DNA from: a virus
Strand: one strand, 5' to 3'
IMG/VR virus record: IMGVR_UViG_3300010400_000002
Location: 14,309-78,308 of that record
Length of the DNA stretch: 64,000 bases
In this document: piece by piece, positions 1-64,000 of the stretch
Layout of the letters: the number at the start of each line of letters is the position of its first letter
Position numbering within the stretch: the stretch's first letter is position 1
Program-made: the position numbers and the translations under genes
The notes under the pieces: model-generated
The model's database searches: none
What the model was told of the DNA's origin: nothing
The model's input: only the letters and a program-made list of their open reading frames with translations

Positions 1-2
1 GT

Positions 3-1040
3 ACTATCGAAGATTGGGGAGTATCATTAGCCAAAGGTGAAGAAAAGAAAATTGACCCAAGAAACGGAAAATCTGATAAGCCTCTCGATAAAGATTCAGC
101 CACAGTTAAAGATGATGAACAGTTGCTTGCGGCGGCACAAGAGAAAGAGGAATCACAAGGCACACCGTCAAGTGTTCTCGACGCTATGACCAAAGGTGAG
201 GATAATGACTTCTCACTGGACGAACCGGAAAAGAAAGAAGGTGAAGCGGAACTTGGTAAAGACGGCAAGCCTGTTGAAAAAACAAAAGAAAAAATCATTG
301 ATGCCACTGAAGTAGTCAGTCGCATCGCTAAAGAACTTGAGATCGGCGACGCTCAGACTCCTGAGCAACTGATCTCTTCTATTAAAGAGAAATTGTCCAC
401 TGCAAAGGCGGGAGCGGACGCTCCTGTTGCGGGTATTGACAAGGTTCTCGCATTAAGTAACCGTGACCTGTATAAGGCTTTTCTTATGCGGAATTCAAAC
501 TTTACTGACGAACGGGCAGAGAAATACATTACCGAGCGCATGGAAACATTGGGCGACGAATGGATTGATCTGAAAGCCGAAGATGTCAGGATTGATTTGG
601 AGGCTGCAAGGGCAAAGATCGTATCAGACCACGTTTCGCGTGAAACAGCTAAAGTAAATGAAGCTGCACAGTTCGCTACAACGGCGAGGAACACTGTTAA
701 AGAGATCAAAACAATCTTTGGCAAGATTCCTCTCAAAGAGCATGTCGCTCAGTTGAAAGAATTCCAAGCCCAGATCAGCACCGAAGAAGGTCTTAATGCT
801 ATGCGTAATGACCCTAAGAAACTGACCGAAGCCATGTTCATGCTCAATTTTGGTGAGCAGATTCTTGAAGCCTTTTTGGACAAGAAACTGTCGGAAGCCG
901 AAAAGCAGGGATGGAGGAAATCTTACAAAGCGAATGTTACGGACAAAATCATCAATCAGTCCAAGCAGCGTGAGCAAACTGAATTTCCTAATGAGCCAGT
1001 CAAGCCCTCCGCCTACCAAGAAGGAGGTTGGGAAAACTAA
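3..1040 (+). CDS. putative capsid scaffolding protein (5' partial)
   Basis: Frame is open from the window start; acidic, Lys/Glu-rich, helical; lies immediately upstream of the capsid gene. Confidence 0.55.
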   Translation, partial: TIEDWGVSLAKGEEKKIDPRNGKSDKPLDKDSATVKDDEQLLAAAQEKEESQGTPSSVLDAMTKGEDNDFSLDEPEKKEGEAELGKDGKPVEKTKEKIIDATEVVSRIAKELEIGDAQTPEQLISSIKEKLSTAKAGADAPVAGIDKVLALSNRDLYKAFLMRNSNFTDERAEKYITERMETLGDEWIDLKAEDVRIDLEAARAKIVSDHVSRETAKVNEAAQFATTARNTVKEIKTIFGKIPLKEHVAQLKEFQAQISTEEGLNAMRNDPKKLTEAMFMLNFGEQILEAFLDKKLSEAEKQGWRKSYKANVTDKIINQSKQREQTEFPNEPVKPSAYQEGGWEN

Positions 1041-1135
1041 GTAAGTTCCTACCGTAGCCTATCACGTTCACTGCACATGGTGTATGCCGTGTGATCGTCA
1101 TTTTTCTTTCTTCATCTCAAACAAAACTCTAAAAC

Positions 1136-2572
1136 GTGAAACAAGGTGGTTTAACCATATCTAAAGGTACTTTTGACAAGGACGCTATCACGACCCAAAA
1201 CTCGTTGTATGCGAACTCTCTTCAGTATCCTGAAATAGCGCGGACGCTCCTGATGTTGCAGCCTCAATACTCGCTGACCAACATCACAGCCCCGTTCATC
1301 CAGTCCGAAGAAATGGCTGTCGGCGATCTCAAATTTGAGTATCCCGTTATCGGACGTACAGACAAGCCTCTCACCTGCACCGGTACGGCTCCCACGGGCG
1401 ACGGCAAAGGCGACTCCATCGTTTACATCGAAGTGGAAGAAAATTATGCACACCCGACATGGGAATACAAACTTGGTGAAGATGTGCTCCTTCGTGTTGA
1501 CTCCACCGTTCTGGTGAAGAAAACGGTGAAAGGATACCTCGTTCCCTTCAAGATCATGGGCAACGACAATACCGATACCATCTCCTCTTCCGACATCTAC
1601 GCACAACGCAGACTCGGAAAGGTAGCCAACTCCAACACCGAATACTCCGAAAGGGGCTACGGCGCACAGCAGTATCCTGACTGGCTGGCGAATTACCTCA
1701 CCACCACTCGTAAGCAACAGACCGTTACCGGGGACGCAGCTACCTCAATCCTGTGGTTGCAGAAAGGTGACTACAAACTGTGGGCTATCGGAGCATCACC
1801 GGATGAACTGATGAATGAACTTGGTCAGCGTGACGGTGGATTTCTGTGGGACATGGAGAAAGACGCATGGTTTGGACGTACCACCATGGATGAAAATGGC
1901 ATTTGCACCAAAACAGATAATGGAAAGCCGTTGGTTCGTGGTAATGGATTTCTGCAGCAGATTCAAAGCAATATGACCGACGAGTTTTCGAAAGGTCAGT
2001 TGACACAGAAAATGTTGCTCAACCATATCCGTGACTTCAAGATTGCAGCCGGTATCAATGGTGGCAAGATTACCGTTCACACCGGCGCGGGTGGAGTAGC
2101 AGCATGGTATGAACTTCTCGCCAATTTCTACCTGCACCAAGGCAACCAGGGTATCGTTTATACCATGGACAATGGACGCAAGGTGACGGTGGGTGAAGAT
2201 ATTCCTACGGTGCATCTGCTTAACTGCGACATCACCATCTTCGAGAATCCGATTCTTACTGACCCATTGAACAATGACACCGATGATGAAGGGCTGTCAC
2301 TTCTTGGACAGTCATACTTCTTTGTTGATGGCAATACCACCATGGGAACCGATGGGAAGCAGATTCCTACCGTTCAGAAGATGGTCCGTAAAGCCAATGG
2401 CATTGACCGGAGCATGATCGTAAAGGTTGTTGACGGGATGGTAAACCCTGTTGACCCGATGCGCATTTTCGCTGCTTCTGCCCGTGATGGGTACACCATT
2501 GAGTGGCTGTCACAGTGGATGCTGACGTTACGCAAGATCAATGGAGTGTCAGCATTGTTCTGTACCGGATGA
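1136..2572 (+). CDS. major capsid protein (crAss-like, HK97 fold)
   Basis: 478 aa; position after the scaffold; motifs NYLTTTRKQQTVTGDA, DMEKDAWFG, GNGFLQQI and ITVHTGAGG resemble crAss-like MCPs. Confidence 0.8.
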   Translation: MKQGGLTISKGTFDKDAITTQNSLYANSLQYPEIARTLLMLQPQYSLTNITAPFIQSEEMAVGDLKFEYPVIGRTDKPLTCTGTAPTGDGKGDSIVYIEVEENYAHPTWEYKLGEDVLLRVDSTVLVKKTVKGYLVPFKIMGNDNTDTISSSDIYAQRRLGKVANSNTEYSERGYGAQQYPDWLANYLTTTRKQQTVTGDAATSILWLQKGDYKLWAIGASPDELMNELGQRDGGFLWDMEKDAWFGRTTMDENGICTKTDNGKPLVRGNGFLQQIQSNMTDEFSKGQLTQKMLLNHIRDFKIAAGINGGKITVHTGAGGVAAWYELLANFYLHQGNQGIVYTMDNGRKVTVGEDIPTVHLLNCDITIFENPILTDPLNNDTDDEGLSLLGQSYFFVDGNTTMGTDGKQIPTVQKMVRKANGIDRSMIVKVVDGMVNPVDPMRIFAASARDGYTIEWLSQWMLTLRKINGVSALFCTG

Positions 2573-2580
2573 TTTCAACA

Positions 2581-2596
2581 TGGTCGAATTCGACCA
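2581..2596. repeat. 16-bp perfect palindrome after the MCP stop
   Basis: TGGTCGAATTCGACCA. Confidence 0.6.
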
Positions 2597-2641
2597 CTTT
2601 AAATAATATTCATTTTTTCACAAACTTTCAACAAAAACATC

Positions 2642-3475
2642 ATGGCAACTAACACAAAAGGTCTGGGGCAGAAAGCCAAAAACGCCGCTGCCGCCTCCGA
2701 CGATGAAACAATCGTAATCTCTTGGGTTGAGAACCAGTACTCAAAATTTGCCGGAAACCACACTTTACGCGCTTACCGCGATCCTGTGGAACGGCATAAA
2801 CTGATTGAACTGCGTGACCCCACTACCGCTACCAAAGAAGAGCCGTTAGGACAGAAAAAGCCTTACGTCATTCTTGGTGGCAAAACCATGAAACTGTACA
2901 TATCCAAGAACCCTTGGCACATGGCAGTTTACAAATTCATCATCGGTAACACCGAAGAGGAAGGACAGTGGCGTGGTCACCCCCGTTTCAACCCGGGCAA
3001 GAAGATTTTCACTATTGAAAACGTCACCGAAAAGGCTAAGAAAAATAACCTGAATCGCAAGCAGATTCGTGCATTGCAGACGAAAGTCGAGACAATGAAC
3101 CAAGATGCACTCATGCAGTTCGGGTTACTGTTTGGCTTCGACGGTAAGGAACTATCTTACGATGATGTGCTCGACGGTATCGAGGCTATCATTGAGACTC
3201 CGGCTGACAATAGCGAAAGTTTCTTCACTTGCGCAAACGTGAAAGAGGCTATCGAGAATCCAGACTTCGACTATATTGTGTTAGTTGCTGTTTTGAAGCA
3301 TAAGAAGGTGTTTATCTCGAATGATGGTGTATACAAGTACAATGGTGCTACCATCGCCGTCACCGACGATCAACTCGTAAAGTGGCTGAAGGATAACTCT
3401 ACCGTCTATATGACGCTGAAAGAAAAATACCTGGCGCAGACCAAGGTGGAAGAGCCTGACCCTGCTAAAGAATGA
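2642..3475 (+). CDS. conserved virion-module protein downstream of MCP
   Basis: 277 aa; C-terminal KKVFISNDGVYKYNGATIAVTDDQLVKWLKD resembles the crAss-like protein that follows MCP. Confidence 0.55.
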   Translation: MATNTKGLGQKAKNAAAASDDETIVISWVENQYSKFAGNHTLRAYRDPVERHKLIELRDPTTATKEEPLGQKKPYVILGGKTMKLYISKNPWHMAVYKFIIGNTEEEGQWRGHPRFNPGKKIFTIENVTEKAKKNNLNRKQIRALQTKVETMNQDALMQFGLLFGFDGKELSYDDVLDGIEAIIETPADNSESFFTCANVKEAIENPDFDYIVLVAVLKHKKVFISNDGVYKYNGATIAVTDDQLVKWLKDNSTVYMTLKEKYLAQTKVEEPDPAKE

Positions 3476-4146
3476 CGTGGCAACAGATTGCAGATAATGT
3501 GAATCGTAAGCTGGTTCAGTTTGCCTCCCCTCCTGTATTACCTGCGGAGATGGTGGGTTTACTGAATGAGGCTTACGATGCACTATTGACACAGTGGTGG
3601 CAGATGACTTTCGAAAGAGACGAGTTTGCTATCCAGTTGCTCACGCCGCTGAAGCAAGGTCCAATCTCCCCCACTTTAACAAGCGCCAATCACATTTCTA
3701 CGTTCGAAATTGATACGACGGTATTCCCAGGTGGATTAAGAGCAATTGCCTCCTTTCGTGGATATTTCAAGCAGTCATGCAGTGGGCTGTCAGCATGGAG
3801 GATGATCGAGTTTCTGTCAGACAATGACCTATCAGACCTCGAAAATCCATTGCGAATGCCTACCAATGACTTTCCACGCTATCGTATGTGGTTCAACACT
3901 ACTTCCTCAAAGAAGAAAGTGTCAATCTATTACGATGGGGATGCTCCGACCACTACTGAACTGTTTTATTACCGGCAGCAAACCATCCTCACTTCCATAA
4001 CTGGAAGCCCGGAGGTGGACCAAACAGGACACCGGCTGATAGTGAACAAAGCGGTAGCTATACAGTCAGGCACCAACGAGGATCAGCGTGAAGAGATATT
4101 TGAACGTGAAACCAACAAAGATTTACAAGTGGAGAATGCCTCATAA
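3472..4146 (+). CDS. putative head-tail adaptor/ring protein
   Basis: 224 aa; N-terminal helical pair (MVGLLNEAYDALL) and C-terminal ELFYYRQ...HRLIVNKAV fit P22 gp4-like adaptors. Confidence 0.55.
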   Translation: MTWQQIADNVNRKLVQFASPPVLPAEMVGLLNEAYDALLTQWWQMTFERDEFAIQLLTPLKQGPISPTLTSANHISTFEIDTTVFPGGLRAIASFRGYFKQSCSGLSAWRMIEFLSDNDLSDLENPLRMPTNDFPRYRMWFNTTSSKKKVSIYYDGDAPTTTELFYYRQQTILTSITGSPEVDQTGHRLIVNKAVAIQSGTNEDQREEIFERETNKDLQVENAS

Positions 4147-4199
4147 GCTTCTCCTGATAAAACATGATTAACTAACTTTTTCAAAAAAAACTCTTAAAA

Positions 4200-5108
4200 A
4201 TGAACAGAAACAATGTGCATTGCAGTCCGGTGAATGAAATTCCCGGGATGCCCGATTACTGGATGATCGCCAATGATGGGGGCGACATGGGCGCTAACAG
4301 TTACAGTATCGCCAAAGGCATACTGAACATCAATAACGGAACAAGCCCTGTTTTGGCTAAAAAGGCTATTAACATCGCATGGAACCTGATTGACCGTGAG
4401 AATGGTGTCAAGGTTCTTTGTCCGCAAGACCCAACAGCGCAGGTGGACACGGTGACAACTATTACTGTTCCTAATGCTGATTGTTGCGGAGATCAGTTGT
4501 GTTATTATGTAACCCTGACATGGCATGATGCTACTTCAGGTCAGGAAATGACACATACCTATTCCGCATGTTTTACCACAGGTTCTACGTGGACCAAAAC
4601 ACAGGTGAGTGCTGCCTTGATTGCAGATATAAATGCTGATCCCAACCGTATTGTTACGGCTGCTGCAGTAGGTGAAACATTTACCCTTACTGCTACTACT
4701 GCATTTGTAGGGCATCCATTTCTTACAAAGACGAACACGGCTTTACAGACCGTTGCTCACACCACTCCGAATGTTATTTCTTGGGGTGACGGTGATGACC
4801 TTCTTGCTATGGGATTCACCGCTGCTGACGGAATTGATGCTACCAACGAATACGCTATCGTAGAGATTCCTTATTATACCGTTCGCGAAGGTGACATTCC
4901 TTCTGACAATGCTTACTCAGGACAACGGGTATTAAGCTGGCATAAGTTCTGGCTGATCGTAGAAACCGGAGGAACGGCTGAAGATGCTGTCCTCGGAACT
5001 TCCATCAGCGACAATACGCCTACCGATAGCCTGTGCTACATCCTTGCCGGAAGCTCGACGGCATCGAAGTACCTCGGTGTCATCAATGACGGCTGTCCTT
5101 GCAGCTAA
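4200..5108 (+). CDS. putative auxiliary capsid/structural protein
   Basis: 302 aa, Thr/Ala-rich beta protein (ALIADINADPNRIVTA...FTLTA), followed by a terminator-like hairpin. Confidence 0.5.
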   Translation: MNRNNVHCSPVNEIPGMPDYWMIANDGGDMGANSYSIAKGILNINNGTSPVLAKKAINIAWNLIDRENGVKVLCPQDPTAQVDTVTTITVPNADCCGDQLCYYVTLTWHDATSGQEMTHTYSACFTTGSTWTKTQVSAALIADINADPNRIVTAAAVGETFTLTATTAFVGHPFLTKTNTALQTVAHTTPNVISWGDGDDLLAMGFTAADGIDATNEYAIVEIPYYTVREGDIPSDNAYSGQRVLSWHKFWLIVETGGTAEDAVLGTSISDNTPTDSLCYILAGSSTASKYLGVINDGCPCS

Positions 5109-5134
5109 GAGTATCTGAGTGATTAACAAAATTT

Positions 5135-5165
5135 AGCAGGCGGGACATAAGTTCCTGCCTGCTTT
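5135..5165 (+). terminator. probable intrinsic terminator/hairpin
   Basis: AGCAGGCGGGA-CATAAG-TTCCTGCCTGCT followed by TT. Confidence 0.55.
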
Positions 5166-5177
5166 AAAACTTTCACT

Positions 5178-5906
5178 ATGGTTCCTCTCCGCACGTTATC
5201 CAAAGACATTTTGAGCATCGCCAACCGACTCGGCACTGCCGAACCACGGCGTAATGATATTAGTGAGCGCCAGGTGGAACTATGGATACATCAATACAGA
5301 GAATGGTGGATCAATGACCGCTTCAACCGGAAGAGGCAAACATATTACGAAGCAAAGCAGGCGCTCGTTCAGGATTTGGGGTGCATGCTGTTACAGTGTG
5401 TTGACCAAGCGGAATGTGATGCCTTACCTGTTGGATGCTTTGTAGCCAAGGTAATTATCCCGACACCGGTGGAAGTAGAAGGATGCCTTGATTATGTGGG
5501 TAGCATCAGTAAAAGGAAGAAGTTCATAGAATGCAAGAATGTGAATGAACTGGAAGGAAAACTATCCGCACCGTATGGGCGCAACTTCCTGTACTACTTT
5601 CGGATTGGACCAACCAACCTTTACGTAGCCACCTCTGACAGCGACACCTTCTTTGACCTGTGCTATATTAATGTACGGGGCATCTTTGGTGACCCAACGC
5701 AAGCCTGCTACAAGAAAAGCCTGACTACTTCGACATGCTGTTATGATCCGGTAAACACCAATTATCCGGCTACGGGGGATATGATGGAAGAAGTGAAGAT
5801 GATGATACTTACGAAAGAATTCAACATTTCCATGCACTATATCAGGGATTGGAAAGATACCAACCGTGATGACAGGCAAGTTCAAAACTTTCAACCGATT
5901 CACTAA
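5178..5906 (+). CDS. tail ring protein (crAss-like)
   Basis: DISERQVELWIHQYR...VQDLGCMLLQCVD...INVRGIFGDP pattern of crAss-like ring proteins. Confidence 0.6.
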   Translation: MVPLRTLSKDILSIANRLGTAEPRRNDISERQVELWIHQYREWWINDRFNRKRQTYYEAKQALVQDLGCMLLQCVDQAECDALPVGCFVAKVIIPTPVEVEGCLDYVGSISKRKKFIECKNVNELEGKLSAPYGRNFLYYFRIGPTNLYVATSDSDTFFDLCYINVRGIFGDPTQACYKKSLTTSTCCYDPVNTNYPATGDMMEEVKMMILTKEFNISMHYIRDWKDTNRDDRQVQNFQPIH

Positions 5907-6556
5907 TGAGATTCCGTTCAATCACGTCCATATTGCCAATGCTGAAACTACAGTCAGGCTATCCGAATGTAGATCAGTTGAAGCCGGAGCTTGCCCAGAT
6001 GGTTCCGATGGTGGAGCGTAACCTTGGACTCACCAACAAAGCACTGCATCCACATAAAGCACTTGGAATAGAAGTATCCGGTTCCGTGGCTCAGTTACCA
6101 AGCGGATTCTTTGAAGAAGATCAGATTCTTGATTTCTGTATTCCGCCCAACTTGTGCAACATGACCAGTTGCAGTTGCAACAATGATCCGTGTCGCTGTG
6201 GATACACGCTATGGCAGACACAATGTGGTGACTTTACATTTGGAGATACGATACTAAGGTGTCCATTCAAAACCGGAAGTGTGAGTTTCAGCTATTGGAG
6301 TTTGGAACTGGATGAAGAAGGGTTGCCGATGATACTGGATAGTCACGTAGAAGCATTTGTAGCCTATGCCATTCAGTTGATGAAGAAAGGAGAGATGAAT
6401 GCAGGGCTGATTTCACCGGCGCTGTACCAGATAAATAAGCAAGACTGGCACGATCAATCACTATGGACACGATCACGCGATAATGTGCCCAGTAAAAAGA
6501 GTGTGCGCATTGCCGATTACATCACTAATAACGCCTACAAATTTTACCTCAAATAA
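5906..6556 (+). CDS. tail ring/tubular protein
   Basis: AQLPSGF...FKTGSVSFSYWSLELDEEGLPMILD...EAFVAY; directly upstream of the muzzle gene. Confidence 0.6.
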   Translation: MRFRSITSILPMLKLQSGYPNVDQLKPELAQMVPMVERNLGLTNKALHPHKALGIEVSGSVAQLPSGFFEEDQILDFCIPPNLCNMTSCSCNNDPCRCGYTLWQTQCGDFTFGDTILRCPFKTGSVSFSYWSLELDEEGLPMILDSHVEAFVAYAIQLMKKGEMNAGLISPALYQINKQDWHDQSLWTRSRDNVPSKKSVRIADYITNNAYKFYLK

Positions 6557-9500
6557 TTGCCCTTCAAGAAAAATATAGCGACCAACACTTTTACCCTTGG
6601 AATGCGCCAAGATCGGACGGTATTTGCACAAGATCGTCGCTCTTATCGCTCGGCACTAAATGGTAACATCATTTTCTCCGGGGCTGGTGATGCACAGTAC
6701 TGTAATGAACCGGGTACTACACTACTCGATAACTCCGTTCCAGATGGATACTATATTGTAGGCAGCAAAGAAATACGGGATAAAACTGTAATCATGTCCA
6801 CCAATGATACCTTCAGCGAGATTGGATTATTGGAGTTGGATGTGACGGGAACGGTGGCTACCTACACAACTTTATTCAATGATGAATTTGATCCCAATGG
6901 TGATAAACTAAATTTCGCCTCACAGGATTTTATCTTTCCTGCAGAGTCATGTTTCGAAACCATTGACAAGAACAGGGTCTATTGGCTCGAACCGAACAAT
7001 GAACCCAGGTGCTTCAACACACGGTTAGGAGATCAAGAAGTTTCACCTGAGTTCATTGATGGTTCCTATACTCCGCTTATCGCCACAGGAAAGTATCCTC
7101 ATTTTTATTCAGTCCATTCCATGTCACTACAGGCAGATTTTAAAATGGGGAGATTGAAATTAAAAAACACAACGGCGGGAGGCTCATTAAAAACTGGGAT
7201 GTATGAATTGTGTTATCGTCCGGTTACAAGAGATGGATATGCGCCGCCGTGGACTCCATTGACGCGACACTTCTTTGTTACTCTCGACCCTACTATTCCT
7301 GATCCGCTTACCAACTATCATTACCGTTCTATGTATGCTTCAAATGTGATGACCAACAAAGGTTACACATTTACGATTCATGGTGTAGATACACGGTTCT
7401 ATCAGTTGGAAGTAGCGTATGTGTATAGCACCGACAAAGATGTAACGCAGGAAGCAAGCATTTTCTACCGTGAAAAAATTGATCCGGCACTCACTGATGT
7501 TGACGTTGTATTTTCTTCTACTACTGGCATCGCTGTTTCATTCGCTGAATTTAATAGATACATTGTTCCGATTCGAAGAGGTAAGGCAATAGGGCAAAAA
7601 GATAAGCGACTGTGGGTAGGTGCGCCGGAAACTTACGGACCGTTCGAACTGGATTTATCAGGAGTAACAATTGCTCCGTTTATCCGTGAGATGACTGTTG
7701 ACACTCGCGAAGGCGCAACAACATTGCCGCTTACTAATATGAGTCCTACATCGAACGGAACCATTTCTATCGAGTCATATAAAAATAATGTGGGCGCGGC
7801 AGTCAATGAATCGTATGCAGTAATTGATGACTTTCCGAATTACAAAGGAGTACAGGGGGAACATTTACTTGCCTCGTATTGGGGTGGAGAAACATATCCC
7901 CTATCGGTAGTAGTTTTTGATTTAAAGGGGAATCCATTTTATGCACAGCATATCATTGACTACACTTTTCCTAACCGTTATGACGATCCGTCGTATCACC
8001 TGATGACAACCATTGACGGAAAAATCAATATCATGGGAATGAAAATCTCAGGTATTGATTTGACCGACATATTATATGATGCGGATGGAAAATTACAAGT
8101 AAGCGGTATTGCGATATGCCGTGGAAAAAGAATTCCGCAAACTCTCTTTCAGGGAGTGATACTTCCGGCAACGATTGAAGATAACCCTGATGCCACACAT
8201 CCTATTGAACATACGAGTAACGACTTTCACGGTGCCGGTGCAGGCTTCGCCGATTCACTGAAGTATTGGGGGGGGGCAAGTATAGGGCAACAGATTAATT
8301 CACGTCCCTACACTTCGATGATTTATGCACCTGATATTTTGTTCGGGCGCAACATATATGAAGGAACAAGTCAGGATGACGTGAACGAAGAAACCGATCA
8401 GCTTGAGTTGGTATCATTGTATGACTGTCCCTTTCAGGATAGCATCTATCCACGCACCATTGACCTGAACCCGGGACTCTCTGGCGGCATTGATGGACTC
8501 GAAAAATTCTATACCAAGAATTATGAACTCAATGTTGACAACAAAAATTTCGAGTACGGATCAAAGTCACGTATAAAAAGATTACTGACGATAGAGACCT
8601 TTAAAGAACAGGACACTGAATGGGATCACTACGATCAGGATGACCCTGATTTATTTTTCACCGACGACTCCAACTTCGACCCGCAAGATGCTTCAGGCTT
8701 TCCGAATATGCACTCACGCGGGGTAACATTATCGTGGCTGATTAAGAACAAAGACTTTAAGAATACCACGTACATGCCTTCTGACACGACTGGAGTAAAT
8801 ATTGACCGTCCCCGTTACTACACCGTCAACTACAAAATCAACAACGAAAAATATTTCACATCGCCTACACAGAAGTCACTTGCTGAACGGTTGTATATTG
8901 GAACCGGACATTTTCAACCTATCAATCAGGATGTGCTCGATGATATTGTAGATAGTGACGGACGCTATATTCTCAATGATGTAGAAGTGTGGGGCGGTGA
9001 CTGCTACCCGTGGATTTTTGAATTCGTGCGTAACTATCCTGCATTTAGTGGTGACTGCTCAGAAGGTGACTATGCTATTGCGCACGTAGTACCATTAGAA
9101 AGTTCGATGAACTTCGCACTGCGCCGTGGCAGAAGTTTCGGTGGTGACGGAATACGTAGTGAGCATGAAGCCTGCAATCCTCCACCTGCAGCACAGTACT
9201 TTCCTAACGGAATTATGGAAGGGCAACCGGAAGAATTTAATCTCAATTCAGTGGTGATGCACGAAGGCAACGTGCAGATGTTTATTGCAAAACCAGAAGT
9301 GATAGACCCTGAGATCACGCAATTCGACTATCGGTGGTTGTACAGCAACCTGAAAATATTTGGTGAGATCACCGACCAGTACCGCACATTCCTTACCAGC
9401 AACTACGGGGATATGGAACCCAACTACGGAAGGATTGTAGGACGTGGGTATTTATTCGAACAGATGTATTGTCTGCAGGAACGCGCATTCTCTATGTTGC

Positions 9501-10666
9501 GCATCAATCAGATTCGCGCTATCAGCACTGCCGATGGTGAACCTATAGGTACCGGAGTGACGGAAGTGTGGCAGAAGCCGGATGAAAGGAGCACCATACA
9601 CGGAACGGTTTATCCGTATGGAACTATCAATACCGACAAAGCAATCTATTGGGCTGACTACTACAATAAATGCTTCTGCCGTTTTGCCCAAGACGGAGTT
9701 ACCAATATCAGTGATGACTGTGAGATCAAAGAACTGTCGTATGAGCTTCTGAAATTTTTCGATAGTGAGCAGCCGTTAAGTTTGAGTGGCTATCAGCACG
9801 TAGCGGCGGGATGGGATAGTGTGCGCAACATGATCTACTGGACTGCGACGGAGCAACATGGGCTTGTGCAGGTGAAGAAAACATTAGCGTACAGCGCCAA
9901 TCCGCACGTACATTCTTTCGTGGCAGAAATGGATTTCTACCCTAAGATTTATCTCAACTGCAAAGGATGGTTACTGGATTCAAGATACATTGATGATGGC
10001 GGCGATGCTACTACACTGTGGTCACACTACACAGGCGAACGCGGAAAATATCATGGTAGTTACAGGCACACAAAAATTGCGTTCATCGTAAATGATGTAG
10101 CCAATGTGGACAAACTATTTGATAACTCATGGGCTTCATTCAATCCTGATGCGTACGCGTTGCTTGAAAAACTCACGCTCACTACCGATACGCAGTCGGC
10201 AATCATTACACCTATAAATGGAGATTTACGCAGTGATTACCGCAATCTCATCTTCCGCAATGAAACAGTGGCGCGTCCTGCACCCGACAACTGCGACTAC
10301 ACAATCAATGTAGGTACACCAACATTTCCGTTGAACAATTTCACTTACGTGAAGAACGGTAATACTGTGGTGATAGCGCAGGTCGTGAATCAGGTTGCAT
10401 TGCAGGCATTCTTTGTAGCACAAGGATTTGTTGACACCTATCCGATATTCACAATCACGCAAACACCTGATACGTGGACTTCAATTACATGGAATGGACT
10501 GGTTGCTCCGATACTGTTTACACAGTCTGGTTGCGTGTCACCGATACAAAATCATTTGAGTGGTAAGTACCTGATGACAGAATATGATTTCTTAAATGCA
10601 GACAATAAAATCATTCAGTTCACAAGTTGCGATCAAAGTTTTAGATTGATTCCTAAAGTCAGATAA
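6557..10666 (+). CDS. tail stabilisation/muzzle protein (P22 gp10-like, crAss-like)
   Basis: 1369 aa; NTFTLGMRQD...YRSALNG...NEPGT N-terminus, VWGGDCY, YWADYYN; beta-propeller-like. Confidence 0.75.
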   Translation: MPFKKNIATNTFTLGMRQDRTVFAQDRRSYRSALNGNIIFSGAGDAQYCNEPGTTLLDNSVPDGYYIVGSKEIRDKTVIMSTNDTFSEIGLLELDVTGTVATYTTLFNDEFDPNGDKLNFASQDFIFPAESCFETIDKNRVYWLEPNNEPRCFNTRLGDQEVSPEFIDGSYTPLIATGKYPHFYSVHSMSLQADFKMGRLKLKNTTAGGSLKTGMYELCYRPVTRDGYAPPWTPLTRHFFVTLDPTIPDPLTNYHYRSMYASNVMTNKGYTFTIHGVDTRFYQLEVAYVYSTDKDVTQEASIFYREKIDPALTDVDVVFSSTTGIAVSFAEFNRYIVPIRRGKAIGQKDKRLWVGAPETYGPFELDLSGVTIAPFIREMTVDTREGATTLPLTNMSPTSNGTISIESYKNNVGAAVNESYAVIDDFPNYKGVQGEHLLASYWGGETYPLSVVVFDLKGNPFYAQHIIDYTFPNRYDDPSYHLMTTIDGKINIMGMKISGIDLTDILYDADGKLQVSGIAICRGKRIPQTLFQGVILPATIEDNPDATHPIEHTSNDFHGAGAGFADSLKYWGGASIGQQINSRPYTSMIYAPDILFGRNIYEGTSQDDVNEETDQLELVSLYDCPFQDSIYPRTIDLNPGLSGGIDGLEKFYTKNYELNVDNKNFEYGSKSRIKRLLTIETFKEQDTEWDHYDQDDPDLFFTDDSNFDPQDASGFPNMHSRGVTLSWLIKNKDFKNTTYMPSDTTGVNIDRPRYYTVNYKINNEKYFTSPTQKSLAERLYIGTGHFQPINQDVLDDIVDSDGRYILNDVEVWGGDCYPWIFEFVRNYPAFSGDCSEGDYAIAHVVPLESSMNFALRRGRSFGGDGIRSEHEACNPPPAAQYFPNGIMEGQPEEFNLNSVVMHEGNVQMFIAKPEVIDPEITQFDYRWLYSNLKIFGEITDQYRTFLTSNYGDMEPNYGRIVGRGYLFEQMYCLQERAFSMLRINQIRAISTADGEPIGTGVTEVWQKPDERSTIHGTVYPYGTINTDKAIYWADYYNKCFCRFAQDGVTNISDDCEIKELSYELLKFFDSEQPLSLSGYQHVAAGWDSVRNMIYWTATEQHGLVQVKKTLAYSANPHVHSFVAEMDFYPKIYLNCKGWLLDSRYIDDGGDATTLWSHYTGERGKYHGSYRHTKIAFIVNDVANVDKLFDNSWASFNPDAYALLEKLTLTTDTQSAIITPINGDLRSDYRNLIFRNETVARPAPDNCDYTINVGTPTFPLNNFTYVKNGNTVVIAQVVNQVALQAFFVAQGFVDTYPIFTITQTPDTWTSITWNGLVAPILFTQSGCVSPIQNHLSGKYLMTEYDFLNADNKIIQFTSCDQSFRLIPKVR

Positions 10667-10676
10667 CTTTACTGCG

Positions 10677-12404
10677 ATGCTGTTCAACGAAGAAGTTCCT
10701 GAATCACAGTTTGAAATTGACCCGACATATCTGCCGGAGAATAGAAAGTTTCTTGCTTCTATACTTGGATTCAAGCCAACGGGTGAGCGAAATAACTGGG
10801 GTAATACGATGCGGTTTCTTCCGGTGCCTCTTCTTCCTCCTGGTAGTGGTGCTATTGCATCAAACATCGCCGCTCGTCAATTAGGAACAAAGAGTAGTGA
10901 CTATGGACAGCATGTAAAAGAGAACTTGTCGGGTGATATATCAGGAACATTAGTGGGACAGGGTGCAGGTGCGATAGCAGGAGGCATACTAAGTGGCAAT
11001 CCGGCTATGGTAGGTAGCGGTGCTGAAAGTGTTTTATCAAATGTACCTAATGCTTTCAATTTTAAAGACGTGAATCTGAATGGTGATTGGGAAACAAAAT
11101 ATTATCGCAAAGGTGGCATAATCCATTACGATGAAGGAGGCAAAATCATTATGGTCAACGGCAAAAAACCTTGGTGGGATGGTGGTGAGGACATCGCCAT
11201 GCTCGACAAAAAGACAGGCGCTCATGTAGGTGATGTTTCCTATGGTGAACGTATAATGGACAAGGGAGCAAATAAAAAGATGAAGGAACTGGCTGATAAA
11301 AAATCATTCTATAAACTGGGTAAGTATATCGCTGATGAAATGGAGACGCAGAATGATACCGATAATGAGACAGAGGAATTTAAAGAAGGTGGTGAGTTGA
11401 CCGCAGATAAAGCGAAACTGATTCTCAAAGACGGCACTATAAGAGGAAAGAAAATAACTCCGAAACAAAAAAGATTCTTCGGATTCATTGCAGGTGGTGG
11501 GCATCCTTCTCAATATAAAAGTGGTGGTACTATCGAAGTAAAAAAGTATGATACTGGTGGAGACATTCTTTCTCCTGACGGTGATGTGCAAGATATATTG
11601 AACAATCAAACAGATCAAAATTTATTCAACCTTGTAAAGCAAAATAATTGGGGAATACCTGCTGGCAAAACCTCAGATGCTCCATCCACACCTTTCAACT
11701 GGGATGAACTTGGCGGACCGGAACAACTATTCAACATAGGTCAATTAATCACAGGAATCACCGGAGCAAATGATAAACTTCCTTCCTATCATAAACCCGA
11801 TGAATGGAATCGCTTTCTTCTCGACCAACGTGCTCGTTCCTTATATGGTATGACCAACGCTGAACGTGCCGATCTGCAACGCATGAATGACCGCGCACTC
11901 ACGACAGGATTAAATAATGCAAGAGAGATTTCCGGTGGTAACAGTTCCTTCGCAGTAGGGGAAGCGTCGAAGTTTGCAGGTGACTACATGGACAGAGCGT
12001 TAAAACTTGCAGTGGCAAACGATAAGATCAAGCAAGACGCTACGGCTCGTTATGGCAATACGCTGATGCACGACATTGCTTATGACAAAGATGCTTTCGA
12101 TCAGAAGTATCAGGAAGCATTAATGAAGAAATCTGCGGCTGCCAAACTTGCACATACAGGATTACAGAATACCATTGACCAAGCTGACTACGAAAAAAAT
12201 TATGGAAAAAATTCTGTGAACCAACAGTACTTGCAGGCGCAGTTGGATTTGGTGAAGAAACTTACAGGAATGGATTACAGTCAGTTTGTGAGGGGATTAA
12301 TTCCTGATGTTGCAACACCGACAACAGATTCTTTCGGCGCACCTATCGCAACAGAATTTACAGGTGGAAGTAATCAGGATTGGTGGAATAGCGTAAATCA
12401 ATAA
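10677..12404 (+). CDS. internal virion (cargo/ejection) protein 1
   Basis: Gly-rich hydrophobic segment, repeated (Y/F)xxGG motifs, coiled-coil C-terminal half. Confidence 0.55.
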   Translation: MLFNEEVPESQFEIDPTYLPENRKFLASILGFKPTGERNNWGNTMRFLPVPLLPPGSGAIASNIAARQLGTKSSDYGQHVKENLSGDISGTLVGQGAGAIAGGILSGNPAMVGSGAESVLSNVPNAFNFKDVNLNGDWETKYYRKGGIIHYDEGGKIIMVNGKKPWWDGGEDIAMLDKKTGAHVGDVSYGERIMDKGANKKMKELADKKSFYKLGKYIADEMETQNDTDNETEEFKEGGELTADKAKLILKDGTIRGKKITPKQKRFFGFIAGGGHPSQYKSGGTIEVKKYDTGGDILSPDGDVQDILNNQTDQNLFNLVKQNNWGIPAGKTSDAPSTPFNWDELGGPEQLFNIGQLITGITGANDKLPSYHKPDEWNRFLLDQRARSLYGMTNAERADLQRMNDRALTTGLNNAREISGGNSSFAVGEASKFAGDYMDRALKLAVANDKIKQDATARYGNTLMHDIAYDKDAFDQKYQEALMKKSAAAKLAHTGLQNTIDQADYEKNYGKNSVNQQYLQAQLDLVKKLTGMDYSQFVRGLIPDVATPTTDSFGAPIATEFTGGSNQDWWNSVNQ

Positions 12405-12405
12405 G

Positions 12406-13737
12406 ATGCCAGATTTTGCTTTGTATGATTCTTTAAATGTTGCTCCTCACTTCGATGTGAGGCGGCGCGATGCTATGGCAAACCTGACTATTGCCAAGCA
12501 GATGAAAGATGATGCCATTGCACAGATGCAGGAGCGCATGAAAGCAATGGCATCAATAAGCGATGCACTCAATGAAACTACCGATGCAGAGAAAACATTT
12601 CTTGATCCCGATGCAGAAAGATTGAAGGCAAAAGAAAATGAGATCAGGAGAAAGAATATCATTGAACCATTACAATCAAATAATAATGATGCGCTGATGT
12701 TTGAGATGAGCGGAGGTGATGCGTTCAAAAAAAAATATCACCGTGAGTTGGTTGGTAGTGAAGAATTCAGGAATGGTGTAGAGAATGCACAGAACTATAA
12801 GTTAGGAGTAGCAGCTACTATGAAAGGAGAAATCCTTTCTCCTGTGGAAGTGGAATTCCCGGGTGGGACAAAACAAACTGTTCCGTGGCATGACGCTGTT
12901 GACCTCTACAATCAGAAGGTGATTAAAAAACTTCCTTTCAAGTCCAGTGCGCCACTTGCTGAATTCGATCCGCTTGACTTCATGAAATTTGAAATCCCTG
13001 ATGCTGACATGAAGCACAAAGGATTTGTGGGACTGAAGTATCTCGCTGATCGGATACAGGCAGGAAATCCGAAACTCAACCTAACTGATGAGCAGGCGAT
13101 GGAGCAGGCGAAGTTGTATCAGAATAAAGATGTGCAGGGTGCTTCTATGTTTACGTGGGGAAGGAGGTTGCCACACAGTTCGGGATTAAGTTCCTTCTAT
13201 GCAAAGCAGGGTGAGCAGCAGCAAAATACATTGCAACGCTATCAGTATTTAAAGCAGGGAATAAAAACCAATCCTGCATTGATAGGACAGATTGTGATGA
13301 ATCAACCATATAACGGAGGTATCATTACCGGCTTTAAAATTCATCCACAAGGTGTTCCCATTAAAGCAATAGGAACAAATAAAATGTTCACGCCATCCAG
13401 CCCAATTGCCTTGATAGAATACACTACTAAAAATAAACATGGAAATTTCATAAAAGAACAAGACGAGATACGATTAACAAAGGAGAATGATTATGGTTTC
13501 CAGTTGTTCAACAAACTCGCAAACATTAATCGTGAAGGAACAGCGCAGTTCGTAAATCCTGAAGAACTGAATGCTATCTACCAAAGTGATCCTGAATATT
13601 TTGGTGGTGGAAGTACACCGCAGCAAACAGCAACAAAATCAAATGCTCAATATACAGCCACAATGCCTGATGGCTCATTAATTTATTCTCTTGATGGTCA
13701 AAGTTGGGTAGATGAAAAAGGAAATCCTGTACAATAA
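12406..13737 (+). CDS. internal virion (cargo) protein 2
   Basis: 443 aa helical protein between two cargo-like genes; the next gene overlaps its stop codon. Confidence 0.45.
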   Translation: MPDFALYDSLNVAPHFDVRRRDAMANLTIAKQMKDDAIAQMQERMKAMASISDALNETTDAEKTFLDPDAERLKAKENEIRRKNIIEPLQSNNNDALMFEMSGGDAFKKKYHRELVGSEEFRNGVENAQNYKLGVAATMKGEILSPVEVEFPGGTKQTVPWHDAVDLYNQKVIKKLPFKSSAPLAEFDPLDFMKFEIPDADMKHKGFVGLKYLADRIQAGNPKLNLTDEQAMEQAKLYQNKDVQGASMFTWGRRLPHSSGLSSFYAKQGEQQQNTLQRYQYLKQGIKTNPALIGQIVMNQPYNGGIITGFKIHPQGVPIKAIGTNKMFTPSSPIALIEYTTKNKHGNFIKEQDEIRLTKENDYGFQLFNKLANINREGTAQFVNPEELNAIYQSDPEYFGGGSTPQQTATKSNAQYTATMPDGSLIYSLDGQSWVDEKGNPVQ

Positions 13738-16700
13738 TGCCAAATGGACAAGATATAAAATTACCAAAGGGAGCGACACTTGTTACTTCGCCTCCTGTGT
13801 CCGGCATTAAATTACCGAAAGGTGCAACGCTTATAAATAATAAATCCGATGAATCACAAGCGAAAGTGCCGCAAGTGCAAGAAGAAAAAAATGGTGTAAA
13901 TGCGCAACCAACAGACGCTACGGCAGCGAATAGCACTACGGAAGTACCGCAAAAAGAAAATAACAGCATTCCAAAAAATTTGGACAATCACATTAAGGCG
14001 CTTCAAAATGTTAAACAGAATATTAGCATCTACTCGCAATCAATTCCAAAGAATGCTCCATTAACATTACCTACCAAAGAACAAGAGGCGCAGATAGAAC
14101 CTGCAATTGTAGCAAGCGGAGGAAGAAATGCTACAATAGAGGATGATGGAAATATTATTGACTATAGTAAGCCAAACCAAATTACTCAGTGGGCACAATC
14201 GCAACTTGAAAAATTAAATGCGATTCCTGCATTTGATGGAACACCAACCGGAATGGGTATTCCTGATGTTACACCAATTACACCAATTATTGTTGCTGGT
14301 AAAGAAGTTGCAAAATCAATACTTGGAAGTATAAGCGGACTGGGCGAAGGAATTCAGCAGGCAACAAAAGGAAGTGAGGATATAAGAATACCATCTTCAC
14401 AAAATAGATTAGCTGCATTGGAACTTCCGGCAGGATTAGTAAAATCAGGATTTAGCGGATTAAGTTTGGTGGTGCCGCAAGTTGCTGCATTTAATCTTGG
14501 AATACAGGAAGCGGGAAATGTACTTCCTGAAAAATGGGTGCAAGCAGCGATGTCACCCGTGTCAACTATTTTGCAAGAAACACATGGCATAGTAAACTTC
14601 AATGGTAAAATTTATGATCTCGGAAATAGCGATGGAGTAAAGGCTGCTGCTGAATTAACTGACCTTGTATGGGATATATTTTTATTCAAGAAAGCGGAAG
14701 GGTTGGGTAAAAAGATAATTCATAATGAAGTTCTCACTCCTATTGAACAAGCTGAGGCGAATAAGATTATTGATGAAGGTATCAAAGATTTTGGAACACC
14801 ATTCAAGAAAGAAACTTTAAATAAAATTCCTCCTGAATTACCGGATGCAGTAAAGATAAAAGTTGCTCCATTGATTGAGGAGAAAGAAAAAATAATTGAT
14901 GGAAAGCAAAATATTGATGTTGGATTACATCAGTTAGAAGATCAAAAAATTGCTGACATCAATGAACAAATAATTGACCACGTTGCGCCACAACCATTTA
15001 CTGTTTCTGAATTTGAAGTTCACCCAAAAGAAAACATCTCTGCTGTTGTTGGTAAAGATGCTGAATACAAAGGAAAGATCGGTGTGATCGAAAAAGACGA
15101 TGAAGGCAATTTTGTTTTCAATGATGGCAAACGACAACAGATACTTCCGGTAGAAAATAAAGTAGAGCCGACAGAAACAATTTCCGACTCGGGATTGACA
15201 GTAGCCAAAGAGAAAATTTTCAAAGGAGAAATTCCGGTAATCGTGAAGCAAGGTGATGTTGAATATCGTAACAGGAAATACTTTGTATCGTTCACCAATG
15301 ATCCGAAAGATGCAACAGGAACGAGAGTATATGAATATACTAAGGACAAAAATTTACTTCCTGTTGGCAAGCCTAAAAAAGTCAATGAAATAATTCAACA
15401 GTTCAAAGACGAGAATGGAATTGCAACGAAGCAATCACCATTTGAATTTCCGAAGTCAAAAGAAGGAGAACCAACAATCTCAGAGGGTGACGGGACTGCT
15501 AAAGGGGAGTTGCAAGTTCCGTTATCCTCTGAACCTAAAACGACCGACAATGTTTCCGACAAACCACCAGTGTCAGATGAGCGACAACAGGAGTCAGCAC
15601 CAATCGGTGAAGCTCCCAGTGCCGAAACCGTCGTTAGCGAAGAGGTTAAAGCGCCGGAGGAAAAAGTAGATGAAGCCAAACAGTTCGCTATTGACATGGT
15701 GAACAATGATCTTGTTGAGCCAGGGAATACTTCTCGAAGTGAAATGACAATCAAGGGTAGTGGCAAGAAAGCAAGTGCGAACATCGAACCACGACTTGAC
15801 TTAGGAATGAGTAGTGCCGATAAGAACAAAGCTATTGCTGACATCAAAAAAGGAAACTACGAAACAGCACCAGCTAAGAAGTTAATTCAAAAGTTAAGTG
15901 AGTTCCATAAGAATGATGCGTTTGAGATGATACGCGGAACGGGTGGTAATGCTGATCGGTTTATGGAACTGACGCTCGAAGAAATGCGTCATCAGATTGA
16001 GGACATGAAAGAATTCAAGGCAGCCGAAGCCATGAAGGGAATACCGGATGAAGAAGCGCAGGCGATAGAAGATTTTGTCAGACCTTTTGAAGATGAGCAT
16101 GGAAACATTAATTTTGAGGAAGCGATAAAACATCTTGATGAAATCGGATGGACATTACCTGAAGGACATGAGGAAAGAATTTCGGACTTAATCAAAAAAA
16201 TAAAAGATGAAACAGGAAAGCGAGAAGTCCAAAAAGGCGAAGCAAATTCTTCTGGGTCTGTTAGCAGCGAAGCGCCGGAAGGAGTCATCAAAGATGAAAA
16301 GCCCCGCACAAGAGAACAAATCCTCCAAGAGTTAGAGCAGGCTAAAGCGGAGCACGCTACCGCAGAGAGTGACTACAACAAAGCCAAAGATGCTCTCGAC
16401 AAAAATCTACAAGGCAAGCAGGGTGATTTACTACAAGGTAATGAGCAGAAGTTGTTTGATGACACTTCTGAAATGAAGTCCAAAGCGGATGCAGCTAAGA
16501 AAACTCTTGACGCTGCAAAAGAAAAACTCGATGCCGCACAGAAGTTGGCTGATGATAATTTACCAGGGCAACAGGAGATACTTAGTCTTTCACATGGACT
16601 CACCCCTGAGCAAATAAATGAAAGTGCCCAATTCGTTGTTAAGTTTGAACGGGATGAATTACCTACCGATATAAAACTTGCAAAAGAACAACAAGAAAAA

Positions 16701-19700
16701 GCGTTTGGTCGCGATAAAGAATCTTACAATGAAAAAATTAAGTATTTAGAAGATCGGCTTAAATATCTATCTGATCAGAAAAATTTTGATGCTGAGGTCG
16801 AGAAAATAAAAAGCAAGTATGATCAACCAACTTCCTTAGAACACGAAGCTAAGAATCTCGCTGATAAAATTCGCGGACTGAAAGGAAAACCACTAATGGT
16901 TCGTGATTCTGTCACTGGTGAAATGGTGGAAGTAAAATCAAAATCATTCTTTGATGAAGCCATTGACATAGTTGCTAACCTCATTGAGAAAGCAGGCAAG
17001 GAACTGAATCACACAAAACTTGGTGATGCAATTGTCGCGGGACTAAAGCATATCCGCTCTTCTGAGTGGTACAAGAAACTTAAATTCTCCGAAAAGCAGG
17101 GTGTGATAAAAGAATTCAAAGCGATGTTTGCTCCGATGCAGGAAGCATTAGTGAAGGGAAGGAAGGAAGATTTGAAGAAGCGAACAGAGAACACTACCGG
17201 ACAGCGTGACCTTTCTGAAAAAATTAAGACCACGGCGCGACGCATATTCCGACAGAATGAAATTTCATTCAAGCGTGGTGTGGGCGCAGAGAGAAAGGGA
17301 CAGTCAATACAGCGCAAAGAATTCGCTGCGGCAATCGCTGACCTACTAAAGTCAAACCAGCTAAAAGGTGAAATAACTCCAGCACAATTCAAGACTATTA
17401 TTAAAGCCGCTACCAACATTGGCACAGAAGCGCAACTCAATCGTTTCCTCACATTTTCCGACCGTGTTATCAGTGATGCTAACTATGCACAGCGCATATC
17501 TGACATCTCTGCCACAAGAAAGAAACTTGGCTCACGCGATTATGGTACGTTGACAAATACTGTCAAGTCATTTCTTGCTATCAACCCGCGCAGTGTTCCT
17601 CTCGACAAACTGGATTTGTATGAGCGTGTGATAAATGGGCTTGCACAGAAGCGTGTTCCGTCAGCAACAGAGCTGGTACGCAACTACAATGAGATTGCAG
17701 ATGCAGTGCAGAGCAAAACATTTCCGTCTGAAGGTAAGTCGTATAATGATATTGAAGATGGACTTGCCGAACTCACACAGGCGAAATTTGATAATGTTGA
17801 TGACTACATAAAAGCACGTCAGCAATTAGCAGCACTCAATCGGGGGTTACAGAAACTAATTAATGAGGGAAGCATAACACCGGAAGAATCGGCACAGGCG
17901 CAAGACCTGTTTATGCAGACTGGAAAAACATTGGAAGAGCATGCAGCAGAAAATCTTCTTGCCGAAGAAGTGAAACTGAAAGATGAAATGATTACAGAAG
18001 CGAAAATGATTGCTTCAAATCAGGAGCTTGCCGATTTCACGCCGGAGCAGAAGAAATACATTGAGAAGTTTCAGTCAATTCCTGAATCACTACTAAAGCA
18101 AATGCCGATTGAAGATGTAGATGCTTATGTGAAGGTGATGGATGGACTGGATGATGGGTTGGTGAATAGTAAAATGTATGAGTTGCTGAATAAAGCAGGG
18201 CTGATGAAAGCCACCAACGAAATCAAAGGACAGGTGCTCGATCAGGCGATCAACAAAACCGGAAAGGCAATAAAGGTATTAGGACAGAAAATAGAAGTAC
18301 CTAATCCGAAGAAACTATTTGGTGATCTAACTACAAGAGGGAAATATTTCTGGGATGAATACTTTGGACTGGGTGGGCAGAAGCCGATATGGAAAACAAT
18401 AGTAAGCCCAATCCTTCGCGCCTACAATCACATGCAGTTGGATGCAATTAGGTTGCGGAGTGAATATCATACAGCGTCCAAAAAAGTAAACAGTGTTGAT
18501 AAAGCCAAAATATCTATTGTGCTGAATCAACTCGACTACCAAAGTAACCCTATTCGTCTTGAAGATAAAACGGTGCATGACTTTGCCGATCTTCCAAATC
18601 AGGAGAAAGATTATTTCAAAGTGATAAACAATCCTGACAATGCGATGCTCGGACTCAACAATGTCCGTATCGCCGATCAGAAGATTGCGCGTGAAGCGTA
18701 TACTGAATTACCAAAGGACTCTTATGGCAACATTGACACGCAGAAGGCACTCGATGAATTGAATGGTGATCCTGACATAAAAGCGTTACTCGATACTGTT
18801 CAAAAAATAAAAGATGCGCTGGAAGATAAGAACCGTGTAGCAACGGAAAAGCGTGGTGATGTATATGTACCGCGCGAAAATTATCATCCTCGCATGGTGC
18901 GACAGTCACGACCTCGTGGAGGGCTATTCGATACCGAACCACTTACGGCGGAACAGGCAGTAGAATCATTACTCGGTAAGCCTGTAAATAATGTGACAGC
19001 AAGGGCAGGCTCTACTCATGCACGTACCGACTACCGCTACTATGTTTCTTACAACCTTGACCATGTAATCGGTAACCACATTCAGGATGTGTTGCGTGAT
19101 TACCATTTGGGTGATCCCATGAAGCAAAGGTTGGGAGCACTTGGCTCGCTGATGCTATCACAGACGGGAGGAAAGCAAGCAACAGCGAGGGCACTGTATG
19201 AAGCGATGAAAGATGGTGTGGTGACTTCATTTCATCTCGACAATAAAGTTGCGAATGATGATATGAAGCTGATTGAAAAAGTTCTCTCCACTACACGAAC
19301 ACTTGCACTTGCGCGACCTACTCGCTTGATAAATGACTTCGCCTCCAACTTCGTGAGAGAAACATTATCAAGCGGTCAGATTAATCCGGGACGACACGAA
19401 GCATATAAGCAACTGCTCGACAATTCATATTCATCATTGATGTTTAAAGCGGGCAAGTACGCTGAAGAACGGTATGAAACAAATCAGGGTGCAATGCGTA
19501 AACTCGCTGATGCTATCATTCCGTTTGCTGATACACCGGTTACTCGTGCTGCATTTGCCGGAGCATTCGACACGAGATTCGAAACACTCACAGGAGAGCG
19601 ATTTAATCCAGACGAGTATGTTAAATCAGAAGCGTATCGTGATAAATTCGCTGCACAGATTGATGATGCCTCATCCCATGCTGAAGCCTCCATGTCGCAG

Positions 19701-20843
19701 AAGTTCAATGCTCAAACACCTTTTGCGGCTGCTTCAAAAACGAAATGGACACCACTTGGTTCGCCGAAAGAAAAATATAGTCTGATCTCACAGGCGCTTG
19801 GATTTCTGAATTCATGGAATGCAAATGATACTCGTAATCTTCTTACTAAAGCAAAACAATTGTATGATGGCTCAGGAACGGGGCGTATGGATGCGCTCAG
19901 AGATATTTCTGGTGTGTTAGCATCTAACTATGTTTACACCACGACTGCTATTCTTGTAGCTAACATCATCAAAAATGGAATTGCTTCAGCACTCGATGAT
20001 GATGAAAAAGGATGGTGGCAGGAGTTGGGTGATGATTTTGAAAAAGGATTTTCAGACACTTTCAATACAGAGACGCAAGGTGAAGTTGGTGTAGGTACGG
20101 TGCTGTCACTTGCTATGGGGCGTTACGGAAATTTGTTCCGTGGAATGTATGCACTCATATCAGGTATTCTCGCCAACGGTCTTAAGGATAATCCGGCAGC
20201 ACTGTCGAAACTCGATGCTGTTAATGGTGGCATGACGCGCACATTCTATGCTGATCCTATAAAGAGCGATAGTCGAACAGTGGATATGTTGCGACTTATC
20301 CCGGCTATGGGAGAAATAGCTGCACAAGTTTATCAAGGTAGTTCCTCAGCAATAGCCTTAACAAACAAGGTGGCTAATGATGGCTTTGAATCTCTCAACG
20401 CTTCTGATAAAGATTTATGGACTACGATTCAGGCTACAAATTATCTGATCGGCGCCGCTTTTCCAAATCCTATCTCTCCTGAGTTTCATACGGAGTCACG
20501 ACGCATTGCATCTGCTGTCATTCAGGATGAAAAGAATGATCGTATGAGAGCAATCGGTGTGTACGACATTTATGAAAAGGCAAAAGCCAATGAACTTATT
20601 CCACCCATTGCGCCAAATACCGTTACTATTGATGGAGAGAAACGAACACTGACTTACAAGGAACATGAAGAATTTAATGACCTTGTGATGAAGTACCGGA
20701 AAGAATGGGTTGATGACCTTCGCAAAAATGATCCTGAATTTAAGAAGGCACCACAGAAAGAAAAGATCAAAATGATTAAATCAGCTTACGCGAGTGGATA
20801 TAATGAGGCTAAAGATGAATTTTTTAACACAGAAGAAAAATAA
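13737..20843 (+). CDS. giant internal virion/ejection protein (2368 aa)
   Basis: Duplicated N-terminal IKLPKGATL, long acidic/coiled-coil middle, hydrophobic C-terminal segments; no catalytic motif recognised. Confidence 0.6.
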   Translation: MPNGQDIKLPKGATLVTSPPVSGIKLPKGATLINNKSDESQAKVPQVQEEKNGVNAQPTDATAANSTTEVPQKENNSIPKNLDNHIKALQNVKQNISIYSQSIPKNAPLTLPTKEQEAQIEPAIVASGGRNATIEDDGNIIDYSKPNQITQWAQSQLEKLNAIPAFDGTPTGMGIPDVTPITPIIVAGKEVAKSILGSISGLGEGIQQATKGSEDIRIPSSQNRLAALELPAGLVKSGFSGLSLVVPQVAAFNLGIQEAGNVLPEKWVQAAMSPVSTILQETHGIVNFNGKIYDLGNSDGVKAAAELTDLVWDIFLFKKAEGLGKKIIHNEVLTPIEQAEANKIIDEGIKDFGTPFKKETLNKIPPELPDAVKIKVAPLIEEKEKIIDGKQNIDVGLHQLEDQKIADINEQIIDHVAPQPFTVSEFEVHPKENISAVVGKDAEYKGKIGVIEKDDEGNFVFNDGKRQQILPVENKVEPTETISDSGLTVAKEKIFKGEIPVIVKQGDVEYRNRKYFVSFTNDPKDATGTRVYEYTKDKNLLPVGKPKKVNEIIQQFKDENGIATKQSPFEFPKSKEGEPTISEGDGTAKGELQVPLSSEPKTTDNVSDKPPVSDERQQESAPIGEAPSAETVVSEEVKAPEEKVDEAKQFAIDMVNNDLVEPGNTSRSEMTIKGSGKKASANIEPRLDLGMSSADKNKAIADIKKGNYETAPAKKLIQKLSEFHKNDAFEMIRGTGGNADRFMELTLEEMRHQIEDMKEFKAAEAMKGIPDEEAQAIEDFVRPFEDEHGNINFEEAIKHLDEIGWTLPEGHEERISDLIKKIKDETGKREVQKGEANSSGSVSSEAPEGVIKDEKPRTREQILQELEQAKAEHATAESDYNKAKDALDKNLQGKQGDLLQGNEQKLFDDTSEMKSKADAAKKTLDAAKEKLDAAQKLADDNLPGQQEILSLSHGLTPEQINESAQFVVKFERDELPTDIKLAKEQQEKAFGRDKESYNEKIKYLEDRLKYLSDQKNFDAEVEKIKSKYDQPTSLEHEAKNLADKIRGLKGKPLMVRDSVTGEMVEVKSKSFFDEAIDIVANLIEKAGKELNHTKLGDAIVAGLKHIRSSEWYKKLKFSEKQGVIKEFKAMFAPMQEALVKGRKEDLKKRTENTTGQRDLSEKIKTTARRIFRQNEISFKRGVGAERKGQSIQRKEFAAAIADLLKSNQLKGEITPAQFKTIIKAATNIGTEAQLNRFLTFSDRVISDANYAQRISDISATRKKLGSRDYGTLTNTVKSFLAINPRSVPLDKLDLYERVINGLAQKRVPSATELVRNYNEIADAVQSKTFPSEGKSYNDIEDGLAELTQAKFDNVDDYIKARQQLAALNRGLQKLINEGSITPEESAQAQDLFMQTGKTLEEHAAENLLAEEVKLKDEMITEAKMIASNQELADFTPEQKKYIEKFQSIPESLLKQMPIEDVDAYVKVMDGLDDGLVNSKMYELLNKAGLMKATNEIKGQVLDQAINKTGKAIKVLGQKIEVPNPKKLFGDLTTRGKYFWDEYFGLGGQKPIWKTIVSPILRAYNHMQLDAIRLRSEYHTASKKVNSVDKAKISIVLNQLDYQSNPIRLEDKTVHDFADLPNQEKDYFKVINNPDNAMLGLNNVRIADQKIAREAYTELPKDSYGNIDTQKALDELNGDPDIKALLDTVQKIKDALEDKNRVATEKRGDVYVPRENYHPRMVRQSRPRGGLFDTEPLTAEQAVESLLGKPVNNVTARAGSTHARTDYRYYVSYNLDHVIGNHIQDVLRDYHLGDPMKQRLGALGSLMLSQTGGKQATARALYEAMKDGVVTSFHLDNKVANDDMKLIEKVLSTTRTLALARPTRLINDFASNFVRETLSSGQINPGRHEAYKQLLDNSYSSLMFKAGKYAEERYETNQGAMRKLADAIIPFADTPVTRAAFAGAFDTRFETLTGERFNPDEYVKSEAYRDKFAAQIDDASSHAEASMSQKFNAQTPFAAASKTKWTPLGSPKEKYSLISQALGFLNSWNANDTRNLLTKAKQLYDGSGTGRMDALRDISGVLASNYVYTTTAILVANIIKNGIASALDDDEKGWWQELGDDFEKGFSDTFNTETQGEVGVGTVLSLAMGRYGNLFRGMYALISGILANGLKDNPAALSKLDAVNGGMTRTFYADPIKSDSRTVDMLRLIPAMGEIAAQVYQGSSSAIALTNKVANDGFESLNASDKDLWTTIQATNYLIGAAFPNPISPEFHTESRRIASAVIQDEKNDRMRAIGVYDIYEKAKANELIPPIAPNTVTIDGEKRTLTYKEHEEFNDLVMKYRKEWVDDLRKNDPEFKKAPQKEKIKMIKSAYASGYNEAKDEFFNTEEK

Positions 20844-20852
20844 CTTTACGCT

Positions 20853-21773
20853 ATGAGTCTATCACTGAAGGCAACAGTTCAATTACAATTCACGAGCGAG
20901 TCGGTCCAAAACGAATTATATTTCGATGACTCCACCGGAGACTATGACGCAAGTACTAATCCAGGAGGTTACGGAACCCCCAATCCAACCAAAGCAAGCA
21001 TTACTTCGACCTCATTACAGATGATTGCCCCTGGTTCCGATGATGTGGCTGTACTTACACCGTGGACATATCTGCCAACCGATGCCAACCCTGCCACTAT
21101 CACTTGTGATATGTATGTTCCGATAGAAGAAGAAACGTGCGACTACGCTATTAATATTGGCAGTCCCGCTTATCCTCTCGCTAACTTCACAGTAATAAAA
21201 AATGGTGAGTCAACTAATATTGGCTCTATGTTGAATCAGGCGGCAGTATCGGCTTACTTCGTTTCACAAGGATTCACAGATGCTTACCCCGCATTCTCCA
21301 AACTACAGACCGAAGATGTATGGACATCGGTAGCATGGACGGGACAATCGGCAATAACATTTACTCCTGACAACTGTGTTGACGATGATCCTACAACAGA
21401 TGGTTGCGCTGATTGCCCTGATGATATTTTAGAGACTGACTGCGATGATGAAGAAACGACGTGCTTTGTAGATGGATGCTGGACATTTATCTACACGGTA
21501 TTTACTGGAAGCACCGTAATTGCCACTACTACATTCACACAATTTTTCTATGGACAGACATTGAAGAGACTGGAAGATTTGTTTTCTCTTTATTACAGCA
21601 ACCAGCTTCCGAATGTTGAGAATATAAACTGGCAACTACAACTCAATATTCTCAAAAATGATTTCGACAATGCTTTGGTGAATGCAAGCGTGAATGACTG
21701 TGACTGTTTGTGCATGACCAACATCCTTGCTTCGATACAGAAAAGGTTAACAGAGTACGAAAACAAAATATAA
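20853..21773 (+). CDS. putative tail hub/fibre-attachment protein
   Basis: DSTGDYDASTNPGGYGTPNP motif, DGCWTFIYTV, Cys-rich C-terminal helices. Confidence 0.5.
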   Translation: MSLSLKATVQLQFTSESVQNELYFDDSTGDYDASTNPGGYGTPNPTKASITSTSLQMIAPGSDDVAVLTPWTYLPTDANPATITCDMYVPIEEETCDYAINIGSPAYPLANFTVIKNGESTNIGSMLNQAAVSAYFVSQGFTDAYPAFSKLQTEDVWTSVAWTGQSAITFTPDNCVDDDPTTDGCADCPDDILETDCDDEETTCFVDGCWTFIYTVFTGSTVIATTTFTQFFYGQTLKRLEDLFSLYYSNQLPNVENINWQLQLNILKNDFDNALVNASVNDCDCLCMTNILASIQKRLTEYENKI

Positions 21774-21776
21774 CTT

Positions 21777-22037
21777 ATGATACAAAAACAAAAAATTTCA
21801 TTCTGGAAAAACAACCAATCAAAGGGCGAATTTGATCTGCCTTTTAATATTGCCGACATGAGAGGTATTGATAAGATTGCTGCTGACAACAAAATTGAAT
21901 GGGATTCTTACTACATAATAAAATATTGGGAGGAGGGTATAATACTCCGACGCGAATCAATAGAATCACATTTACAGGATGAAGGTCCAAATACTTGGAA
22001 GGAAACATTCAAATTTGATTATCCAACAAAATCTTGA
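21777..22037 (+). CDS. hypothetical protein
   Basis: ORF fills the gap in the operon. Confidence 0.45.
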   Translation: MIQKQKISFWKNNQSKGEFDLPFNIADMRGIDKIAADNKIEWDSYYIIKYWEEGIILRRESIESHLQDEGPNTWKETFKFDYPTKS

Positions 22038-22039
22038 CT

Positions 22040-22288
22040 ATGGGAAATATCATCCCGACACTCTACCTTATCGCTGCCAACGCCACGGCTGACAAGCTCG
22101 CCTGTGATGTACAAGAACGGCTTAACAAAATGTTTTGCCGTGAGATGTACTACCGGCGCATTGGAAAGGACTGGCAGTCGTCGTATGGAAGGAGAATGGA
22201 TTTACTAAATATCAATTGGCTGCTTCAGTACAATCCATCTATTGCTTTTGTTGATGTAATGAACTGTTGGTATCGCAACGTGTATTAA
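22040..22288 (+). CDS. hypothetical protein
   Basis: ATG at 22040, tightly packed in the operon. Confidence 0.5.
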   Translation: MGNIIPTLYLIAANATADKLACDVQERLNKMFCREMYYRRIGKDWQSSYGRRMDLLNINWLLQYNPSIAFVDVMNCWYRNVY

Positions 22289-22291
22289 CCT

Positions 22292-24001
22292 ATGAACAAA
22301 CTTCCGGGCATATCAGTTCAGCAACGCAATGTGTCTGTCACTAAGACTGCCACTATTCCGGCTATCCGTGTGGATGCTGAACCCTGTGATGACGACTGCA
22401 ACACCAGCGGAAGGTTGCCTGCAATAAAAGTTATTGGGAGTTGCCATGAATGTCCTGATGAGGGGCAAGTTCCTGACGTGATTAGCGAAGATTATGAGTG
22501 GATAACATATCGAGCTGCGCTAAGAACTTACACTTACACTATCAACTGGATTTATGATGGCGGATTTTGGATTGTGGTGGACAATAATGTGAAGTTTGTG
22601 GGTGAGCCAACAAGTGATGATGAATTGCTTGAGATGCTTAATGAAATGGACTTGGGTGTGTTCACACTTGACGGCACTACGATAACGGTGAAGGGGTATC
22701 ACATCTATGGGGATATTTTGGAGACGGATAGTGATGCGCCGACGGTGATTACTCCGGTGGTTGGTTGCATGAATCCGTCTGCACTTGACTACAATCCAAA
22801 TGCAAATGTTCCGGGTGCATGCACTTTTGCCATTCCAAATACAGTCACCTTCAATATAGCATCTAAGAAGGCAGTGGAAACCCAAATCGGGGCAAATCTT
22901 TTTGAACGCGATGTAACTAAGTTCGCAGCATGGACGGCAAAGACAATTGAATTAGGATTACAGATGCTTTACTACACGCCGATTACCGGAATGTCGAATA
23001 GCCATGCAGCCACGTTAGTTACAATGTTAATTGCAACGGGGTGTGATCTCGGAATATTCTATCCAATTCGCGACAACAACACAGCCGTAAACTTTCCCAC
23101 TTTCTACGATTGGATTAAATTGAAGTTCGGTGCTTACTTAACTTTTGTTCAATTGGATGATGAGTCGCAGTTGAAAAACAAACATCTTGACACACTAAAT
23201 CCTCCATACTCTGCTTTGTATATCTCCCGCGCTCAACAGGTGATGAACTATGATCCAGCGATGCAATTCTCTTGGGACACAGCACCCATTTACAGAACAA
23301 CGACAGCTTCCGTAAACCGGAATCAAGCACTCAAAGATTTGAATGATACCGATTGGGGACGGCAGTACGAACAAATTTCTCCTGATCGTTGCATATTTAG
23401 TCCAACTGATTCTGCCCACAATCTTATGTTGGTGAATTATTATTATGACACTCAATTACCAGGGGACTTAGTTGCTTTCTTTGCATTGTTCACACACATA
23501 ACAAAGCAAACGATAAATCAATTTCACAACAACGACACTGGCACCACAGAACTTTCACATCCACTTCGAAATTATTCGATAGGGCGCATGGCAATATTTA
23601 CGCTTGCCAACACAGAGAAGTTTGCAAACGTATTGTATATGCAGCTTTCAGAATTAGTAAGGGGTGTGCATCCTGAGTTTGATTCGATGAAACGGATTGC
23701 AAAATGTTTCTACTTCACTTATACGATGCCTGTGACAATTCCGTATGCAGGCTGTTTAGCGCAAGGGTTTCAGACAGGATCAAATTCATTTGGAATTCTT
23801 ATCACCAACCAAACAGCAACGGAAGTGACTATTGCAGCATCGGATATTGCTATCACCGGAAAAACTGTATCGGGATTGTTTACTTATGATCGGGGATATT
23901 CAGACAGCATTGATGGAGTAATGACGAATGAAACCGGAACGGCGGCTACAATAGATGTGAAACCATTTAGTGTGACCTGGGTTACGTTCACTACCGTGTA
24001 A
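22292..24001 (+). CDS. tail fibre/spike with glycoside-hydrolase-like C-terminal region
   Basis: GCMNPSALDYNPNA linker motif; TIM-barrel-like middle; C-terminal beta-sandwich ending IDVKPFSVTWVTF. Confidence 0.45.
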   Translation: MNKLPGISVQQRNVSVTKTATIPAIRVDAEPCDDDCNTSGRLPAIKVIGSCHECPDEGQVPDVISEDYEWITYRAALRTYTYTINWIYDGGFWIVVDNNVKFVGEPTSDDELLEMLNEMDLGVFTLDGTTITVKGYHIYGDILETDSDAPTVITPVVGCMNPSALDYNPNANVPGACTFAIPNTVTFNIASKKAVETQIGANLFERDVTKFAAWTAKTIELGLQMLYYTPITGMSNSHAATLVTMLIATGCDLGIFYPIRDNNTAVNFPTFYDWIKLKFGAYLTFVQLDDESQLKNKHLDTLNPPYSALYISRAQQVMNYDPAMQFSWDTAPIYRTTTASVNRNQALKDLNDTDWGRQYEQISPDRCIFSPTDSAHNLMLVNYYYDTQLPGDLVAFFALFTHITKQTINQFHNNDTGTTELSHPLRNYSIGRMAIFTLANTEKFANVLYMQLSELVRGVHPEFDSMKRIAKCFYFTYTMPVTIPYAGCLAQGFQTGSNSFGILITNQTATEVTIAASDIAITGKTVSGLFTYDRGYSDSIDGVMTNETGTAATIDVKPFSVTWVTFTTV

Positions 24002-24376
24002 TCACCTATTCCAAACATACCCATAAAGAGTATCGGTAGCAGAGTGCTTGATCGCATAGATTTGTTTCTGCAGCCTCTCCTTTGCTGTTCTCTGTATTGA
24101 ATAAAAGCTGGGCATGATAAACCAACTGTTCAACAACCGATCATAAGAAACAAAAGCAGTATCGCCAACGTGACCTCTTGGCTGTGGCATTCGTATCGCT
24201 CCCGTCTGCCACTTGTTATCCAAACTTGTAGCTTGCCAAATGTAATCGTTATCCTGACGTTCAATTGAGGTGACTCTCATATCGCAGTAGATCATTCGAG
24301 CCATATGCTTGTTGTAACTTGATGCGGCAATTATCACTGTAATAAGCAGGGAGAAGGAGAGAAGTATTTTCTTCAT
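24002..24376 (-). CDS. secreted/membrane-anchored protein, antisense moron
   Basis: Start MKKILLSFSLLITVIIAASS (signal peptide); own TACGTTTG promoter box. Confidence 0.6.
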   Translation of the reverse strand: MKKILLSFSLLITVIIAASSYNKHMARMIYCDMRVTSIERQDNDYIWQATSLDNKWQTGAIRMPQPRGHVGDTAFVSYDRLLNSWFIMPSFYSIQRTAKERLQKQIYAIKHSATDTLYGYVWNR

Positions 24377-24383
24377 GAGCGCA

Positions 24384-24391
24384 CAAACGTA
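24384..24391 (-). promoter_or_regulatory. Bacteroidota -7 promoter box
   Basis: TACGTTTG (TAnnTTTG) 7 nt before ATG 24376. Confidence 0.6.
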
Positions 24392-24453
24392 CAGATAATT
24401 TTCCTTGTGAACAATAAACCAAATAACATTGTGCAATCGGTAATTTTTGCAAT

Positions 24454-24461
24454 TAACTTTG
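24454..24461 (+). promoter_or_regulatory. Bacteroidota -7 promoter box
   Basis: TAACTTTG 6 nt before ATG 24468. Confidence 0.55.
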
Positions 24462-24467
24462 GACGCT

Positions 24468-27254
24468 ATGGTTCCTGCAACTGCGAGCTATATTAGTAGT
24501 GGTGCTTTCGGAAAAACGACTGACGTTTTTGATGCGCTCAATGCAAGAATTCATGATCCATTCCGTCGTGAATTTCTCCAACTTGATTTACAACTTACAG
24601 GCAACGTCACAACCTTCGTAGCGGGAACAGCCGTTGACTACACTTCCGGTTATGATGTGATTGTAAATATCGGCGGTGATAATTATTCCATCGGTGATCC
24701 TGTCGATGCGAATGACCTCGAAGCGCGATTAAATAATTTGGATATTGGTCAATGGTACTTTGATGCTGACGACAATCTTGCTATCAGAAGCCTGCACAAT
24801 ATCGGTGACATTACACAGAATGGAAATACCATTTTCTCTACGAGTAGTGTTGTGGATAATATTGATGAACCGGAGATAACGGATGCAATTCGTGAACTTG
24901 CATTACGAATTCACAAACTCTCTACTACGGTAGCTTTGCCGTGGACTGAAATTGGTTTTGGCAGCATTGACAACACAGCGATTGTTTCATCTCCGAAACT
25001 GACGTACAATGATCTGACTGATACCTTAACCATGACCGATGTGCATGGCATTGATTCATTGAAGATAGCACCAGGGATATTTTACCCATTTGCTAATAAC
25101 GGTTGGGATGCGGGTATTACTCTCTATAAAAATACAAGTGGTGGGCAATTTGTTGCCGGTGCCACTGATTCTGATTCCACATTTGCTCTATGGCAGTCTT
25201 TCCATCTTTCGGATGACCTGACTACACAATATATTACAGAGGCGATGTTATGGTCTTGTGGCACTTATGATAGGGGAATTACAGGTAATGAATTGGGTAC
25301 TCATTTTAAGATTAATGATTACGACAGGATTTATATTAATGATACCTATGTCAGACTGTACAATGCTGACCCATCTTCCAGTGCTGCCTACGTCCAACGA
25401 TTCTACGGAGCATACACAGCTGGAATACCACATTATGTAGGACTGCAGGCATCGAATTCAGTAGCGGCTGACAGCACATACATTTTACCGACAAATTACC
25501 CGGGAGTAAGCGGTTACGTTCTATCTTCTACAACATTTGGTGTGATGAGTTGGATTGCTCCGGCAACTGGAAGCGTTACATCTGTTAGTGTAGCCACTGC
25601 CAACGGATTCGCCGGTTCATCAAGCGGAGGCGCAACACCGATACTTACTTTATCCACCACCATCACCGGCATCCTCAAAGGCAACGGAACAGCGATCAGT
25701 GCAGCGACCGATTTAGACATAACAGGAAAACTATTAACAGGGTATGTAAGTGGTGCAGGAACGGTAGCGGCAACAGATTCTATTTTACAAGGGATACAAA
25801 AATTAAATGGGAACACGGCGGCATTGGTGACAGGCGTAAGTTCTGTAAATGGAGGAACAGGCGCAGTAACAATTACCGTAACTGGTACAGCAAATAAAAT
25901 AGATGTAAGTGGTGGAACTGGATTAACGCCAACGATAACCATATCACCAACCTATGTTGGACAAACAAGCATCACAACATTAGGAACGGTAACAACCGGA
26001 ACATGGAGTGCCACGACCATAGGTACCACAAAAGGAGGGACCGGATTAACGAGTTATACGACAGGCGATATTATTTATGCAAGCGCTTCTAATACACTAT
26101 CAAAATTGGCAGTTGGAACCACTGGTCAGGTGTTGACATTGGCGGCAGGGATTCCGTCATGGGCAACACCGACAACGGGGACGGTTACTTCTATTGCTAC
26201 GGCGGGATTAATTTCTGGAGGCACTATCAATACTACCGGAACGATTACTACCGCGATTGCCACTAACAAACTTGTTGGCAGGGCAACGGCAGGAACAGGA
26301 GTGTTTGAAGCGATCACTTTAGGGACGGGGCTTTCTTTTTCGGGAACTACGCTTAATGTCACCTTTCCGGCTGATTATATTTCATCAATAGCAGATACGG
26401 CTACGATAGATTTAAGTGTAAGTGGTGGAGGACAGTTGACAGCATCATTCGTTTCATTGGATATATCGCAGTTTGCTAATGATGTTCCTTATGCTAATCT
26501 TGCAGGAATTGATAAACAAATTATATTTAATGATGGTGGAAGCGCCTATAATGGCGATGCAGGATTACAATATAGCAAGACCGATACGCAGATACTTTTA
26601 GCTAATGGAAGTGACAAGAATCCATCCTATGCTTTTGTGAGTGATGTAGGAAGCGGAATGTATAGTAATGGAGCTAATGGGATTGTATTGGCAACAAATG
26701 GTATAAATGCGTGGCAGATAGATAGTAGTCAAACTTTATTCCCCATGGGGGGTCAGTCATTGGGTTTGAATACTAACCCCATTAGTAAGGCATATGTAGA
26801 TTTAATAAATGCGGTAGGAAACGATGGGGTTACTGGAAGCGGAAATACAATTACAACAATCGGCGGAGTTGTAACAGGAATAAGCAATGCGGTCGTTGCA
26901 ACAATAGTGGCAGACAATGACCTAACAGGACAAACAACCGCCGTAGCAAATATAACAACGTATACTCCAGGCGCTGATGGAACGTATAGAGTTGGAGGCT
27001 ATCTTACTACGACTGCAATATCAGCAGGAACACTTAACTTCCAAGTTACTTATACTGATGAAACAAGTGTGACAAGAACCCAGACATTTGCAATCATGGG
27101 AACGACTACCCAAAATATTACCACAACCGGAAGCTTTACCTTTCCTGACATACAGATAAGAGTAAAGAGCGGAAGCGCAATAACAGTTAAGACTACATTT
27201 GTAGGAGTTTCGACTACTTACGACGTTGGAGCCACAATAGAATTTTTACGATAA
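24468..27254 (+). CDS. tail fibre protein
   Basis: Gly/Thr/Ser-rich fibre repeats (GSVTSVSV, GGTGLTSYTTGD, GQVLTL, WATP). Confidence 0.8.
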   Translation: MVPATASYISSGAFGKTTDVFDALNARIHDPFRREFLQLDLQLTGNVTTFVAGTAVDYTSGYDVIVNIGGDNYSIGDPVDANDLEARLNNLDIGQWYFDADDNLAIRSLHNIGDITQNGNTIFSTSSVVDNIDEPEITDAIRELALRIHKLSTTVALPWTEIGFGSIDNTAIVSSPKLTYNDLTDTLTMTDVHGIDSLKIAPGIFYPFANNGWDAGITLYKNTSGGQFVAGATDSDSTFALWQSFHLSDDLTTQYITEAMLWSCGTYDRGITGNELGTHFKINDYDRIYINDTYVRLYNADPSSSAAYVQRFYGAYTAGIPHYVGLQASNSVAADSTYILPTNYPGVSGYVLSSTTFGVMSWIAPATGSVTSVSVATANGFAGSSSGGATPILTLSTTITGILKGNGTAISAATDLDITGKLLTGYVSGAGTVAATDSILQGIQKLNGNTAALVTGVSSVNGGTGAVTITVTGTANKIDVSGGTGLTPTITISPTYVGQTSITTLGTVTTGTWSATTIGTTKGGTGLTSYTTGDIIYASASNTLSKLAVGTTGQVLTLAAGIPSWATPTTGTVTSIATAGLISGGTINTTGTITTAIATNKLVGRATAGTGVFEAITLGTGLSFSGTTLNVTFPADYISSIADTATIDLSVSGGGQLTASFVSLDISQFANDVPYANLAGIDKQIIFNDGGSAYNGDAGLQYSKTDTQILLANGSDKNPSYAFVSDVGSGMYSNGANGIVLATNGINAWQIDSSQTLFPMGGQSLGLNTNPISKAYVDLINAVGNDGVTGSGNTITTIGGVVTGISNAVVATIVADNDLTGQTTAVANITTYTPGADGTYRVGGYLTTTAISAGTLNFQVTYTDETSVTRTQTFAIMGTTTQNITTTGSFTFPDIQIRVKSGSAITVKTTFVGVSTTYDVGATIEFLR

Positions 27255-27363
27255 AAGAAATCATAACCCACATTTGTGAACTCTCATTGTTCACAATTTC
27301 AGGTAATGATGTTGTGACAACATAAAATAGCAGAGTAATTTTCACCAATTAAAAACCATAAAC

Positions 27364-27597
27364 ATGAAAATCGAAATCGTAGAAGGGCAAGACACCAAGA
27401 AAATTGCACCTCACAATCTGAAAGTGAGTGTGACACGCACCAAAGAAGTCGCCGAAGAATTATCGTTATCACAGATTGATGATCGGATTAAAGGTGAAGA
27501 GGGTGCAATTAAGAACTATGAAAATGAGATCATCAAGCACCAAGCATTGATTGAGGAATACAAGGCATTGAAAGAAGAAATTGAAAAGGCGCTGTAA
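27364..27597 (+). CDS. small coiled-coil protein (possible fibre chaperone)
   Basis: 77 aa directly after the fibre gene. Confidence 0.45.
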   Translation: MKIEIVEGQDTKKIAPHNLKVSVTRTKEVAEELSLSQIDDRIKGEEGAIKNYENEIIKHQALIEEYKALKEEIEKAL

Positions 27598-27598
27598 G

Positions 27599-28144
27599 AT
27601 GGCAAAGAAAACAATCAAGCAGGCTATTGACTTCATAGAAATGAGCAATCAGTACTCGAAAGTGCTGACGAATATTTCTGAGAAGAAACGACTGCAGGAA
27701 CGCTCTGACGCTATCAAAAATAAATGGCCATATTCACACAGTGAGCAAAAGCAACTTGCCGCACGTAACAAATTGGAGTATGCAGCGAATAAGGTCAAGA
27801 GCCAACTGAGCAAGAAACTGAATCCTTACAATGAGACGGTGGAGGATATTAACAATGAATTTGCATTGACAGGGGAAGATAAAGCGTACGTCCTCGACGC
27901 CAACGGAAATAAGAAATACACTCCTGAGAATGAGAAGAAGCGCCTTGACAAAATCCGTGAACTGCAAAAGGGAGAGATTGAGTTTGAGCCGCACATGGCT
28001 ACGCAAGTTCCTGATGATCTCAATGAAGTTATCGTAGATGCGTTCAGGGGATTTGTGCTACCGGAAGATTTCGAATTGAAAGAACCAGAAGGTGAAGCTG
28101 TAAGTAGCAATGGAGTAGAAAAACTTGAACCAACAGAATCATGA
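27599..28144 (+). CDS. hypothetical coiled-coil protein (fibre-associated)
   Basis: KLEYAANKVKSQL...LNPYNE...GEIEFEP pattern seen after phage fibre genes. Confidence 0.5.
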   Translation: MAKKTIKQAIDFIEMSNQYSKVLTNISEKKRLQERSDAIKNKWPYSHSEQKQLAARNKLEYAANKVKSQLSKKLNPYNETVEDINNEFALTGEDKAYVLDANGNKKYTPENEKKRLDKIRELQKGEIEFEPHMATQVPDDLNEVIVDAFRGFVLPEDFELKEPEGEAVSSNGVEKLEPTES

Positions 28145-28716
28145 CAAAATATTTCGGAAAAATCCTAATGCTCCTCACCGCCCTACTTGGTGCGATGCTC
28201 ATTGGCGTATTAACATCAGATGCCCAAACGTACAGTTCAAGCAATATCCTGCATGCTCTTTTTCTTAAACAGGATTCAAAGACATGGCTGCAACATTCAT
28301 GGGTGTACGTGTTGCATGATAACTACAACACCGACACGGTGACGTATTGGAGTGATAAGCAGACATTGATACGTCAGATGAAGCACATGGATACGACGAT
28401 CAATTGGTATGATAGTTCTGCAAAAAAATACTATAAGCCATTGTACATACACGACAAGGGTTATCTTAATGACAGCACCTTTAAAGGACCGGGAATACAA
28501 TATCGAGTAGGAGAGATTGCAATTAACCCGTGGCAGTTGAAAGATATTTCAGATGCAGCTATTGATAAGGCTACACAGACGGTAGTGCGGTGGTTTAGTC
28601 AGAATTATTACCCTTATGATGCAAAACACTATTGGGTTAATCCCGCTAAGTCGGGAGCATACCTGAAGATAATTTACCCTAACATTGTTAATGGAAAGTT
28701 TTATGGAAGCAAATGA
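28141..28716 (+). CDS. secreted protein with signal peptide
   Basis: MTKYFGKILMLLTALLGAMLIGVLTSDAQ. Confidence 0.55.
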   Translation: MTKYFGKILMLLTALLGAMLIGVLTSDAQTYSSSNILHALFLKQDSKTWLQHSWVYVLHDNYNTDTVTYWSDKQTLIRQMKHMDTTINWYDSSAKKYYKPLYIHDKGYLNDSTFKGPGIQYRVGEIAINPWQLKDISDAAIDKATQTVVRWFSQNYYPYDAKHYWVNPAKSGAYLKIIYPNIVNGKFYGSK

Positions 28717-29155
28717 ATTGAGAATTAAAAATCTTGTCAATTACGACGAGGATAATACCGTATTTGAAGTAATCGAAATAAGCGAAAGTGGAATAAAAGT
28801 TAAAGATAGTGAAGAAGAAACTTGGATTGAATTAGATCAATTTTCAGGAATTCCACTCACTGAAGAATGGCTATTGAAGTTTGGATTTAAAAAGCAAGAT
28901 GATGGTTGGTTTTATCCTAATAATAATTTCAGAAATCAACTTAGGATTTGCTTACCAGATGGCGGTGAATGGTGGAATTATTCATTAGGATATAATGATT
29001 TTCCAAAACGAAAAGAAGATGAACAGCCTGTACAGGAATGGTTGGTAATTAAATTATTCAAACACGTTCACCAACTTCAAAATTTATATTACGCATTAAC
29101 AGGTGAAGAATTAACCATAAAAGAATTAGCAACTTCAAATAAGTACCTCAAATAG
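28703..29155 (+). CDS. Bacteroidota-phage conserved protein (ANELRI..IPLTEEWL..HQLQNLY family), paralogue 1
   Basis: Motifs shared with 60882-61358 and 62076-62483. Confidence 0.7.
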   Translation: MEANELRIKNLVNYDEDNTVFEVIEISESGIKVKDSEEETWIELDQFSGIPLTEEWLLKFGFKKQDDGWFYPNNNFRNQLRICLPDGGEWWNYSLGYNDFPKRKEDEQPVQEWLVIKLFKHVHQLQNLYYALTGEELTIKELATSNKYLK

Positions 29156-29180
29156 TTATCACTTAAAACAATACTTTCTT

Positions 29181-30581
29181 ATGAAGCCAATGATGAAAAT
29201 TTATACCAACCCCGCCAAGTTCTCCGGCAAACCGAAGCCCATAAAAATGAAGTATGGCGTTTCTATGCTCCCACAGAATGGCGGCAATGGACCTGCTCCG
29301 TATCTCGACACCCCGTGGATGGATAAGATGAAAGAACTTTACAACCTTTCATACATAAGCGGCGCGGCAGGCAGTATTGTTATCTATACCAATTACATCT
29401 CTCCTCCCGGCGTAAGCATAGGATTCAATGGCAATCACCAAGATTGTATTGACAGGCATGTTGACTTTAACACCGTTGTCTCTGGAAGATTGGCAAAGCC
29501 ATTTTCTTACGGCTGCTTCGAGAGTGACATTCAGGTAGCGGGGCAATTAGGGAAAGCATACTTGCCGGGAATAAATTGCAGCACACCCATTCTTGATGGT
29601 CGCCGTACCACGCCACCGGCACCATACAACTTCAACCGCTTGCACAGCCAAGTAGATTACATCCTGAGTTTAGCAGCTACAAAAGGAGTAAAGATTATCG
29701 GGATAAAGTGGAATGAAGAATCACAGGGAAAGGGTAATGCTGACGTGTTCCCCACTATTCAGTCACTCGTAGATGTAACGGCAGAAGGCGCTCGTTATGT
29801 TCATGGAAAGAATTCTTCCATCATTAACATCACCGATGCACAAATCACTGATGATCCGAATTGCAGATTCATAAACATGAATGCAACGATGGGCACTATT
29901 CCGTTTGCAAGCTGTCACCGAAACTATTTTCAGGTGCAGAAGCAGATGAATGACTGGACGGATATCATCACCCGCGTAAGAGAATTCCATTCTGTTACTG
30001 ATAAGTTCCGTCAACAATTCCCCGGTGGTCAGGAAGAACTTGCACAGCAACAATTTGGAGACATTGATGGCATGGATGTCAGTTTAAATATCTATTCCGG
30101 CAAAGTGGGGCAGGGAATTGTGATGAGCAGTATTCTCCTTCGCGCTATTATGGAAACGGCAACAGATGATGTGATTGCTTTCTTCACACATTCACAGTCT
30201 AATGGACTCATGAGCGGCACCGGAAGAAACTTTTCTGTGAAGCCTTGTTTCTATATGATCAAAGCATTACAGGGCGCATTGGTGAATGACGGACTGATTG
30301 ATGTGCAATTACAGAGTATTGAAGGCGCAGAAAATCTTGTGTATGCAGGAGTGCAACGCGGTTCTGTTTCTGAAATCTATTTTGTGAATGAAGGCAAGCC
30401 GGGAGTTGACCGCGATATAGTGATACCCACTGTTCAGGTGAATGATCACCACAAATCCGTCGCAGTAGTTGATGGGTGGGGTGGAGATTTAGCAAGCGAT
30501 ACAGCAACACAATACACACAGCCTACTGGTGATTCTATTACTATCAAGGCGGGATATTGCATAAAGGTTGTGACTCAATAA
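29181..30581 (+). CDS. glycoside-hydrolase-like protein
   Basis: IIGIKWNEE (clan GH-A-like NE), TIM-barrel-like pattern, C-terminal beta-sandwich (EIYFVNE...TIKAGYCIKVV). Confidence 0.4.
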   Translation: MKPMMKIYTNPAKFSGKPKPIKMKYGVSMLPQNGGNGPAPYLDTPWMDKMKELYNLSYISGAAGSIVIYTNYISPPGVSIGFNGNHQDCIDRHVDFNTVVSGRLAKPFSYGCFESDIQVAGQLGKAYLPGINCSTPILDGRRTTPPAPYNFNRLHSQVDYILSLAATKGVKIIGIKWNEESQGKGNADVFPTIQSLVDVTAEGARYVHGKNSSIINITDAQITDDPNCRFINMNATMGTIPFASCHRNYFQVQKQMNDWTDIITRVREFHSVTDKFRQQFPGGQEELAQQQFGDIDGMDVSLNIYSGKVGQGIVMSSILLRAIMETATDDVIAFFTHSQSNGLMSGTGRNFSVKPCFYMIKALQGALVNDGLIDVQLQSIEGAENLVYAGVQRGSVSEIYFVNEGKPGVDRDIVIPTVQVNDHHKSVAVVDGWGGDLASDTATQYTQPTGDSITIKAGYCIKVVTQ

Positions 30582-30620
30582 TTTGTTACTTCAATAAGTT
30601 TCACTTTCAAACTAAACGCT

Positions 30621-30884
30621 ATGACTACCCTCAACAGAATAGAAAGCGACCGATGGAAAATGTATATCCAGCAGGTTAACGAAACCGGAGATCACGGTGA
30701 CTTCTGGGAAATGATGTTGAATAGCTCAAGCATTTCAGCACCATTATATAACTCATGGAGATCGGAGTTTCTAACGTGGAAAGGGATCTACGATGATGAC
30801 AGAAAATTGTACATCACCAAACCTGATGATACCACATACAAGGAAGATGGTATCTCCAATTTTCCGGTACCACCTTCAAAATAA
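30621..30884 (+). CDS. hypothetical protein
   Basis: 87-aa ORF with A-rich leader. Confidence 0.5.
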   Translation: MTTLNRIESDRWKMYIQQVNETGDHGDFWEMMLNSSSISAPLYNSWRSEFLTWKGIYDDDRKLYITKPDDTTYKEDGISNFPVPPSK

Positions 30885-30889
30885 TCCTG

Positions 30890-31270
30890 ATGCTTATAAC
30901 AGACATTGCCCATGAGATAGTATTTCAGTGGAATACCCACATCAAAAAATCGGTGTTGCTTATGACTCCACTAAGTGCTACAACATTTTTGGTGACACTA
31001 ATTGTAGGGCAAGTTCTCTCTGTCAATGATGCTTTTCCTAATTGGCTTGTAGGAATACTAACCGCAACCATTACTGTTCTTCTTTCTATTATTGCCTTTG
31101 TCGCTGTACAGGTTTATCTCATTGTGAAAAAAGAGATCAGCAGTAATAATGTCAGAATGGATAAGCTTCTTGAAGTGCAAATAAAACATGGCAATGAGCT
31201 AATTCGATTGAGTACTGAAGTAGAAAACTTAAAAGAGGATGAGCAACCAAAGAAAAAAAGACTGGGATGA
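30890..31270 (+). CDS. membrane protein (holin-like)
   Basis: Two hydrophobic helices, coiled coil, basic C-terminus. Confidence 0.5.
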   Translation: MLITDIAHEIVFQWNTHIKKSVLLMTPLSATTFLVTLIVGQVLSVNDAFPNWLVGILTATITVLLSIIAFVAVQVYLIVKKEISSNNVRMDKLLEVQIKHGNELIRLSTEVENLKEDEQPKKKRLG

Positions 31271-31734
31271 AAATTACTTACATCGTTGGAGTATTTCTGC
31301 TCACATCACTACTTGAAATGTGGTGGCACATCAAAACATATCCTGCTACTCTCACTCCAATGGAACTGTATCAAGCGCGGGTTCATACATACAATCTATC
31401 TATGAGTATGGCACAAGAGCTTCTTTACATTACTATGCTGATTTTTATTCCAGGGCTGTATGAAAAGACATTGGCAATTATCTGTATTGTGTTTCAAGGA
31501 CTGAATGTTGCAGACTGGTATTTCGATTTCAATTGGAGAACAACAAACTATGACTTTGCGCTCTTCACTGTTTCAATTACGCTCATTATTTTGATGATGC
31601 GATTCAAAGTGTATGAACGAATAGACATCTTCACTCATAATATTTTGCATATACTCTTCAGGAATGGAACGATACAAATTGCGGGGAGGGTGATTAACAT
31701 TGAGCGAAAGAAGAAAAATAAATCATCATTGTAA
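31267..31734 (+). CDS. four-TM membrane protein
   Basis: Four hydrophobic segments, basic tail. Confidence 0.55.
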   Translation: MKITYIVGVFLLTSLLEMWWHIKTYPATLTPMELYQARVHTYNLSMSMAQELLYITMLIFIPGLYEKTLAIICIVFQGLNVADWYFDFNWRTTNYDFALFTVSITLIILMMRFKVYERIDIFTHNILHILFRNGTIQIAGRVINIERKKKNKSSL

Positions 31735-31743
31735 ACAACCAGT

Positions 31744-32145
31744 ATGGAGGAAGATCACTTAGAAGCAGCCGCGGCAGAAGAGAAATTTTCATTCGATCTT
31801 CTTTTGGCAGTGTTTCAGAAGTTGCCGGATGCGATAGTTATCCTTAATGAGGACAGAAAGATATTCAGGGTAAACCCACAGGCAGAGCTATTGTTTGGGT
31901 ATAATGAAATAGAATTAAAAAATAAACCCATTGAAATTCTTGTACCGGACTCACTGAAAGAACGCCACACTACGCATACTCAAACCTATGTAGATTCACC
32001 CTCATTACGTGCGATGGGAAGCGGTATTGAGTTGAAGGCAAAGAGAAAAAACGGAACAGAAATTCCTGTTGAAATAAATCTTAGTCCTGTGTCTACGGTT
32101 CGTGGTTTGTATGTGATTGCTGTAATCAGAAGAAAAGTAAAATAA
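31744..32145 (+). CDS. stand-alone PAS-domain protein (FixL-like)
   Basis: PDAIVILN..G-equivalent..VNPQAELLFGY..EL....IEILVP...RH...R.MG.G.EL.AKRKNG.EIPVEINLSP. Confidence 0.9.
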   Translation: MEEDHLEAAAAEEKFSFDLLLAVFQKLPDAIVILNEDRKIFRVNPQAELLFGYNEIELKNKPIEILVPDSLKERHTTHTQTYVDSPSLRAMGSGIELKAKRKNGTEIPVEINLSPVSTVRGLYVIAVIRRKVK

Positions 32146-32154
32146 GTTTCTTGC

Positions 32155-32496
32155 ATGATAAGTTCCGTTTGGATTGGAATTACGGCAATAGCACTTGGCT
32201 TGATAGGTGGTTATATCTCTTTGCGAGAACGATTAGTGAGATTGGAAGTGAAGATTGATGTATTCTGGCGTGACGTAAGTTATAGTTCTGCAAAACTTCT
32301 CCACAAACCGCACCCTGACAGTGCACGTATGGATTACCTCATAGATAAATACCTTGATGACAAACTGAATCAATCGGAGATAGTAGAATTCATTGGCAAA
32401 CTAAAGGAACTTTTTGAAAACAAAGACGCAGAAACAGCAGAAAGACAATCGGCAGCGATACTTCTTGCGGCACTGAGGCAGCGATACAAAGTGTAA
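32155..32496 (+). CDS. single-TM protein
   Basis: N-terminal TM followed by LRERLVRLEVKID coiled coil. Confidence 0.55.
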   Translation: MISSVWIGITAIALGLIGGYISLRERLVRLEVKIDVFWRDVSYSSAKLLHKPHPDSARMDYLIDKYLDDKLNQSEIVEFIGKLKELFENKDAETAERQSAAILLAALRQRYKV

Positions 32497-32525
32497 ATTT
32501 GATTACTAACTTTAAAACCAAAACT

Positions 32526-32771
32526 ATGAAACTACTTTCAATCTTACTCGCAATCTTCGCTGCACCATTCATGCAGGTAATCGGATTCTTCATCGTCATC
32601 TGTATTGTTGCATGGGCATTATGGTGGCTGCTTACCACGGTAATCATTCCTCCGGCTCCGGCACCGCCGCGACCATTTAAGAACCTGGGCTACATCATCT
32701 ATGTGATCGTGGTGGCACTTATGTTTATTTGGTGGGTCAGTTTCGCCTTCGGGTTGGGGATATTTAATTAG
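32526..32771 (+). CDS. small membrane protein (2-3 TM, Pro-rich loop)
   Basis: Hydrophobic helices flank PPAPAPPRP. Confidence 0.55.
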   Translation: MKLLSILLAIFAAPFMQVIGFFIVICIVAWALWWLLTTVIIPPAPAPPRPFKNLGYIIYVIVVALMFIWWVSFAFGLGIFN

Positions 32772-32807
32772 TGGTGGCAAATTTTTTAATCCTACATTTA
32801 CAATCTC

Positions 32808-33179
32808 ATGGAGAAAGAAAACATCATCATTCACGTTCACAATGAAGGAATCATTGAGATAGGAATGATGTTGCAGAAGATTCTCCACTCACAAGAAATT
32901 ATTCTTCAAACTCTAAAACAAATTCAAATGACAAACGAAGAACTCAAAAAAGGACTCGATGATGTAAAAGCTACTCTCGACAGTATCGGTACAGAGGTTG
33001 ACAAAGTTGCAACCGAAACCAACACATTGAATTCAAAGATCGCTGATCTCGAAACTCAAATCGGGAATCTCGGTACTGTACCACAAGAATTACAGGATGC
33101 TTTCAATGCGGTAAAAGATCAAGCCGGTGTTGTTGCATCTAAGGTTCAGGCGGTGGATGCTCTTGTGCCTGACGCGTAA
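32808..33179 (+). CDS. coiled-coil protein (start may be 32928)
   Basis: Heptad pattern; last + strand gene before the terminator. Confidence 0.55.
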   Translation: MEKENIIIHVHNEGIIEIGMMLQKILHSQEIILQTLKQIQMTNEELKKGLDDVKATLDSIGTEVDKVATETNTLNSKIADLETQIGNLGTVPQELQDAFNAVKDQAGVVASKVQAVDALVPDA

Positions 33180-33207
33180 AGATTGTGTGTGTATGTGTTT
33201 AGGAGAG

Positions 33208-33236
33208 CGGGGTGGCAAATCAGCACCCCGTTTTTT
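33208..33236 (+). terminator. intrinsic terminator of the late operon
   Basis: CGGGGTG-GCAAATCAG-CACCCCG followed by TTTTTT. Confidence 0.8.
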
Positions 33237-33300
33237 ATTGAGGCAACTCAATCTGAAAGAGAAGTTTCTTTTGCTTCGGCGCAGTATCAATTCGGGGGGC

Positions 33301-33333
33301 AAAAAAAATGGATGATGTTTAGTCACCCATTTT
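33301..33333 (-). terminator. intrinsic terminator closing the RAMP/array transcript
   Basis: Minus strand AAAATGGGTGA-CTAAACA-TCATCCATTTT-TTTT; the stem is complete (one G-U) only on the minus strand. Confidence 0.75.
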
Positions 33334-33340
33334 AAACAGT

Positions 33341-33935
33341 ACCATAGCGGTGCGAACCCAACCATGCCAGCGCCTAACAGAACCATATCCAACAATACCG
33401 AGCCTTACACGATCACACCATACCGGCTTTCCAGCCCGTTCCATGCCATACCTCTACTTACATCAGCCAACCATACAGGACTAAAGCAAGCCATTGCTAA
33501 CCTATCCCGACCATACCGACTCTTTCGAGTCCGTACCCAACCGAACCATACCGAACACAAGCGAACCGCGCCGACGCCGAAGCTAACAATACCATTCCCG
33601 ATACTACCGCGCTCGACATAAGCTGACCAATCCATACCAAACCGGAGATAATTTTCCCGTTCCTTACCATACTCAACCGAACATTACCTAAGCCAGCCGT
33701 ACCCTGCATAACCGAAGCTGACCGAACCGACTGAAATTAATCAGTCCGTACCACGCCGTACACTACCATTCCAAACAAAATTGAACCGTATCCCGCCATG
33801 CCGAATCGAACCTTACCACAACACACGGAACACCACCATGCACTACCATACCGGCTTTTAAAAAGCCCGCACCAAACCAAAACTCAGCTAACCGGACAAA
33901 ACCGAACTCCACATAACCCCGCCCCGGCAAACCGG
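33341..33935 (-). ncRNA. array of six GGY-NN pentamer tracts separated by hairpins (putative gapped guide RNAs, VIPR-like)
   Basis: 103 in-phase pentamers by hand count, 55 with exact GGY and most others one mismatch away; tracts 33871-33935, 33750-33854, 33661-33730, 33535-33645, 33440-33519, 33341-33426; five junction hairpins. Confidence 0.85.
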
Positions 33936-33938
33936 AAT

Positions 33939-34565
33939 TTAATCTTCAATGACATCATAATTCTTAATAGCAAATCTTCCATATGACGGTCTGAAATCTC
34001 CAACGCCGCACAATCTTCCTGCCTGTACCAACGTGTCAATAAACAATGCCACATCAATATACTCAGGCAACTGAATCATGAATTGACATTTGCAAGTCCA
34101 TCCTGATTTTAATGCAGGACGAGTGCGATTAATGCCTGACCGCTGAATAACAACACGCCGACGATCTTCATAATCCCATTCTTTCTTTCCTAAAGAGCAA
34201 AGTGGAGTTAATGAGATTACTCCTGCTTTGAATAAGTCCATTGCCGACTTACGAGGCGAGCGAGGGTCTTGTTTGAACTTTGATGCAGCGATACAACTCA
34301 TGCGAAAATATTCACCCGGGATACAGAGAAATCCTTTATCATCCCGATAGACGTAGCTTTCGAGATCATCAGTTTTTTTAGCAGCAGAATTTTTTTTCGC
34401 TTTCGCTTTTTCATCTACTGCCTCTGCATTCCATCGGTGAAACAGCATGTCGGCTGTACCTTGAAATGTTACTTCAATCATGAACGGTTCTGAATGTTCA
34501 ATGACTTTCTTTGCGCCGTTTGTTGGCTCACTCACATTCTTAGCGAGTGTTTTTGCTGTACTCAT
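33939..34565 (-). CDS. solo RAMP/Cas7-like protein (Vipr-like)
   Basis: RAMP beta1 (MIEVTFQGTADMLFH), motif-II-like GFLCIPGEYFRMSCIAA, RTRP, C-terminal Gly-rich loop AGRLCGVGDFRPSYGRF. Confidence 0.8.
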   Translation of the reverse strand: MSTAKTLAKNVSEPTNGAKKVIEHSEPFMIEVTFQGTADMLFHRWNAEAVDEKAKAKKNSAAKKTDDLESYVYRDDKGFLCIPGEYFRMSCIAASKFKQDPRSPRKSAMDLFKAGVISLTPLCSLGKKEWDYEDRRRVVIQRSGINRTRPALKSGWTCKCQFMIQLPEYIDVALFIDTLVQAGRLCGVGDFRPSYGRFAIKNYDVIED

Positions 34566-34577
34566 AATTATGAAATT

Positions 34578-34683
34578 AAAAAGCCCCTACGACAAATGGT
34601 TCAAACCTTCACCGTTAGGAGAAAGTACATCTGCTTTCAGGGCTGTTTGGAAATGTCGTGATTGACACGATGAAAGTTTGAAC
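34578..34683 (-). promoter_or_regulatory. structured 5' leader of the RAMP gene
   Basis: 17-bp stem GTTCAAACTTTCATCGT/ACGGTGAAGGTTTGAAC; enclosed ACGACA and AGCCC are complementary to TGTCGT and GGGCT just upstream of the start codon. Confidence 0.6.
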
Positions 34684-34687
34684 GAGG

Positions 34688-34720
34688 CAAATATAAGGTG
34701 AGGGTATTACTAAATGCAAA
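34688..34720 (-). promoter_or_regulatory. Bacteroidota housekeeping-sigma promoter
   Basis: TTTG-N21-TATATTTG matches the -33/-7 consensus. Confidence 0.75.
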
Positions 34721-34827
34721 TCAGGATATAAACATTCGATTCACATAAATTGTCCTTTGTCAATCCATAGTGGCTTGTCGCCGTTCATCATGGAAAGATA
34801 CTTCTGCTTAATTTTTTTGGCTCTCAT

Positions 34828-35424
34828 TTATATTTCAATTGAGTTATTCACTTCATTGCCTAATAAATCCCATCCCTCATATTCATAATTAGGGAACATT
34901 CCTTCACGTTCCCTTGCGAATAACTCCAATCGTTTAGGCTCTTCGAAAACCCTGTCAGTGACCTTCATTATCAATTCGCGGAAGTAATGCGGTTTCTGTG
35001 AGTGCTTACCAACTTTCTGTTCGTGAAGATCACCGAAGTCAAATTCCGAAGCATAGAAATTACAGGTTTGTTCTCTGAAGGCAGTAACATTTCCTTTAAT
35101 TCCTAATAGCAGATGTTCGCATTGACCACGAAACCAATATCCCATTCCCTGACTCATTACCTTTCGCCACGTCATCATTGTCTTATACTTAAATCCCCAC
35201 GCAGCCATTACCTCAAAGGCTTCCGGCAATAGCGGAACGGTTGCCCCTAAGAACAACACCGAATTTTTCTCAGAAGGAATTTGCATTGCCTTGATATCAT
35301 CAAGCGGCATCGTTTCATATTTTGTATGAGCGCCACTTCCTTCCGGCTGATCTCCATTAGTTCGCCCTGTCTTTTTATTCTCGTAAGACCACGGCGGATC
35401 TGCGTAAATGACATTGTACTTCAT
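34828..35424 (-). CDS. MT-A70 family N6-adenine methyltransferase
   Basis: VIYADPPW, WGFKYKT, GMGYWFRGQCEHLLLG, HSQKP, LELFAR. Confidence 0.9.
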   Translation of the reverse strand: MKYNVIYADPPWSYENKKTGRTNGDQPEGSGAHTKYETMPLDDIKAMQIPSEKNSVLFLGATVPLLPEAFEVMAAWGFKYKTMMTWRKVMSQGMGYWFRGQCEHLLLGIKGNVTAFREQTCNFYASEFDFGDLHEQKVGKHSQKPHYFRELIMKVTDRVFEEPKRLELFAREREGMFPNYEYEGWDLLGNEVNNSIEI

Positions 35425-35640
35425 GCCGAAAGTTTTTTCACTCTAATATCCACAATCCACCTGAAAAAGCACAGGGAGAGAATCTTAAATTTCCCGTCCT
35501 TACAGTGATGGACTCCGTGGACGAGGCTGAACTTTAGGATGGAGGGGTTGGGTAATAATTTCATGGTGTATATTTAGTGATCTTAAACGTAAAAAACTCC
35601 TTCCCCTTCGCCACGATCTCCTTCTCCACGACAAGCCGGA

Positions 35641-36378
35641 CTAACACACTTTCTTCTGAACATGAATACCATAAGAGTCCGTTATTTTATGGCATGGCTT
35701 ACATAATGTTAATCCGTTATCCACATCCCATAATAACTTACAGGAAAGAGCATCAATAGTGTCCTTCAAATTGAATTGATAGATAATATTTGCTAAACTT
35801 ATTTTATGATGGCATTCCAACCTAACATTATTTTTACCACAGTTTTGGCAAGTGAAATTATCTCTCTTATAAACACTCAATCTCCATTGATTATATTCAA
35901 CCAATCTTCTTATCTTATCTTTAATAATATTAAACCCTTTTCCCTTCCCATATCTCCAATGATTCGTTCCGCTAATTCTAAGCCTCGCTTCTAAAGTATA
36001 CTTTTTGTTTCGGGTGAACGCCTTTCCTTTCATAAAGGCACTGTGCGCTGGTCTCTGTCTACCTAATTTAAAAACATGATAGCATTGTTGAGAACAGAAT
36101 TTTCTTTTTAGTGATTTGGAAAATTTAATATCTCTATTACAGATGGAGCATTTTGATTTCACCTTTCCTTTTCCAAAATCATTAGTCATACATATGACGT
36201 CACAATATATCCGCTTACATTTCTTTTTACAGTACCTACAATTATTTAGAATAGTTATCTTTCTTTTTCTTCTTTTTCTTATTCTTGAGCATGTTTCCGA
36301 ACAAGTTGTTCTGTTATTAAGTTGACATGGAAATACTTTGAATGGTGCATTACAAACAATACAGTTCTTAGTAATCAT
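35641..36378 (-). CDS. HNH endonuclease with Zn-ribbon repeats
   Basis: Start MITKNC; CxxC repeats; WRLSVYKRDNFTCQNCG...LECHH...NGLTLCKPCH. Confidence 0.85.
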   Translation of the reverse strand: MITKNCIVCNAPFKVFPCQLNNRTTCSETCSRIRKRRKRKITILNNCRYCKKKCKRIYCDVICMTNDFGKGKVKSKCSICNRDIKFSKSLKRKFCSQQCYHVFKLGRQRPAHSAFMKGKAFTRNKKYTLEARLRISGTNHWRYGKGKGFNIIKDKIRRLVEYNQWRLSVYKRDNFTCQNCGKNNVRLECHHKISLANIIYQFNLKDTIDALSCKLLWDVDNGLTLCKPCHKITDSYGIHVQKKVC

Positions 36379-36379
36379 C

Positions 36380-36505
36380 TTAAAAAAGATAGCCGCTGGC
36401 AATGGTGGCTTATCAACACAATCCGTAGGGAAGGAGTTGCACCAAAGCAGCGGCGTTTTTTGTTGAAGATGTTCATGGATTGAATTGATAAGCATTGCAA
36501 ATTTA
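36380..36505 (-). promoter_or_regulatory. promoter box and structured leader of the HNH gene
   Basis: TAAATTTG (36498-36505); interleaved pairings GCTTATCAA/TTGATAAGC and GCCGCTG/CAGCGGC. Confidence 0.5.
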
Positions 36506-36506
36506 A

Positions 36507-37010
36507 TTAAACTTCTTTTATTTCAATTTTATTAATTGCAAACATCAACTTCTTCTTCAGTCGGTAAACTGCTAACTTCCTTGTCATCTTCGACTTTACA
36601 TCTTCAACAACCTTAACTCCTTTCTCAAAATAACTGAAGTCACTCCGATAATAGCACACCTGTTGACCATTGATTATTAGCGGAAATTCTTCCTGTAACT
36701 GCAAATCCGTAATCTCACGATTCTTCTGCATATCGGATAGAATCAAGTAACGGCGGTACTCTTTCTCCGAATCGAATTTCAATCCTTCTTTGGTGACTAC
36801 CTTCTTGTTTCGGTACTTGGGTAATTTCTTTGATTCCTGCACCCTTGCTTTAACGCTGTCAGGCGACTTCGCTTTGGAGATAGCAGCGGTGGGTTTGGGG
36901 CTTGCGTGGCTCAGAGGGCTTGTTTTGACGTTCTTTCTGTCCAACAAGATTTCATCGAGGGATTTGCCCTTGTGGTATTGGTGATACTCTTCAACCGACA
37001 ACACTGTCAT
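36507..37010 (-). CDS. DUF1064-family PD-(D/E)XK nuclease
   Basis: KYRNKK..G.KFDSEKE.RRY..L...I.DLQLQ..F, YRSDF, VVEDVKS, YRLKKKL. Confidence 0.8.
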   Translation of the reverse strand: MTVLSVEEYHQYHKGKSLDEILLDRKNVKTSPLSHASPKPTAAISKAKSPDSVKARVQESKKLPKYRNKKVVTKEGLKFDSEKEYRRYLILSDMQKNREITDLQLQEEFPLIINGQQVCYYRSDFSYFEKGVKVVEDVKSKMTRKLAVYRLKKKLMFAINKIEIKEV

Positions 37011-37261
37011 ATCCCAAAAGTTTTATTCCTGGAATCAATCTGCTTACAAGCCAAGTCAACTTGCACAGATTCATCATCACGCAATGAATCGTGATAGCGG
37101 ATAATAAATTCTCGCAGTGATTCATTAACCTCCTGTTCAAATAACACTTCTTCCATATTGTCACTTCTTACCTGCCATAGCCCAGAATCTTTGTACAGGG
37201 GTCTGTTTTCAGGAAGTGCATCAATCAGGTCTTGTGTTGAGAATGTTGTGTAGTCGTTCAT
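37007..37261 (-). CDS. hypothetical protein
   Basis: Overlapping-operon ORF. Confidence 0.5.
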   Translation of the reverse strand: MNDYTTFSTQDLIDALPENRPLYKDSGLWQVRSDNMEEVLFEQEVNESLREFIIRYHDSLRDDESVQVDLACKQIDSRNKTFGI

Positions 37262-37408
37262 AGTTTCGGTATTTGCTTTGTCATTAACTGAAATCGTATT
37301 CTCTCCTTCTCACTCTCCGGCAATGCAGCCCAATGATCTACGGGCTGAGTGCGGTAGTGCTTCTCAATCCACCGTGTGAAGTCGGACTGAAACTTCTTGA
37401 GCATTTTA

Positions 37409-37861
37409 TCATTCTTCATCTTCATTTATTTTCACTAAAACCTCTTCAACTTCAGGTTGCATATAGTATTGATATTTCAGTACGTTGTCACGAGGCACAA
37501 GCGCAGTGATTAATTGCCTTTCCATCAGTTGAGCTATCTCAGCACTCGCGCAATTTATTATCCCCACTTCGTAACGTTTCCAATAATATTCTGTTTCGGC
37601 ATTGTAACTGTTGAGGCGAATGTACTCTCCGTACCCAATCCACCTTACGTCCGTCCATTGTTGGAAGTGCCTGTACAGTACCCGCCATGCATTAGTTGAA
37701 CTGAATCCTATGTAAACGATTATGCCGTCCTCTTTTATAATGTAACATCCCGGCTTCTCTACTTTATCGCTTCTCTTGATGCCACAAATACGACGCTGCC
37801 CGCGCTTACCCGTGTAGACAGGATGGAAAGTGAATTGCTTTAGGAGTTCACACATTTTCAT
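37409..37861 (-). CDS. GIY-YIG nuclease
   Basis: PGCYII...VYIG...H...MERQLI..L.PRDN. Confidence 0.75.
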   Translation of the reverse strand: MKMCELLKQFTFHPVYTGKRGQRRICGIKRSDKVEKPGCYIIKEDGIIVYIGFSSTNAWRVLYRHFQQWTDVRWIGYGEYIRLNSYNAETEYYWKRYEVGIINCASAEIAQLMERQLITALVPRDNVLKYQYYMQPEVEEVLVKINEDEE

Positions 37862-38430
37862 TCAATTTCATCTTTATCATTCGTCCAATCCTTCAATCTC
37901 TTCTCCTCCCGCTCCTGGTTGCGTTGCATCTTTGAATCATAATCATCATTGTCAGGATTACGGAGAATGTCAAATATCCCTGTGCGATGATCTTCTAAGT
38001 TTTGCTTGCGTTCAAAATAATCATCGGTCTTATCGGCGTACAACTCTTTGTCGGCGTTGCTACGGTTACATAGTTCATCGAGGGCATTGTCATCTTCAGG
38101 TGGCTTGATCGCAATAGCGAGTCCTGCTTCTATTAATCCGAATAAGTCGAATGACTTTTTCAAACGATGCGCTGTTATTCTTGCGCAATGTTCAGCGCCA
38201 GTGATTTGCTCACCCCATGATTTTGAAAGTGACAGTTCTTCAAGTTGTTCTTCTCTGGTTTGTGAAGAAAGCGGGCGAAGGATGGGCTTAAAGGGGTAGT
38301 GCCATTGCTTCAATAAGATATGACGCAATAAATCAGGAGTTAAAGTTAATTCTCCTTCTTTATGCCCATTGCTCGTAATGCCCAAACACCCTAAATACAA
38401 GTGTAGATAATCTTCAATTTTATTTTCCAT
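37858..38430 (-). CDS. conserved phage hypothetical protein
   Basis: DYLHLYLGC...KPILRPLS...FDLFGLIEAGLAI, a Bacteroidota-phage motif. Confidence 0.6.
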   Translation of the reverse strand: MENKIEDYLHLYLGCLGITSNGHKEGELTLTPDLLRHILLKQWHYPFKPILRPLSSQTREEQLEELSLSKSWGEQITGAEHCARITAHRLKKSFDLFGLIEAGLAIAIKPPEDDNALDELCNRSNADKELYADKTDDYFERKQNLEDHRTGIFDILRNPDNDDYDSKMQRNQEREEKRLKDWTNDKDEIE

Positions 38431-38617
38431 CGTTGTTGGTTTTATATTCAGTTTGTGGATCATCCGTTACAGGTAACTCCTCTTGCAGCATCTTGTGTAT
38501 CGCCCATCTCACTCCCTCTCTCCAATAGTAGCGTTCATCATCGGTGAGGTTTTCTTGCGCTAAGGATGCGTTCATTATTTCGTCGGATGTAATTAGCATG
38601 GTTAATCATTTTTTAGA

Positions 38618-38995
38618 TTATTCAACATGGTTTACAACTCCATTAACTTGTGGCTTACCCCATTTTCTCTTTTTGTTCTTAGCAAGTTTCTTATACGTGT
38701 CACTAAGTAATTCTTCGGCGGTGAGTCCATACTTTGCCGCAGCCCCTATTAGCAACATAAAACAATCTGCAAATTCCTCTCGTATTTCTTCGCTTCCCAA
38801 CTCCTTATAATTTTTTGGCTCATGCTTGTTTGGATTAACCCAAAACATATCTACTAATTCTTTTAACTCACCAACCTCTTCTTCTAAATGATTCATCATA
38901 GCAACGATAGTTCGGTTGTAGCTAAATTTATCGTGACCGAATGTCTTTATCTGCCATTCATCAACTTCAGTCATTAGTTTTTGTAAGTCGCTCAT
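38618..38995 (-). CDS. MazG-like / dATP-dGTP pyrophosphohydrolase (DUF550-like)
   Basis: WQIKTFG...HLEEEVGEL...EEFADC...KLAKNKKRKW. Confidence 0.8.
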   Translation of the reverse strand: MSDLQKLMTEVDEWQIKTFGHDKFSYNRTIVAMMNHLEEEVGELKELVDMFWVNPNKHEPKNYKELGSEEIREEFADCFMLLIGAAAKYGLTAEELLSDTYKKLAKNKKRKWGKPQVNGVVNHVE

Positions 38996-39039
38996 AGGTT
39001 TACTTTTTAGGAGTCAAAGGGTGCTGTTCAAAGTAGCGT

Positions 39040-40146
39040 TTAAAAAGGAAATTCTTGTGCTTCATCAGTTTCTTTAACAAGGGGCACTAATCTGCTCGGC
39101 GGTGCATAATCATCTTCTGTCGGTAATCCCTTTTCAGGAAATCTACTCCAGTCACAATTATAGGTTTTTTCAGTCAATGGATTCCAATTGTTGCGATCAA
39201 CAAATCCAACATTGCCTTTTATCATCTGCAATAACACAGGTGAATCTTTCATCGTCGGAAATCCACCGGTTTCGGTTTCTTTTATCTTGCGCACATGAAG
39301 CTGTGTCACACGCCAATCCAATTCATGGTTGGTTAATCGGTGAATAGTGAGAAAATCATCTGCCTTGCTTGCGAACTTCGTTCCTCCCTCGGTGTCGGCT
39401 TTATTCGGAGCAACAGCATAACCATTATCTAATTTCCTGAACGCTCCGGTAACAGCATGGCAGTTAAGATAAATGCAACAATCATTTTTGCGGGTGAAGT
39501 GTTGAAAGGCTAAACATGCTTCGTAATGGTATGAATGTGAATTGCTGTTCGTGGCTTCATGCAGTGAATTGTATGGGTCAATCAGGATTCCATCAATTTT
39601 TACTTTCTGCATTTTTCTTAACGAGATGTCAAGGATATTTCTATAGGTATAAGCCTCGTCATTGCGCATGAGAAAAAAATGTTCACGTATAAATTGCCTG
39701 CTCTTTTTATCATCCTCTTCAGGAATATATTTTATCCAATTAGCATTTAGGTACTCAACACAATGGCGGGTGAAACTTCCCTTTGAATTTTCTCCGGTAA
39801 AAACAATCCACTTCCACCCATATTTTTTTGCCGTTAACAGAATCATGAACCATAGTAGCGTTGACTTACCTACATTGTCATATCCATTGATTACATTGAA
39901 GTGGGCACGTTTAAACCGGAAGTTAGAATCAATGCTTGGTGATCCTGTACTAAGCCCCATTTGAAAGGTATCATCACGAATTGAGTCAAGGTATTTATCT
40001 ACTCCATCAAGACTAAAGATCGCTTCATCATCAATTTCCTTTGGGGTGATTACCTCCTCTGGAATATGGTTTACATACTTAGGCTTTATCCCGGGTTGAG
40101 ATATTGTGACCGGACGAAAGATTATTCGCTTGCTGGTGCTTTCCAT
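39040..40146 (-). CDS. DnaB/SF4-like replicative helicase
   Basis: Walker A GYDNVGKST, GEN, ILIDPYN, KADDFLTIHR, VRKIK. Confidence 0.85.
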   Translation of the reverse strand: MESTSKRIIFRPVTISQPGIKPKYVNHIPEEVITPKEIDDEAIFSLDGVDKYLDSIRDDTFQMGLSTGSPSIDSNFRFKRAHFNVINGYDNVGKSTLLWFMILLTAKKYGWKWIVFTGENSKGSFTRHCVEYLNANWIKYIPEEDDKKSRQFIREHFFLMRNDEAYTYRNILDISLRKMQKVKIDGILIDPYNSLHEATNSNSHSYHYEACLAFQHFTRKNDCCIYLNCHAVTGAFRKLDNGYAVAPNKADTEGGTKFASKADDFLTIHRLTNHELDWRVTQLHVRKIKETETGGFPTMKDSPVLLQMIKGNVGFVDRNNWNPLTEKTYNCDWSRFPEKGLPTEDDYAPPSRLVPLVKETDEAQEFPF

Positions 40147-40442
40147 TTAGAAGTTAATTCTTCTACTTGTGTTAGAATCTCCAATGCTTCCTTCACGGTT
40201 TCATCACGATCCTGTTTTACAAGTTCTATTTGCTCCATCAGGATTTCGGTGGTATTGATGTAACGGGCGATTGTATCTAAAAATTTATTCTCTCGGTCAA
40301 CATACGCTTTATTTGCTCCTTCCTTCGCAGCGTAATCTTTCAGGTACAATTCCTTTCGCTTTATTTCGTCAGCCACTTCTTCAAAAACTGATAACTGAAT
40401 ATGCTTGGCTCTCAAGTAATCGGTAGTGTCAAATTGCTTCAT
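40122..40442 (-). CDS. hypothetical protein between initiator and helicase
   Basis: Helical ORF overlapping both neighbours. Confidence 0.55.
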   Translation of the reverse strand: MKQFDTTDYLRAKHIQLSVFEEVADEIKRKELYLKDYAAKEGANKAYVDRENKFLDTIARYINTTEILMEQIELVKQDRDETVKEALEILTQVEELTSKWKAPASE

Positions 40443-41296
40443 CGTGGTTTATCCTCCTCGGCTATTTGTGGTGCTCCATGAATCATTTCGTTCATTTGAT
40501 GGTATCGCTGCGTGGCTGAAGTAATCTGGGTTTCATAGTGAATGCCGTTCGTGGTAAGCGGTCTTGTTTCTTTTGGGGACTCCTCCTCCCAGCACCTTTG
40601 ATTAATCCATGTCTGTAGGTGCTTCCATTCCGGAATAAATTTTCCAGGAATTGCAGAATCTTGTTGGCGTCGGAAAATTTGGTTTTTTAAAGCTGGCTCA
40701 AGTAGCGGTAGGGCTGTTTCCCAATCCGCATGCTTTTTCTTGAAGTTGTCAAACTCGGTTTTATTGCCGCGTTTATTTCCTTCGTATAATTTTCGGAAAC
40801 TATCAAACACTATTTCACTATTATCTAATCTATTCTTATCTAATCTATTCTTATGTTGCCGTTCCGTTGTCCCTTCCGTTGCAGTTCCGTTGGCAACGGA
40901 ATTTTCAGTATTATTATTTTCCGTTGAATTATATTGTTTTTTTCTTTTTTCGGCACTTTTTTCTCCTGCCTTCTTTGCAGACTCCCATGTTTTCAATCTC
41001 TTTTGAAGTCCTCTTGAAGTGAATTTGCCCCGAAACTCCTGAAACAAATCTATACGGATTGCATCCCGATACCATGTTAAAAAACGCGGTTCGTCCTTAC
41101 ATCCAATAGTTCCACAAAGCATCTGTAAATCGCCGTCTGTGCTGCTCCAAGAATAGTCCTCTTGGTTGCGCAGAACTTCAATCACATCCCAATAAATTCC
41201 CTTTGCCCAGTGGGTATGTATTTGCACCATCTTGAGGAGTTTTAGATCCCTCCCTGCGTTTGATTCGTGCCTGAACCAGTATGAGTCTGCAGCCAT
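40439..41296 (-). CDS. putative replication initiator (DUF4373/Lin1244-like N-terminus)
   Basis: YWFRHESNA..D.KL...GIYW.VIE.L N-terminus; FDSFRKLY and HLQTWINQRCWEEE C-terminus. Confidence 0.7.
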   Translation of the reverse strand: MAADSYWFRHESNAGRDLKLLKMVQIHTHWAKGIYWDVIEVLRNQEDYSWSSTDGDLQMLCGTIGCKDEPRFLTWYRDAIRIDLFQEFRGKFTSRGLQKRLKTWESAKKAGEKSAEKRKKQYNSTENNNTENSVANGTATEGTTERQHKNRLDKNRLDNSEIVFDSFRKLYEGNKRGNKTEFDNFKKKHADWETALPLLEPALKNQIFRRQQDSAIPGKFIPEWKHLQTWINQRCWEEESPKETRPLTTNGIHYETQITSATQRYHQMNEMIHGAPQIAEEDKPR

Positions 41297-41305
41297 TCTT
41301 TAAAT

Positions 41306-41446
41306 GCGAAAACCCTCGGATGCCGCCGAGGGTTTCGTTTAGAGGTTGAGGTTCGATACCATCAAACCTCTTATCTTAACTGTTACTTTTCGGCATCAAA
41401 GTAACAAATTGCTTTCCATTATTTCAAATCAATGGGCACAAACGTA
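41306..41446 (-). promoter_or_regulatory. promoter and kissing-hairpin leader of the initiator gene
   Basis: TACGTTTG (41439-41446); hairpin loops GATGCCG and CGGCATC are complementary. Confidence 0.55.
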
Positions 41447-41494
41447 ACTGTTGCGGTCGCATCGGAGAAACTTTTGGAAGGGAAGTTTTCAACA

Positions 41495-42454
41495 TTATCG
41501 TGTTCTTATGAAGTTTTCCAATTCCTCAATATCCCCCTTCTCCCGTGTAACCATCTCCTTATATTTCTCAACATCAATCTGCTGCTGTATGTGAGATTCG
41601 ATAATCGAAGTAAGAACCTGGGGCTTCAGCGCATCTACTTCCCAGCAGGTCTTTCCAAATTTAGCAATGTACTTATCACTTCGTGAATCAGTAAGTTTCG
41701 TAGGGTTAGGTGGCAGTTTGTATTTTTTGATTTGCTGCATCGTCAAACCAATCTGGATGATTTGAAAAATGTCAGAAGCAACCAAATGGTACTCTCCCTG
41801 CTCAATCATGAAAGTTAATCGTTCACTTATATCACGAACCATATCTAACCCACTTGGGTCGTGATCTCCAAAATAAAGAATCGTAGTCATCCCTTCGTGA
41901 AGGCTGTTATTTAAAATGCGATTGTAGGCACTATACATCGCACTGGAAGAACTGTAACCTTTGTTAATGATTAGTTGGATGTGATACTTTTCGGTACTGC
42001 GTCGTAGTATTCCTGCAAGTGCATCTTTCTCGCTCCAAAGTTCAACGTGATTTGATTGTCCTTCTTGTCGGTCTAACCTATATTGGTCAATCGTGTCCTG
42101 TAACGCATGTTCAACACTGTTAACCGAATAAGGAATGTACGGTACTCTTCCGCGATCTTCAATAGCACCCCAATCAATGGTTCCACTGTAACGGCAATCA
42201 TCAACAATATCTCCCAATTTTTTATACGCTGTGATATGGTTTATGAATCCTTCTACGTGACCTACGAATTGATAATGAAGCTGCCGGAGAGTTAGAATAT
42301 AACCTTCTGCTGCGTACTCATCTACGATGGATATTATGTTGGCTACAACATCCTCCTTTCTTGTGCGCCACCATTTGATACTGCCGTCATCAAATTTGCA
42401 GCATACATTTATAGCGCCCGTTAATTTCCTATCTTCAAATTTCTCTTTAGCCAT
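41495..42454 (-). CDS. TOPRIM-domain protein (topo VI-A/DUF2399-like)
   Basis: Start MAKEKF; TLRQLHYQ, VELWSEKDAL, KGYSS, YFGDHDPSG, WEVDAL. Confidence 0.8.
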   Translation of the reverse strand: MAKEKFEDRKLTGAINVCCKFDDGSIKWWRTRKEDVVANIISIVDEYAAEGYILTLRQLHYQFVGHVEGFINHITAYKKLGDIVDDCRYSGTIDWGAIEDRGRVPYIPYSVNSVEHALQDTIDQYRLDRQEGQSNHVELWSEKDALAGILRRSTEKYHIQLIINKGYSSSSAMYSAYNRILNNSLHEGMTTILYFGDHDPSGLDMVRDISERLTFMIEQGEYHLVASDIFQIIQIGLTMQQIKKYKLPPNPTKLTDSRSDKYIAKFGKTCWEVDALKPQVLTSIIESHIQQQIDVEKYKEMVTREKGDIEELENFIRTR

Positions 42455-42459
42455 TTCGA

Positions 42460-42543
42460 AGCGAAGGGGGAACTCGAATCCCCGACCTATGCAGACCCAC
42501 TCCACGTAGAAACTGCGTCGCTCTACCAACTGAGCTACTTCGC
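42460..42543 (-). tRNA. tRNA-like RNA with aberrant extended anticodon arm (identity unassignable)
   Basis: Acceptor GCGAAG/CTTCGC, D-arm GCTCAGTTGGTAGAGC, T-arm GGGGATTCGAGTTCCC; 18 nt enclosed by GCAG/CTGC; no CCA. Confidence 0.65.
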
Positions 42544-42780
42544 TACAGGTTAGCTTTGCCTGTATTCATCAGAGAGTTTCCTTCTCCTCACTTTCAACGT
42601 TACAGGTGACGCGCCTTGCTTACATGAGTTCGCTTCGGACTCCATCCAATCTTACGATTGCTCATACGGAAAAAATCTTTAAAAAGAAGGATGCGAATGG
42701 TCACGGCAAAACTGTAATCTGTTCGCTGCAGTCGCACCCTCAACCGGAGTGCTTAACCTCCGGTGTATGGTTTGTAAGTT

Positions 42781-43386
42781 TCAAGATTTTAAAAGTTCTG
42801 GATTTTCGTAAATATTTCCGATCACTTCCATTCCATTTACTTGTTTAAAAAAATCTTCGAAGTCTTTTGCTTCAATTTCAAGTTGCTCACAACAATACTC
42901 CACTGACTCCCATAACTCTCCGTCATCACCATTTCTTAGTGAGCATACCTCCATCATTCTTTGTTTATCATAATCACCAAAACCGCCAATAGTTCCAGTA
43001 AAAGGAGCGTATTCACCTTCATGGTCATCTGTCACAAATCCATTGAAATTATATTTGACAGATTTAATTTTCCAAGATGCTTTTGTGTCAATTGGCTCGG
43101 TATAACTTCCATTTGGAATATTATCACCCGTATGGGTTTGATACTCCGTTTTGATTTCAGCCCACCTCAAAATATCTCCCTCATAAATTTCCTTTCCGTT
43201 CTTGTCATGGAGTCCGGTGAACTCAACAATTTCAACATCTTCTCTATTGAGATAGTCACCATTATAATTTGTTGACTTTAAAGTGAAGCATCCCCCCTCA
43301 TCAGAAATATAAACTGTATCATGGTCAGTCAAAAATCTATTCTTCTTTTTATCCCATGCGCGAAACTTTATTTCTCTGTTTTTCAT
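42781..43386 (-). CDS. YopX family protein
   Basis: REIKFRAWD...FTGLHDKNGKEIYEGDI...EVIGNIYENPELL. Confidence 0.9.
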   Translation of the reverse strand: MKNREIKFRAWDKKKNRFLTDHDTVYISDEGGCFTLKSTNYNGDYLNREDVEIVEFTGLHDKNGKEIYEGDILRWAEIKTEYQTHTGDNIPNGSYTEPIDTKASWKIKSVKYNFNGFVTDDHEGEYAPFTGTIGGFGDYDKQRMMEVCSLRNGDDGELWESVEYCCEQLEIEAKDFEDFFKQVNGMEVIGNIYENPELLKS

Positions 43387-43413
43387 TGGGTCAGTTCGAT
43401 TGGTTCAGGTTCA

Positions 43414-43818
43414 TTAATTGGAATTAACACGGTTAAACTCATTCTTCAAGGCACTAACAGAAGTCCTCACAAAATCCAACTGGTGAGTAATAGTCCGGCT
43501 TAATCTCTCTGCAACATTGTAAGCATACTCCGATTCGCTGCACTTAGCGGTGATATAATCCTTCACCACACTTGCCGGAACCCACTCCAACCGTCGCGCC
43601 TCCACGTTGAAAACAAATTGCTCATACGCTTTTGCTTTCTTATCACTCCACACCTTTTTGAATTCTGCCATCTGCGAATTGGTATAAGCCATGTAACCGG
43701 ATAACTGAGCTCCGTACTCTATCCATTGGTCAATAGTGGATAGTGACTGCATCGTTTCGGAGCAGAGGATACTTTCGATCTTTTTTAATTCTTCCAGGTG
43801 GTCAATCATCGGATTCAA
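43414..43818 (-). CDS. hypothetical helical protein of the recombination module
   Basis: ERLSRTITHQLDFVRTSVS..KNE, a Bacteroidota-phage motif. Confidence 0.55.
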   Translation of the reverse strand: MNPMIDHLEELKKIESILCSETMQSLSTIDQWIEYGAQLSGYMAYTNSQMAEFKKVWSDKKAKAYEQFVFNVEARRLEWVPASVVKDYITAKCSESEYAYNVAERLSRTITHQLDFVRTSVSALKNEFNRVNSN

Positions 43819-45049
43819 CTTTAGAGGAATAGAAATTAGACCATTCTTCTTGTGACTTAAACTTACTGTGATATTCCTTACCGTTCCAAATTAATTTCCA
43901 ATCATTCCAATCAACATCATCAGATGGAAGATCATAAGCATCTACACCGAAAGTATTAGCACCTAATGAGGTTGCAAATTGTAATGTAAAAGGAAAACAT
44001 TTCAGGTTGTTTGCTGCAAGTATTTTAAAGCCATGCTCTAAAATATCAATAACTTCTTTCTCAGATTTGTCATTTCCTAAAATCATTTTCAATCGTCCTG
44101 AGTGAATGAAGTTATGACAGTAATGACACAATGGTTCAATGGAAAGTATCTCACATATACCAGTGCGATAGTCAATTTTCCAAAACTCATGTGCTTCTAA
44201 CCACTCATGTTTTTTTGCTTGGGATTTATGAATGCCGCAGGCAGCGCAATGATAGTCAGTTGAAGCATATACTAATTGGCGTTCACTATTCCACCAATCA
44301 TCTCCCATAATTTCTCTTGGGGCAACTCCATGAAGCGGTTTAGGGATATGAGGGTGGCACAGTATTTCAGGTTTAAGAATTTTCCTTACCGGCGTTCCTG
44401 ATTTTACGATCTCATTCCAATCATCAATCATTCCATGCACTTTGATGAAGTCCACAAATCCTTTAAGTGAATGGATAAGTTTCGTTTCGTAAGCTGCATC
44501 CCACTCGAAAGGAAATTCTTCATGGGTGATGGTAGCTGATAGTTCTTTCTTCTCCTGAATGAAAAATACATCGTAACAGAACATCGGAACATCAGCCATG
44601 AACATATACCATAGGTGCTGTGTCTTATCCATGTACGCTTCATAGGAAGGCTTGGTGCGCGTTGTTTTAAAGTCGTGAATAATCCCGGGGCACAAGCAAT
44701 CTACTTTCCCCCTCACGTTGCAGATGATTCCGTTGACCTCAATTTCTTTGTTCACCCAAACTTCTGTCGCATTGGGTGTTGGTAGCGTTTGATGGAAGTC
44801 AGTGAGAACTTTGAGAACATCATTTGAAAGAAATTCTGCCTCTACGGTAATCCCTCCATACGCTTGCGCATATTCGTCGAATGGGTTTTCAAGAAACTTA
44901 TGTACCGCCGTTCCAAAGTCTTTCTCAAAAGTTTTCTGATCTCTCCCTTCAAGGTAGTCAATAAACTTCTGTTGGTCAAGTCCCCACTTTTCAGCAAGGA
45001 AGTCATCGAACCGTTCCAACTTAGACACGGAGATATTAAGCGATAGCAT
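43802..45049 (-). CDS. PD-(D/E)XK exonuclease fused to an HNH-like domain
   Basis: ISVSKLE, FGTAVH, GKVD...IHDFKTT...QHLWY; C-terminal HCAACG..LEAHEFW..PLCHYCHNFIH. Confidence 0.75.
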   Translation of the reverse strand: MLSLNISVSKLERFDDFLAEKWGLDQQKFIDYLEGRDQKTFEKDFGTAVHKFLENPFDEYAQAYGGITVEAEFLSNDVLKVLTDFHQTLPTPNATEVWVNKEIEVNGIICNVRGKVDCLCPGIIHDFKTTRTKPSYEAYMDKTQHLWYMFMADVPMFCYDVFFIQEKKELSATITHEEFPFEWDAAYETKLIHSLKGFVDFIKVHGMIDDWNEIVKSGTPVRKILKPEILCHPHIPKPLHGVAPREIMGDDWWNSERQLVYASTDYHCAACGIHKSQAKKHEWLEAHEFWKIDYRTGICEILSIEPLCHYCHNFIHSGRLKMILGNDKSEKEVIDILEHGFKILAANNLKCFPFTLQFATSLGANTFGVDAYDLPSDDVDWNDWKLIWNGKEYHSKFKSQEEWSNFYSSKVESDD

Positions 45050-45968
45050 CGGCGGTGTTGTTGATTAGCTCATAGGATGAATTGGCTTTGCTGTACACCA
45101 GTCCGGCTTTGGCGGCTGCTTCTGTCAGCATCTTGCGACAAATAAGTTGAGAATTTTTATCCATTGCCGCTACCTGTGTTACTGCAGCATTGAACTGCCC
45201 AATCTCTGTTGCCTGCTTAATGAATGTTTCGAACTCTGAAACGACGGAAGTAGTCTTAGAAAGAATGCGTGTACGGTCCATAATCTTATCCTTCGTTCTC
45301 TGAATCACCTCAGCCATGAAGTTGGTAAATTTTGGATCCGCCAAATCAGGAACAGAAATAGTTGAGAGCATTGCCGTATCCTTACCAATGTTTTTATCAG
45401 TAGGGGTAAAGCGAATCATACGCTGCTTGTTGGCAATATGCACATAACCCACTTGGTCCGCAAGTCGCATGAGAAGGGCATAGCTTCCACCGGTGATGTC
45501 AGGATATTTAATGATGGTATCACCTTCCTTTTCATCTTTAGCGTGGGCAATCACAATAATATCTTTCCCCGCTTGACGGTAACGGTTATTCCACGACTTG
45601 AACGCTTCACCCATTGCACCATATCCGGCAAGGGAAAGAGCGCCATTTGATTTCTTATTCTTGTAATCCTCTTTGATTACAAACTCAGCGATCACATCAT
45701 CAAGGGCTGCTTTCGCAGTGTCAATGATGATGGTGTCGTAAGCCATTATCTCTTTCTCCAATGACAGAACTTCATCCCAACCTTTTGTAATGGAGAAAGT
45801 GTCTTTGATTAATCCGGCTCGATCATAACCGCGATCAAAGTCCAACAGGATTGGATTGGTAGAGGTCAGGGATATTGTAGTCTTGGAAGAACCTGGTTCT
45901 CCGTACAGGACTGTGAAGATGGGGCGAGATTTAATCTCCGTCATTTGGTTTTGCTTAATTATGGGCAT
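45036..45968 (-). CDS. Sak4-like AAA_24 ATPase/recombinase
   Basis: LYGEPGSSKTT, LLDFDRG, IIIDT, GYG, VIAHAK, ADQVGY. Confidence 0.8.
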   Translation of the reverse strand: MPIIKQNQMTEIKSRPIFTVLYGEPGSSKTTISLTSTNPILLDFDRGYDRAGLIKDTFSITKGWDEVLSLEKEIMAYDTIIIDTAKAALDDVIAEFVIKEDYKNKKSNGALSLAGYGAMGEAFKSWNNRYRQAGKDIIVIAHAKDEKEGDTIIKYPDITGGSYALLMRLADQVGYVHIANKQRMIRFTPTDKNIGKDTAMLSTISVPDLADPKFTNFMAEVIQRTKDKIMDRTRILSKTTSVVSEFETFIKQATEIGQFNAAVTQVAAMDKNSQLICRKMLTEAAAKAGLVYSKANSSYELINNTADAIA

Positions 45969-46066
45969 AGTATTTCGATTTTAAGTTTACGCTTTGATCG
46001 CGGCAAGAGCGACAAGGCAGGCGAAGATCACCAGTGCCGCAATGATGTTTTCGATGGTTCTGGGTT

Positions 46067-46639
46067 TTATTTTATTTTAGATGCCATTACGGATTTCTCT
46101 AAAGCTGTCAAGTTCCAACCAGCCACGGCTACAAACATTCTCTCATTGATTCGCTTGAGCAGCCACGGGTCTGTAGGTGGAATCATTTTCCATTCATCCA
46201 CTTCCCAAAGGATATAGTAATCATCAGTTAGTTTCGCCGGAAGAACAGATGGAGGAATTATAGGAACGGGGGCTGTTAATTCAAAACTCCAATTGGTATT
46301 CGCTGGACGTGGCAAGCACTTTTTAAGAATAACTTGTTCTGAAGTTTTTTTCCAATTTCTTCTCTCCATAAAAGTAATATCTCCCTCTCTTGTAAAGTAG
46401 CAATATACTTCTTTAAATGTCGCTTTACATACTGCCAACTTAGGATAAAAGTTTTCATGCAGTCCACCTTTTTGAATCACCTCAAAGATGTCAATGAGTT
46501 TTTTTCCAAGATACAGTTGGCGGTACAACTGCTTTAAATCCTTGTATGCGGGATCGTTTCTTTTCTTCACAGCCTCACGATATTCCAAGTACTTTTGTTT
46601 TGCTACTTCCGCAGTTTCGCTTATGAAGTCAAGTGTCAT
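46067..46639 (-). CDS. conserved phage hypothetical protein
   Basis: APVPIIPP...YYILWEV.EW..PP.DPWLLKRI...WNLTALEK. Confidence 0.6.
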   Translation of the reverse strand: MTLDFISETAEVAKQKYLEYREAVKKRNDPAYKDLKQLYRQLYLGKKLIDIFEVIQKGGLHENFYPKLAVCKATFKEVYCYFTREGDITFMERRNWKKTSEQVILKKCLPRPANTNWSFELTAPVPIIPPSVLPAKLTDDYYILWEVDEWKMIPPTDPWLLKRINERMFVAVAGWNLTALEKSVMASKIK

Positions 46640-46682
46640 GGTTTTCTATTTTTAACTACTGCTGTCTGCAATTCAGTGTCAA

Positions 46683-46880
46683 TCACTTTTTCTTTTTCAA
46701 CTGTGAAAGTTCGCGCTCCAATTCCGCTATCTTAGTTTCACGCACTGTCATTTCTTTCACATTTTTAAAATAGTGATTTACCACTATTCTCGTATTGTCA
46801 AGTCCGTGCTTTTTAATCATTCCTGCTAATCTGGAATTGATAGCATTCTTTGTTCTGGTAGGAACATTTTTGATTGTCAT
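46683..46880 (-). CDS. hypothetical protein
   Basis: Short basic ORF in the operon. Confidence 0.5.
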   Translation of the reverse strand: MTIKNVPTRTKNAINSRLAGMIKKHGLDNTRIVVNHYFKNVKEMTVRETKIAELERELSQLKKKK

Positions 46881-46882
46881 GA

Positions 46883-47041
46883 TTATTTTGGTTTACGGTT
46901 TTTGAGTCCTATACGAATCAGTTCAGTTGCAAGATGTGGCATTTTTAATCCTTCCTGATAACAGATGCGCCTCATTTGCTGATTCAATTCGAGTGGAAGT
47001 TCTCTAACTTTTAATTCGACTGTAATCTTATCTTGTTTCAT
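46883..47041 (-). CDS. small ribbon-helix-helix-like protein
   Basis: VELKVRELPLELNQQMRRIC...ELIRIGL. Confidence 0.45.
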   Translation of the reverse strand: MKQDKITVELKVRELPLELNQQMRRICYQEGLKMPHLATELIRIGLKNRKPK

Positions 47042-47107
47042 AGGGTGCGAATTTACATACACTTTTACCACTTTACGCTATTAGGGTAAACTAAATTTAT
47101 GAACATT

Positions 47108-47326
47108 TTAATCACTTTCCACCTTCAGCATCTTATCCCCTGCCTCCTCCTTAGAATAGTTCAGCAACTCCAATCGTATCATCCGGCAAATCTCAGCCCC
47201 GGAGTATCGCTCTTTCTTTTTGATCTTACGGCTGAACTGCAACAGCGCCCTGTGTTGGAACTGTGATACTTTGCTCTCTACTATTTTCTTCAGGACGGAC
47301 TGGTTAATCAGTGAATCATATCTCAT
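47108..47326 (-). CDS. hypothetical protein
   Basis: 72-aa ORF. Confidence 0.4.
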   Translation of the reverse strand: MRYDSLINQSVLKKIVESKVSQFQHRALLQFSRKIKKKERYSGAEICRMIRLELLNYSKEEAGDKMLKVESD

Positions 47327-47344
47327 TATTTGGAGTAGTTGGTG

Positions 47345-48061
47345 TCATTTTACAATAACCGCTTCTGTTTCACTGATCGGTTTGATGGATACTCTTTCGC
47401 CTATCTTGGGTTTTTTGGATTTAATGTATAGGTCAAATAATTCTGCGGAAGAAAGACAATCTTCAGTAACAACACCTAAATACCATCCGCATACTTCATT
47501 CGGGTTTTCATAATCACCAGCATGAATATAGTTTTCTTTCACAATCCACTCAGCGAATCCAATCATATCCGATTCAGAGAAGGTGTGTGTTTGTTGGTGG
47601 GATTGTTCTTCGAGCCAATGGGTAACGCATTTTTTATGCTCCTCAATTCGTGTTGCCTGACTCATTCCTAAAGTCCACCATTCGCCTTCTAACACTTGAT
47701 TCTCTATCGCTTTCTTATTTGACCAATCAAGACTTTCATTAACCTTCGGTCTATACTGAGCCATCATCGGTATTCTGCCACCTACAAGAATAAAATGAAT
47801 CGTAGCAAAATCAGGTAATCTTTCATTCACATCCACAGCAACAAAAACTCTTTGCTTCCCCTCAACAACCCTATATTCCTTTCTGGATTGTTCCCAAATT
47901 TTATGTGCATCAGAAAACAATTTAAACTCTTCATCTAACGTAAGACCTTCCATATCAGAAAAGTCATTACGCTGCGGTTCTTTGGCGAAATCTAAAAGCG
48001 TTTTCACGGTAAGCGGTTCAAGGGAAGTTACCACTGCATCTATTGTTTCGAGTCCTGTCAT
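47345..48061 (-). CDS. hypothetical protein with DUF551-like segment
   Basis: VDVNERLP...VTHWLE; FSESDMIGFAEW. Confidence 0.5.
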   Translation of the reverse strand: MTGLETIDAVVTSLEPLTVKTLLDFAKEPQRNDFSDMEGLTLDEEFKLFSDAHKIWEQSRKEYRVVEGKQRVFVAVDVNERLPDFATIHFILVGGRIPMMAQYRPKVNESLDWSNKKAIENQVLEGEWWTLGMSQATRIEEHKKCVTHWLEEQSHQQTHTFSESDMIGFAEWIVKENYIHAGDYENPNEVCGWYLGVVTEDCLSSAELFDLYIKSKKPKIGERVSIKPISETEAVIVK

Positions 48062-48489
48062 GATTTTTTTGTTTGATTGTACCATTTGATGAATTCAATT
48101 ACTGATTTATAAACAGCTTCATGTTTAGTTTTACAGAAACCGCTATATAATTGTGGGAGTTCAAAGTTTTCATACTTAGATGTCATTCCTAATTGAGTAC
48201 TAAATTCCATGAAGCATCTGGTATCTTTGATAATAACTGATATTCCACCATCATATAATAATTCAATCTTCTCCACCACTGGCATAAGCCAATCCCAAGA
48301 GGAATGATATTTAAGACTCTTAACATCAATTGTATCATACCAATTTTCATACTGCTTAGGTGAACCCCGTTTATGTCCCATTGATTTTTTACCGGGCATC
48401 AACTCCCGACCTTCGTAAAAAATATCAATTAGGGTATTGCCTTGTTCAATAGTTACTTCGGCTTCAATTACTGTTTTGGATTCTGTCAT
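48058..48489 (-). CDS. Bacteroidota-phage YHSSWDWLMPV family protein
   Basis: GNTLI..F...LKYHSSWDWLMPVVEKI...VIEFIKWYN; paralogue of 51805-52167. Confidence 0.65.
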   Translation of the reverse strand: MTESKTVIEAEVTIEQGNTLIDIFYEGRELMPGKKSMGHKRGSPKQYENWYDTIDVKSLKYHSSWDWLMPVVEKIELLYDGGISVIIKDTRCFMEFSTQLGMTSKYENFELPQLYSGFCKTKHEAVYKSVIEFIKWYNQTKKS

Positions 48490-48692
48490 GATGTATAGCA
48501 TTTAATCAGTGAAATTATTTTACCGATAGCAACATTGTTAATGTCCATTTGTCCTGATTCAATTTGTGATAGGTAAGAATTACTCACTCCTGTAAGTGAT
48601 TCAACTTGTCTGAGTGAAAGATTTTTTTTCTTTCTTAGCTTCTTTAATCCAGCAGCACTTTTAAAAAAGTCAATGTCTATTTGTAAACTCAT
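48486..48692 (-). CDS. XRE-family HTH regulator
   Basis: LKKLRKKKNLSLRQVESLTGVSNSYLSQIESG. Confidence 0.85.
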   Translation of the reverse strand: MSLQIDIDFFKSAAGLKKLRKKKNLSLRQVESLTGVSNSYLSQIESGQMDINNVAIGKIISLIKCYTS

Positions 48693-49117
48693 GATGATTT
48701 GGTTTGAGAGTTAATTAATAGCACAACAAACTTCCCCTTTGATGGGTCTATTCCGTGACTTCGCAGTAAGGAGAGGAAGGAATCATTTTTATTTAGAAAC
48801 CATCCGCCGCCAAGATATTTTGTATAATCTTGATACCACGTTTTTCCAAGATCGTTATGACTATAACAAAACTCACTGCAATCAAAATCAATTACTCCAT
48901 GATCTATTTTCCCAAGAATTTTGTAATCTTTAGCAAGAGGTAATTCTTTTGTAATTAGTGTTTCATCTCCCGTACATTCCTCAACATCTAAATCATCCAA
49001 ATCAATCATATAAATTAATTCCTGCTTTGTAGTATAGTTCTGAATATCATAACCAAAACTATTTGACGGAACTTCCACGACGATAATATTTTCCCTTGCA
49101 GTTTTAATCTGTTTCAT
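48689..49117 (-). CDS. hypothetical protein, tandem paralogue A
   Basis: Shares YKILG.I..G...FDC..F...WY.DYTK...DSFLSLL..H.ID.SKGKFV with 49114-49533. Confidence 0.65.
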   Translation of the reverse strand: MKQIKTARENIIVVEVPSNSFGYDIQNYTTKQELIYMIDLDDLDVEECTGDETLITKELPLAKDYKILGKIDHGVIDFDCSEFCYSHNDLGKTWYQDYTKYLGGGWFLNKNDSFLSLLRSHGIDPSKGKFVVLLINSQTKSS

Positions 49118-49533
49118 AGTTTATTATTTTTCAATAAGCAAACAAATTTTCCTTTACTTACATCAATGTGATGATGCAGAAGCAATGATAGGAAGGAATC
49201 TTCTTTAGATAAATTCCAATCATTTCTATTTTTTAAATTGGGGGGACGTTTTGTATAATCAGGATACCACCAACTATCGTCATCGCGTGCCCTTAAAAGA
49301 AACTTGCCACAATCAAACTTCACCTCTCCATTCCAAATCTCTCCCAACACTTCATAATCCTCTTCCTTCCCTTCCAACCCGATCATATAATCCGGTGTAT
49401 CATTATCATGACACATCACCCACAGGTATGTTGTTTTACCGTCGTTTCTGATTTGGTATTCGTAGGCGAAGTCGAATACTGAAATGACGAGGATGTTTGC
49501 TTTGGGGGTTGGGATTTTGGTGGGGTTATTCAT
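49114..49533 (-). CDS. hypothetical protein, tandem paralogue B
   Basis: Paralogue of 48689-49117. Confidence 0.65.
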   Translation of the reverse strand: MNNPTKIPTPKANILVISVFDFAYEYQIRNDGKTTYLWVMCHDNDTPDYMIGLEGKEEDYEVLGEIWNGEVKFDCGKFLLRARDDDSWWYPDYTKRPPNLKNRNDWNLSKEDSFLSLLLHHHIDVSKGKFVCLLKNNKL

Positions 49534-49728
49534 TCGGTAGATGATTTAATTGTTTGCAAAACCTCAAGCCATAATTCTAATTCATCAATGTAATTCATAT
49601 CTCTCCTTTTTTGATTAAGTTTAATCTGTGTATCCAATAACTATAAGCCCATTCTGGGGTATTGAATAGCTTTGACACCTTAACTATTAAATATGCCTCC
49701 CAAAATATTCGCTTCTTTAAATATGCTT

Positions 49729-50007
49729 TCATTCTGTTTCAGGTTTAGAGTTAGTGGAGGGAATTCCTTTTGATTTTAGAAATTCTTTTGCAGCATCTTT
49801 CGCAGACTGAAATGTTTTTGGATAGTCCAACTTGTATTCTTCAAGCGTGATTGGATTTTCCGATCTCTCGTGCATTAATTTGTATGCCGCTAACAGTTCG
49901 ATCAGATCAGCTTCGGAGATTAGTATTCCAGAGATGGTTGTTTCTGGCAATTCATCCCCCATGCTAACTTGTTTGTAGTAGGTCTTAGGGATTAGTTTGT
50001 TGTCCAT
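49729..50007 (-). CDS. hypothetical protein
   Basis: 92-aa ORF. Confidence 0.5.
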   Translation of the reverse strand: MDNKLIPKTYYKQVSMGDELPETTISGILISEADLIELLAAYKLMHERSENPITLEEYKLDYPKTFQSAKDAAKEFLKSKGIPSTNSKPETE

Positions 50008-50565
50008 TTGCGTTCTCTTGTTTTAAATCTTCCTTATGAATAGCAATCAGATGATCCAATGTTTCATCGGCACTTTTGCCTTTCGCCTCCCAGCAATCAA
50101 TGATTCCAAGTAGCGCAACAGCCATCGGTGTATTCTCAATTCAATTTACTATCGTTGCTTTTAAATGTTCGAATGTTAGAGGTGTTGTGCTTAAATCGGT
50201 ATCAATGATGTTGCATTACAAATCTCGCAACGGTAATCGTGCTCTTGAATATGTCCGCAGTCCTGACATTGAAAGTGGCTCCACTCTGTTTCTTCATCTT
50301 CGTCTCCTTCATCAATCCAATCTTCCGGCTCCTGTTTGGTTGGGTCGTCCATGTTAGAGTTGGTTAACGATTAACAGCTTCATTTCTGATTAATCCCCAG
50401 GGCACCGCAATTCCAAATCCCTCAAACTTTTTTACTTGCCCTTTTGCCCACTGCCTACCGGACTTAGTAAGTCCTTTCATTAGTGCCTGTTCCAAATAAT
50501 TGCCTGAATTAATCTGGCGAGGGTGTGATTTCGTTTTCATTTTTGCCTGAGTTTAGTTTAAAAAA

Positions 50566-50892
50566 TTAAGAAAGGTCAATTTCATTTTTAGACTGCTGGT
50601 GAGAGATAAAAAAGATTCGTGCATCACGGATAAGAGTAGTTTTCACAACACTGATACCCCACTGCTCAAAGCATTTGATTAGTGGCTGTAATGCCTCAGT
50701 ATTGGCGATATATCCTTCCGGTATCATCACTTGCTTAGGAATACCGTTCTTGCGTACCCATGCTGCTGTATCAGGGTATTCTTCATCGAAGGCGCTGGCG
50801 AATCGCTCTTTACGTCGTGCATCCATATCAGCAAATACTTGCTGCAGAGATTGAAACCTCTTTAATCCTGAAATGATTTCTTTATCTTCCAT
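50566..50892 (-). CDS. hypothetical protein
   Basis: 108-aa ORF. Confidence 0.5.
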   Translation of the reverse strand: MEDKEIISGLKRFQSLQQVFADMDARRKERFASAFDEEYPDTAAWVRKNGIPKQVMIPEGYIANTEALQPLIKCFEQWGISVVKTTLIRDARIFFISHQQSKNEIDLS

Positions 50893-50915
50893 CTATGAAT
50901 GTTTAACTTCTGAAC

Positions 50916-51659
50916 CTATTTTAAGTCGAAAGCGGGGGTTTGTCCTCTGAACTGTAGCGCTACCTCTATCACCTGCGGGGTGAGCTTCAGTATCCATCCT
51001 TCCTCCCATCGGTAGTAGCCTTCATCAATTACCTCCCTGATCTTCCAATACAGTTCACCCGAACACTGCCTGATTTTGATTGGAGCCTGATTAATTAACT
51101 TCAGTAACCCAATCTTCTTTAACCACTGCTTCAATCTCCTTCCTGTGGCTTGTGACATTCGGATAATCCGTCCTGCTCCCTTATCGCTTAAAATCAACGT
51201 TGCTGCGTTGTGTTGCCGTCCAGTACTGTTTTCTCTTAATCGTGCCTTCGACTTATCAAGTGACTGCAAACGTACGTAACGCTGTTGCTGTAATGAGCTT
51301 CGCAGGACTATTGCCCTGAGTTGCTTAATCAAATCGTTTATGGTGGTCCGGTTTAGTATCACCGGTTTGTAGTTGCCTTTGAATCCGGCTATCTGTTGCG
51401 TTGCTCTGCGTAGTGAGATGCAACGGTAGCCGAAGTTGGGATCCGCCTCGATCAATCCAAACTGCATCAGGCGGTTAAAATACTTCACCCTGGTGGCGTG
51501 AGATACGAATTTGATGTTGGACTGCTTGTGAATGTGTCCGGTCTTAAATTGCCTTTTGAATAAGAGCCATGCTGCGAGGGTGCGGACGTGACCATTATCG
51601 TTAGCCCACTTGAGGAGAGGGTATGGTATCAGGACTATTGAACGGTCACAGAAGGACAC
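50916..51659 (-). CDS. basic winged-helix-like DNA-binding protein (GTG start)
   Basis: Two wHTH-like segments (YFNRLMQFGLIE; LSDKGAGRIIRMSQATGRRLKQWLKKIGLL); the upstream part of the ORF is a structured leader. Confidence 0.5.
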   Translation of the reverse strand: MSFCDRSIVLIPYPLLKWANDNGHVRTLAAWLLFKRQFKTGHIHKQSNIKFVSHATRVKYFNRLMQFGLIEADPNFGYRCISLRRATQQIAGFKGNYKPVILNRTTINDLIKQLRAIVLRSSLQQQRYVRLQSLDKSKARLRENSTGRQHNAATLILSDKGAGRIIRMSQATGRRLKQWLKKIGLLKLINQAPIKIRQCSGELYWKIREVIDEGYYRWEEGWILKLTPQVIEVALQFRGQTPAFDLK

Positions 51660-51779
51660 AAAATCAAAATCCGATTGGAGTGTTCGCGCACCCTCGAATC
51701 GGATTTTAGAATTTACCTTGAAATTCTGAATTACTTGCGCGAACAAAAGTAGTTCAGAACTATTTACCGGACAAATGTA
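51660..51779 (-). promoter_or_regulatory. promoter and kissing-hairpin leader
   Basis: TACATTTG (51772-51779); two hairpins carrying complementary TGTTCGCGCA/TGCGCGAACA (51736-51745, 51681-51690). Confidence 0.6.
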
Positions 51780-51804
51780 AAATTGAAATTGAGATTTCTT
51801 CATA

Positions 51805-52167
51805 TTACTTTTCCACATTCTGATTGTACCACTGGATCATTTCCACAATTACCTGACATCCTTTCATGGGATCATTGGTAAAAATTGCCGACTCATATTT
51901 GTCAAGCAATCGGAGATACTTGTCTGATTCTTCCTTGCCCAATTTAGAAACCATATCCTGAAGCAAGTGACCTATTTTACTGTATGCTGGTATTTGCCAA
52001 TCGAAGGAGGAGTGGTATTCTAATGTCCAGTCCACATTCTCACCTACTCCATACCTTGCATCGGATATATTTTGACTACGTACATATCCCTTTTCAAGAG
52101 TAAGTTTAGTTGAACTGTGCATAAATTCCCAAATCAGTTTGTTTCCGGCAATCGTTTCGTCTGGCAT
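51805..52167 (-). CDS. YHSS(W/F)DW family protein, paralogue
   Basis: GNKLIWEFM...LEYHSSFDWQIP...IQWYNQ. Confidence 0.6.
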   Translation of the reverse strand: MPDETIAGNKLIWEFMHSSTKLTLEKGYVRSQNISDARYGVGENVDWTLEYHSSFDWQIPAYSKIGHLLQDMVSKLGKEESDKYLRLLDKYESAIFTNDPMKGCQVIVEMIQWYNQNVEK

Positions 52168-52178
52168 AGGGTTAGGGG

Positions 52179-52430
52179 TTAAACTGAAATAGTTGTGACC
52201 TTAAAAAGTTCTTTTACAAATTTTATTGCTCGCTCCTCTGGTGAAAGAGAATTGGACTGGCTACGTAACTGCCTTTCAAATTCTCGTAATTCTTCACTGC
52301 TGATAAGTTGCCGTAAGCAATAACGGTAACAGTCCTCTTTGTCCGTCATAGTGCTTCTGGTGGGCTTGTAATTAAGAGCAAATGCTTTTGCAATGCTCAA
52401 TGTCGCTTGGAATAAATCTATTTTTCTCAT
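52179..52430 (-). CDS. hypothetical protein
   Basis: Overlapping-operon ORF. Confidence 0.45.
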   Translation of the reverse strand: MRKIDLFQATLSIAKAFALNYKPTRSTMTDKEDCYRYCLRQLISSEELREFERQLRSQSNSLSPEERAIKFVKELFKVTTISV

Positions 52431-52633
52431 TGGCTGTATAAGTTTTTCAACAATCTCGCTGCAATGATCTCCCCGTCCTTCTCAAGGTTGCGCCTCACAC
52501 CTTCATCATCGCCGTTCTCGTAGGCAATGACGATCTGGCGCTGAACCCGGGACTGTTTCTCCGCTAACTGTTCATCGGTCTGCAGGAGGTAACGACGGAG
52601 TTGTGCGGAATCATCTGGTGGAAGTATTGTCAT
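52427..52633 (-). CDS. hypothetical protein
   Basis: Overlapping-operon ORF. Confidence 0.5.
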   Translation of the reverse strand: MTILPPDDSAQLRRYLLQTDEQLAEKQSRVQRQIVIAYENGDDEGVRRNLEKDGEIIAARLLKNLYSQ

Positions 52634-52818
52634 TTGAAAAGTAGTTTTGTTGAGTAAGGTTCAATCCAATAGTCAGGTGCAATGGTTCCGGTCTTTGGCT
52701 GCTCACCATTCGGATAATGCCCGTACACGTCGAAGTAAGCTGAATCGAAAGTCATTCCCATGCGTAACAGTTCAAAGAGGCGTTGCGCGTTGTTAACGGA
52801 TTGGAGGTAGTCTTTCAT
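52630..52818 (-). CDS. hypothetical protein
   Basis: Overlapping-operon ORF. Confidence 0.5.
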   Translation of the reverse strand: MKDYLQSVNNAQRLFELLRMGMTFDSAYFDVYGHYPNGEQPKTGTIAPDYWIEPYSTKLLFK

Positions 52819-53117
52819 AGTGTTGCTTTTACGATTGCGGCGATAGCTTTTTGCTCTGCGGATTCTGCAAAGTCTAATCTATAATCAGCCAATCTCTCAT
52901 CTACAGGTAATTGTCTTACCAAATCTTTAAGGGCTTCATACGTCGTTGTTAGTGCCTCTAAAAGTTCCTGCACTGCCTCTGGGTTGATCTGCTTAGTCAC
53001 CTGTCCGAAAGTATTATCGTAAGCAAGTTGTTTCGCTTCATCCCATGCGTCCATGTATTTGTCGGAGTCAATAGGATTGTTGCGCATGATCTGTTCTAAC
53101 TCTTTGGCTGTTCTCAT
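52815..53117 (-). CDS. hypothetical protein
   Basis: PEAVQELLEAL...AIAAIVKAT, a common phage early-gene motif. Confidence 0.55.
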   Translation of the reverse strand: MRTAKELEQIMRNNPIDSDKYMDAWDEAKQLAYDNTFGQVTKQINPEAVQELLEALTTTYEALKDLVRQLPVDERLADYRLDFAESAEQKAIAAIVKATL

Positions 53118-53305
53118 GGCTTGCGGTTTTTGAACGGAGATATTTTTTCGAGTGCTTCATTTGCCCTGTCATGTAATGCTTGGCAAAATGCGTCGCCCTG
53201 TCTTACTACGTCAATGCGCTCGACAATGTTTTCTAAGGTCTGGCGCATGATTCTATTTTGCTTCCTCAGTCCTCTGATTATTCGCTTGGCTGTTGCATCA
53301 TCCAT
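53114..53305 (-). CDS. hypothetical protein
   Basis: Overlapping-operon ORF. Confidence 0.5.
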   Translation of the reverse strand: MDDATAKRIIRGLRKQNRIMRQTLENIVERIDVVRQGDAFCQALHDRANEALEKISPFKNRKP

Positions 53306-53353
53306 AATTTTCTGATTTTGGTTTTCTGTTAAAAGTGTTCTGAATGTTACTGT

Positions 53354-53393
53354 GTCCGGCGCAAGAGTCGAACTTGCCGCACCGTTACCGGAC
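53354..53393 (-). ncRNA. tRNA minihelix-like element (acceptor stem + T-arm only)
   Basis: GTCCGG...GCAAG-TTCGACT-CTTGC-G-CCGGAC. Confidence 0.45.
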
Positions 53394-53411
53394 TACCTAA
53401 AAACCCACCCT

Positions 53412-54272
53412 TTAATCCTTCGTCTGCTCCTTTTCTAATTCTGCACAACGAATAATATCTTTCATCGCCACTTCATTTGTTTCATAGAAACGTGGTGGGG
53501 CAACTTCAATCGGTGAAGATGCTCTGTAAATTTGTTGCGCGGCAAATGCCGGGGAGGTTGCACGTTCTAATTCATTACCTTCTTTCCCTGCAAGATGGTT
53601 TATCCATCCGGCGCGACAATGTGTAGTATCACAAGTATGCCATGTGGACATATTTAATTGGTTGCCGTTATCCTGAATGGCTTCCAATAATTTTTGGTGA
53701 ATATTTGGAATAACGGGAACCGGAACGCCTCCGATGTAGATACGATTTGGAATAGATTCTTTTTCCTGTGGTGCATCTTGTTCGACTGGGCGAGCGTTTT
53801 TTAAATCACTGCAACCACTGCAACGACTGCAATCACTGCAACGACTGCAACCACTGCAACGACTGCAATCACTGCAACCACTGCAATCACTGCAACGACT
53901 GCAATCACTGCAACCACTGCAATCACTGCAATCACTGCAACCACTGCAATCACTGCAACGACTGCAATCACTGCAACCACTGCAATCACTGCAACCACTG
54001 CAATCACTGCAACCACTGCAACCACTGCAATCACTGCAACCACTGCAATCACTGCAACCACTGCAATCACTGCAACCACTGCAACGACTGCAATCACTGC
54101 AACGACTGCAATCACTGCAACCACTGCAATCACTGCAATTCCAACAGCCTTTGTTATACTTATTTTCTTTCTCCCAATTCGGATTTACTTCAGCAAATTC
54201 AGGAGAAACCCCATTCACATCTTTATCGGAACGGTCAATAAACTCTGAGTAATCTTTGAAAATTTTTGTCAT
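53412..54272 (-). CDS. Cys-repeat protein with WHTCDTTHCRAGW C-terminal domain
   Basis: Start MTKIFK; 37 x CS(D/G/R); LNMSTWHTCDTTHCRAGW. Confidence 0.7.
   Translation of the reverse strand: MTKIFKDYSEFIDRSDKDVNGVSPEFAEVNPNWEKENKYNKGCWNCSDCSGCSDCSRCSDCSRCSGCSDCSGCSDCSGCSDCSGCSGCSDCSGCSDCSGCSDCSRCSDCSGCSDCSDCSGCSDCSRCSDCSGCSDCSRCSGCSRCSDCSRCSGCSDLKNARPVEQDAPQEKESIPNRIYIGGVPVPVIPNIHQKLLEAIQDNGNQLNMSTWHTCDTTHCRAGWINHLAGKEGNELERATSPAFAAQQIYRASSPIEVAPPRFYETNEVAMKDIIRCAELEKEQTKD
53805..54137 (-). repeat. 9-bp tandem repeat x37, TGCAGT(GAT/GGT/CGT)
   Basis: 333 bp with only three unit variants. Confidence 0.95.
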
Positions 54273-54300
54273 GATGTTTTTTGTTTTTTGGTGGGTGAAA

Positions 54301-54768
54301 TTATTCTGCTGTCTCTTTAACGTAAACTTTGTACCATGCCCCTGACTTCCTCGACTGCACACAGTAGAAAAAACTTCCTTTGATGCTGCGGTAAACTCGA
54401 TGCTTTACTCCATCTTTGGTGGTGAAGTAGTAACCGGTGTCGGTTGCATTCTTGGTAAGGTCCGCTTCGCTCTTGGCTGTGCTGCTGCTTGACTGTACGA
54501 ACTTTTGGTAGTCGGCTTGCTCTTTTACAAGGGACTTGCCCTGGGCTGTCGTTTGCGCGTGAATCCTGCTGCAAAGTAACCAGCTAAGGAGGATGAAGAT
54601 TAATATTTTTGTTTCTGATGGCAACCTGAATTTGGATGGATGGAGAATAGGATCACGTTGCAATCTCTTGAATTTCTCTAATCCTTTTTTCTCCGATTCT
54701 GCGCGTCGGTTATTCCATGCCTTCATTTTTTCATGATGGATTTCGTACTCTGATTTTTCATTTCTCAT
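54301..54768 (-). CDS. membrane-anchored/secreted protein
   Basis: Hydrophobic ILIFILLSWLLC; C-terminal VYRSIKGSFFY..QSRKSG.WYKVY. Confidence 0.55.
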   Translation of the reverse strand: MRNEKSEYEIHHEKMKAWNNRRAESEKKGLEKFKRLQRDPILHPSKFRLPSETKILIFILLSWLLCSRIHAQTTAQGKSLVKEQADYQKFVQSSSSTAKSEADLTKNATDTGYYFTTKDGVKHRVYRSIKGSFFYCVQSRKSGAWYKVYVKETAE

Positions 54769-54860
54769 TTTGTGAATTGGTTTTAAGAGTGAAATTAAAT
54801 TGAGTTGGTAAAGATTATTTACTTACTGATTGAACTGTTTCCGAAATGGAAAGAGTTGGA

Positions 54861-55172
54861 TTAACTGAGTGATTGAATTAACTTCATTGCATTGTCATAG
54901 GCTTTATCATCTTCTGCGTCCCATGCGTTGCTCTCAACGTAAGTCTGAAGCTGATAGGCGCATTTATTCAATGCCTCAATGAGTTTGTAATGATTGTTGA
55001 CTGCCTTTGCGATAAACTCCGCTTGTTCTTTTCCGGTATCTCCTTCGAATACTGAACCGATCGGATTTCTTTTTTCATCTTCCATCAAAGCAAAGTCGGG
55101 TGCTTTCGGTGGGTAGATAACTTTCAATTTGAACTTGTGCAATTTTTGCACTGCTTCGGTTGTGTTGCTCAT
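54861..55172 (-). CDS. hypothetical early protein
   Basis: AEFIAKAVNNHYKLIEAL motif. Confidence 0.55.
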   Translation of the reverse strand: MSNTTEAVQKLHKFKLKVIYPPKAPDFALMEDEKRNPIGSVFEGDTGKEQAEFIAKAVNNHYKLIEALNKCAYQLQTYVESNAWDAEDDKAYDNAMKLIQSLS

Positions 55173-55195
55173 TTATTGTGAATTTTTAAGGTGAG

Positions 55196-55399
55196 TTAAA
55201 AAATTGAAATTTGATTTTTGTCGTTTACAGTAACCGGCTCCAGGGAATCTTCCACTATTACTTCTCTCGAAATAAGTAGACCTGTCGAATTTCTAAAGAT
55301 GCCAATGTTGCTACTCTCGAAAAGTTCAGCGATCTTAAATGTTTCATCTGCCTGTTTGCAGGTCGGCTCGAATTCGATTCTACGGTCGGGACGTTTCAT
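55196..55399 (-). CDS. hypothetical protein
   Basis: Short ORF in the operon. Confidence 0.45.
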   Translation of the reverse strand: MKRPDRRIEFEPTCKQADETFKIAELFESSNIGIFRNSTGLLISREVIVEDSLEPVTVNDKNQISIF

Positions 55400-55401
55400 T
55401 G

Positions 55402-55611
55402 TTAAAATCCCTCCGCTTTGTTCCAGTACTTTGTGAGATGGTCAGTAGTAGTCTTTCCTATTACCATGTCCTGAGAGTCCAGTATTTCTACTTCATCTTC
55501 CGCGGTGACATTGTAATCTTTGGCTGCTGGGAAATCCTGACGGATGAAATTCATGACGCTGCTAAATTCATTGTTGAATCTTGCGCGTTGTTCGTGTTCG
55601 TAAATAGTCAT
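55402..55611 (-). CDS. hypothetical protein
   Basis: Short acidic ORF. Confidence 0.5.
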   Translation of the reverse strand: MTIYEHEQRARFNNEFSSVMNFIRQDFPAAKDYNVTAEDEVEILDSQDMVIGKTTTDHLTKYWNKAEGF

Positions 55612-55731
55612 GTAGATGATTTTTAAAATTAACAGAGTAACTCACTCGTACTCTTTGCGCCCGGATAACGCATTCAAGGTACACCGGGCAAGCTCCGTAG
55701 AACCATCTACGGGGGAAACTACGGACTATCT

Positions 55732-56568
55732 TTACAACTCAATGAAAATTTCCTTTTCGTTTTCATCCTGCACGATTCCAATTACTTTGCCGTCTGTGTT
55801 GATTGCGAAGGCGTGGAAGTGGTATGAATCATTTGCCCTCATGTACCCTCCATTGCAAACCCAATAACCGGCGTAGGCGCTCGAACTTGTGTAAGCTAAC
55901 CCTAACTTTTCGTCTATATCTTGATAGCTGAAAGGATGAAACTCTTTTGCGCTTTCCTTGTCGTGTGTTGGCTGCCATTTGTATGTGTATTTTAGGAAGT
56001 GTTTATAGATAGCCCGCTCCACCTGCTTAAATTGTTTCGGTGTCCACTCTTGAATGAAATTGGAATTTACTTTGGATAATTCGCGTATCTTCCGATTCAT
56101 TTCTAATTGCTGGCTGTCATACATTTGAAAGACAATCCCGCCGCCGTATTGCTTATTGTGAAATTTGCGTCCCCCTAATTGTTTGGCTTTGAGTAATGCA
56201 ATGTCATATTCTTCAGAGACAAATGAAATTCCCAGGGTATCAGCTTTAATTTTATCCCCCTCATTGATGAAAGAGAGGAAGTGACAAACGTAGCGTGAAT
56301 TTCCATTGACATCACTTGCAACCCGTGTAAATTCGATAGGTTTTAAAAGTTCATTTACTCGCTGCCTGTCATCATCTTTAAGGGCAATGCTCCCGATGAT
56401 TGTACCGTGACTGATGATTGAAAAAATGTGCTTGCTTTGTTTCGTTTCATCTCTCATAATTTCATCAACCTTATTGCCGCAATAGTAAACGCGGCAATCT
56501 TGTAAGGTGAGCGAATTACTGGTGAAAGACGGTCGAAAGTCTTTGATTACTTCTGCTTGATTTTTCAT
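55732..56568 (-). CDS. multi-domain early protein
   Basis: Contains the conserved phage motif FTRV.SDVNGN.RYVCHFL...GGRKFHNKQYGGGIVFQ. Confidence 0.6.
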   Translation of the reverse strand: MKNQAEVIKDFRPSFTSNSLTLQDCRVYYCGNKVDEIMRDETKQSKHIFSIISHGTIIGSIALKDDDRQRVNELLKPIEFTRVASDVNGNSRYVCHFLSFINEGDKIKADTLGISFVSEEYDIALLKAKQLGGRKFHNKQYGGGIVFQMYDSQQLEMNRKIRELSKVNSNFIQEWTPKQFKQVERAIYKHFLKYTYKWQPTHDKESAKEFHPFSYQDIDEKLGLAYTSSSAYAGYWVCNGGYMRANDSYHFHAFAINTDGKVIGIVQDENEKEIFIEL

Positions 56569-56664
56569 TGTAGATAGTTTTTGAATTACTGAGCTTATGC
56601 TCATTGCGCCCCATCCCCTTTCCGTAAGATTCGCACGCCGTTAGCGTGAAGGACGGAACAAAGA

Positions 56665-57120
56665 TTAAATGAAATAAACTTCGTAAGCTGTAAGGTAAAA
56701 TTTAACTCCGATACGTGAGCTAATAGTATTGTCAACAAGTCTTTTACAAAACTGAGTGAATGATATTTTTTTGCATTGCTTCAATACATCTTCCTTTACT
56801 ATATGGAAGCAACCGGACATTGTATTTACTCTATTTTCCCAGTTTGGTTCATGCTCGATTTCGATTACTTCACTTGCGATCACGTCACAATGTGCGCACA
56901 AGTCAAACATTTCCCAGTTGCCATCTTTCGGGAATACTTCCCCAGCAAGTATTAACCGTTCAATGAACTTTGCATACGGTTGTAAATTGTGGGAATGTGT
57001 TGAGGTGAAAAATTTGTAATTCTTGTCAAAGTAGTAAACGTTTGTTTTCAATCCATTGACATAAAGTGAATGACATCCTTTAATTGATTCACTCGGTTTA
57101 AATTCTGTGTGAAGATTCAT
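56665..57120 (-). CDS. hypothetical early protein
   Basis: First gene downstream of the TATCTTTG box. Confidence 0.5.
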   Translation of the reverse strand: MNLHTEFKPSESIKGCHSLYVNGLKTNVYYFDKNYKFFTSTHSHNLQPYAKFIERLILAGEVFPKDGNWEMFDLCAHCDVIASEVIEIEHEPNWENRVNTMSGCFHIVKEDVLKQCKKISFTQFCKRLVDNTISSRIGVKFYLTAYEVYFI

Positions 57121-57154
57121 TTTGTAGATGGTTGTTTTGTGGTTAATAATAGGA

Positions 57155-57162
57155 CAAAGATA
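57155..57162 (-). promoter_or_regulatory. Bacteroidota -7 promoter box (early leftward)
   Basis: TATCTTTG upstream of 57120. Confidence 0.6.
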
Positions 57163-57307
57163 CTTTACAGTAATTGTGCCAATAATTAAACCAATAAATA
57201 ACGCAACAAACGAAGCAAATAGTAAATAGGTGAGTAATTGTGTAGAATATGCACCACATTCAATTCCACATAATGAGGAAATAAATAGACAATAAAATAG
57301 TACACAA

Positions 57308-57487
57308 TCAAGATGCCAATACCAAAGGTTTGACCTTGCGCCCCCGTTTACGTCCCGAACTTATACCATTGTCACGCATGCGTTTCCTCAGTGTATTTAA
57401 CGATATACCCAATTTTCCGGCTACTTGGGACATGCTTAAATTAGGATTGGAAGCAATAGCCTTTTGAATGATCTCGGTGTCTGACAT
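57308..57487 (-). CDS. small HTH DNA-binding protein
   Basis: LSMSQVAGKLGISLNTLRKRM plus basic tail GRKRGRK. Confidence 0.7.
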   Translation of the reverse strand: MSDTEIIQKAIASNPNLSMSQVAGKLGISLNTLRKRMRDNGISSGRKRGRKVKPLVLAS

Positions 57488-58386
57488 GCTCAATACTGTT
57501 GCATTTATTGTGCCTATTCTTATTGTATAGCGATCCACAGTGTATACCAATAAGCTCCACACGTCGCAATACCACAGCCCCAATACGTCGCTATACTATA
57601 CGATCCACAGTGCGCTATATGTGGCGCTCCATAACGCGCTATACAACGGAACTGTAACTACTTGCCATAACATACTACCGATTTGAGGATCATTTATTAA
57701 CTCCGGTTTATACTTGTATCCATATTCAAACTACATTGTATTGTTTCATATGGCTAAAAATACCCTTCAAGGATAGATTTTGGTAACGTGTGGTATTCTC
57801 CAACACCATCTATTATCCACACGTTACGCACATATGGATAATGAGATGTAACCGATACAAGGCTGTAACAATCAGGAGCAAAGGCACAAATAAGCCTATC
57901 AACGAAGCACAACGGTTAACAACTATCCACATTCAACAAAGGTGCTTACTCAGGTATCAACCAACATTAGATCGTCCCGCTAATGCAAAGTAAACACCAT
58001 GTCAATGTGGCAATAACTGTCATTGTGTCCTGAATAGTAGCCAATGCCCATTTATCACCGTTCCATTTGTTTCGAGTAATCAAGATCAGGTCCGTTCCTG
58101 GTTGCTTCATCCTTTCAGCTTTGCGCCAGTCAATCCTCCATCGATCGCCACAGATTGCTTCAAGTGCCTATTGGCGGAAAAAAGTAAAGTTTGATGGCGG
58201 GGGTATAAGGCAAGTAAGGGTACTTCGGCTGTAGGGGGTAGGGTTACCCCCAAAATCAGACAATACCATGTACAAATAAATAACATAACCGTCACATAAA
58301 GAATCAGGGAACGACCTTGCCCTCTGTGTGCATTCCCCCCGGACTGCACCTCAGCGTCGTTTTACTCGTTAGGCGAAAAGAATTAT

Positions 58387-58394
58387 TACCTTTG
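58387..58394 (+). promoter_or_regulatory. -7 promoter box (leaderless)
   Basis: TACCTTTG-TCGA-ATG. Confidence 0.55.
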
Positions 58395-58398
58395 TCGA

Positions 58399-58611
58399 AT
58401 GGTAGAAGGATTAGACTCTTATTTGAAAGAAATGTGCAAGAAACGAAAGGAAGAAAAACTTAGTGGGACATGGTATGGGTGGTGGTGTGATGACCTTCCT
58501 CTTGAATCAAATGCCTCTGGATTCCATGTTACTGGTTACAGTGACCCTGAACCGTTCAGGTATGTCAAGCAGAGTAAAGAGCAGAAGGGATTGAACTACG
58601 TTGGAGATTGA
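58399..58611 (+). CDS. hypothetical protein
   Basis: ATG 4 nt after a promoter box. Confidence 0.45.
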   Translation: MVEGLDSYLKEMCKKRKEEKLSGTWYGWWCDDLPLESNASGFHVTGYSDPEPFRYVKQSKEQKGLNYVGD

Positions 58612-58806
58612 CGAAACCTGATGTTAGGGATATGGTTGGGGGTTACAGGGGAAAAGTACCGTTTACGCAATAGAAATGTAAATGACTGGTTGGGAAATAT
58701 TCTTCATAGGGGGATTTCAATTTGTCGGTGTTCATGTTCAGGTTTTTGAACATTCAGTTGTGTACAAATAACTGTTCATCGCACATTAAATGTACTTTGT
58801 ACGGCT

Positions 58807-58814
58807 TACATTTG
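58807..58814 (+). promoter_or_regulatory. -7 promoter box (leaderless)
   Basis: TACATTTG-TCGC-ATG. Confidence 0.55.
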
Positions 58815-58818
58815 TCGC

Positions 58819-59322
58819 ATGAATACCGATGAAATTATTGAGGATGTCACTGAAATAGATGGTGCTGTAAATCCCTTCATCTACAATGTAACTTTCGACT
58901 ATGTTGAGCATACCCAGATAACGGTTATCGCCGGAAAGGAGTTCAAGCGGGTGGTAAATGTAGAAGAAATTAAATATACCAAGTTATTCCATGTTGGAGA
59001 GGGGCAACGGCGCAAGATCACCGAACTTAACTCAGGCTCCTTTCGGTTGCTGATGATAATAGCAATGTCCATGGCTCCGAATACTGACAGAATCCGCATT
59101 TTTACCAATAAGTACATGCAAGAAATGAGAATTAACAGCCGGACATCGTTTAATACTGCTGTTAATGGGCTTATAGGCGCAAGCATCCTTACCCACTACA
59201 AGAAAAACATCTATTGGGTAAACACGCAAATACTGTTTAACGGAGATCGCCTGAAGAAATATCCCGGGAAGGGGCATGAAGTAGGAAAGAAGGAATATTA
59301 CTTAAAAAGCACAGAATATTGA
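58819..59322 (+). CDS. RepL-like winged-helix protein
   Basis: SRTSFNTAVNGLI..IL....NIYWVNTQILFNGDR. Confidence 0.65.
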   Translation: MNTDEIIEDVTEIDGAVNPFIYNVTFDYVEHTQITVIAGKEFKRVVNVEEIKYTKLFHVGEGQRRKITELNSGSFRLLMIIAMSMAPNTDRIRIFTNKYMQEMRINSRTSFNTAVNGLIGASILTHYKKNIYWVNTQILFNGDRLKKYPGKGHEVGKKEYYLKSTEY

Positions 59323-60176
59323 TGATTGACGTATCAAATTTTGCGATAACTCAATTACCGACTGCTATTAATCGCATATCGGCTTGCTATATCCTATTCT
59401 ACCATGGTCAAATGGTTTACATCGGAGAAACCAATAACCTACTGCAGCGGATCCAAACCCACCAAAATGATAAGATTTTTGATGAAGTGAGGCATGAGCC
59501 CGTAACTGATGATAAAGGAGTAAGAATCACAAGAGAAAAGGCTTTGATTCAAGAATTTCGCCCAATATTGTCGGGCCAGTATGGGGGCTCAAGAGATCAA
59601 TTTGTATTTATTGATGATGCCGTGTTTACAGCTTACAACCGGAAGTCCTGTTATATTGATGGAAACCGATTACTCAATCCACAGCGGGAGCACATAGGCT
59701 ATATCCATGGTCGCGTATTGCTTTACTTCCATGGCAATGAAGGTGTGAAACACTTCCTTGATGAAGGACGGGTACAACACAAAATAGCAGCGGGCCTGAA
59801 TAAGTCAAAGCCATGGCATGAAAGGTATGGCTACGATGAAAAACATCACAAATTCTTCGATAAAGAAGAAGAATACGGCAAAAAGATCATGGCCGCCGCC
59901 ATGGCTAATCAAAAATGCTGTGCCCGATGCAAAACCCCGATAAGTCCCCCGAAAGGTAAGGAGTGGCGAACACTGTGTTGGGCATGCTTTCAGCGAACCA
60001 AGTTGGAGAAGGAACAGCAAAGTATCTACCTTCGTAACTGTGACAACTGCGGAAAGTCTTTCAAGCCACGGTTTAATGGTATGAGCATTTGTCCGAAGTG
60101 CCATGGACGGAGTAGGGATTTCGCGAAAGACATTATCAGATTCAATGTTTCAAAATTCACGCATTCAAAAAATTAA
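59322..60176 (+). CDS. GIY-YIG-domain protein with C-terminal Zn ribbons
   Basis: ACYIL...VYIGETNNLLQRIQTH...EKALIQEFRP; four CxxC motifs. Confidence 0.7.
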   Translation: MIDVSNFAITQLPTAINRISACYILFYHGQMVYIGETNNLLQRIQTHQNDKIFDEVRHEPVTDDKGVRITREKALIQEFRPILSGQYGGSRDQFVFIDDAVFTAYNRKSCYIDGNRLLNPQREHIGYIHGRVLLYFHGNEGVKHFLDEGRVQHKIAAGLNKSKPWHERYGYDEKHHKFFDKEEEYGKKIMAAAMANQKCCARCKTPISPPKGKEWRTLCWACFQRTKLEKEQQSIYLRNCDNCGKSFKPRFNGMSICPKCHGRSRDFAKDIIRFNVSKFTHSKN

Positions 60177-60341
60177 AATGGCTGTTACGTTTACATGGTA
60201 CACTTCGACCAGTTTCACATTGACTGAGGAACCGAGAACGCCCTGTCTGGACAACAGGGGCTTCCAGCAAAAAAGTGAGAACGGATTTCATCGTACCGTT
60301 CCCTACGAAAAAAGCAGCCATTTTTTTAAACAATAATAACA

Positions 60342-60707
60342 ATGATACACCTCAAAGAAAAATCAGCTTCCCGGTGGCTTACTGACTTGCACCCTGGTAT
60401 TCAATTGGAGAAAAATTCAGAAGCAGGCAATAAGCAGGTCATAGCAATGGAGCATTATGCTGTGTATCAGTTGGAGTTATGGGAAAAGCAAGGTAAATGG
60501 ATTTCAGTTGAGAATGAATTGCCGGAAGATTCAGGTAGATATTTATGCTCATTCAAATCAATTGCAGGCTCAATGTTTATAGTGATTGCCTTTTTTTCAA
60601 AAGAAGATCACGGAGTATGGCTAAACACTGAGGATAAATGGAATAAAATTGTTAGCAGTAACACCTATTGGATGCCACTTCCTGAACCGCCATTGCTAAA
60701 GAAATGA
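60342..60707 (+). CDS. DUF551-like protein
   Basis: WISVENELPE...YL...YWMPLPEPP. Confidence 0.75.
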   Translation: MIHLKEKSASRWLTDLHPGIQLEKNSEAGNKQVIAMEHYAVYQLELWEKQGKWISVENELPEDSGRYLCSFKSIAGSMFIVIAFFSKEDHGVWLNTEDKWNKIVSSNTYWMPLPEPPLLKK

Positions 60708-60881
60708 ACGATAAGCCCCGCGACAACGGCAAACCATTGTCGGGCGTTAGTGAGATACGTTGCCCAACTCACTACTTCCCTTTGGGTTAAGAAGGTGGCA
60801 TGCCGGAATAGACGGCAATTTTTAAAACGTGAATGGCTTACGCCGGAGGGAAAGAATCCGGCACTATTTAAAAACAACAAC

Positions 60882-61358
60882 ATGAAAGCAAACGAATTGA
60901 GGCTTGGAAATAAGATTAAGGCATGTGCTGATTTTAATGATGATGTGAATTTGAGAGATAGGATTTTCACAGTAGTCGAATTACATGAAGATGGATTGGT
61001 TCCAGACAATGACTTTAATGGTATGGAAGGTGAAGAGTGGAGTTACGAAAATTTTGATGGCATTCCAATTACTGAAGAACTATTGTTGAAGTTCTGGTTT
61101 TCAAAATATAAAGACAGCCATATTTATACCATTCGATTTCCAACAACTGATCTTAAAAAATTAGCAACCTTTAAGTATAGAGGTAATGAATGGGCAATTG
61201 GATTTGCAGATTACTATACAGGGAGAGAAAAATCAGAAACATTGCCAACACTAATTAAATATATTCACCAACTGCAAAATTTGTATTTCAGTTTGACAGG
61301 CGAAGAACTTGTTTTAACCCCTTCCTCGGAAGGTTCAGTTAAAGGAGAAAAATTATGA
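60882..61358 (+). CDS. ANELR..IPITEE..HQLQNLY family, paralogue 2
   Basis: Start MKANELRLGN; motifs shared with 28703-29155. Confidence 0.7.
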   Translation: MKANELRLGNKIKACADFNDDVNLRDRIFTVVELHEDGLVPDNDFNGMEGEEWSYENFDGIPITEELLLKFWFSKYKDSHIYTIRFPTTDLKKLATFKYRGNEWAIGFADYYTGREKSETLPTLIKYIHQLQNLYFSLTGEELVLTPSSEGSVKGEKL

Positions 61359-61825
61359 AAGTTATTTTCTTGGACGTAGATGGAGTGATTTCAATTCCTA
61401 AAACGGGATGGTGCGTGCCTTCTGAACAATGGCATGATGAATTTGGTTATCCGACTGATAAGGATTGTATTGCCCGATTGAATAAAATAATTGAAGCAAC
61501 TGGCGCTGAGATAGTTTTTTCATCATCATGGCGATTGCAGTACAAAAGCAAAGAAGGAAAAGAAAAATTATTCAATCATTGGGGAGTGATAAAAGCGCCA
61601 ATAGACCACACGATACTTCTTGGCAATGGATTGAGTTGTCGAGGTGATGAAATACAACGATGGTTAGATCAGTGTGATACCACTATTGAAAGTTTTGTTA
61701 TTCTTGATGATGATTCAGATATGCTCGAAGATCAAAAACCATTTTTTATAAATACGGATGGTATTGATGGATTAACAGATGCAGATGTTGAACGTGCAAT
61801 AGTAATTCTTAACCCTTCCCCCTAG
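61355..61825 (+). CDS. HAD-superfamily phosphatase (HAD_SAK_2-like)
   Basis: IFLDVDGV, IVFSSSWR, RGDEIQRWL, FVILDDDSD, GLT. Confidence 0.85.
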   Translation: MKVIFLDVDGVISIPKTGWCVPSEQWHDEFGYPTDKDCIARLNKIIEATGAEIVFSSSWRLQYKSKEGKEKLFNHWGVIKAPIDHTILLGNGLSCRGDEIQRWLDQCDTTIESFVILDDDSDMLEDQKPFFINTDGIDGLTDADVERAIVILNPSP

Positions 61826-61842
61826 AACCAAAACGAAGTGAA

Positions 61843-62079
61843 ATGAGAATAGAATTAGAAGCAGAGTTTCTTTTCGAACTTGCAAGTAAGCAGGACTGGG
61901 TGAATAATGTTCCTCAGATACTTCCTAAAAAAATAAGACCGGCTGAATCATGGGTTTGGCTTGATGTGAATGGGCACGTATTTGAAATAGGTGTAGATTT
62001 CGAAGCGGCTGAAAAACAAGCAACATATCCATGTAAAGTTTACCGATTGATTAGTGTTTCATCCAACTCTTCCAAATGA
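61843..62079 (+). CDS. hypothetical protein
   Basis: 78-aa operon ORF. Confidence 0.55.
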   Translation: MRIELEAEFLFELASKQDWVNNVPQILPKKIRPAESWVWLDVNGHVFEIGVDFEAAEKQATYPCKVYRLISVSSNSSK

Positions 62080-62483
62080 GCACCCCCCTAACAAGTAAAG
62101 ACCTGCGCGTCGGAAATATCATCAAGGATAACAAGGGAAATGAGATCGTTGTCACTGGAAAAGTGCTGTTCGACTTGTGGTCATCGGAGCAATGGTCAAC
62201 GAAGGCTCATGGGTATAGCGGGGTGGAGTTGACGGAGGAAAGACTTTTGCAATTTGGGTTTAGGTGCATTGATAAAGAAGATAAAGCTTACTGCATAGGC
62301 TTTAAAAACAATGATGATGGTTCATATAGTTGCGATTTTGAAGTGAATATAAACGATGATAATAGTTGGCACTTAGAATTAAGTTCTGTTGAAATTTTTA
62401 CTGTACATCATCTCCAAAATGTTTTCTTCGCTCTCACTGGCTCCGACCTTTCCATCACCGAAAATAAAACGCAGGCAAGATGA
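62076..62483 (+). CDS. DLRVGN..ELTEE..HHLQN family, paralogue 3
   Basis: Motifs shared with 28703 and 60882. Confidence 0.7.
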   Translation: MSTPLTSKDLRVGNIIKDNKGNEIVVTGKVLFDLWSSEQWSTKAHGYSGVELTEERLLQFGFRCIDKEDKAYCIGFKNNDDGSYSCDFEVNINDDNSWHLELSSVEIFTVHHLQNVFFALTGSDLSITENKTQAR

Positions 62484-62701
62484 TTGTAAAATACATTGAC
62501 CGCAGGCTGACCAACACCGTCGAGTTTTATGATGTGGATTTCTTAATCAGGGAAAAGAAAGTGACATTGAGGGTACAATCAGAGAAAGGTAAAATAATCC
62601 GCTGGGAATTTTCTGATTTGCCACCAATTGACGTTTGGTTAATGACGCATAATGAGCGCAAGGAAATTGATTCAATTCTAAATGATGAATTCGAACTATG
62701 A
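62480..62701 (+). CDS. hypothetical protein
   Basis: Overlapping-operon ORF. Confidence 0.45.
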   Translation: MIVKYIDRRLTNTVEFYDVDFLIREKKVTLRVQSEKGKIIRWEFSDLPPIDVWLMTHNERKEIDSILNDEFEL

Positions 62702-62813
62702 AACGCCTCCTTCAAAACCTGCTCACAAAAGATAACCTCAACGAGTTCATGTCGTGGCTTTCGATATTTGCATTCATCGCACTTTTGTTTTGGCTTGCTT
62801 CAATAATCTTCTT

Positions 62814-63023
62814 ATGAAAAACACTTCCTTCAATACCATCCAGTGCGGAATTGTTACTGTGCTACAAGTAGAAGAAAGCGCAGAGGATTTCCTTGAACGC
62901 ACCGAAAAGAAAATGCTCAATCAGTTTCAGGAAACTTCTGAACGATTGATGTACACGGCACAGGAAGGAAGTTTGCTTGACAGAATTTGGAAAGGTGAAA
63001 ATGTAACGGCTGCGGTAAAATGA
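62814..63023 (+). CDS. hypothetical protein
   Basis: ATG at 62814; overlaps the next gene. Confidence 0.4.
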   Translation: MKNTSFNTIQCGIVTVLQVEESAEDFLERTEKKMLNQFQETSERLMYTAQEGSLLDRIWKGENVTAAVK

Positions 63024-63631
63024 TGACCAAAGAACTCTCTGACCGTCTCAATGCCATGCGCAAGGCGAATCCTATTCGCAAGCCTCGCGTTGGTGCTTCA
63101 GAGAGAATATTACTTCGCCAACTGCATGACCTGATTTTAGAGAAGTACGGAACACTCGAACGATTCTGCCGTGTATTTCATTATCGTTTTCGTCTGGTAG
63201 ATACCTTTTTATCAAGATCAAAATTCTTCAACAGGACAATGTATGATATTGTCTATGACCAGGTACTCAACAGTCCTATTGACGTGAACAGGGATGGAGA
63301 GTTGCTTGATAAGGTGATAAAAAAATATTGCGGTGGACATAAAAAGTTTTGTGCTGACTTATTCATACGTGAGAGCACCCTTGAGAAGTTCATCACCAAC
63401 CCTAAGAGCAGCGGATTTCGGAGTGTGGCTTACAAAGCATATAGCCATGCATTACATAAGATAGAAAAGATTGACGAATACATCAGCAAGGAAGCACCGG
63501 CTAAGTTTATGATTCAGGAGCAAGTGCAACGGCGCAACATTGATAAACTAAAACGGGAGACACGTAAGAAACGGAAGCATGATTTCAAACTGGACTTACT
63601 CAAACAGTTAAAGAATAGCAGATACCAATGA
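63020..63631 (+). CDS. basic protein with two HTH-like repeats
   Basis: KYGTLERFC..F and KYCGGHKKFCADL internal duplication. Confidence 0.5.
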   Translation: MMTKELSDRLNAMRKANPIRKPRVGASERILLRQLHDLILEKYGTLERFCRVFHYRFRLVDTFLSRSKFFNRTMYDIVYDQVLNSPIDVNRDGELLDKVIKKYCGGHKKFCADLFIRESTLEKFITNPKSSGFRSVAYKAYSHALHKIEKIDEYISKEAPAKFMIQEQVQRRNIDKLKRETRKKRKHDFKLDLLKQLKNSRYQ

Positions 63632-63663
63632 AAATAATTCACTCCTTAAACCAAAATAACCCT

Positions 63664-64000
63664 ATGCGGATCACAGTACCAAGACAACAGTTTCTCTCCT
63701 TCGACTCACAGATTCAATCGCTGCTCGGAACCATCGAAGGCTACTGGCATCAGACCGATGCACAGCGATTCTACAACCTGAATAAAGAAGAACTCAAGCG
63801 TACCAAAAGCAAACGGTGGCACATCAGCAAACACCACTACGAAACGGAGATTGCCGAAGGTGGCGCAGAAAGAATTAAGTTTGTGGAGACGGAAGAACTG
63901 GATCAGGCAGGAAATAAAATCAAGAAAGCGGTGTTGAAGGAAGGGCATACCGACGAACAGCACGACGAGGAGATGATGGCATTCTTAAATGAGTTAGTGG
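63664..64000 (+). CDS. hypothetical protein (3' partial)
   Basis: Frame MRITVPRQQF... is open to the window end. Confidence 0.45.
   Translation, partial: MRITVPRQQFLSFDSQIQSLLGTIEGYWHQTDAQRFYNLNKEELKRTKSKRWHISKHHYETEIAEGGAERIKFVETEELDQAGNKIKKAVLKEGHTDEQHDEEMMAFLNELV

Follow-up and report, generated by a model that had tools for sequence, protein, structure and literature searches.

The five-base repeats at positions 33341-33935 of the stretch of viral DNA analysed here (64,000 nt, referred to as the window, to which all coordinates apply unless stated otherwise) very probably belong to a VIPR locus, carried by a complete 78-kb phage with a distantly crAss-like head protein. VIPR (Viral Interference Programmable Repeat), a phage weapon resembling CRISPR, became known in 2026 through three preprints of one laboratory (bioRxiv 10.64898/2026.04.26.720920, 10.64898/2026.04.26.720927 and 10.64898/2026.10.15.759431). 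According to the first two (.720920 and.720927), the system is composed of a phage-encoded minimal RAMP protein, termed Vipr, and of vrRNAs in which 9-16 YNNGG repeats precede a structured 3' tail. Double-stranded DNA is recognised by the NN pairs with one base skipped between pairs, the skips fall mostly on wobble positions, natural targets are found on both strands, and the outcome is a transcriptional silencing of rival phages and satellites. All three preprints describe a code that fits the codon periodicity and blocks mutational escape. In the phage studied here we observe a periodic array, an adjacent gene whose product is related to Vipr in sequence and fold, a linkage between this gene and such arrays in related loci, and in-frame matches of the array to foreign genes when one base is skipped, together with their controls.

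The IMG/VR virus record that contains the window (as its positions 14,309 to 78,308) comprises 78,308 bases with direct terminal repeats and is rated complete. A soil DNA metagenome is the sole listed sequencing run containing the stretch and may be its source. The major head protein is ca. 24% identical to its counterparts in crAss-like phages, and a blastn search with 32000-35500 yielded no match to an INPHARED phage. The array occupies the gap between a plus-strand block and a minus-strand replication module. Annotated proteins of the plus-strand block are solely structural, namely the major head protein and the product of the last gene (ending at 33179), a weak tape-measure-like match. On the other side, the upstream neighbour of vipr, 262 nt apart and on the same strand, is an MT-A70 family DNA methyltransferase gene (34828-35424, minus strand), an adjacency not kept in related loci. 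A Bacteroidota-type promoter upstream of vipr is a lead only, as the window contains four copies of its motif where 3.7 are expected and thus shows no enrichment. Two further features of the minus strand are recorded for completeness. At 42458-42544, ARAGORN reports a tRNA whose anticodon loop is read as four bases (tcta) and left unassigned. This tRNA overlaps the end of an open reading frame (41495-42529, minus strand) and may be of the suppressor type or an otherwise unusual phage tRNA. A 415-residue protein (43802-45049) carries an HNH endonuclease match (phrog_5200) and a weak match to phrog_1706, a PHROG labelled 'CRISPR/Cas system associated' (E 2e-6).

The plus strand of 33341-33935 reads as RCC-NN pentamers and the minus strand as GGY-NN. 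Across 33400-33870, 11-12 of the 20 pentamers in every 100 nt carry CC at the same phase; the genome-wide mode of this count is 2, and nowhere else in the 78,308 bases does it reach at least 8. The spacings from CC to CC peak at 5, 10, 15, 20, 25 and 30. Parsed in register on the minus strand, the array resolves into runs of 13, 25, 33, 29, 11 and 6 pentamers, the frame slipping by 1-4 nt in only a few places. Of the 117 in-register units, 67 (57%) have GG on the minus strand, i.e. CC on the plus strand, and in 56 of these 67 a pyrimidine comes next. The other 50 units (43%) mostly carry a single substitution with the T kept (TGT 14, GCT 9, GAT 4, AGT 3). The initial annotation of this DNA had described each pentamer as RCC-NN; the five-base rhythm is indeed real and far beyond chance, but with GG in little more than half of the units the wording was overstated. 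The NN positions of this array are near random (0.17 and 0.05 bits), and the array is unique within the whole phage genome. Tandem Repeats Finder, which is blind to the array because its units differ, reported nothing there; in 30000-37000 it found two short unrelated repeats and no CRISPR-type direct repeats. No Rfam family was matched in the whole window at gathering thresholds, nor on 33150-34900 at permissive thresholds or in six related loci, and hammerhead ribozymes are therefore absent from these arrays. In the direction of the minus strand the locus can be divided as follows.

34688-34720, minus strand: candidate promoter of Bacteroidota type, located upstream of vipr by a match to the pattern TTTG ... 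TAnnTTTG
33939-34565, minus strand: vipr gene, minimal Cas7-like RAMP protein of 208 residues, from the profile match to SUSP1 Vipr and the fold
33324-33938, minus strand: vrRNA array, about 117 in-register GGY-NN pentamers and five embedded hairpins, beginning 1 nt past the vipr stop codon
33874-33938, minus strand: vrRNA-A guide of 13 units, 6 of them canonical, matching the final 13 codons of DUF2188 genes
33853-33873, minus strand: vrRNA-A tail, GGTGC, a G and hairpin H1, from the fold; the target match ends here
33758-33852, minus strand: vrRNA-B region, 19 pentamers, no target match
33729-33757, minus strand: tail GGCGT GGTAC and hairpin H2, whose 3' arm is the first unit of guide C
33669-33733, minus strand: vrRNA-C guide of 13 units, 7 of them canonical, matching an M78/IrrE-like peptidase gene at its HExxH site
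33644-33668, minus strand: tail GGTAA GGAAC and hairpin H3, whose 3' arm is the first unit of guide D1
33579-33648, minus strand: vrRNA-D1 guide of 14 units, 7 of them canonical, matching a BT4734-like primase gene
33518-33578, minus strand: pentamers past a 1-nt slip at 33573, then GGTTG GGTAC and hairpin H4, from parse and fold; an extended tail or else an additional short guide
33448-33517, minus strand: vrRNA-E guide of 14 units, 7 of them canonical, matching the gene of an HTH_17 excisionase-like regulator
33425-33447, minus strand: tail GGCAT GGAAC and hairpin H5, from the fold
33339-33424, minus strand: vrRNA-F region, 11 + 6 pentamers with a 1-nt slip and without closing hairpin, from the register parse

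The vrRNAs thus listed follow a common plan, in which 13-14 guide pentamers lead into one or two units that look constant (GGNNN GG[A/T][A/G]C) and a small hairpin forms the end. Different in sequence, the five hairpins are alike in architecture, comprising outer helix, internal G/G loop and inner stem; their folding energies lie 1.5-4 sd below those of shuffled sequences, with -10.9 kcal/mol for the H1 tail compared to a shuffle mean of -4.5. The target matches of guides A, C and D1, described below, end one or two units ahead of each hairpin, in guide C directly before the pentamers GGTAA GGAAC, and guide and tail are therefore separable. Guides C and D1 start inside the 3' arm of the preceding hairpin, the match of D1 beginning at tctCC. 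About half of the units in the matched guides have no GG, and their NN pairs match equally well.

The gene adjoining the array is, as judged from a profile match and a structural model, a Vipr homologue (33939-34565, minus strand). A profile built from 36 family members (A1) detected, in an hmmsearch of PDB chains, a single solved structure, the 'SUSP1 Vipr protein' (PDB 36pp, chain 36pp_D; E 2.9e-10), and the alignment revealed a C-terminal G-loop motif, AGxLxGVGDxRPxxGRF, common to the profile and SUSP1 Vipr. Vipr proteins are RAMPs with a single RRM, a G-loop and a thumb. The AF2 model of the 208-residue protein (pLDDT 83.9) resembles Csm3 and type VII Cas7 (Foldseek E ~2e-7, TM about 0.53). 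The protein has no Pfam domain and its gene is assigned to phrog_4652, whose function is unannotated. Homologues number 6629 at E<=1e-3 and are mostly 60-68% identical, the closest relatives (P0002-P0005) reaching 81-85%; the gene itself is intact and highly conserved. This Vipr clade is very common in metagenomes and represented by one phage only in INPHARED, Phage DSL-LC04 (OR003939.1, 22435-23043, minus strand; 65% identity). Its gene bears the label 'helix-turn-helix transcriptional regulator' there, likely a mis-annotation.

The linkage between gene and array was inspected in 19 IMG/VR loci with vipr homologues of 51-65% identity and GC contents of 39-66%. A GG-phase signal on the vipr strand is present in all 19, mostly just upstream of the gene and sometimes downstream, and a stricter parse found at least four perfect units in a row in 18 of the 19, flanking vipr and never within it. 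Among the 649 pentamers collected from these relatives, in which GG stands at 100% by construction because the parse demanded it, the third base is a pyrimidine in 93% and each N carries 0.02 bits. BLASTP at 1e-5 among 14 loci revealed no common neighbouring open reading frame, the near-identical pair L007 and L008 excepted, and thus no conserved vap gene beside vipr; nor is any other Cas-type neighbour conserved beside it across the related loci, and the Cas7-like gene of our phage stands alone. In the high-GC locus L002 (2380-2960), and likewise in L003 and L004, the near-perfect GGY-NN tracts are broken four times by a structured element of ~60 nt with related sequence (GGGCTG...CAGC...TTCTTCCC...) and no Rfam match, which is probably the vrRNA tail or processing element of that clade.

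The targets were sought by matching the NN pairs in order with one wildcard base between pairs (gap 1). The idea behind this search, that each NN represents codon positions 1 and 2 with the wobble base skipped, stems from the initial annotation and is borne out by four guides, all of which match in frame with the skipped bases on codon position 3 in all four target families. The three tracts that had been decoded there into well-known motifs all recur in real sequences. Guide A, decoded as ...KNSYGNDPYPPKG followed by a stop codon, matches DUF2188 genes with all 13 residues identical. Its 10-NN seed finds ten IMG/VR contigs, all in frame at the ends of DUF2188 genes (...SYGNDPYPPKG-stop), and the full match comprises 26 of 26 bases in two of them (L036 and L044); Pfam assigns the target genes to DUF2188 at E 1e-24 and 3e-28. 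Upstream of the site the ten targets have a median identity of ~54%. Within the site every wobble position varies, while positions 1-2 of eleven codons are identical, and the guide therefore ignores synonymous change, in agreement with the predicted insensitivity to synonymous escape mutations.

Guide C matches an M78 peptidase gene, and the observed peptide, MHELYHVLYDLED, differs at one residue from the string read initially. The 20-base seed finds three IMG/VR records, one of which is classed as a complete provirus, and subsequently Prevotella merdae and an Odoribacter MAG; over 13 units 25 of 26 bases agree in frame, and all carriers, viral, Prevotella merdae and Odoribacter, encode ...FSLMHELYHVLYDLED... 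in frame. The target gene codes for a 408-residue M78/IrrE-like peptidase (PF06114 E 4.8e-5; PADLOC PD-Lambda-2_B E 1.3e-18), adjoins a RhuM gene and is hit at its HExxH site. As a separate observation, the surrounding block of four genes, encoding a 796-residue protein, RhuM, the 408-residue M78 protein and a 167-residue protein (the first and the last unassigned), is identical in a viral contig (L023, 1310-6539) and in Prevotella merdae (L034, 699-5929). Of the proteins in the block, the M78 protein alone is recognised by a PADLOC PD-Lambda-2 model, and a complete defence system is not shown.

Guide D1 matches 28 of 28 bases in two metagenome contigs, in frame with the peptide DYIIRLARYCNMKG, although seven of its 14 units are degenerate. 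The target is a BT4734-like primase gene (PF08800 E 1.6e-8, phrog_18375) adjoined by a D5-like helicase gene. Guide E, whose tract had been decoded as ...ISFSQIGSKIYYR, gave no matches in viral contigs with two exact 10-NN seeds; its target appears once mismatches are allowed. With up to three mismatches, 26 of 28 and 25 of 28 bases are matched in two of 301 Bacteroidales genomes, in frame with the peptide ISFSQ[IV]GSKIYYR in HTH_17 proteins (PF12728, E 8e-9 and 1.7e-9), the very family that had been named for this tract. Each of these genes is directly followed by a BT4734-like_N/PriCT_1/DUF3987 primase gene. Guide B found no counterpart: an exact 10-NN seed of its 3' half had no match in viral contigs, and its 3' 13-NN and 5' 14-NN patterns, with up to three mismatches allowed, had none in sets of 201 and 301 genomes of Bacteroidales. 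Sliding scans of the target records and loci analysed here gave no match above chance for guide F, and in such scans the other guides did not converge on the guide C provirus or on other target loci. Judged from these sequence matches, the targets point to Bacteroidota; the best of them lie in gut Bacteroidales and proviruses of isolates, and the phage itself is from soil. As guides on highly conserved motifs match many genes, a match alone does not prove a selected target.

The specificity of the one-base skip is reflected in several controls. When the dinucleotides of seed A were run against the same collection, gap 1 gave ten matches and gaps 0 and 2 none, which covers these two sizes of the gap comparison proposed along with the decoding. 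The backwards pattern of guide E found nothing. Three other 20-base gap-1 seeds likewise gave no match, and chance matches at such length are therefore rare. They do occur: seed C also matches Bacillus sp. T33-2 and a Patescibacteria MAG (L032 and L033), with no extension past the seed. Since these chance matches sit in open frames too, in the NNx register (...QEFYQVLYE...), the frame alone is weak, and it is the extension beyond the seed that separates real from chance matches. Within the genome of the phage the best match of the array reaches 16-17 of 20 bases, alike for gaps 0-3, i.e. no self-target rises above chance; this agrees with the earlier impression, gained by eye, that no matching peptide is present among the open reading frames of the window. 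A DUF2188, M78 or BT4734-like gene was not found in the phage, which accords with the non-self targets suggested on that basis. The sole HTH_17-like stretch of the phage (57332-57439, minus strand; 71640-71747 of the complete record, G000) is sub-threshold (E 3.9e-4, 17.7 bits), and in the self-scan it is unmatched by guide E.

On the basis of these data and in analogy to the SUSP1 system, we propose a scenario in which the locus would be transcribed from the minus strand and the transcript processed, with the ~615 nt after vipr on the same strand encoding at least six vrRNAs. Vipr protomers would polymerise on each vrRNA, one per five-base unit, and in the resulting filament would bury GGY and expose the NN pairs. 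The latter might bind to double-stranded DNA, with two bases read and one skipped, and transcription would be blocked. DNA binding and silencing are extrapolated here from tests on the SUSP1 protein, no more than a distant relative of this Vipr. As the skipped base is the wobble position of the codon, each guide would recognise a conserved peptide motif irrespective of synonymous codon choice. The four matched guides would aim at non-self genes typical of resident mobile elements, namely a DUF2188 gene, the M78/ImmA-like peptidase gene of a provirus, a BT4734-like primase gene and an HTH_17 regulator gene directly upstream of such primases.

The same components might instead act post-transcriptionally, the complex pairing with messenger RNA and not with double-stranded DNA, which we regard as unlikely. 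The plus-sense NN string corresponds to the coding sense in four of four target families, and the vrRNA is consequently antisense to the mRNA in each of them; moreover, the nearest solved folds are those of the RNA-targeting type III Csm3 and type VII Cas7. However, four of four in the coding sense would arise by chance with a probability of 1/16, which makes it weak evidence, and for SUSP1 VIPR binding to double-stranded DNA, silencing from either strand and an R-loop triplex have been demonstrated, with natural targets on both strands (bioRxiv 10.64898/2026.04.26.720920 and.720927). The view of the initial annotation that the minus-strand RNA pairs with the coding-sense sequence of foreign genes holds as regards the sense of the NN string, whereas the published VIPR binds double-stranded DNA and silences transcription.

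The 50 of 117 units without GG raise the further question whether the array might be a decaying relic, whose non-GG units load Vipr poorly, in a locus on its way out. Replacement of GGY in the guide abolished silencing in SUSP1, according to the legend of fig. S12 of the VIPR preprint, and the relatives L018 and L002 possess near-perfect GGY runs. Nevertheless, decay appears improbable, even more so than pairing with RNA: the 5-nt register persists across the degenerate units, the substitutions are non-random, being mostly one change with the T kept, and the vipr gene has remained intact and highly conserved. Furthermore, degenerate NN pairs match the targets as well as canonical ones, most clearly in D1 with its 28 matched bases and half of its units degenerate. 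That the repeats are not guides at all but a TRAP-like protein-binding sponge or leader, a two-tier G-quadruplex array or an array of origin or centromere sites is hardly credible, since, despite the suggestive triplet-plus-spacer geometry and the GG-N3 spacing, such functions predict no in-frame, one-skip peptides of four foreign families, for which gaps 0 and 2 give nothing. A CsrA-type sponge, a plus-strand rut site, primase-site repeats and a pentapeptide-coding frame were also considered and dropped upon the target matches.

Reading the locus as VIPR, we note that the wobble-skipping idea, correct for this DNA, is not new, as it is published in the three 2026 preprints. Its value here lies in the fact that the published one-base-skip code was readable from raw sequence in a clade remote from the tested systems of E. 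coli and Pseudomonas, and that four concrete guide-target pairs are now supplied (DUF2188, M78/ImmA-like peptidase, BT4734-like primase and HTH_17 regulator). The ten DUF2188 targets provide a clean natural illustration of how a code with gaps withstands synonymous escape. Hints as to how flexibly Vipr recognises RNA come from the non-GG units that are tolerated and from the layout without vap. Going further, one may tentatively ask whether GG is dispensable at about half of the positions in this Vipr clade and VIPR is at the same time an anti-defence tool, a combination that we consider possible and rather doubtful. If true, the TGT, GCT, GAT and AGT units would imply a looser rule of RNA recognition than the GGY requirement of SUSP1, and the guide panel would constitute an attack on a satellite-like or integrative element with an HTH_17 and BT4734 primase module, while also silencing an M78 gene similar to gene B of the defence system PD-lambda-2.

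Among known systems, TRAP-type RNA-binding rings recognise 11 G/UAG triplets with spacers of 2-3 nt. The constant triplet and 2-nt spacer of the array resemble this geometry; a TRAP-like system was rejected, as no TRAP-like protein is present and the spacers carry information, matching foreign genes. Class 1 CRISPR-Cas systems, in which Cas7 or Csm3 forms a filament on the crRNA, are closer. The protein shares their RAMP fold (Foldseek E 2e-7), and its complex would, by analogy, share the principle of their backbone, one protomer per RNA segment of fixed length and base pairing interrupted periodically. In contrast to these systems the locus has no repeat-spacer array, its period is 5 with two paired bases compared to 6 with five, and its guides are genome-encoded and fixed whereas theirs are acquired spacers. 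We have therefore not placed it in CRISPR-Cas, for which it offers a lone Cas7-like gene and no repeat-spacer array.

The reference VIPR systems of the preprints are of type II and stem from Escherichia phage SUSP1 and a Pseudomonas fulva prophage, and the VIPR preprint distinguishes seven types and six vap accessory genes, one of which typically, depending on the type, adjoins vipr. Compared to SUSP1, the Vipr of our phage represents a distant clade (profile E 2.9e-10; phrog_4652), and its array carries short hairpin tails instead of a pseudoknotted tail of ~40 nt. Unlike in the published systems, the whole array lies downstream of vipr, starting one base past the stop codon, 43% of its units are not GG, and a conserved vap gene is missing; as the preprint lists six vap genes for seven types, the locus may belong to a vap-less type. 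The preprint also mentions staggered arrays (fig. S18), arrays interspersed with hammerheads and an 'internal degeneracy' of the repeats, and guides C and D1, which start in the 3' arm of a hairpin, resemble its staggered arrays. The local peculiarities accordingly comprise the lack of a conserved vap gene, the 43% of non-GG units with matching NN and the small hairpin tails. Features in common with the published VIPR are a lone phage-encoded Cas7-like Vipr with the same G-loop motif, a GGY/NN pentamer array co-oriented with vipr, a structured 3' tail behind guides of 13-14 units, a code that skips one base, namely the wobble position, and targets in other mobile elements, including a gene of excision or regulation, with no self-targets. 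It is thus a genuine VIPR with peculiarities of its own, and adds no new principle to those already described.

Follow-up and report, generated by a model that had tools for sequence, protein, structure and literature searches.

A predicted phage VIPR guide matches the HTH_17 gene of integrase-bearing defence islands in Flavobacteriaceae

[quoted passage not shown] According to these preprints, Vipr protomers polymerise on vrRNAs that consist of GGY/NN repeats, and transcription of competing mobile elements is silenced as a result. The NN positions base-pair with double-stranded DNA while one target base is skipped per unit (bioRxiv 10.64898/2026.04.26.720920), and the skipped base is usually the wobble position of a codon. 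The published systems work on either strand of double-stranded DNA, and a match of at least 80% of the NN bases was used as the target threshold. Seven types have been published, and the type II system of Escherichia phage SUSP1 is used as the reference. In SUSP1, vrRNA4 silences the excision recombinase of the F5 satellite at near-invariant codon positions and thereby immobilises the satellite (bioRxiv 10.64898/2026.10.15.759431).

Filaments of class 1 CRISPR Cas7/Csm3 proteins have in common with VIPR an RRM fold with a G-loop and a thumb, one protomer per guide unit and periodic base flipping. However, VIPR has a period of 5 nt (two paired, three sequestered), whereas the Cas7 period is 6 nt (five paired), and VIPR works without CRISPR repeats, adaptation genes or a nuclease. 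The lytic phage ICP1 likewise aims an RNA-guided system, its CRISPR-Cas, at a chromosomal phage-responsive island, the PLE. ICP1 uses a complete type I-F system with contiguous spacers and cuts the DNA, whereas VIPR silences with gapped guides.

The locus analysed here lies in a stretch of 64,000 nucleotides, hereafter the window (positions 14,309 to 78,308 of the IMG/VR record IMGVR_UViG_3300010400_000002), which belongs to an uncultured 78-kb phage; the coordinates of its features are collected in Table 1. With phmmer, the predicted Vipr protein (P0001) matched the SUSP1 Vipr protein (PDB 36pp_D) with an E-value of 3e-5 over its C-terminal third, and a profile of 30 P0001 homologues was needed for a full-length match (E = 1.4e-10), in which positions 30-200 of 207 aligned to residues 5-188 of 202. 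The similarity to the reference protein is thus low at the sequence level. The best Foldseek matches of the AF2 model of P0001 (pLDDT 78.6) were Csm3/Cas7 chains, 94 of them at E<=1e-3. The protein also matches phrog_4652, and no Pfam or PADLOC family was found for it. In SUSP1 Vipr, the residues H17, K33, R138, D177, W178 and R179 hold G1, G2, Y3 and the skipped base (VIPR preprints). Five of these, H17, K33, R138, D177 and R179, align to H43, K58, R149, D190 and R192 of P0001, which are invariant in the 30 homologues, and W178 aligns to F191, which is nearly invariant in the same set and keeps the aromatic ring.

Relatives of Vipr are encoded in 395 IMG/VR stretches. Among the best 80 of these, in a survey of relatives more distant than the closest ones (72-85% identity), 73 carry a GGY array with a period of 5 on the same strand as vipr, close to the gene on either side, and none carries one on the opposite strand; shuffled sequences reached at most 6 of 12 units. 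Because of the Vipr homology, the conserved GGY-contact residues and the same-strand arrays of the relatives, the locus is, as far as sequence can tell, a VIPR system. It has in common with SUSP1 that it is phage-encoded, with a lone RAMP-like Vipr gene, a GGY/NN array on the same strand, a structured 3' element for each guide, natural targets that follow the 1-nt skip with the wobble skipped, and no self-targeting. It differs from SUSP1 in that the tails are short hairpins of variable sequence, whereas those of SUSP1 are pseudoknots, and in that no vap gene was recognised: when the 10 neighbouring genes were compared with the 80 vipr relatives, the sole recurrence was one DUF1064 match. The gene directly upstream of vipr encodes an MT-A70 DNA methyltransferase (PF05063, E = 5e-19), and the second gene upstream encodes a protein of 284 aa that matches HNH_2 weakly; in the 80 relatives, neither of them is conserved beside vipr. 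With megablast, a 12-kb part of the phage had no match among GenBank phages.

Table 1 Positions of the features in the window and in the target loci.
Feature	Sequence	Positions	Strand	Details
vipr gene	window	33939..34565	-	208 aa (P0001); RAMP/Cas7-like guide-binding protein by homology and fold
vrRNA array	window	33341..33935	-	six GGY/NN pentamer tracts separated by hairpins; begins 3 nt past the vipr stop
Tract 1 guide	window	33871..33935	-	13 NN; 26/26 against the 3' end of DUF2188 genes in IMG/VR contigs
Tract 3 guide	window	33661..33725	-	13 NN; 24/26 against the HExxH site of a Peptidase_M78 gene in IMG/VR
Tract 4/5 hairpin, tail of tract 4	window	33513..33536	-	dG -12.4 kcal/mol, z -5.2; 0/200 shuffles as good
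Tract 5 guide region	window	33440..33514	-	15 NN dinucleotides; 29/30 against codons 61-75 of the island HTH_17 gene, 1-nt skip rule
Tract 5 vrRNA 3' hairpin (tail)	window	33422..33439	-	GAAA loop; dG -8.8 kcal/mol, z -2.5
Hairpin with U8, likely end of the vipr-array transcript	window	33301..33333	-	fold of 33280-33345: dG -13.3, z -2.0
Promoter-like motif, Bacteroidota type (TTTG-N21-TAnnTTTG)	window	34688..34720	-	upstream of vipr; weak
Phase slip in tract 4	window	33571-33580		
Phase slip in tract 6	window	33366-33376		
MT-A70 DNA methyltransferase gene	window	34828-35424	-	
Gene of 284-aa protein	window	35641-36495	-	
PAS protein gene	window	31744-32145	+	
tRNA	window	42458-42544	-	
Tandem repeat	window	53807-54139		
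HTH_17-like ORF of the phage	window	57332-57439	-	G000:C1:71640-71747
Boundary motif, about 45 nt	L006	4123-4170		
Boundary motif, about 45 nt	L012	3751-3795		
Boundary motif, about 45 nt	L015	1591-1635		
Boundary motif, about 45 nt	L062	18856-18900	-	
Conserved 132 nt upstream of the HTH_17 gene	L006	2751-2882		
Conserved 132 nt upstream of the HTH_17 gene	L012	2379-2510		
Conserved 132 nt upstream of the HTH_17 gene	L024	2938-3069		
Tract 1 target gene	L147	4887-5108		
Tract 1 target gene	L155	1159-1386		
Tract 3 target gene	L158	4817-6040		also on L156 and L157

Three further features of the window were recorded. ARAGORN reported a tRNA whose anticodon has four bases (tcta) and to which it assigned no amino acid; this could be a phage tRNA of the suppressor or frameshift type. 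A tandem repeat of the CACTGCAAC type, with an 18-nt unit (63-nt super-unit), 18 copies and 94% matches, is probably a repetitive coding region. A stand-alone PAS protein of 133 aa (PF00989, E = 4e-13) is encoded among the small genes that end the + strand block.

A 5-nt rhythm runs through the whole of the array, whose units read GGY-NN on the - strand. About half of the units have the exact GGY scaffold and the rest are degenerate (xGY or GxY), a further difference from SUSP1; 12-13 of 13-16 units have a pyrimidine at the third position, and the guides are 13-21 units long. The five hairpins between the tracts have dG values of -6.8 to -12.4 kcal/mol, two of them with GAAA loops, and they have common flanks (ACGG...CCGGU, or ACCG...CCGT on the + strand) around stems that differ. 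At two places, one extra C (GCC-NN-C-GCC) shifts the phase and splits tracts 4 and 6, respectively; these slips may separate distinct guides or correspond to a 2-nt skip. Tandem Repeats Finder did not detect the array because the NN positions vary, and the Rfam search gave noise only and no family. The hairpin with U8 behind the array was not called by a consensus terminator scan because its stem is AU-rich. The Bacteroidota promoter motif, of which one copy lies upstream of vipr, occurs three times in the window against 2.4 expected by chance and is thus not enriched.

The tract 5 stretch reads on the + strand (33440-33519) as 16 pentamers, each with a C-rich triplet (mostly ACC) followed by NN, with C at both scaffold positions in 12 and 13 of the 16 units, by phase. 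When re-parsed, its dinucleotides were AT AT TC TT TC CA AT GG AA AA AT TA TA CG AT GA, exactly the list of an earlier note that had been made from the letters alone. The earlier note had counted all 16 units into the tract; 15 of them stand as the guide, and the last, with the dinucleotide GA, falls away because this unit (33515-33519) shares bases with the stem of the adjacent hairpin. Exact GGY occurs in 7 of the 16 units, similar to the other tracts, and the scaffolds of tracts 1 and 3 are as degenerate as that of tract 5, yet both have near-perfect targets.

For the target search, a core pattern of 12 NN (24 specified bases) was used, which has a chance of 4^-24 per position and an expectation well below 1. 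Exact matches numbered 17 in metagenome contigs and 8 in species-representative genomes. All 25 lie in frame in one 94-aa HTH_17 gene, at the motif SFSQIGNKIYYR. Its protein runs ...WRDEGKISFSQIGNKIYYRMSD..., except in three metagenome contigs and one genome, where GVVSF... or RAISF... stands instead. The motif that the earlier note had predicted from the dinucleotides fits the real G(K/V/I)(I/V)SFSQIG(N/S)KIYYR. The same note had expected this pattern search to give in-frame matches in HTH_17 genes near tyrosine integrases, and all 25 lay in frame in the HTH_17 gene (PF12728), with a tyrosine integrase nearby in most loci examined; the best matches fell neither outside HTH_17 genes nor at chance level. 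With the full guide of 15 units, the best match was 29/30, in which 14 consecutive dinucleotides are exact and the sole miss is in the tail-proximal unit, where the guide has AT and the target AA. Exact patterns of 16 NN and 10 NN gave no match in IMG/VR, and the exact 14-NN pattern from unit 1 gave none in the species-representative genomes because unit 1 mismatches. A 30/30 target was not found in the databases searched.

Since a search with exact patterns selects its own matches, we countered this bias by searching 401 genomes of Flavobacteriaceae with the protein itself, and the guide was then scored on the 30 best loci. The match was 29/30 in orthologues with 94-100% identity, 22-27/30 in homologues with 57-73% identity (SFSQIGSKIYYR; 12 of 13 loci at 26-27), and 20-25/30 at 39-49% identity, with a background of 18-21/30 below that range. 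A pattern search that allowed up to 3 mismatches in the same 401 genomes hit 9 genomes, with one site each and always in the target gene. The wobble bases differ freely between the target loci. Among the 16 closest homologues of the unbiased set, the footprint is conserved to 89% and 95% at codon positions 1 and 2, and to 67.5% at the skipped wobble. This codon logic is the published 1-nt skip rule of VIPR and not a new mechanism. In the phage itself, no site with up to 3 mismatches was found in the 78-kb genome, and the best tract 5 match in the window (19/30) was below the null mean of shuffled guides (19.75). The phage has a weak HTH_17-like ORF of its own (17.7 bits, below the cut-off), and tract 5 does not match it (best 18/30).

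The target protein scores 37.4 bits against HTH_17 (cut-off 27) over residues 37-85. Against the excisionase family TIGR01764 of NCBIfam it reaches 17.6 bits, below the cut-off of 28.8, and its matches to PHROG families named "excisionase and transcriptional regulator" are weak (E from 3e-5 to 1e-3). We therefore use "excisionase-like" as a reading of the gene and not as a result, although its place beside the integrase fits such a role without proving it. With respect to the earlier note, which had named the excisionase of a resident integrative element or satellite as the target, the HTH_17 gene beside an integrase was borne out, while the excisionase label goes further than the TIGR01764 score. 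The integrative element was supported by the surroundings of the gene. In most loci examined, the order is a tyrosine integrase, a protein of 401-681 aa without assigned function, the HTH_17 gene, about 50 nt, and a protein of about 300 aa. The integrase is of the Bacteroidota type, with Arm-DNA-bind_5, Phage_int_SAM_5 (SAM_5) and Phage_integrase domains. The model of the ~300-aa protein (pLDDT 87) resembles the rolling-circle initiators RepDE and RepD (Foldseek E = 1.5e-8, TM about 0.5-0.57), and a language-model (Atlas) look-up led to Phage_CRI/G2P clusters, which we take as a lead only.

Behind this module, the islands carry variable cargo, which includes type I and type III R-M systems, PHP-AAA, GmrSD, Fic, HipA-like kinases, a deaminase, and an Eco57I-type methylase with a PLD-SNF2 helicase. 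Immediately behind the Rep-like gene, at the border of core and cargo, four of the five island loci examined have a motif of about 45 nt with a small hairpin (AGAC...GTCT), which may serve as a terminator or be a hotspot of recombination. The 132 nt upstream of the HTH_17 gene are also conserved and contain a perfect palindrome, GGGTTATATAACCC, which may be the operator of the island excision/replication operon. No virion genes were seen in the island stretches read, and around the one island examined for its ends (G002) there were neither att-like direct repeats of at least 14 bp nor a flanking tRNA. The genomes with the 12-NN core are those of Polaribacter marinus, Winogradskyella algicola, W. 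ursingii, W. pacifica and Mariniflexile maritimum, together with Nonlabens and Tenacibaculum MAGs and one Bacteroidia MAG. Close orthologues (at least 57% identity) are present in 16 of the 401 Flavobacteriaceae genomes, and HTH_17 homologues overall in 126, in several contexts. Taken together, we read the target as part of the putative excision/replication module of an integrative island with defence cargo in marine Flavobacteriaceae. In line with the suggestion of the earlier note that a near-perfect match might name the host, the matches point to a host group, the Flavobacteriaceae, with 29/30 as the best match and not a perfect one.

The pair of tract 5 and its target resembles SUSP1 vrRNA4 and F5 in that the guide lies on near-invariant codon positions of an excision-module gene of an integrative element, while the wobbles vary. 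It differs in the gene itself, a recombinase in F5 and here a small Xis-like gene (HTH_17) that precedes a rolling-circle Rep. Compared with the F5 satellite, the island carries defence cargo and showed no virion or packaging genes in the stretches examined.

Two other guides of the array have near-perfect targets, both in IMG/VR contigs (25-52 kb). The target of tract 1 is a 74-aa DUF2188 gene (PF09954, 86.8 bits) whose 3' end reads ...KNSYGNDPYPPKG-stop; the 10-NN core of this tract occurs in ten IMG/VR contigs, and its target contigs are 35-52 kb long. The target of tract 3, on three contigs, is a 408-aa protein with HTH and Peptidase_M78 domains (ImmA/IrrE-like), at the HExxH site LMHELYHVLYD. 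For tracts 2, 4 and 6, no targets were found in the island loci, IMG/VR or the target-bearing genomes, and the 10-NN cores (20 bases) of tracts 2, 4b and 6b had no match in IMG/VR. Against the island loci, none of the other tracts gave anything above the shuffled controls, and tracts 1, 3 and 4b had no sites in five target-bearing genomes. The guides of the array do not converge on one element. Likewise, the guides of the 80 related VIPR loci matched the island loci at no more than 20/24, which is chance level, and showed no convergent targeting. The vrRNAs of tracts 1, 3 and 5 are all complementary to the sense strand of their targets; three of three in one orientation (p = 0.25) is not significant.

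We consider it probable that tract 5 is a phage VIPR vrRNA guide against the HTH_17 gene of the islands, whose binding most likely blocks the transcription of HTH_17 and Rep. In this mechanism, the - strand would be transcribed from vipr through the array, and Vipr protomers would each bind one GGY unit and present the 15 NN dinucleotides. The dinucleotides would pair with double-stranded target DNA two bases at a time, with the third base, the wobble, skipped, and the Vipr filament would form a gapped R-loop over codons 61-75, which encode the conserved wing with SFSQIGNKIYYR, and block RNA polymerase. Both genes would be affected because the site, in the last third of the HTH_17 gene, is upstream of Rep, and the gap of 50 nt between them has no recognisable promoter. 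With HTH_17 and Rep blocked, the island would stay integrated as a single copy, with neither excision nor replication during infection. Such a silencing of the island module would parallel that of the satellite excision recombinase by the SUSP1 VIPR. Expression, RNP formation, DNA binding, silencing and the biological outcome are all drawn here from the published VIPR systems and would have to proceed as they do there.

It is unlikely, in our view, that the guide is real but has its true target elsewhere, in another mobile element of the phage's own host, such as a satellite or prophage, with an HTH_17 gene that shares the wing motif with Ile instead of Lys as the first codon, so that the Flavobacteriaceae islands would be its nearest relatives in the databases. 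The first guide dinucleotide, AT, mismatches every match (AA, GT or GC), which would agree with this possibility, as would the spread of HTH_17 homologues over several contexts. The single DNA run that is listed for the phage contig, which may be the source sample, is labelled soil metagenome, whereas most target matches are marine. Against it, every site of at least 26/30 among the scored homologue loci belongs to a close homologue of the one 94-aa gene, the neighbourhood of integrase, HTH_17 and ~300-aa protein recurs wherever flanks were examined, and the published threshold of at least 80% NN match is comfortably exceeded.

The main effect could also lie further downstream, if binding at HTH_17 acted as a polar roadblock that shuts off the cargo, so that one guide would disarm the defences of many islands. 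VIPR silences by blocking transcription, and in every locus examined the cargo is downstream of the target and co-oriented with it. However, the conserved hairpin-containing boundary follows Rep, and gaps of 100-440 nt precede the cargo, some with a separate small HTH gene and promoter-like motifs; therefore, the cargo probably has its own promoters, and we give this variant a small probability. Still less probable is an antisense mechanism, in which the vrRNA would address the HTH_17 mRNA and not DNA. The common orientation of tracts 1, 3 and 5 would suit an antisense action, but three of three would arise by chance at the p-value given above, and the published systems bind double-stranded DNA on either strand. 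Finally, that a G-poor repeat decodes to a protein-like string by chance, for which nothing speaks beyond the general risk of post hoc decoding, is refuted by the controls and has a negligible probability, as the 25 exact 24-base matches lie in one gene and frame where far fewer than one was expected, the pattern read backwards had no site in the 401 Flavobacteriaceae genomes, and on the target loci no shuffled guide scored above 22/32, where the real one scored 29/32.

Systems of this kind are already in the literature; the specific contribution of this locus is the HTH_17/Rep module of Flavobacteriaceae defence islands, which we take as the tract 5 target. The main texts of the discovery paper and of the October 2026 paper do not mention a marine-type Flavobacteriaceae phage lineage, and the supplementary file of the discovery paper (PMC copy) contains none of the terms Flavobacter, Bacteroid or Winogradskyella. 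The match of tract 5 confirms the VIPR 1-nt skip rule independently and in silico and provides, through the target, a host prediction for an uncultured phage, and the 44-bp footprint is a guide-target pair that is ready for experiments. It also gives VIPR a named natural target, a Xis-like HTH_17 gene that would head the excision/replication module of integrase-bearing islands loaded with anti-phage genes, and so links VIPR to the conflict with mobile defence islands. As a more speculative and rather doubtful extension, the islands may be an undescribed family of phage-responsive, satellite-like mobile defence elements of Flavobacteriaceae, which a single wobble-proof guide would pin in the chromosome by silencing the excision-replication operon. 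If this is true, the phage would use RNA guidance to counter mobile immunity in marine Bacteroidota.

Follow-up and report, generated by a model that had tools for sequence, protein, structure and literature searches.

Why would a phage keep some 600 bases of non-coding DNA in which a three-base pattern returns at every fifth base, and what do the variable bases between these patterns say? The question is raised by a complete 78-kb virus that has terminal repeats and encodes a major capsid protein of the crAss type (IMG/VR record IMGVR_UViG_3300010400_000002), of which we analysed 64,000 nucleotides (positions 14,309 to 78,308 of the record; hereafter the window). The only sequencing run that contains the locus is one soil metagenome DNA run; no RNA run is listed. 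We describe the anatomy of the array, the homology of the protein encoded beside it, and the matches of its guides to targets. We consider it about 90% probable that positions 33301-34565 (minus strand) form a stand-alone VIPR (Viral Interference Programmable Repeat) locus: a vipr gene and approximately 8 vrRNAs, with vrRNA1 aimed at DUF2188. The mechanism is already published; the new elements are the crAss-like host phage, the architecture of the array, and the targets.

The array occupies positions 33336-33935, between the terminator of the structural block (33208-33236) and the minus-strand stop codon at 33939. It is non-coding and has a period of 5 bases, in which each minus-strand unit consists of GGY followed by NN. 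Autocorrelation in the array region reaches 0.40-0.42 at lags that are multiples of 5, versus about 0.2 at lags 2-3. In a scan of the 64-kb window, the sustained period-5 signal is restricted to 33326-33935; isolated bins exceed the threshold near 26601, 40801-40826 (a tandem repeat), and 43826. Across 105 array units, the first and second positions are each G in 76%, the third is a pyrimidine in 90%, and the fourth and fifth are variable and near-uniform. The sequence-only reading had singled out 33871-33935, where it listed 13 dinucleotides. These stand exactly as listed, one every 5 bases; on the plus strand, the segment runs ACC-AA ACC-AA AAC-TC AGC-TA ACC-GG ACA-AA ACC-GA ACT-CC ACA-TA ACC-CC GCC-CC GGC-AA ACC-GG. 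No CRISPR repeat-spacer array was found, as tandem-repeat and period scans show the 5-base array only. Rfam gave no matches in the window or in 13 related loci, and no hammerhead was detected between tracts. BLASTN of the array region and the 12 kb around it returned no match among 50,697 phage records.

Elsewhere in the window, an 18-nt (or 63-nt) tandem repeat of the CACTGCAAC type (53807-54139; 18 copies, 94% matches) sits inside a minus-strand ORF (53412-54362) and is presumably a repetitive protein segment. At 40821-40892, the replication block contains two adjoining short tandem repeats (15 nt x 2.3 and 11 nt x 3.4), close to a primase/helicase-like gene (39040-40146); they may be iterons or an origin. 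The structural block of this phage with a crAss-type capsid also contains an ORF of 2368 aa (13737-20843, plus strand); its position and size would suit the virion RNA polymerase that crAss-like phages typically carry.

The array is composed of about 8 guides, each of 6-8 up to approximately 20 units, all on the minus strand. vrRNA1 begins 3 bases past the vipr stop codon with 13 guide units (33871-33935). In these units, NN is the complement of the first two bases of each of the last 13 DUF2188 codons. The 3' tail of vrRNA1 (33851-33870) consists of a conserved Y-(A/G)C-GG unit and then a short hairpin that CGG closes, with a fold dG of -11.8 kcal/mol (z = -3.0). vrRNA2 (33727-33850) carries about 20 guide units (NN 33753-33849) and a hairpin tail at 33727-33749 (dG -11.8, z = -3.6); vrRNA3 (33642-33726) carries about 13 (NN 33664-33725) and the weakest tail, at 33642-33660 (dG -6.8, z = -1.6). 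The vrRNA4a guide, of 14 units (33579-33645), ends in a tail-less junction, a GGCG slip with an extra base at 33575. The segment 33516-33578 comprises this junction, the 8 units of vrRNA4b (NN 33538-33574), and a hairpin tail at 33516-33534 (dG -12.4, z = -4.5). vrRNA5 (33423-33515) has 15 guide units (NN 33443-33514) and a hairpin tail at 33423-33439 (dG -8.8, z = -2.6). The array closes with vrRNA6a and vrRNA6b (33336-33422), of 10 and 7 units, which are divided by a second GGCG-type slip of 1 base at 33371.

How are the guides delimited? Five short hairpin tails share ACGG...CGG flanks (dG -6.8 to -12.4, z -1.6 to -4.5), and two junctions have no hairpin. The one-base phase slips fall in GGCG units (on the plus strand, GCCGA-C-GCCGA at 33570-33580 and GCCAG-C-GCCTA at 33366-33376) and look like guide boundaries that do without a hairpin tail. 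The slip at 33575 is supported as a real boundary, since the target match of vrRNA4a ends exactly there. A 14th unit of vrRNA1 (NN = GC) is the sole mismatch to the DUF2188 target. The equivalent unit, AC, terminates the hairpin-tailed vrRNA2, vrRNA3, vrRNA4b, and vrRNA5, and also vrRNA6b; we therefore assign the 14th unit to the tail and not to the guide, which explains the single mismatch. Downstream of the last guide, a hairpin followed by U8 (33301-33333, minus strand; dG -13.3 kcal/mol, z = -2.7, with no shuffle folding as well) is a likely intrinsic terminator and likely closes the vipr-vrRNA transcription unit. On the opposite side, the locus is bounded by the predicted intrinsic terminator of the converging plus-strand structural block (33208-33236), read as a GC-rich inverted repeat and then a T run.

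VIPR systems are the subject of three 2026 bioRxiv preprints (10.64898/2026.04.26.720920, 10.64898/2026.04.26.720927, and 10.64898/2026.10.15.759431). In these systems, a minimal RAMP protein polymerises on a vrRNA made of GGY/NN repeats and a 3' tail; GGY is flipped into pockets of the protein, while the NN pairs bind double-stranded DNA such that every third target base, usually the wobble base, is skipped. This "1-nt skip rule" was shown experimentally (10.64898/2026.04.26.720920), and cryo-EM structures are available (10.64898/2026.04.26.720927). Binding silences transcription of competing mobile elements, and the system of Escherichia phage SUSP1 needs Vap1 in natural infection (VIPR preprints). 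The sequence-only reading had proposed a code in which 2 of every 5 bases give codon positions 1-2 and the wobble is ignored; this is the published skip rule, and a vipr gene lies next to the array.

That gene (33939-34565, minus strand) encodes a minimal RAMP (Cas7-like) protein of 208 aa, named from its homology to Vipr. A profile of 15 homologues (A1) searched against PDB with hmmsearch retrieves 36pp_D, "SUSP1 Vipr protein", at E = 7e-11 over residues 60-191; the single sequence reaches SUSP1 Vipr at E = 3e-5 and 27 bits, a remote similarity. The G-loop GVGDFRPSYGRF aligns to GVGDWRPRFGRF of SUSP1, and R149-P150 of the thumb align to R138-P139. In SUSP1, D177, W178, R179, and R138 read the repeat bases G1, G2, and Y3 (10.64898/2026.04.26.720927). 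They pair with D190, F191, R192, and R149, so that position 191 is still aromatic; D190, R192, R149, and P150 are invariant across the 15 homologues. SUSP1 H17, K33, R39, and K82 have no mappable counterpart in the alignment with the 208-aa protein. An AF2 model (pLDDT 78) finds Csm3/Cas7 backbone subunits as its best Foldseek matches (E ~2e-7, probability 1.0, TM ~0.53). The protein belongs to PHROG family phrog_4652, which carries no function annotation, and has no matches in Pfam or PADLOC. Alignment and model identify it as a Vipr homologue with a predicted Cas7/Csm3-like fold, in which the residues that read G1, G2, and Y3 appear to be kept; by analogy with its family, it would polymerise on the vrRNA repeats. 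We assign the locus to VIPR because its adjacent protein is a homologue of SUSP1 Vipr that retains these repeat-reading residues.

Is the gene accompanied by a vap? No neighbour cluster that could represent an accessory vap is common to the window and 19 related loci (BLASTP 1e-5). Stand-alone vipr genes are also in the list of the VIPR discovery paper, and thus an absent vap does not exclude membership. Directly upstream of vipr in the window lie genes for an MT-A70 DNA methyltransferase and an HNH-endonuclease-like protein (34828-35424 and 35641-36495, minus strand); these are probably not VIPR accessories, since they are not conserved beside vipr in relatives.

The related loci share the arrangement of gene and repeats. 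GGYNN tracts flank vipr on its own strand in 18 of the 19 IMG/VR homologue loci, lying upstream, downstream, or on both sides; the nineteenth (L013) has a distant period-5 signal only. The NN content of these loci is unrelated to that of the window, and there is no cross-targeting in either direction at ≥17/18 over 9 units. Locus L004, like L002, L003, and L005, places its tracts upstream of vipr and separates them by four elements of approximately 60 nt (L004: 3380-3420, 3640-3700, 3755-3810, and 3865-3925), which are made of two hairpins around a CTTCC/CCTCC motif. These elements have no Rfam matches, and no hammerhead was detected in them; they could be a different tail or a processing element. 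L004 also contains an uninterrupted tract of 47 units (3418-3652; present in L002 and L003 as well), as against the 9-16 repeats of published systems. The decoding of this tract contains ..AGW.VKTTQRYAHLS.., which, we presume, resembles the catalytic-tyrosine region or C-terminal motif of tyrosine recombinases. Exact IMG/VR scans with 15 and 12 units gave no matches and did not confirm the integrase-like reading.

What does the first guide of the window match? The gapped pattern AA.AA.TC.TA.GG.AA.GA.CC.TA.CC.CC.AA.GG has 26 fixed bases. Over one genome per GTDB species (596 Gb, both strands), about 3e-4 matches are expected; the scan returned 31 exact matches. Each of the 31 lies in frame at the end of a DUF2188-type ORF, mostly of 73-86 aa, where it covers the final 13 codons (KNSYGNDPYPPKG) immediately before the stop. 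Two further exact matches come from IMG/VR, both in complete proviruses and both at DUF2188 C-termini. The sequence-only reading had recognised in the tract a DUF2188 C-terminal signature, K-N-S-Y-G-N-D-P-Y-P-P-K-G, and had proposed this search; at every match, the signature forms the last 13 codons before the stop. When checked against PF09954/DUF2188, 5 of 5 targets score 86-95 bits (cut-off 22) over model positions 1-62 of 62. Tract 1 is thereby confirmed as the first guide of a VIPR array that matches the conserved last 13 codons of DUF2188 exactly. The 33 exact sites represent 30 distinct 38-mers, which differ at the skipped wobble bases only; by passing over them, a single guide fits 30 or more synonymous variants from several phyla.

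Controls agree with this specificity. The reversed gapped pattern has no matches in 401 genomes, and guides with shuffled units reach at most 20/28 on the two proviruses, versus 27/28 observed. In 401 sampled Bacteroidota genomes, the site occurs with ≤3 mismatches in only 3, as expected for an accessory gene. There is no self-target: within the 64-kb window of the 78-kb record, the best self matches of the guides are 60-79%, with none reaching 80% of NN positions. These self matches lie inside or slightly over the shuffled-guide range: compared with the null maximum, they are 20 versus 19 for vrRNA1 and 21 versus 20 for vrRNA3 in the same window. On the two DUF2188 proviruses and the retrieved loci, no other guide reaches 80%.

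A second guide has an exact match of its own. Metagenome contigs scanned with 10 units (20 bases) of vrRNA4a yielded 2 matches (L062 and L063), both of which extend to 28/28 over 14 units and stop exactly at the 1-base slip. Agreement at the 8 bases outside the 20-base query has a chance probability of about 1.5e-5, and vrRNA4b does not prolong the match (4/18). The two contigs are approximately 99% identical around the site, so we count them as one independent target. The site is in frame and wobble-aligned at codons 226-239 (DYIIRLARYCNMKG) of genes at L062:543-1760 (minus strand) and L063:916-2079 (plus strand). These encode proteins of approximately 390-405 aa with a BT4734-like primase domain (PF08800), plus DUF6965 in L062. 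A D5_N/DUF5906/Pox_D5 primase-helicase adjoins the target gene, and the contigs have 32-35% GC. The target is probably a mobile-element replication module; it is consistent with a Bacteroidota host without showing one. Homologues of the target protein number zero in 401 Bacteroidota genomes at E ≤ 1e-30, and phage records hold only weak relatives. Exact IMG/VR scans gave no matches for vrRNA2 (12 and 10 units), vrRNA4a (12 units), and vrRNA5 (10 units).

How might the system work? Extrapolating from the published family, Vipr would assemble into a filament on the vrRNA, bind DNA in an R-loop triplex, and silence transcription. One protomer would bind each GGY and flip three bases out, and the NN pairs would in this way be presented for pairing with two of every three bases of the DNA target. 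In vrRNA1, the 13 NN pairs would engage codon positions 1 and 2 of the invariant motif, and the wobble bases would be passed over. If the locus behaves like SUSP1 VIPR, a bound DUF2188 gene would no longer be transcribed, nor would the genes downstream of it in operons that it leads.

What would a phage gain if it silenced DUF2188? The sequence-only reading had inferred such silencing and had taken it as a hint that these loci act against phages or are part of a competitor. The neighbourhoods of the matches, which the same reading had proposed to inspect, fit the guess: two lie in lambdoid-type proviruses, and others by CBASS, bSEFIR, or CapH. In provirus G001, one of the two complete lambdoid-type proviruses with an exact target in IMG/VR, the DUF2188 gene (phrog_3220) is part of the early region, flanked by an Ant antirepressor, an HNH/DUF968 gene, a Holliday-junction resolvase (phrog_190), and a Q-like antiterminator. 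In cellular genomes, the neighbours differ from locus to locus, with mobile-element and defence functions overrepresented; among the recurring genes are those for Bro-N, DUF968, and Cro/CI-type HTH proteins. These settings favour a role in competition, in which DUF2188 is targeted because temperate phages residing in the host, or other mobile elements, carry it. Such a role agrees with the published target spectrum of VIPR and with vrRNA4a of the same array, which matches a primase-helicase module typical of mobile elements. Against this role, a small early-region gene of unassigned function is no obvious essential target. The two proviruses, moreover, come from high-GC hosts: their GC content is 59-60% versus 42% for the phage, and we conclude that they are not from its host. 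They are also matched by no other guide of the array. We put the odds on this role at about even.

The first half of the guess leads to an anti-defence role, in which DUF2188 is a conserved small leader gene of inducible defence operons and the downstream CBASS, bSEFIR, or Thoeris-type genes would be silenced by a Vipr filament that forms a roadblock on the 3' end of DUF2188. PADLOC annotation of the neighbourhoods provides examples. In a Flavobacteriaceae locus with an exact 26/26 target (L045, 937-4955), DUF2188 lies 170 nt upstream of a co-directional CBASS operon of cyclase, E2, phospholipase, and cyclase (E = 2e-126, 6e-50, 7e-97, and 4e-104). In L032 (1204-3638), it lies 7 nt upstream of a co-directional CBASS phospholipase (1e-90), and in L020 (2392-4151) and L023 (5285-7032), 66-75 nt upstream of a co-directional bSEFIR gene (1e-95). 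capH-like regulators are among the neighbours in 3 cases. In the literature, DUF2188 is placed in CapH/CapP-controlled operons, beside a CBASS operon, and as a putative Thoeris effector, where the link to defence is a prediction. Set against these examples, a recognised downstream defence gene is found at a minority of the 31 loci, DUF2188 is without a demonstrated function, and the published VIPR targets are competing mobile elements. In addition, silencing of transcription after infection would leave ready-made defence proteins in place. crAss-like phages are usually lytic, which makes an anti-defence use plausible. On balance, we regard this role as possible but doubtful. A separate observation is that many exact-target copies of DUF2188 have a short co-directional gene within 100 nt; in Methylococcales and Aeromonas, this partner is 78-87 aa long.

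The guides could also act on RNA, with vrRNA1 serving as an antisense guide on the 3' end of the DUF2188 mRNA. Both vrRNA1 and vrRNA4a would pair with the coding strand and hence with mRNA, and cryo-EM shows that Vipr-vrRNA can pair with single-stranded RNA (10.64898/2026.04.26.720927). Yet 2 of 2 guides would fall on the coding strand by chance with p = 0.25, and on RNA the filament mostly stalls, as the third strand of the triplex must be DNA (10.64898/2026.04.26.720927). Other VIPRs have natural targets on both strands, and either strand can be used for silencing (10.64898/2026.04.26.720920). Action at the RNA level thus seems improbable to us. Far less credible still is a degenerate pentanucleotide satellite or G-quadruplex spacer whose agreement with DUF2188 is accidental. 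Two-layer quadruplexes could in principle form from GG at every fifth base, and the region does lie between converging transcription units, but coincidence is refuted by the 33 exact 26-base matches, all to one protein motif, where approximately 3e-4 were expected; by the independent 28/28 coding match of vrRNA4a; and by the homology of the adjacent gene to Vipr. Before this homology was found, a TRAP-like or CsrA-like protein sponge, Rho-binding C-rich RNA, G-quadruplex arrays, primase sites or an origin, and telomere-like repeats were also entertained. Translation in 5-base "codons" was excluded, as one unit, AAacc, stands for both K and N, and Y would be written TAA.

A VIPR array with a first guide aimed at DUF2188 has several implications. 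The noncontiguous VIPR code, published in 2026, was recovered by a reader without tools, which means that the signal is readable from sequence alone. The locus places VIPR in soil crAss-like phages, in the form of a stand-alone vipr gene with an array that is hairpin-tailed, partly tail-less, and equipped with long guides. It supplies two exact natural targets, of which DUF2188 is the more interesting: a guide against the most conserved codons of this family is independent, evolution-derived evidence that DUF2188 matters to phages. A bolder proposal, which we advance tentatively and hold to be rather unlikely, is that VIPR serves as a programmable counter-defence, in which a lytic crAss-like phage carries a guide against the DUF2188 genes that head CBASS, bSEFIR, Thoeris-type, and CapH/CapP operons. 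If this were true, one guide could shut down a whole class of immune loci via a transcriptional roadblock. It would extend VIPR from conflict among mobile elements to RNA-guided anti-immunity, and DUF2188 could then be tested as a leader or regulator that defence operons have in common.

The locus can be compared with three known kinds of machinery. TRAP-type proteins resemble it in that their subunits read a conserved trinucleotide every 5 bases. TRAP itself, however, is a ring of unrelated fold that regulates the RNA of its own operon and presents no spacer bases for pairing; a TRAP-type reading was dropped once the Vipr homology was found. The likeness to the backbone of class 1 CRISPR systems (Cas7/Csm3) is closer. 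The predicted fold is the same, with an RRM core, G-loop, and thumb (Foldseek probability 1.0), and both systems rely on a protein filament that coats the guide RNA and flips out bases at regular intervals, here as deduced from homology. In contrast to class 1 CRISPR, the locus has no CRISPR repeats, other cas genes, or adaptation machinery; guide and target have periods of 5 and 3, not 6 and 6, and only 2 of every 5 guide bases pair.

The closest relatives are the type II VIPRs of Escherichia phage SUSP1 and a Pseudomonas fulva prophage. Shared with them are a vipr RAMP gene flanked by GGY/NN repeat RNAs, most of which here have a putative structured 3' tail, one base skipped per unit with the skips on the wobble of conserved coding motifs, the lack of a self-target (here in the 64-kb window), and a G-loop D-aromatic-R and thumb R-P that are kept. 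The differences lie in host, accessory gene, tails, guide length, and targets. The phage is crAss-like and from soil, whereas the three preprints mention neither crAss nor Bacteroid*. Unlike in SUSP1, no conserved vap stands beside vipr, and the tails are hairpins of 16-23 nt flanked by ACGG...CGG, with no SUSP1-type pseudoknot seen. Unlike in published VIPRs, two junctions dispense with the hairpin and show only a 1-base GGCG slip. Guides range from 6-8 to approximately 20 units here and up to 47 in relatives, versus 9-16 in published systems, and the DUF2188 and BT4734-like primase targets are absent from the three preprints. The 1-nt skip rule is obeyed: vrRNA1 matches 26/26 at 33 sites and vrRNA4a matches 28/28, with every skip on codon position 3.

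Follow-up and report, generated by a model that had tools for sequence, protein, structure and literature searches.

VIPR, a CRISPR-like, RNA-guided system by which phages silence genes, was first described in 2026 (bioRxiv 10.64898/2026.04.26.720920, 10.64898/2026.04.26.720927, 10.64898/2026.10.15.759431). According to these three preprints, the reference for which is the type II system of Escherichia phage SUSP1 (PDB 36pp), VIPR, of which types I-VII are distinguished, consists of a minimal RAMP protein, Vipr, and of vrRNAs, in each of which 9-16 GGY/NN pentamers precede a 3' tail, the definition asking for at least 4 tandem units. The protein polymerises with one protomer per repeat, so that GGY is buried and NN is exposed to double-stranded DNA, with which the NN pair following a "1-nt skip rule", every third target base being passed over. 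The structural preprint reports that G1, G2 and Y3 are each read specifically by Vipr, and the residues contacting GGY in the SUSP1 protein are R138, D177, W178, R179 and C173. The published vrRNAs are RNAs of ~100 nt which co-purify with Vipr and silence matched targets.

The natural targets of VIPR, worked out for a few proteobacterial clades, are mostly coding sequences on either strand, with the skipped base falling on the wobble position, and targeting silences transcription. The targets described in the 2026 preprints are satellites, regulators of prophages and further VIPR loci, host defence genes not being included. One SUSP1 vrRNA is directed at the catalytic core of the recombinase of a satellite, a placement that the authors read as escape-proofing, and convergent targeting is reported for the same phage. 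A vap accessory gene beside vipr is typical, though not universal. A further described system that bears on the present locus is PD-lambda-2 of E. coli, a three-gene abortive-infection defence composed of a HigB-like protein (A), an Xre-peptidase (B) and a P4-antitoxin-like protein (C), in which the HigB-like gene lies upstream and toxicity comes from the B protein (Vassallo et al. 2022, PMC9519451).

The vipr gene and the pentamer array of a soil phage

The window analysed here, that is, the whole stretch of 64,000 nucleotides, is part of a 78,308-bp IMG/VR record with direct terminal repeats. The major head protein of the phage is 23-25% similar to those of crAss-like phages, and the sole public run found to contain the locus is a soil metagenome (DNA), no RNA run being found among its carriers. 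Together with a promoter motif upstream of vipr and with the taxonomy of the predicted target family, which occurs in soil Bacteroidota, these features point to a soil Bacteroidota host, and the virus is probably a distant crAss-like phage of Bacteroidota living in soil.

As judged from homology and predicted fold, the locus is a VIPR system, since a Vipr homologue with a Cas7/Csm3-like fold adjoins the array of pentamers. A profile of 70 homologues of the predicted protein matched PDB entry 36pp_D ("SUSP1 Vipr protein") with an E value of 3.5e-18 over profile positions 32-205 of 212, while the single sequence reached 36pp with an E value of 3.1e-5, the G-loop being aligned; identity to SUSP1 Vipr amounts to ~28% over the aligned C-terminal 74 residues. 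The best Foldseek matches of the AF2 model (pLDDT 93) were Csm3/Cas7 proteins of type III-A and type VII (probability 1.0, E ~1e-7, TM 0.5-0.56). The five GGY-contacting residues of SUSP1, in the order given above, align to R149, D190, F191, R192 and C186 of the window's Vipr. R149, D190 and R192 are conserved in at least 90% of the 70 homologues, the neighbouring P150 is invariant, and F191, at the position of W178, is aromatic as well. The protein matched phrog_4652, a family whose function is not known, and no Pfam family. The whole Vipr family comprises 6,629 clusters at E<=1e-3, or 1,056 representatives at 50% identity, and the closest relatives are 81-85% identical. The reading frame of vipr is intact and conserved.

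The vipr gene and its array sit between convergent gene blocks. The upstream neighbour of vipr encodes an MT-A70 methyltransferase, and other neighbours code for an HNH endonuclease and a resolvase; nothing resembling a vap accessory gene was recognised beside vipr. No conserved neighbour is common to 13 related loci, and none of their neighbours was found in the phage. A scan for sigma-70 promoters and terminators gave nothing convincing. The candidate promoter listed in Table 1 follows the pattern TTTG-N21-TATATTTG, which we take to be the Bacteroidota promoter consensus; its count in the window is not above chance, and it is favoured as a candidate by its position alone. The hairpin followed by eight U residues at the far end of the array is likely the terminator of a vipr-array transcript.

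Table 1. Coordinates of the features of the VIPR locus (positions are those of the window)
Feature	Position	Strand	Description and basis
Candidate terminator	33300..33335	-	Hairpin and eight-U run at the array end; read from sequence, terminator scan silent
vrRNA array	33336..33935	- (vipr strand)	~117-120 GGY-NN pentamers, ~600 nt, roughly six tracts split by short hairpins
Constant element after tract 3 (3' side in the RNA)	33640..33663	-	GGA-AC-GGG and short hairpin; separator alignment, fold
Tract 3, one guide	33664..33730	-	13 in-register GGY-NN units (33664-33725) and a doubtful 14th NN (33729-30)
Hairpin between tracts 2 and 3	33731..33749	-	GACUGA / UCAGUC stem, 6-nt loop
vipr gene	33939..34565	-	208-aa RAMP/Cas7-like Vipr protein; homology to SUSP1 Vipr, fold
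Candidate Bacteroidota-type promoter	34688..34720	-	~120 nt upstream of the vipr start; pattern match

The array forms one continuous run in the 3' region of vipr, its first unit lying a few bases past the vipr stop with no ORF between the two, and on the + strand it reads as a succession of RCC-NN pentamers with few register slips. Its five-base rhythm is far beyond chance. Sequence identity within positions 33331-33930 reached 0.41-0.42 at lags 5, 10 and 15, as compared with 0.20-0.22 at lags 2, 3, 7 and 8, and the sliding period-5 score of the array (0.14-0.28) was more than 3.5 to 7 standard deviations over the mean of the 64-kb window (-0.002, sd 0.038). The region was matched by no relevant family in Rfam, and a megablast search of window positions 32000-36000 against cultured phages returned no match. 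A single other stretch of the 64 kb (40751-40975) exceeded the period-5 threshold; it is much weaker and coding-like.

For comparison, 19 related viral contigs carrying a vipr homologue were collected. A period-5 array was found directly beside the vipr homologue in 18 of these 19 loci, either upstream, downstream or on both sides, and the strong arrays are all G-rich (GGT/GGC) on the strand that codes for the homologue. In 10 related loci whose units were compared, every array has the GGT/GGC consensus, while the NN take all or nearly all of the 16 possible dinucleotides. A guide similar to tract 3 was found in none of the relatives, the best agreement being 18/26. The array of the window is also more degenerate, GGY accounting for 53 of 112 five-base units (47%) as against 74-95% in the relatives; hence, the loading of Vipr on some of the units may be impaired.

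Tract 3, to which the first-pass annotation had drawn attention, carries the dinucleotides TT AT CA GA TT TA CA GT CT TA GA TG GA GA on the + strand (register 33664, 33669 ... 33729). These are the dinucleotides which that annotation had listed; they are indeed present at 33664-33730, and the triplets that space them are RCC-like (ACC ACT ACC ACA ACC AGC GCC ACC GCA ACC AGC ACC ACC). When read on the vipr strand, 8 of 14 scaffold triplets are GGY, the six exceptions being GCU (twice), UGC, UGU, AGU and GGA. The 14th unit, GA (33729-30), is out of register, with a 4-nt unit at 33726, and lies inside the stem of the inter-tract hairpin. The dinucleotide GT (33659-60) on the left side of the tract is part of the constant element, ACGG plus a hairpin, that follows every tract. 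The five separators can all be aligned as GGN-(A/G)CGG-hairpin-(C)GGU with a stem of 4-7 bp, and the copy which follows tract 3 in the RNA may be a vrRNA tail or a processing signal.

The gene family matched by tract 3

Before any search was made, the NN of tract 3 had been decoded as L-(M/I)-H-E-L-Y-H-V-L-Y-D-W-E-E, that is, as the HExxH active site of an ImmA/IrrE-like metallopeptidase. Taken alone, an HExxH-compatible string is only mildly unusual: CA GA NN NN CA occurs twice in the array, and at least once in 5% of the shuffles of the array's NN. The search for the exact pattern, which the annotation had named as the way to check its decoding, came to nothing, as the 13-unit pattern had no match in the phage's own genome (up to three mismatches), in IMG/VR, in 185,579 GTDB genomes or in 241 million JGI metagenome records. 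IMG/VR was likewise without a match to an 11-unit pattern that ends in TG-GA. Seeds of eight units matched 71 times in IMG/VR with chance-like extensions, the best being 23/28; among the 58 matches of the first such seed there were 18 with in-frame stops, 32 other variants (mostly Gln) and one HExxH in a long open frame. Hits reading as Q/D variants in unrelated genes had been named beforehand as the outcome that would speak against the decoding. The 8-unit seeds did mostly give such hits, which is also what is expected by chance of seeds that short.

Two candidate targets were rejected. One was a 139-aa zincin-like ORF (L049) with sub-threshold metallopeptidase matches, whose agreement of 23/28 is no better than chance would give in so large a collection. 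The other (L098) was the single GTDB match of a 10-unit pattern (units 4-13), which falls in an unrelated ORF. Homologues in the phylum of the latter genome are only 20-25% identical.

A 10-unit seed had seven matches in the metagenome collection, among them one at positions 7514-7552 of contig L092. The site matches 25 of 26 guide bases, lies in frame in an ORF of 400 aa and reads LMHELYHVLYDFD; an extension of this grade would be expected ~0.03 times by chance, as estimated given the seven seeds. This best DNA match is a single contig, and a search of the contigs of the soil metagenome run that contains the VIPR locus with its gene pair at 80% likeness retrieved a 42-base fragment only. Tract 3 is the only one of the array's tracts to match the L092 locus: the others stayed at null level against the Xre-ImmA loci and their flanks, and 10-unit sub-patterns of tracts 4 and 5 were absent from IMG/VR. 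Nor was any sign of self-targeting seen, as tract 3 agrees with the 78-kb genome at 19/28 at best, a value within the shuffled null (mean 18.9, max 23), and no M78 gene was found in the phage.

The product of the L092 ORF (P0271) has a weak N-terminal Cro/C1 HTH. It misses PF06114 at E<=0.01 and has no match in NCBIfam, its family membership being given by homology. Its homologues (50-58% identity) are named ImmA/IrrE family metallo-endopeptidase, Zn-dependent peptidase ImmA (M78) or HigA-like, and the named sources are all Bacteroidota, namely Flavobacterium, Chryseobacterium, Sphingobacterium, Chitinophagales, Tenacibaculum and others. PF06114 was reached by 9 of 32 aligned members at E<=0.01 (best E 2.4e-7) and is precomputed for many homologues. 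The Peptidase_M78 annotation that the first reading had suggested looking for is thus carried by homologues of the best match, alongside the ImmA/IrrE names. The residues H, E and H of H-E-x-x-H and the following D are invariant in 240 family proteins, which, with the wobble positions being skipped, bears out the idea that the guide sits on the least mutable codons of the gene.

As a control, nine members of the family were taken from viral contigs without reference to the guide, and in all nine the best match of tract 3 was the homologous HExxH site (21-23/26). When six non-redundant loci were considered, the real guide scored 21-25/26, always at the homologous site and in frame (96% in L092 and 81-88% in the other five, the latter values reflecting one shared conserved motif and not independent hits). 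None of 4000 permuted or random guides reached 22/26 on any family locus, the maximum being 21, and the score summed over the six loci was 135 for the real guide against 98-100 ± 2-3 for the control guides. Within the footprint, the family DNA has a mean pairwise identity of 0.72 at codon position 1, 0.91 at position 2 and 0.47 at position 3; the bases skipped are therefore the variable ones. Reading NN as codon positions 1-2, with the wobble base skipped and the tract acting as a guide, as had been proposed from the letters of the array, is the same as the published 1-nt skip code.

The match to the family begins precisely at unit TT, at the end of the constant ACGG-hairpin element, and extends to unit 13 or 14. 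In no family member does the codon preceding the target site match the AC unit beside the hairpin. Together, these two observations fix independently where the guide ends on its 3' side. Close agreement with the decoded peptide was found in a sister subfamily, with members in Hymenobacter, Pontibacter, Chitinophaga, Larkinella and others, whose consensus is LIHELYHVLFDWEE: several of its proteins share 13 of 14 residues with the decode (12 of 13 scored), W, E and E among them, the sole difference being F for Y, a change of one base. This consensus also settles as H and E the H/Q and D/E ambiguity which had been noted as a weakness of the decoding. Taken together, these data support the assignment of tract 3 to the HExxH site of an ImmA/IrrE-like gene as a family-level match.

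The ~400-aa gene of the family always precedes, on the same strand, a gene of ~155-220 aa, which has no PADLOC match in L092 and, in four other loci, no Pfam family in common. The gene pair adjoins a Bacteroidota-type tyrosine integrase near the contig end in L108, L109 and L115, three of the five non-redundant viral contigs, and an Eco57I-type methylase in a fourth. Relatives of the target are also present on plasmids of Pontibacter, Hymenobacter, Persicobacter and Bacteroides. The integrase neighbours and the plasmid relatives identify the target family, as far as gene context can tell, as cargo or a regulator of integrative or other mobile elements, and both roles would fit the published VIPR biology, i.e., the silencing of a rival element's switch. 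In PADLOC, the L092 ORF was assigned to PD-Lambda-2_B (E 1.4e-21, residues 53-341), with a weaker likeness to RmrA of RosmerTA.

Proposed mode of silencing and alternative explanations

We put at roughly 0.8 the probability that tract 3 is a VIPR guide directed at the zinc-binding HExxH codons of a Bacteroidota Xre-HTH-ImmA/IrrE gene, and that its binding silences that gene. The array would be transcribed from the minus strand together with vipr or just after it. By analogy with the 2026 preprints, one Vipr protomer would then occupy each pentamer, sequestering GGY and presenting the next two bases, and 13 (perhaps 14) dinucleotides presented in this way would pair with double-stranded DNA, every third base being skipped. 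The site so specified would be the coding strand of L-(I/M)-H-E-L-Y-H-V-L-(Y/F)-D-W-(D/E), the zinc-binding HExxH segment. Since the skipped bases are the wobble positions, the guide would read only those bases of the least mutable codons that determine the amino acid. Once bound, it would presumably block transcription of the Xre-ImmA gene, whose family is found on integrative elements, plasmids and chromosomes of Bacteroidota, and of its ~155-220-aa downstream neighbour.

The purpose could be the silencing of a rival element's regulator or of a PD-lambda-2B-like defence gene. The more specific proposal that the guide is an RNA-guided anti-defence device, silencing a PD-lambda-2B-like, TA-like, abortive-infection-type Xre-ImmA module of the Bacteroidota host or of its integrated elements, is put forward tentatively and seems to us rather doubtful at present. 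If it were true, escape mutations in the catalytic-motif codons would disable the defence itself, and a defence role of the target would extend the published VIPR biology beyond rivals' switches.

The degeneracy of the array raises the question of whether tract 3 still works. It might be a decaying or retired guide, with a fossil match to the Xre-ImmA motif, which is either not loaded or without a target in current hosts. The share of GGY, low both in the tract and array-wide when set against the relatives, would agree with this, particularly as G1, G2 and Y3 are each read specifically, and so would the absence of a perfect target from the collections searched. However, the 26 NN bases can all still be read as an unbroken, family-specific motif that differs from real genes at one or two positions at most, while neutral decay would strike NN as well as scaffolds, and vipr itself is intact and conserved; a retired guide is therefore considered unlikely. 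Even less probable, in our estimation, is that tract 3 is a genuine vrRNA whose likeness to ImmA/IrrE is coincidental, the real target being some other sequence not in databases. The failure of the exact pattern in IMG/VR, GTDB and JGI metagenomes, the 5% of shuffled arrays with HExxH-compatible strings, the 8-unit IMG/VR seeds that mostly gave Q or stop variants in unrelated DNA and the chance-level 23/28 agreement with the unrelated small zincin-like ORF would all be accounted for by such a coincidence. It would leave unexplained that the match runs well past HExxH into V-L-(Y/F)-D-W-(D/E)-(E), that the skipped bases are the wobble positions and that the match begins where the constant tail element ends. 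Moreover, the target family was predicted from the sequence in advance of the searches, and the real guide scored 21-25 at the same site of all six loci, with 0 of 4000 shuffled guides at 22/26.

That the pentamers are no guide at all seems barely credible. A triplet with a 2-nt spacer and a G-poor + strand would also be the layout of a TRAP-like RNA sponge, of a C-rich Rho loading site on the + strand or of G-quadruplex DNA, and no Rfam family covers the region. Yet the gene next to the array encodes a Vipr homologue with conserved GGY-binding residues, arrays are kept beside vipr in 18 of 19 relatives and are G-rich on the gene strand where strong, and none of these models predicts a specific, wobble-aligned match of the NN to a gene family. 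It was because of the neighbouring Vipr homologue that the early non-VIPR ideas, namely TRAP-like RNA, a Rho rut site, Chi-like arrays, G-quadruplex/i-motif structures, T-box-like pairing with the tRNA CCA and a DGR or retron template, were dropped.

The locus places VIPR in a phage from soil, which is probably crAss-like and a virus of Bacteroidota. If tract 3 is a guide on the Xre-ImmA/IrrE gene, as we favour, several consequences follow. A new class of targets would be indicated, a mobile-element Xre-ImmA/IrrE module resembling a known defence component. It would also be a second natural example of a guide lying on catalytic-motif codons with the wobble base skipped, to be compared with the escape-proofing proposed for the SUSP1 satellite recombinase. 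The published code would have recovered the target family from the sequence alone, the true target being absent from the databases searched. That both the code and the target family were reached from the sequence without tools suggests that such arrays can be decoded by eye.

Comparison with described systems

The window's Vipr shares with the Cas7, Csm3 and Cmr4 proteins of Class 1 CRISPR the RAMP fold with its RRM core, G-loop and thumb, and, if the preprints' findings on VIPR apply here, one protomer per guide repeat unit and a periodic flipping of bases. By contrast, the locus has neither a repeat-spacer array nor other cas genes, and the sequence identity is 9-14%. The periodicity differs too, since in CRISPR one base is flipped in a period of six, whereas in VIPR three bases are sequestered in a period of five and the pairing is gapped.

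The characterised protein nearest to the target by profile is PD-lambda-2B, which it resembles in its N-terminal Cro/C1-type HTH, its C-terminal HExxH peptidase domain and its length of ~400 aa. Unlike in PD-lambda-2, only the B-like component was recognised in the target loci, where no upstream HigB-like ORF was seen and the partner is the downstream gene. It also differs from the ImmR/ImmA pair, as the HTH and the peptidase are fused in the target family, while ImmR and ImmA are separate proteins, of which ImmA is the anti-repressor, cleaving the ImmR-type repressor of a prophage or ICE.

The closest described system is VIPR itself. Common to both are a small RAMP protein, homologous to SUSP1 Vipr, in which the D-(W/F)-R of the G-loop and the R-P of the thumb are kept; tandem GGY-NN units which adjoin the gene, lie on its strand and are hypervariable in NN; a tract length of 13-14 units, the published range being 9-16; and the lack of self-targeting. 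To these may be added the wobble-aligned 1-nt-skip match at the coding sequence of a catalytic motif, as in the satellite recombinase. The constant element after each tract, a short hairpin flanked by ACGG and CGGU, may correspond to the structured 3' tail and may or may not form a pseudoknot like that of SUSP1. On the other hand, the array is one run of ~600 nt with many degenerate scaffolds and no recognisable vap. The guides of SUSP1 converge, whereas the other tracts of the present array miss the gene hit by tract 3 and its neighbours. Finally, the host phylum is probably Bacteroidota, and the predicted target, an Xre-ImmA peptidase gene, is absent from the targets given in the three preprints. 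VIPR as a kind of system is thus already known, and the interest of the present locus lies mainly in its target class and its host phylum.

Composition and placement of the vrRNA arrays

The pentamer array of the window (33336-33935) is considerably less regular than those of related viral contigs, GGY accounting for 47% of its units versus 74%, 77% and 95% in L002, L014 and L018, respectively. TGT, GCT, GGA and GAT are frequent among its non-GGY scaffolds. Such degeneracy may reflect either an array in decay or a relaxation of the scaffold rule in this clade. Register slips of one base are also seen at 33371 and 33575.

The position of the array relative to vipr varies among the related viral contigs L001-L019: it lies upstream of the gene in, e.g., L002, L007, L014 and L018, downstream in L009, L019 and the window, and on both sides in L006, L011, L015 and L017. 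In the strong arrays of this set, the G-rich strand is the vipr strand.

A weak period-5 signal, arising from AACGG-type repeats, was also noted on the minus strand of the window at 40751-40975. These repeats fall within an apparent coding region with many Asn, Gly and Thr codons, and the stretch is probably not a vrRNA.

Xre-ImmA gene pairs and other HExxH-like sequences

In all five contigs examined (the metagenome contig L092 and the viral contigs L107, L108, L109 and L115), the Xre-ImmA gene is followed by a co-oriented gene of ~155-220 aa, and in three loci the pair adjoins tyrosine integrases. No Pfam family is common to these downstream genes, P63C being detected in L115 only. The Xre-ImmA gene and its neighbour form a conserved two-gene module.

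A 139-aa ORF of the 105-kb viral contig L049 (2741-3160, minus strand) reads LIHELYHVL and matches 23 of 28 guide bases of tract 3, which is chance level. All metallopeptidase matches of this ORF (DUF6782, SprT-like, M78) are sub-threshold; it could possibly represent a minimal zincin. Tract 4 carries, at window 33533-33568, a second HExxH-compatible run, CA GA AT GA CA, which as an 8-unit guide scored at null level against L092, the single ImmA locus scored.

Neighbouring genes and phage relatives

The PAS-domain gene stands amid small genes at the end of the plus-strand block. The methyltransferase, endonuclease and resolvase genes lie upstream of vipr and share its strand.

Locations of genes in the window and downstream of Xre-ImmA
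Feature	Location	Strand	Remarks
Major head protein, 478 aa	window 1136-2572	+	23-25% identity to the major head proteins of crAss-like phages from human faeces
PAS-domain protein, stand-alone, 133 aa	window 31744-32145	+	PF00989, E 3.9e-13
MT-A70 DNA methyltransferase, HNH endonuclease, Holliday-junction resolvase	window 34828-37010	minus	MT-A70: PF05063, E 4.7e-19
Co-oriented gene downstream of Xre-ImmA	L092:7927-8469		
Same	L107:4154-4639		
Same	L108:4103-4591		
Same	L109:3947-4411		
Same	L115:4209-4874		

Only one Vipr homologue, with 65% identity, occurs in the cultured/deposited phage collection. It is encoded by Phage DSL-LC04 (OR003939.1, 22429-23046) and labelled 'helix-turn-helix transcriptional regulator', a name probably given in error to a vipr gene. 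Judging from its major head protein, the phage studied here may belong to the Crassvirales, as a distant member from the environment.

Follow-up and report, generated by a model that had tools for sequence, protein, structure and literature searches.

In a complete 78-kb soil phage, the gene for a Cas7-like RAMP protein is followed by tracts of GG-containing pentamers with five small hairpins set between them. The arrangement is a VIPR locus in which the hairpins are most likely shortened 3' tails of the guide RNAs (vrRNAs). It is thus a compact new example of this known system and not a new system. It is distinguished by an unusually small tail, a contiguous array and the lack of an accessory gene beside vipr. 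The phage is represented by a complete virus record of 78,308 bp from soil with direct terminal repeats; the stretch of 64,000 nucleotides of this record that was analysed here is referred to as the window.

VIPR (Viral Interference Programmable Repeat) is a phage system of RNA-guided DNA silencing described in 2026 (bioRxiv 10.64898/2026.04.26.720920, 10.64898/2026.04.26.720927). Its effector Vipr, mostly phage-encoded, is a minimal RAMP protein with an RRM core, a thumb and a G-loop. A vrRNA is composed of 9–16 YNNGG repeats, up to about 30 in nature, and then a structured 3' tail, which the authors liken to the repeat handle of a crRNA (bioRxiv 10.64898/2026.04.26.720920, 10.64898/2026.04.26.720927). 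[quoted passage not shown] Double-stranded DNA is recognised through the NN dinucleotides, which skip one base, usually the codon wobble position. In both published systems tested, Vipr co-purifies with discrete vrRNAs about 100 nt long, and in SUSP1 the 3' position of the structured element is known from small-RNA sequencing as well as from cryo-EM. A vap accessory gene beside vipr is typical but not universal (bioRxiv 10.64898/2026.04.26.720920, 10.64898/2026.04.26.720927). The legends of figures S18–S20 in the discovery preprint name tailed, staggered overlapping, hammerhead-interspersed and single-vrRNA arrays. VIPR arrays have also been recovered from language-model entropy (separate 2026 preprint).

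The 208-aa protein matches SUSP1 Vipr (PDB 36pp_D) in a phmmer search with the E-value of 3e-5. For a profile of 21 homologs the E-value is 2e-11, and profile positions 27–197 align with chain residues 5–188, nearly the full length. The GGY-contacting G-loop, CGVGD-aromatic-RP..GRF, is kept in this alignment. The protein is a member of phrog_4652, a family with no assigned function, and matches no Pfam family. Its AlphaFold2 model has the pLDDT of 82, and the best Foldseek matches of the model are Csm3/Cas7 proteins of type III and type VII CRISPR complexes. Judged by the profile alignment and the predicted structure, the protein is a Vipr homolog with a Cas7-like fold. Its closest homologs (P0002–P0008) are 72–85% identical to it. 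Upstream of vipr, at 34828–37010 on the minus strand, there are genes for an MT-A70 DNA methyltransferase and a 284-aa HNH protein, and a DUF1064 resolvase-like gene. The HNH gene sits two genes upstream of vipr; with this exception, no nuclease gene adjoins vipr, and cas genes, that for Cas6 included, are absent. There is no recognisable vap gene beside vipr, the array being located directly 3' of it, and the window has no homologs of the genes found downstream of vipr in DSL-LC04, Medea1 and SUSP1.

The array (Table 1) starts 3 nt past the vipr stop codon and is about 600 nt long; no convincing ORF was seen in these 600 nt. Its periodicity is pronounced, the power of G being 11 at period 5 and less than 0.5 at the other periods tested. 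In the 64-kb window, both strands included, an HMM tract caller found no second NNGGY array, and a blastn search of the array against phage records yielded no match. A CRISPR array is ruled out, as there are no conserved direct repeats of 23–50 nt alternating with spacers. An earlier sequence-only reading had proposed that hairpins take the place of CRISPR repeats and, as processing sites or caps, define the guides and hence filament length. This idea matches the published VIPR tails, and for the present array it is partly supported. A hammerhead array is ruled out as well: the Rfam scan of 32500–35000 was empty (no family, hammerhead included, at E up to 1).

Table 1. Features of the locus (positions in the window; tract lengths in pentamer units).
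Feature	Position	Strand	Description
vipr gene	33939..34565	minus	208 aa, Cas7-like RAMP protein
vrRNA array	33336..33935	minus	about 103 NNGGY pentamers; six tracts, five hairpins between them
Tract 1	33868..33935	minus	13 units + terminal GCG(G)
H1	33867-33853	minus	GGCTTT-TTA-AAAGCC, 6 bp, loop UUA
Tract 2	33747..33852	minus	21 units + terminal ACG(G)
Tract 2, units 2-12	33795..33849	minus	NN dinucleotides fit capsid-gene motif, 1-nt-skip code
H2	33746-33729	minus	GACTGA-TTAATT-TCAGTC, 6 bp, loop UUAAUU
Tract 3	33658..33728	minus	14 units + terminal ACG(G)
H3	33657-33644	minus	GGA-AAATTATC-TCC, 3 bp, 8-nt loop, weakest of five
Tract 4	33532..33643	minus	22 units, 14+8 via extra G at 33575; terminal ACG(G)
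H4	33531-33518	minus	GACTC-GAAA-GAGTC, 5 bp, GAAA loop
Tract 5	33437..33517	minus	16 units + terminal ACG(G)
H5	33436-33425	minus	GGCT-GGAA-AGCC, 4 bp, GGAA loop
Tract 6	33336..33424	minus	18 units, 11+7 via extra G at 33371
Terminal hairpin	33297..33333	minus	11 bp, followed by U run; -13.3 kcal/mol, z -2.3; inverted repeat I1

Parsing the array gave tracts of 13, 21, 14, 22, 16 and 18 units, which bears out the counts proposed before (13, 21, 14, 22, 16 and about 17), and added two +1 frameshifts that had been overlooked, at 33575 in tract 4 and at 33371 in tract 6, both being a lone G after a GGC unit on the minus strand. Thirteen to 22 units lie between hairpins, or 7 to 16 if the long tracts are split. 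The hairpin spans H1 to H5 shift the pentamer register by 1, 4, 0, 0 and 3 nt, respectively, hence each tract has its own register. One-nucleotide junctions are seen in related loci at 15 distinct places, mostly as GGC and then one base. They may be guide boundaries without a hairpin, possibly those of the published staggered arrays, and the two junctions found here may correspond to the staggered type as it is named in the figure legends of the discovery preprint. Further, all six tracts, tract 1 included, open with YC-GGU (33935, 33854, 33730, 33645, 33519, 33426). This opening may be a start signal independent of the stem closing pair, tract 1 having no hairpin in front of it.

The hairpins H1–H5 are real: four are strong, with 4–6 bp, and H3 has only 3 bp. 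Five minus-strand junctions of the form RCG, stem-loop, GGT had been reported from the sequence alone, and all of them are present. Each core is preceded by ACG (GCG for H1), followed by GGT, and closed by a G–C pair. Each of these tracts closes with the RCG as its last NNGG unit, whose second G is also the closing G of the stem. Each core was compared with 2000 shuffles of its own letters. For H1, H2, H4 and H5, the fold energies are -4.7, -7.0, -5.8 and -4.7 kcal/mol, equalled by at most 0.1% of shuffles; for H3 the values are -0.7 kcal/mol and p of about 0.045, which is weak when taken alone. Folding of the 641-nt array as naked RNA keeps all five hairpins: they belong to the minimum-energy structure, and their closing pairs form with probabilities of 0.71–0.995, H3 being aided by flanking A–U and C–G pairs.

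The earlier claim that the sequence of the stems differs while their pairing is kept stands as regards the pairing. In an outside-in alignment of the stems, which was used for counting covariation as MAFFT had misplaced some 3' stem bases, 24 of 24 stem cells are paired, and more than one pair type is seen at positions 2, 3, 5 and 6. However, the stems are not free in sequence, as they share G-R-C-U at the first four positions. Every stem cell is paired in 0.15% of partner shuffles, a value that is indicative only and not a clean probability because the hairpin copies are paralogs. Two loops, GAAA and GGAA, do fit the GNRA pattern as proposed, and this was given no weight since homologous hairpins carry other loops.

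It is very improbable that these stems are palindromes that arose by chance, or that they act at the DNA level only, for instance in recombination or as cruciforms, without any function in RNA. The GGY-rich arrays of relatives do give many chance 4-bp stems, and a generic hairpin scan of these arrays is noisy for the same reason in GGC-rich tracts; here, however, the stems are the only interruptions of the pentamer pattern, they beat the shuffles, covary, and have identical flanks. Moreover, the array has four copies of the stem-and-flank motif in 0.6 kb, as compared to about 0.2 per kb in the rest of the window. At E below 0.5, a covariance model of the junction recovers the five copies and has no other match in the window's 128 kb.

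Eighty homologous loci were collected (IMG/VR, metagenomes, one MAG). Tracts of five or more units are present on the gene strand in 72 of the 80 loci, and on the opposite strand in seven. A covariance model across homologous loci had been suggested as a check. Applied to 284 kb of the related loci, the junction model matched only the tract-end hairpins of L013, L068 and L074, the last of them outside the training set of the model. In these three loci, whose Vipr is about 60% identical to the protein considered here, a tract ends as (A/G)AG-(GACUGC-loop-GCAGUC)-GGU, with the frame and the stem start of H2 and H4; the stem start of H2, GACUG, is the same as that of their tail hairpin. Unlike in the present array, the hairpin is followed by 30–50 nt more, including a second hairpin, before the next tract. 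Tails of 47–64 nt opening with the same kind of hairpin are seen in L003, L004, L013 and L068, as well as in L074, and the tail of L003 and L004 is two-part. H1–H5 are homologous to the first hairpin of the longer tails in related loci.

The compact junction itself is repeated in none of the related loci (51–67% protein identity). A search of IMG/VR for the strict pattern ACGG-RCU...AGY-CGGU with three GG units produced one chance match, in coding DNA, and no other array. The terminal dinucleotide is RC at five of the five junctions here; in the relatives AT, GT, GA or AA make up 77% of the terminal units as compared to 35% of the internal ones. Guides of other relatives end in U-rich tails, two-hairpin tails, a conserved UUUUCCAAU element or bare register shifts of 1–2 nt. 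As the tails differ that widely, the hairpin is not a conserved requirement of this Vipr clade; and since the clade needs no particular tail sequence, a structural stop or cap fits better than a sequence-specific handle.

Several related loci have features of their own. In L009 (2190–2300), L010, L025 (1860–1940), L045 and L070, a whole guide tract stands between the arms of a 9-nt long-range inverted repeat, AUUGGAAAA ... UUUUCCAAU, which may form a precursor stem enclosing one guide. In phage DSL-LC04 (L001, OR003939, 2680–3615), the Vipr homolog (65% identity) carries the annotation of a helix-turn-helix transcriptional regulator, and the pentamer array is situated upstream of its gene, in an unannotated 320-nt gap. 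In the related metagenomic locus L069 (416–1780), the pentamer tracts upstream of vipr occupy more than 1.3 kb; their tails differ among themselves, and some are 55–76 nt long and GC-rich.

The homology to longer tails, whose 47–64 nt start with the same hairpin, leads to another explanation. The hairpins could be tolerated relics of two-part tails such as those of L004, L013 and L068, the guide boundaries being set otherwise, for example by +1 junctions, by the terminal RYGG or by the staggered processing known from other VIPR arrays. H3 does look decayed, the match of tract 2 to its candidate target stops in the middle of the tract (see below), and +1 junctions occur both here and in relatives. 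Still, the exact frame CG-G...C-GGU is kept at all five junctions, and this, together with the complete pairing of the stem cells by compensatory changes, points to purifying selection on pairing. We therefore regard the relic explanation as rather unlikely.

If the hairpins are parts of guides, they have to be assigned to one of the neighbouring tracts. Five hairpins between six tracts do not allow for assignment to the preceding or the following guide by position alone. The common YC-GGU opening of the tracts counts in favour of 5' handles, each guide starting with the hairpin in front, but tract 1 has no hairpin in front, and the structured element of SUSP1 vrRNAs has been mapped to the 3' end. 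Besides, the terminal hairpin supplies tract 6 with a 3' structure. Hence 5' handles are improbable. With the hairpins taken as 3' tails, all six tracts end in a structure, whereas with 5' handles tract 1 has none. The 3' placement is favoured because this arrangement was measured in SUSP1, because tract 1 lacks a leading hairpin, and because tract 6 has its own hairpin with a U run. The latter probably acts as an intrinsic terminator and at the same time gives the last guide its 3' structure. H1–H5 themselves are ruled out as intrinsic terminators, since each is followed by GGU with no terminator-like site, and only the final hairpin (33333–33297) has a U run.

The only promoter-like signal inside the array is one match at the threshold score. 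Given this, and with no terminator-like site, ribozyme or spacer between the guides, the array is most likely one transcript with vipr that is cut or trimmed afterwards. In the proposed scheme, vipr and the array would be co-transcribed, the transcript ending at the terminal hairpin and the U run near 33300. Each of H1–H5 would then serve as a minimal 3' tail of the preceding guide, similar to the 40-nt hairpin–pseudoknot tail that follows the last NNGG in SUSP1. It would stop the Vipr filament, polymerising by one protomer per pentamer, and may also protect the 3' end of the guide. The precursor would be cut or trimmed just 3' of the stem, with the next guide starting at the following GGU. 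The ACG and GGU flanks could pair across a G/G mismatch, and such pairing would compete with Vipr binding to the first GGU of the next guide. Finally, the mature guides would bring Vipr filaments, which differ in length, to the double-stranded DNA of rival phages, recognised by the 1-nt-skip code.

The same observations are compatible with an array that is never cut. One long RNA would then carry several Vipr filaments as beads on a string, the hairpins insulating neighbours and resetting the register. The different registers of the tracts are in line with this, and so are the lack of spacers, ribozymes or terminator-like sites between the guides, the threshold score of the promoter-like match and the lack of an adjoining nuclease gene other than the HNH gene two genes upstream. 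On the other hand, the vrRNAs of both published systems tested are discrete species of about 100 nt co-purifying with Vipr, and we consider the uncut array unlikely.

As to the nature of the cut in the favoured scheme, an array punctuated by lone hairpins, with neither ribozymes nor spacers nor convincing promoters, would need an endonucleolytic cut at the base of each stem. Vipr itself might make this cut, like Cas6, a speculative suggestion that we put forward with low confidence. If it is true, the VIPR tails and the processing of CRISPR repeats would be mechanistically linked, and the hairpin would be the smallest known cap for multiplexed VIPR guides. The compact junction suggests that the tail of a guide could shrink to one small hairpin without a spacer. 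This would be relevant to the building of compact multi-guide VIPR arrays and to the question of precursor cutting.

For the identification of targets, the tracts were converted to NNxNNx patterns, and exact nine-unit matches were sought in IMG/VR. Units 2–10 of tract 2 have an exact match in 28 contigs (L082–L109), and this match reaches unit 11 in 19 contigs and unit 12 in five. The 28 matches are all antisense and fall within homologs (35–100% identity) of a single major capsid protein of 302 aa (phrog_267, PF19821). Every one of them is situated at the motif (I/L)xEFTTDP(I/M)LI, and the skipped base is codon position 3. Five equal-sized scans with other tracts gave 0, 0, 0, 0 and 3 unrelated matches. 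Units 13–21 of tract 2, tract 3, tract 4a and tract 6a had no exact 1-nt-skip matches in IMG/VR; tract 5 had three unrelated AT-rich matches, none of them extending. In the 28 capsid-bearing contigs, no other guide produced anything above the shuffled-guide controls. The phage's own 78-kb genome lacks such a capsid and contains no self-target of tract 2 at up to 3 mismatches. The named relatives of the matched capsid come from 33–35-kb phages of Porphyromonas, Flavobacterium and Elizabethkingia, which suggests that the host of the soil phage belongs to the Bacteroidota and that the target is a rival temperate phage. A natural target at a conserved capsid-gene motif of small Bacteroidota phages supports a role in inter-phage conflict and hints at the host.

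The match bears in two ways on the earlier proposal that the hairpins define the guides. Its start right behind H1 speaks for the hairpin as a boundary; unit 1, which has the closing C of the stem as its second base, never takes part in the match. However, the match ends at unit 12 of the 21, where there is no hairpin, and the conserved neighbouring capsid codons (RTDxDxTYx) do not fit units 13–21. With the published threshold of at least 80% NN matches, the capsid gene qualifies as a target only for a guide of about 12 units. Because of this early stop of the match, and of the +1 shifts within tracts 4 and 6, the hairpins may not delimit every guide. Thus the hairpins are probably real guide ends, and other ends may exist; the guide set may be closer to 13, 12+9, 14, 14+8, 16 and 11+7 units. 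As the hairpins alone may not mark every guide boundary, this is of consequence for the annotation of vrRNAs.

The closest described counterpart is the type II VIPR locus of Escherichia phage SUSP1, consisting of Vipr, Vap1 and four vrRNAs (PDB 36pp). Both loci have a Vipr RAMP protein and guides of GGY/NN pentamers on the gene strand, although the similarity between the two proteins is remote, a matter of profile comparison. In the sequence of the SUSP1 locus, each of the four guides ends with ATGG or GTGG, the stem starts at once, and its loop pairs downstream. As here, the structured element comes right after the final NNGG (RYGG) unit, the stems covary (in SUSP1, gtag/ctac, gtgg/ccac, aagg/cctt), and targets are read with a 1-nt skip at the wobble position. 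Unlike here, the SUSP1 tail is a hairpin with a pseudoknot of about 40 nt, followed by a spacer of about 30 nt, whereas the lone hairpin of 12–18 nt found in the present array abuts the next guide. The invariant pseudoknot tail of the SUSP1 clade is not present in this array: the loops are 3–8 nt, the next tract starts at once and leaves no space for a pseudoknot or a spacer, and the stems vary between copies. SUSP1 also has a vap gene, Vap1, and here there is none beside vipr.

Among the other VIPR arrays, as far as the legends of the discovery preprint describe them, the staggered, hammerhead and single types resemble the present locus in having several guides per array and variable punctuation. 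The hammerhead-interspersed type has a ribozyme between guides; here this place is taken, at five junctions, by hairpins that belong to no Rfam family. Class 1 CRISPR systems with Cas6-processed repeat hairpins share with this locus a RAMP effector and a small stem-loop between guides, which would come to lie at the 3' end of the preceding one. They differ in having a conserved repeat of 23–50 nt and a contiguous spacer, neither of which is seen here, where the code is one of gapped pentamers. Taken against the features of VIPR, the target read by a 1-nt skip over the wobble position was found for one guide segment only, units 2–12 of tract 2. The 3' tail takes the form of a single short hairpin that follows the last repeat and is probably placed at the 3' end. 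The locus has a Vipr homolog, a same-strand GGY/NN array beside vipr and the repeat number per guide, as in VIPR.
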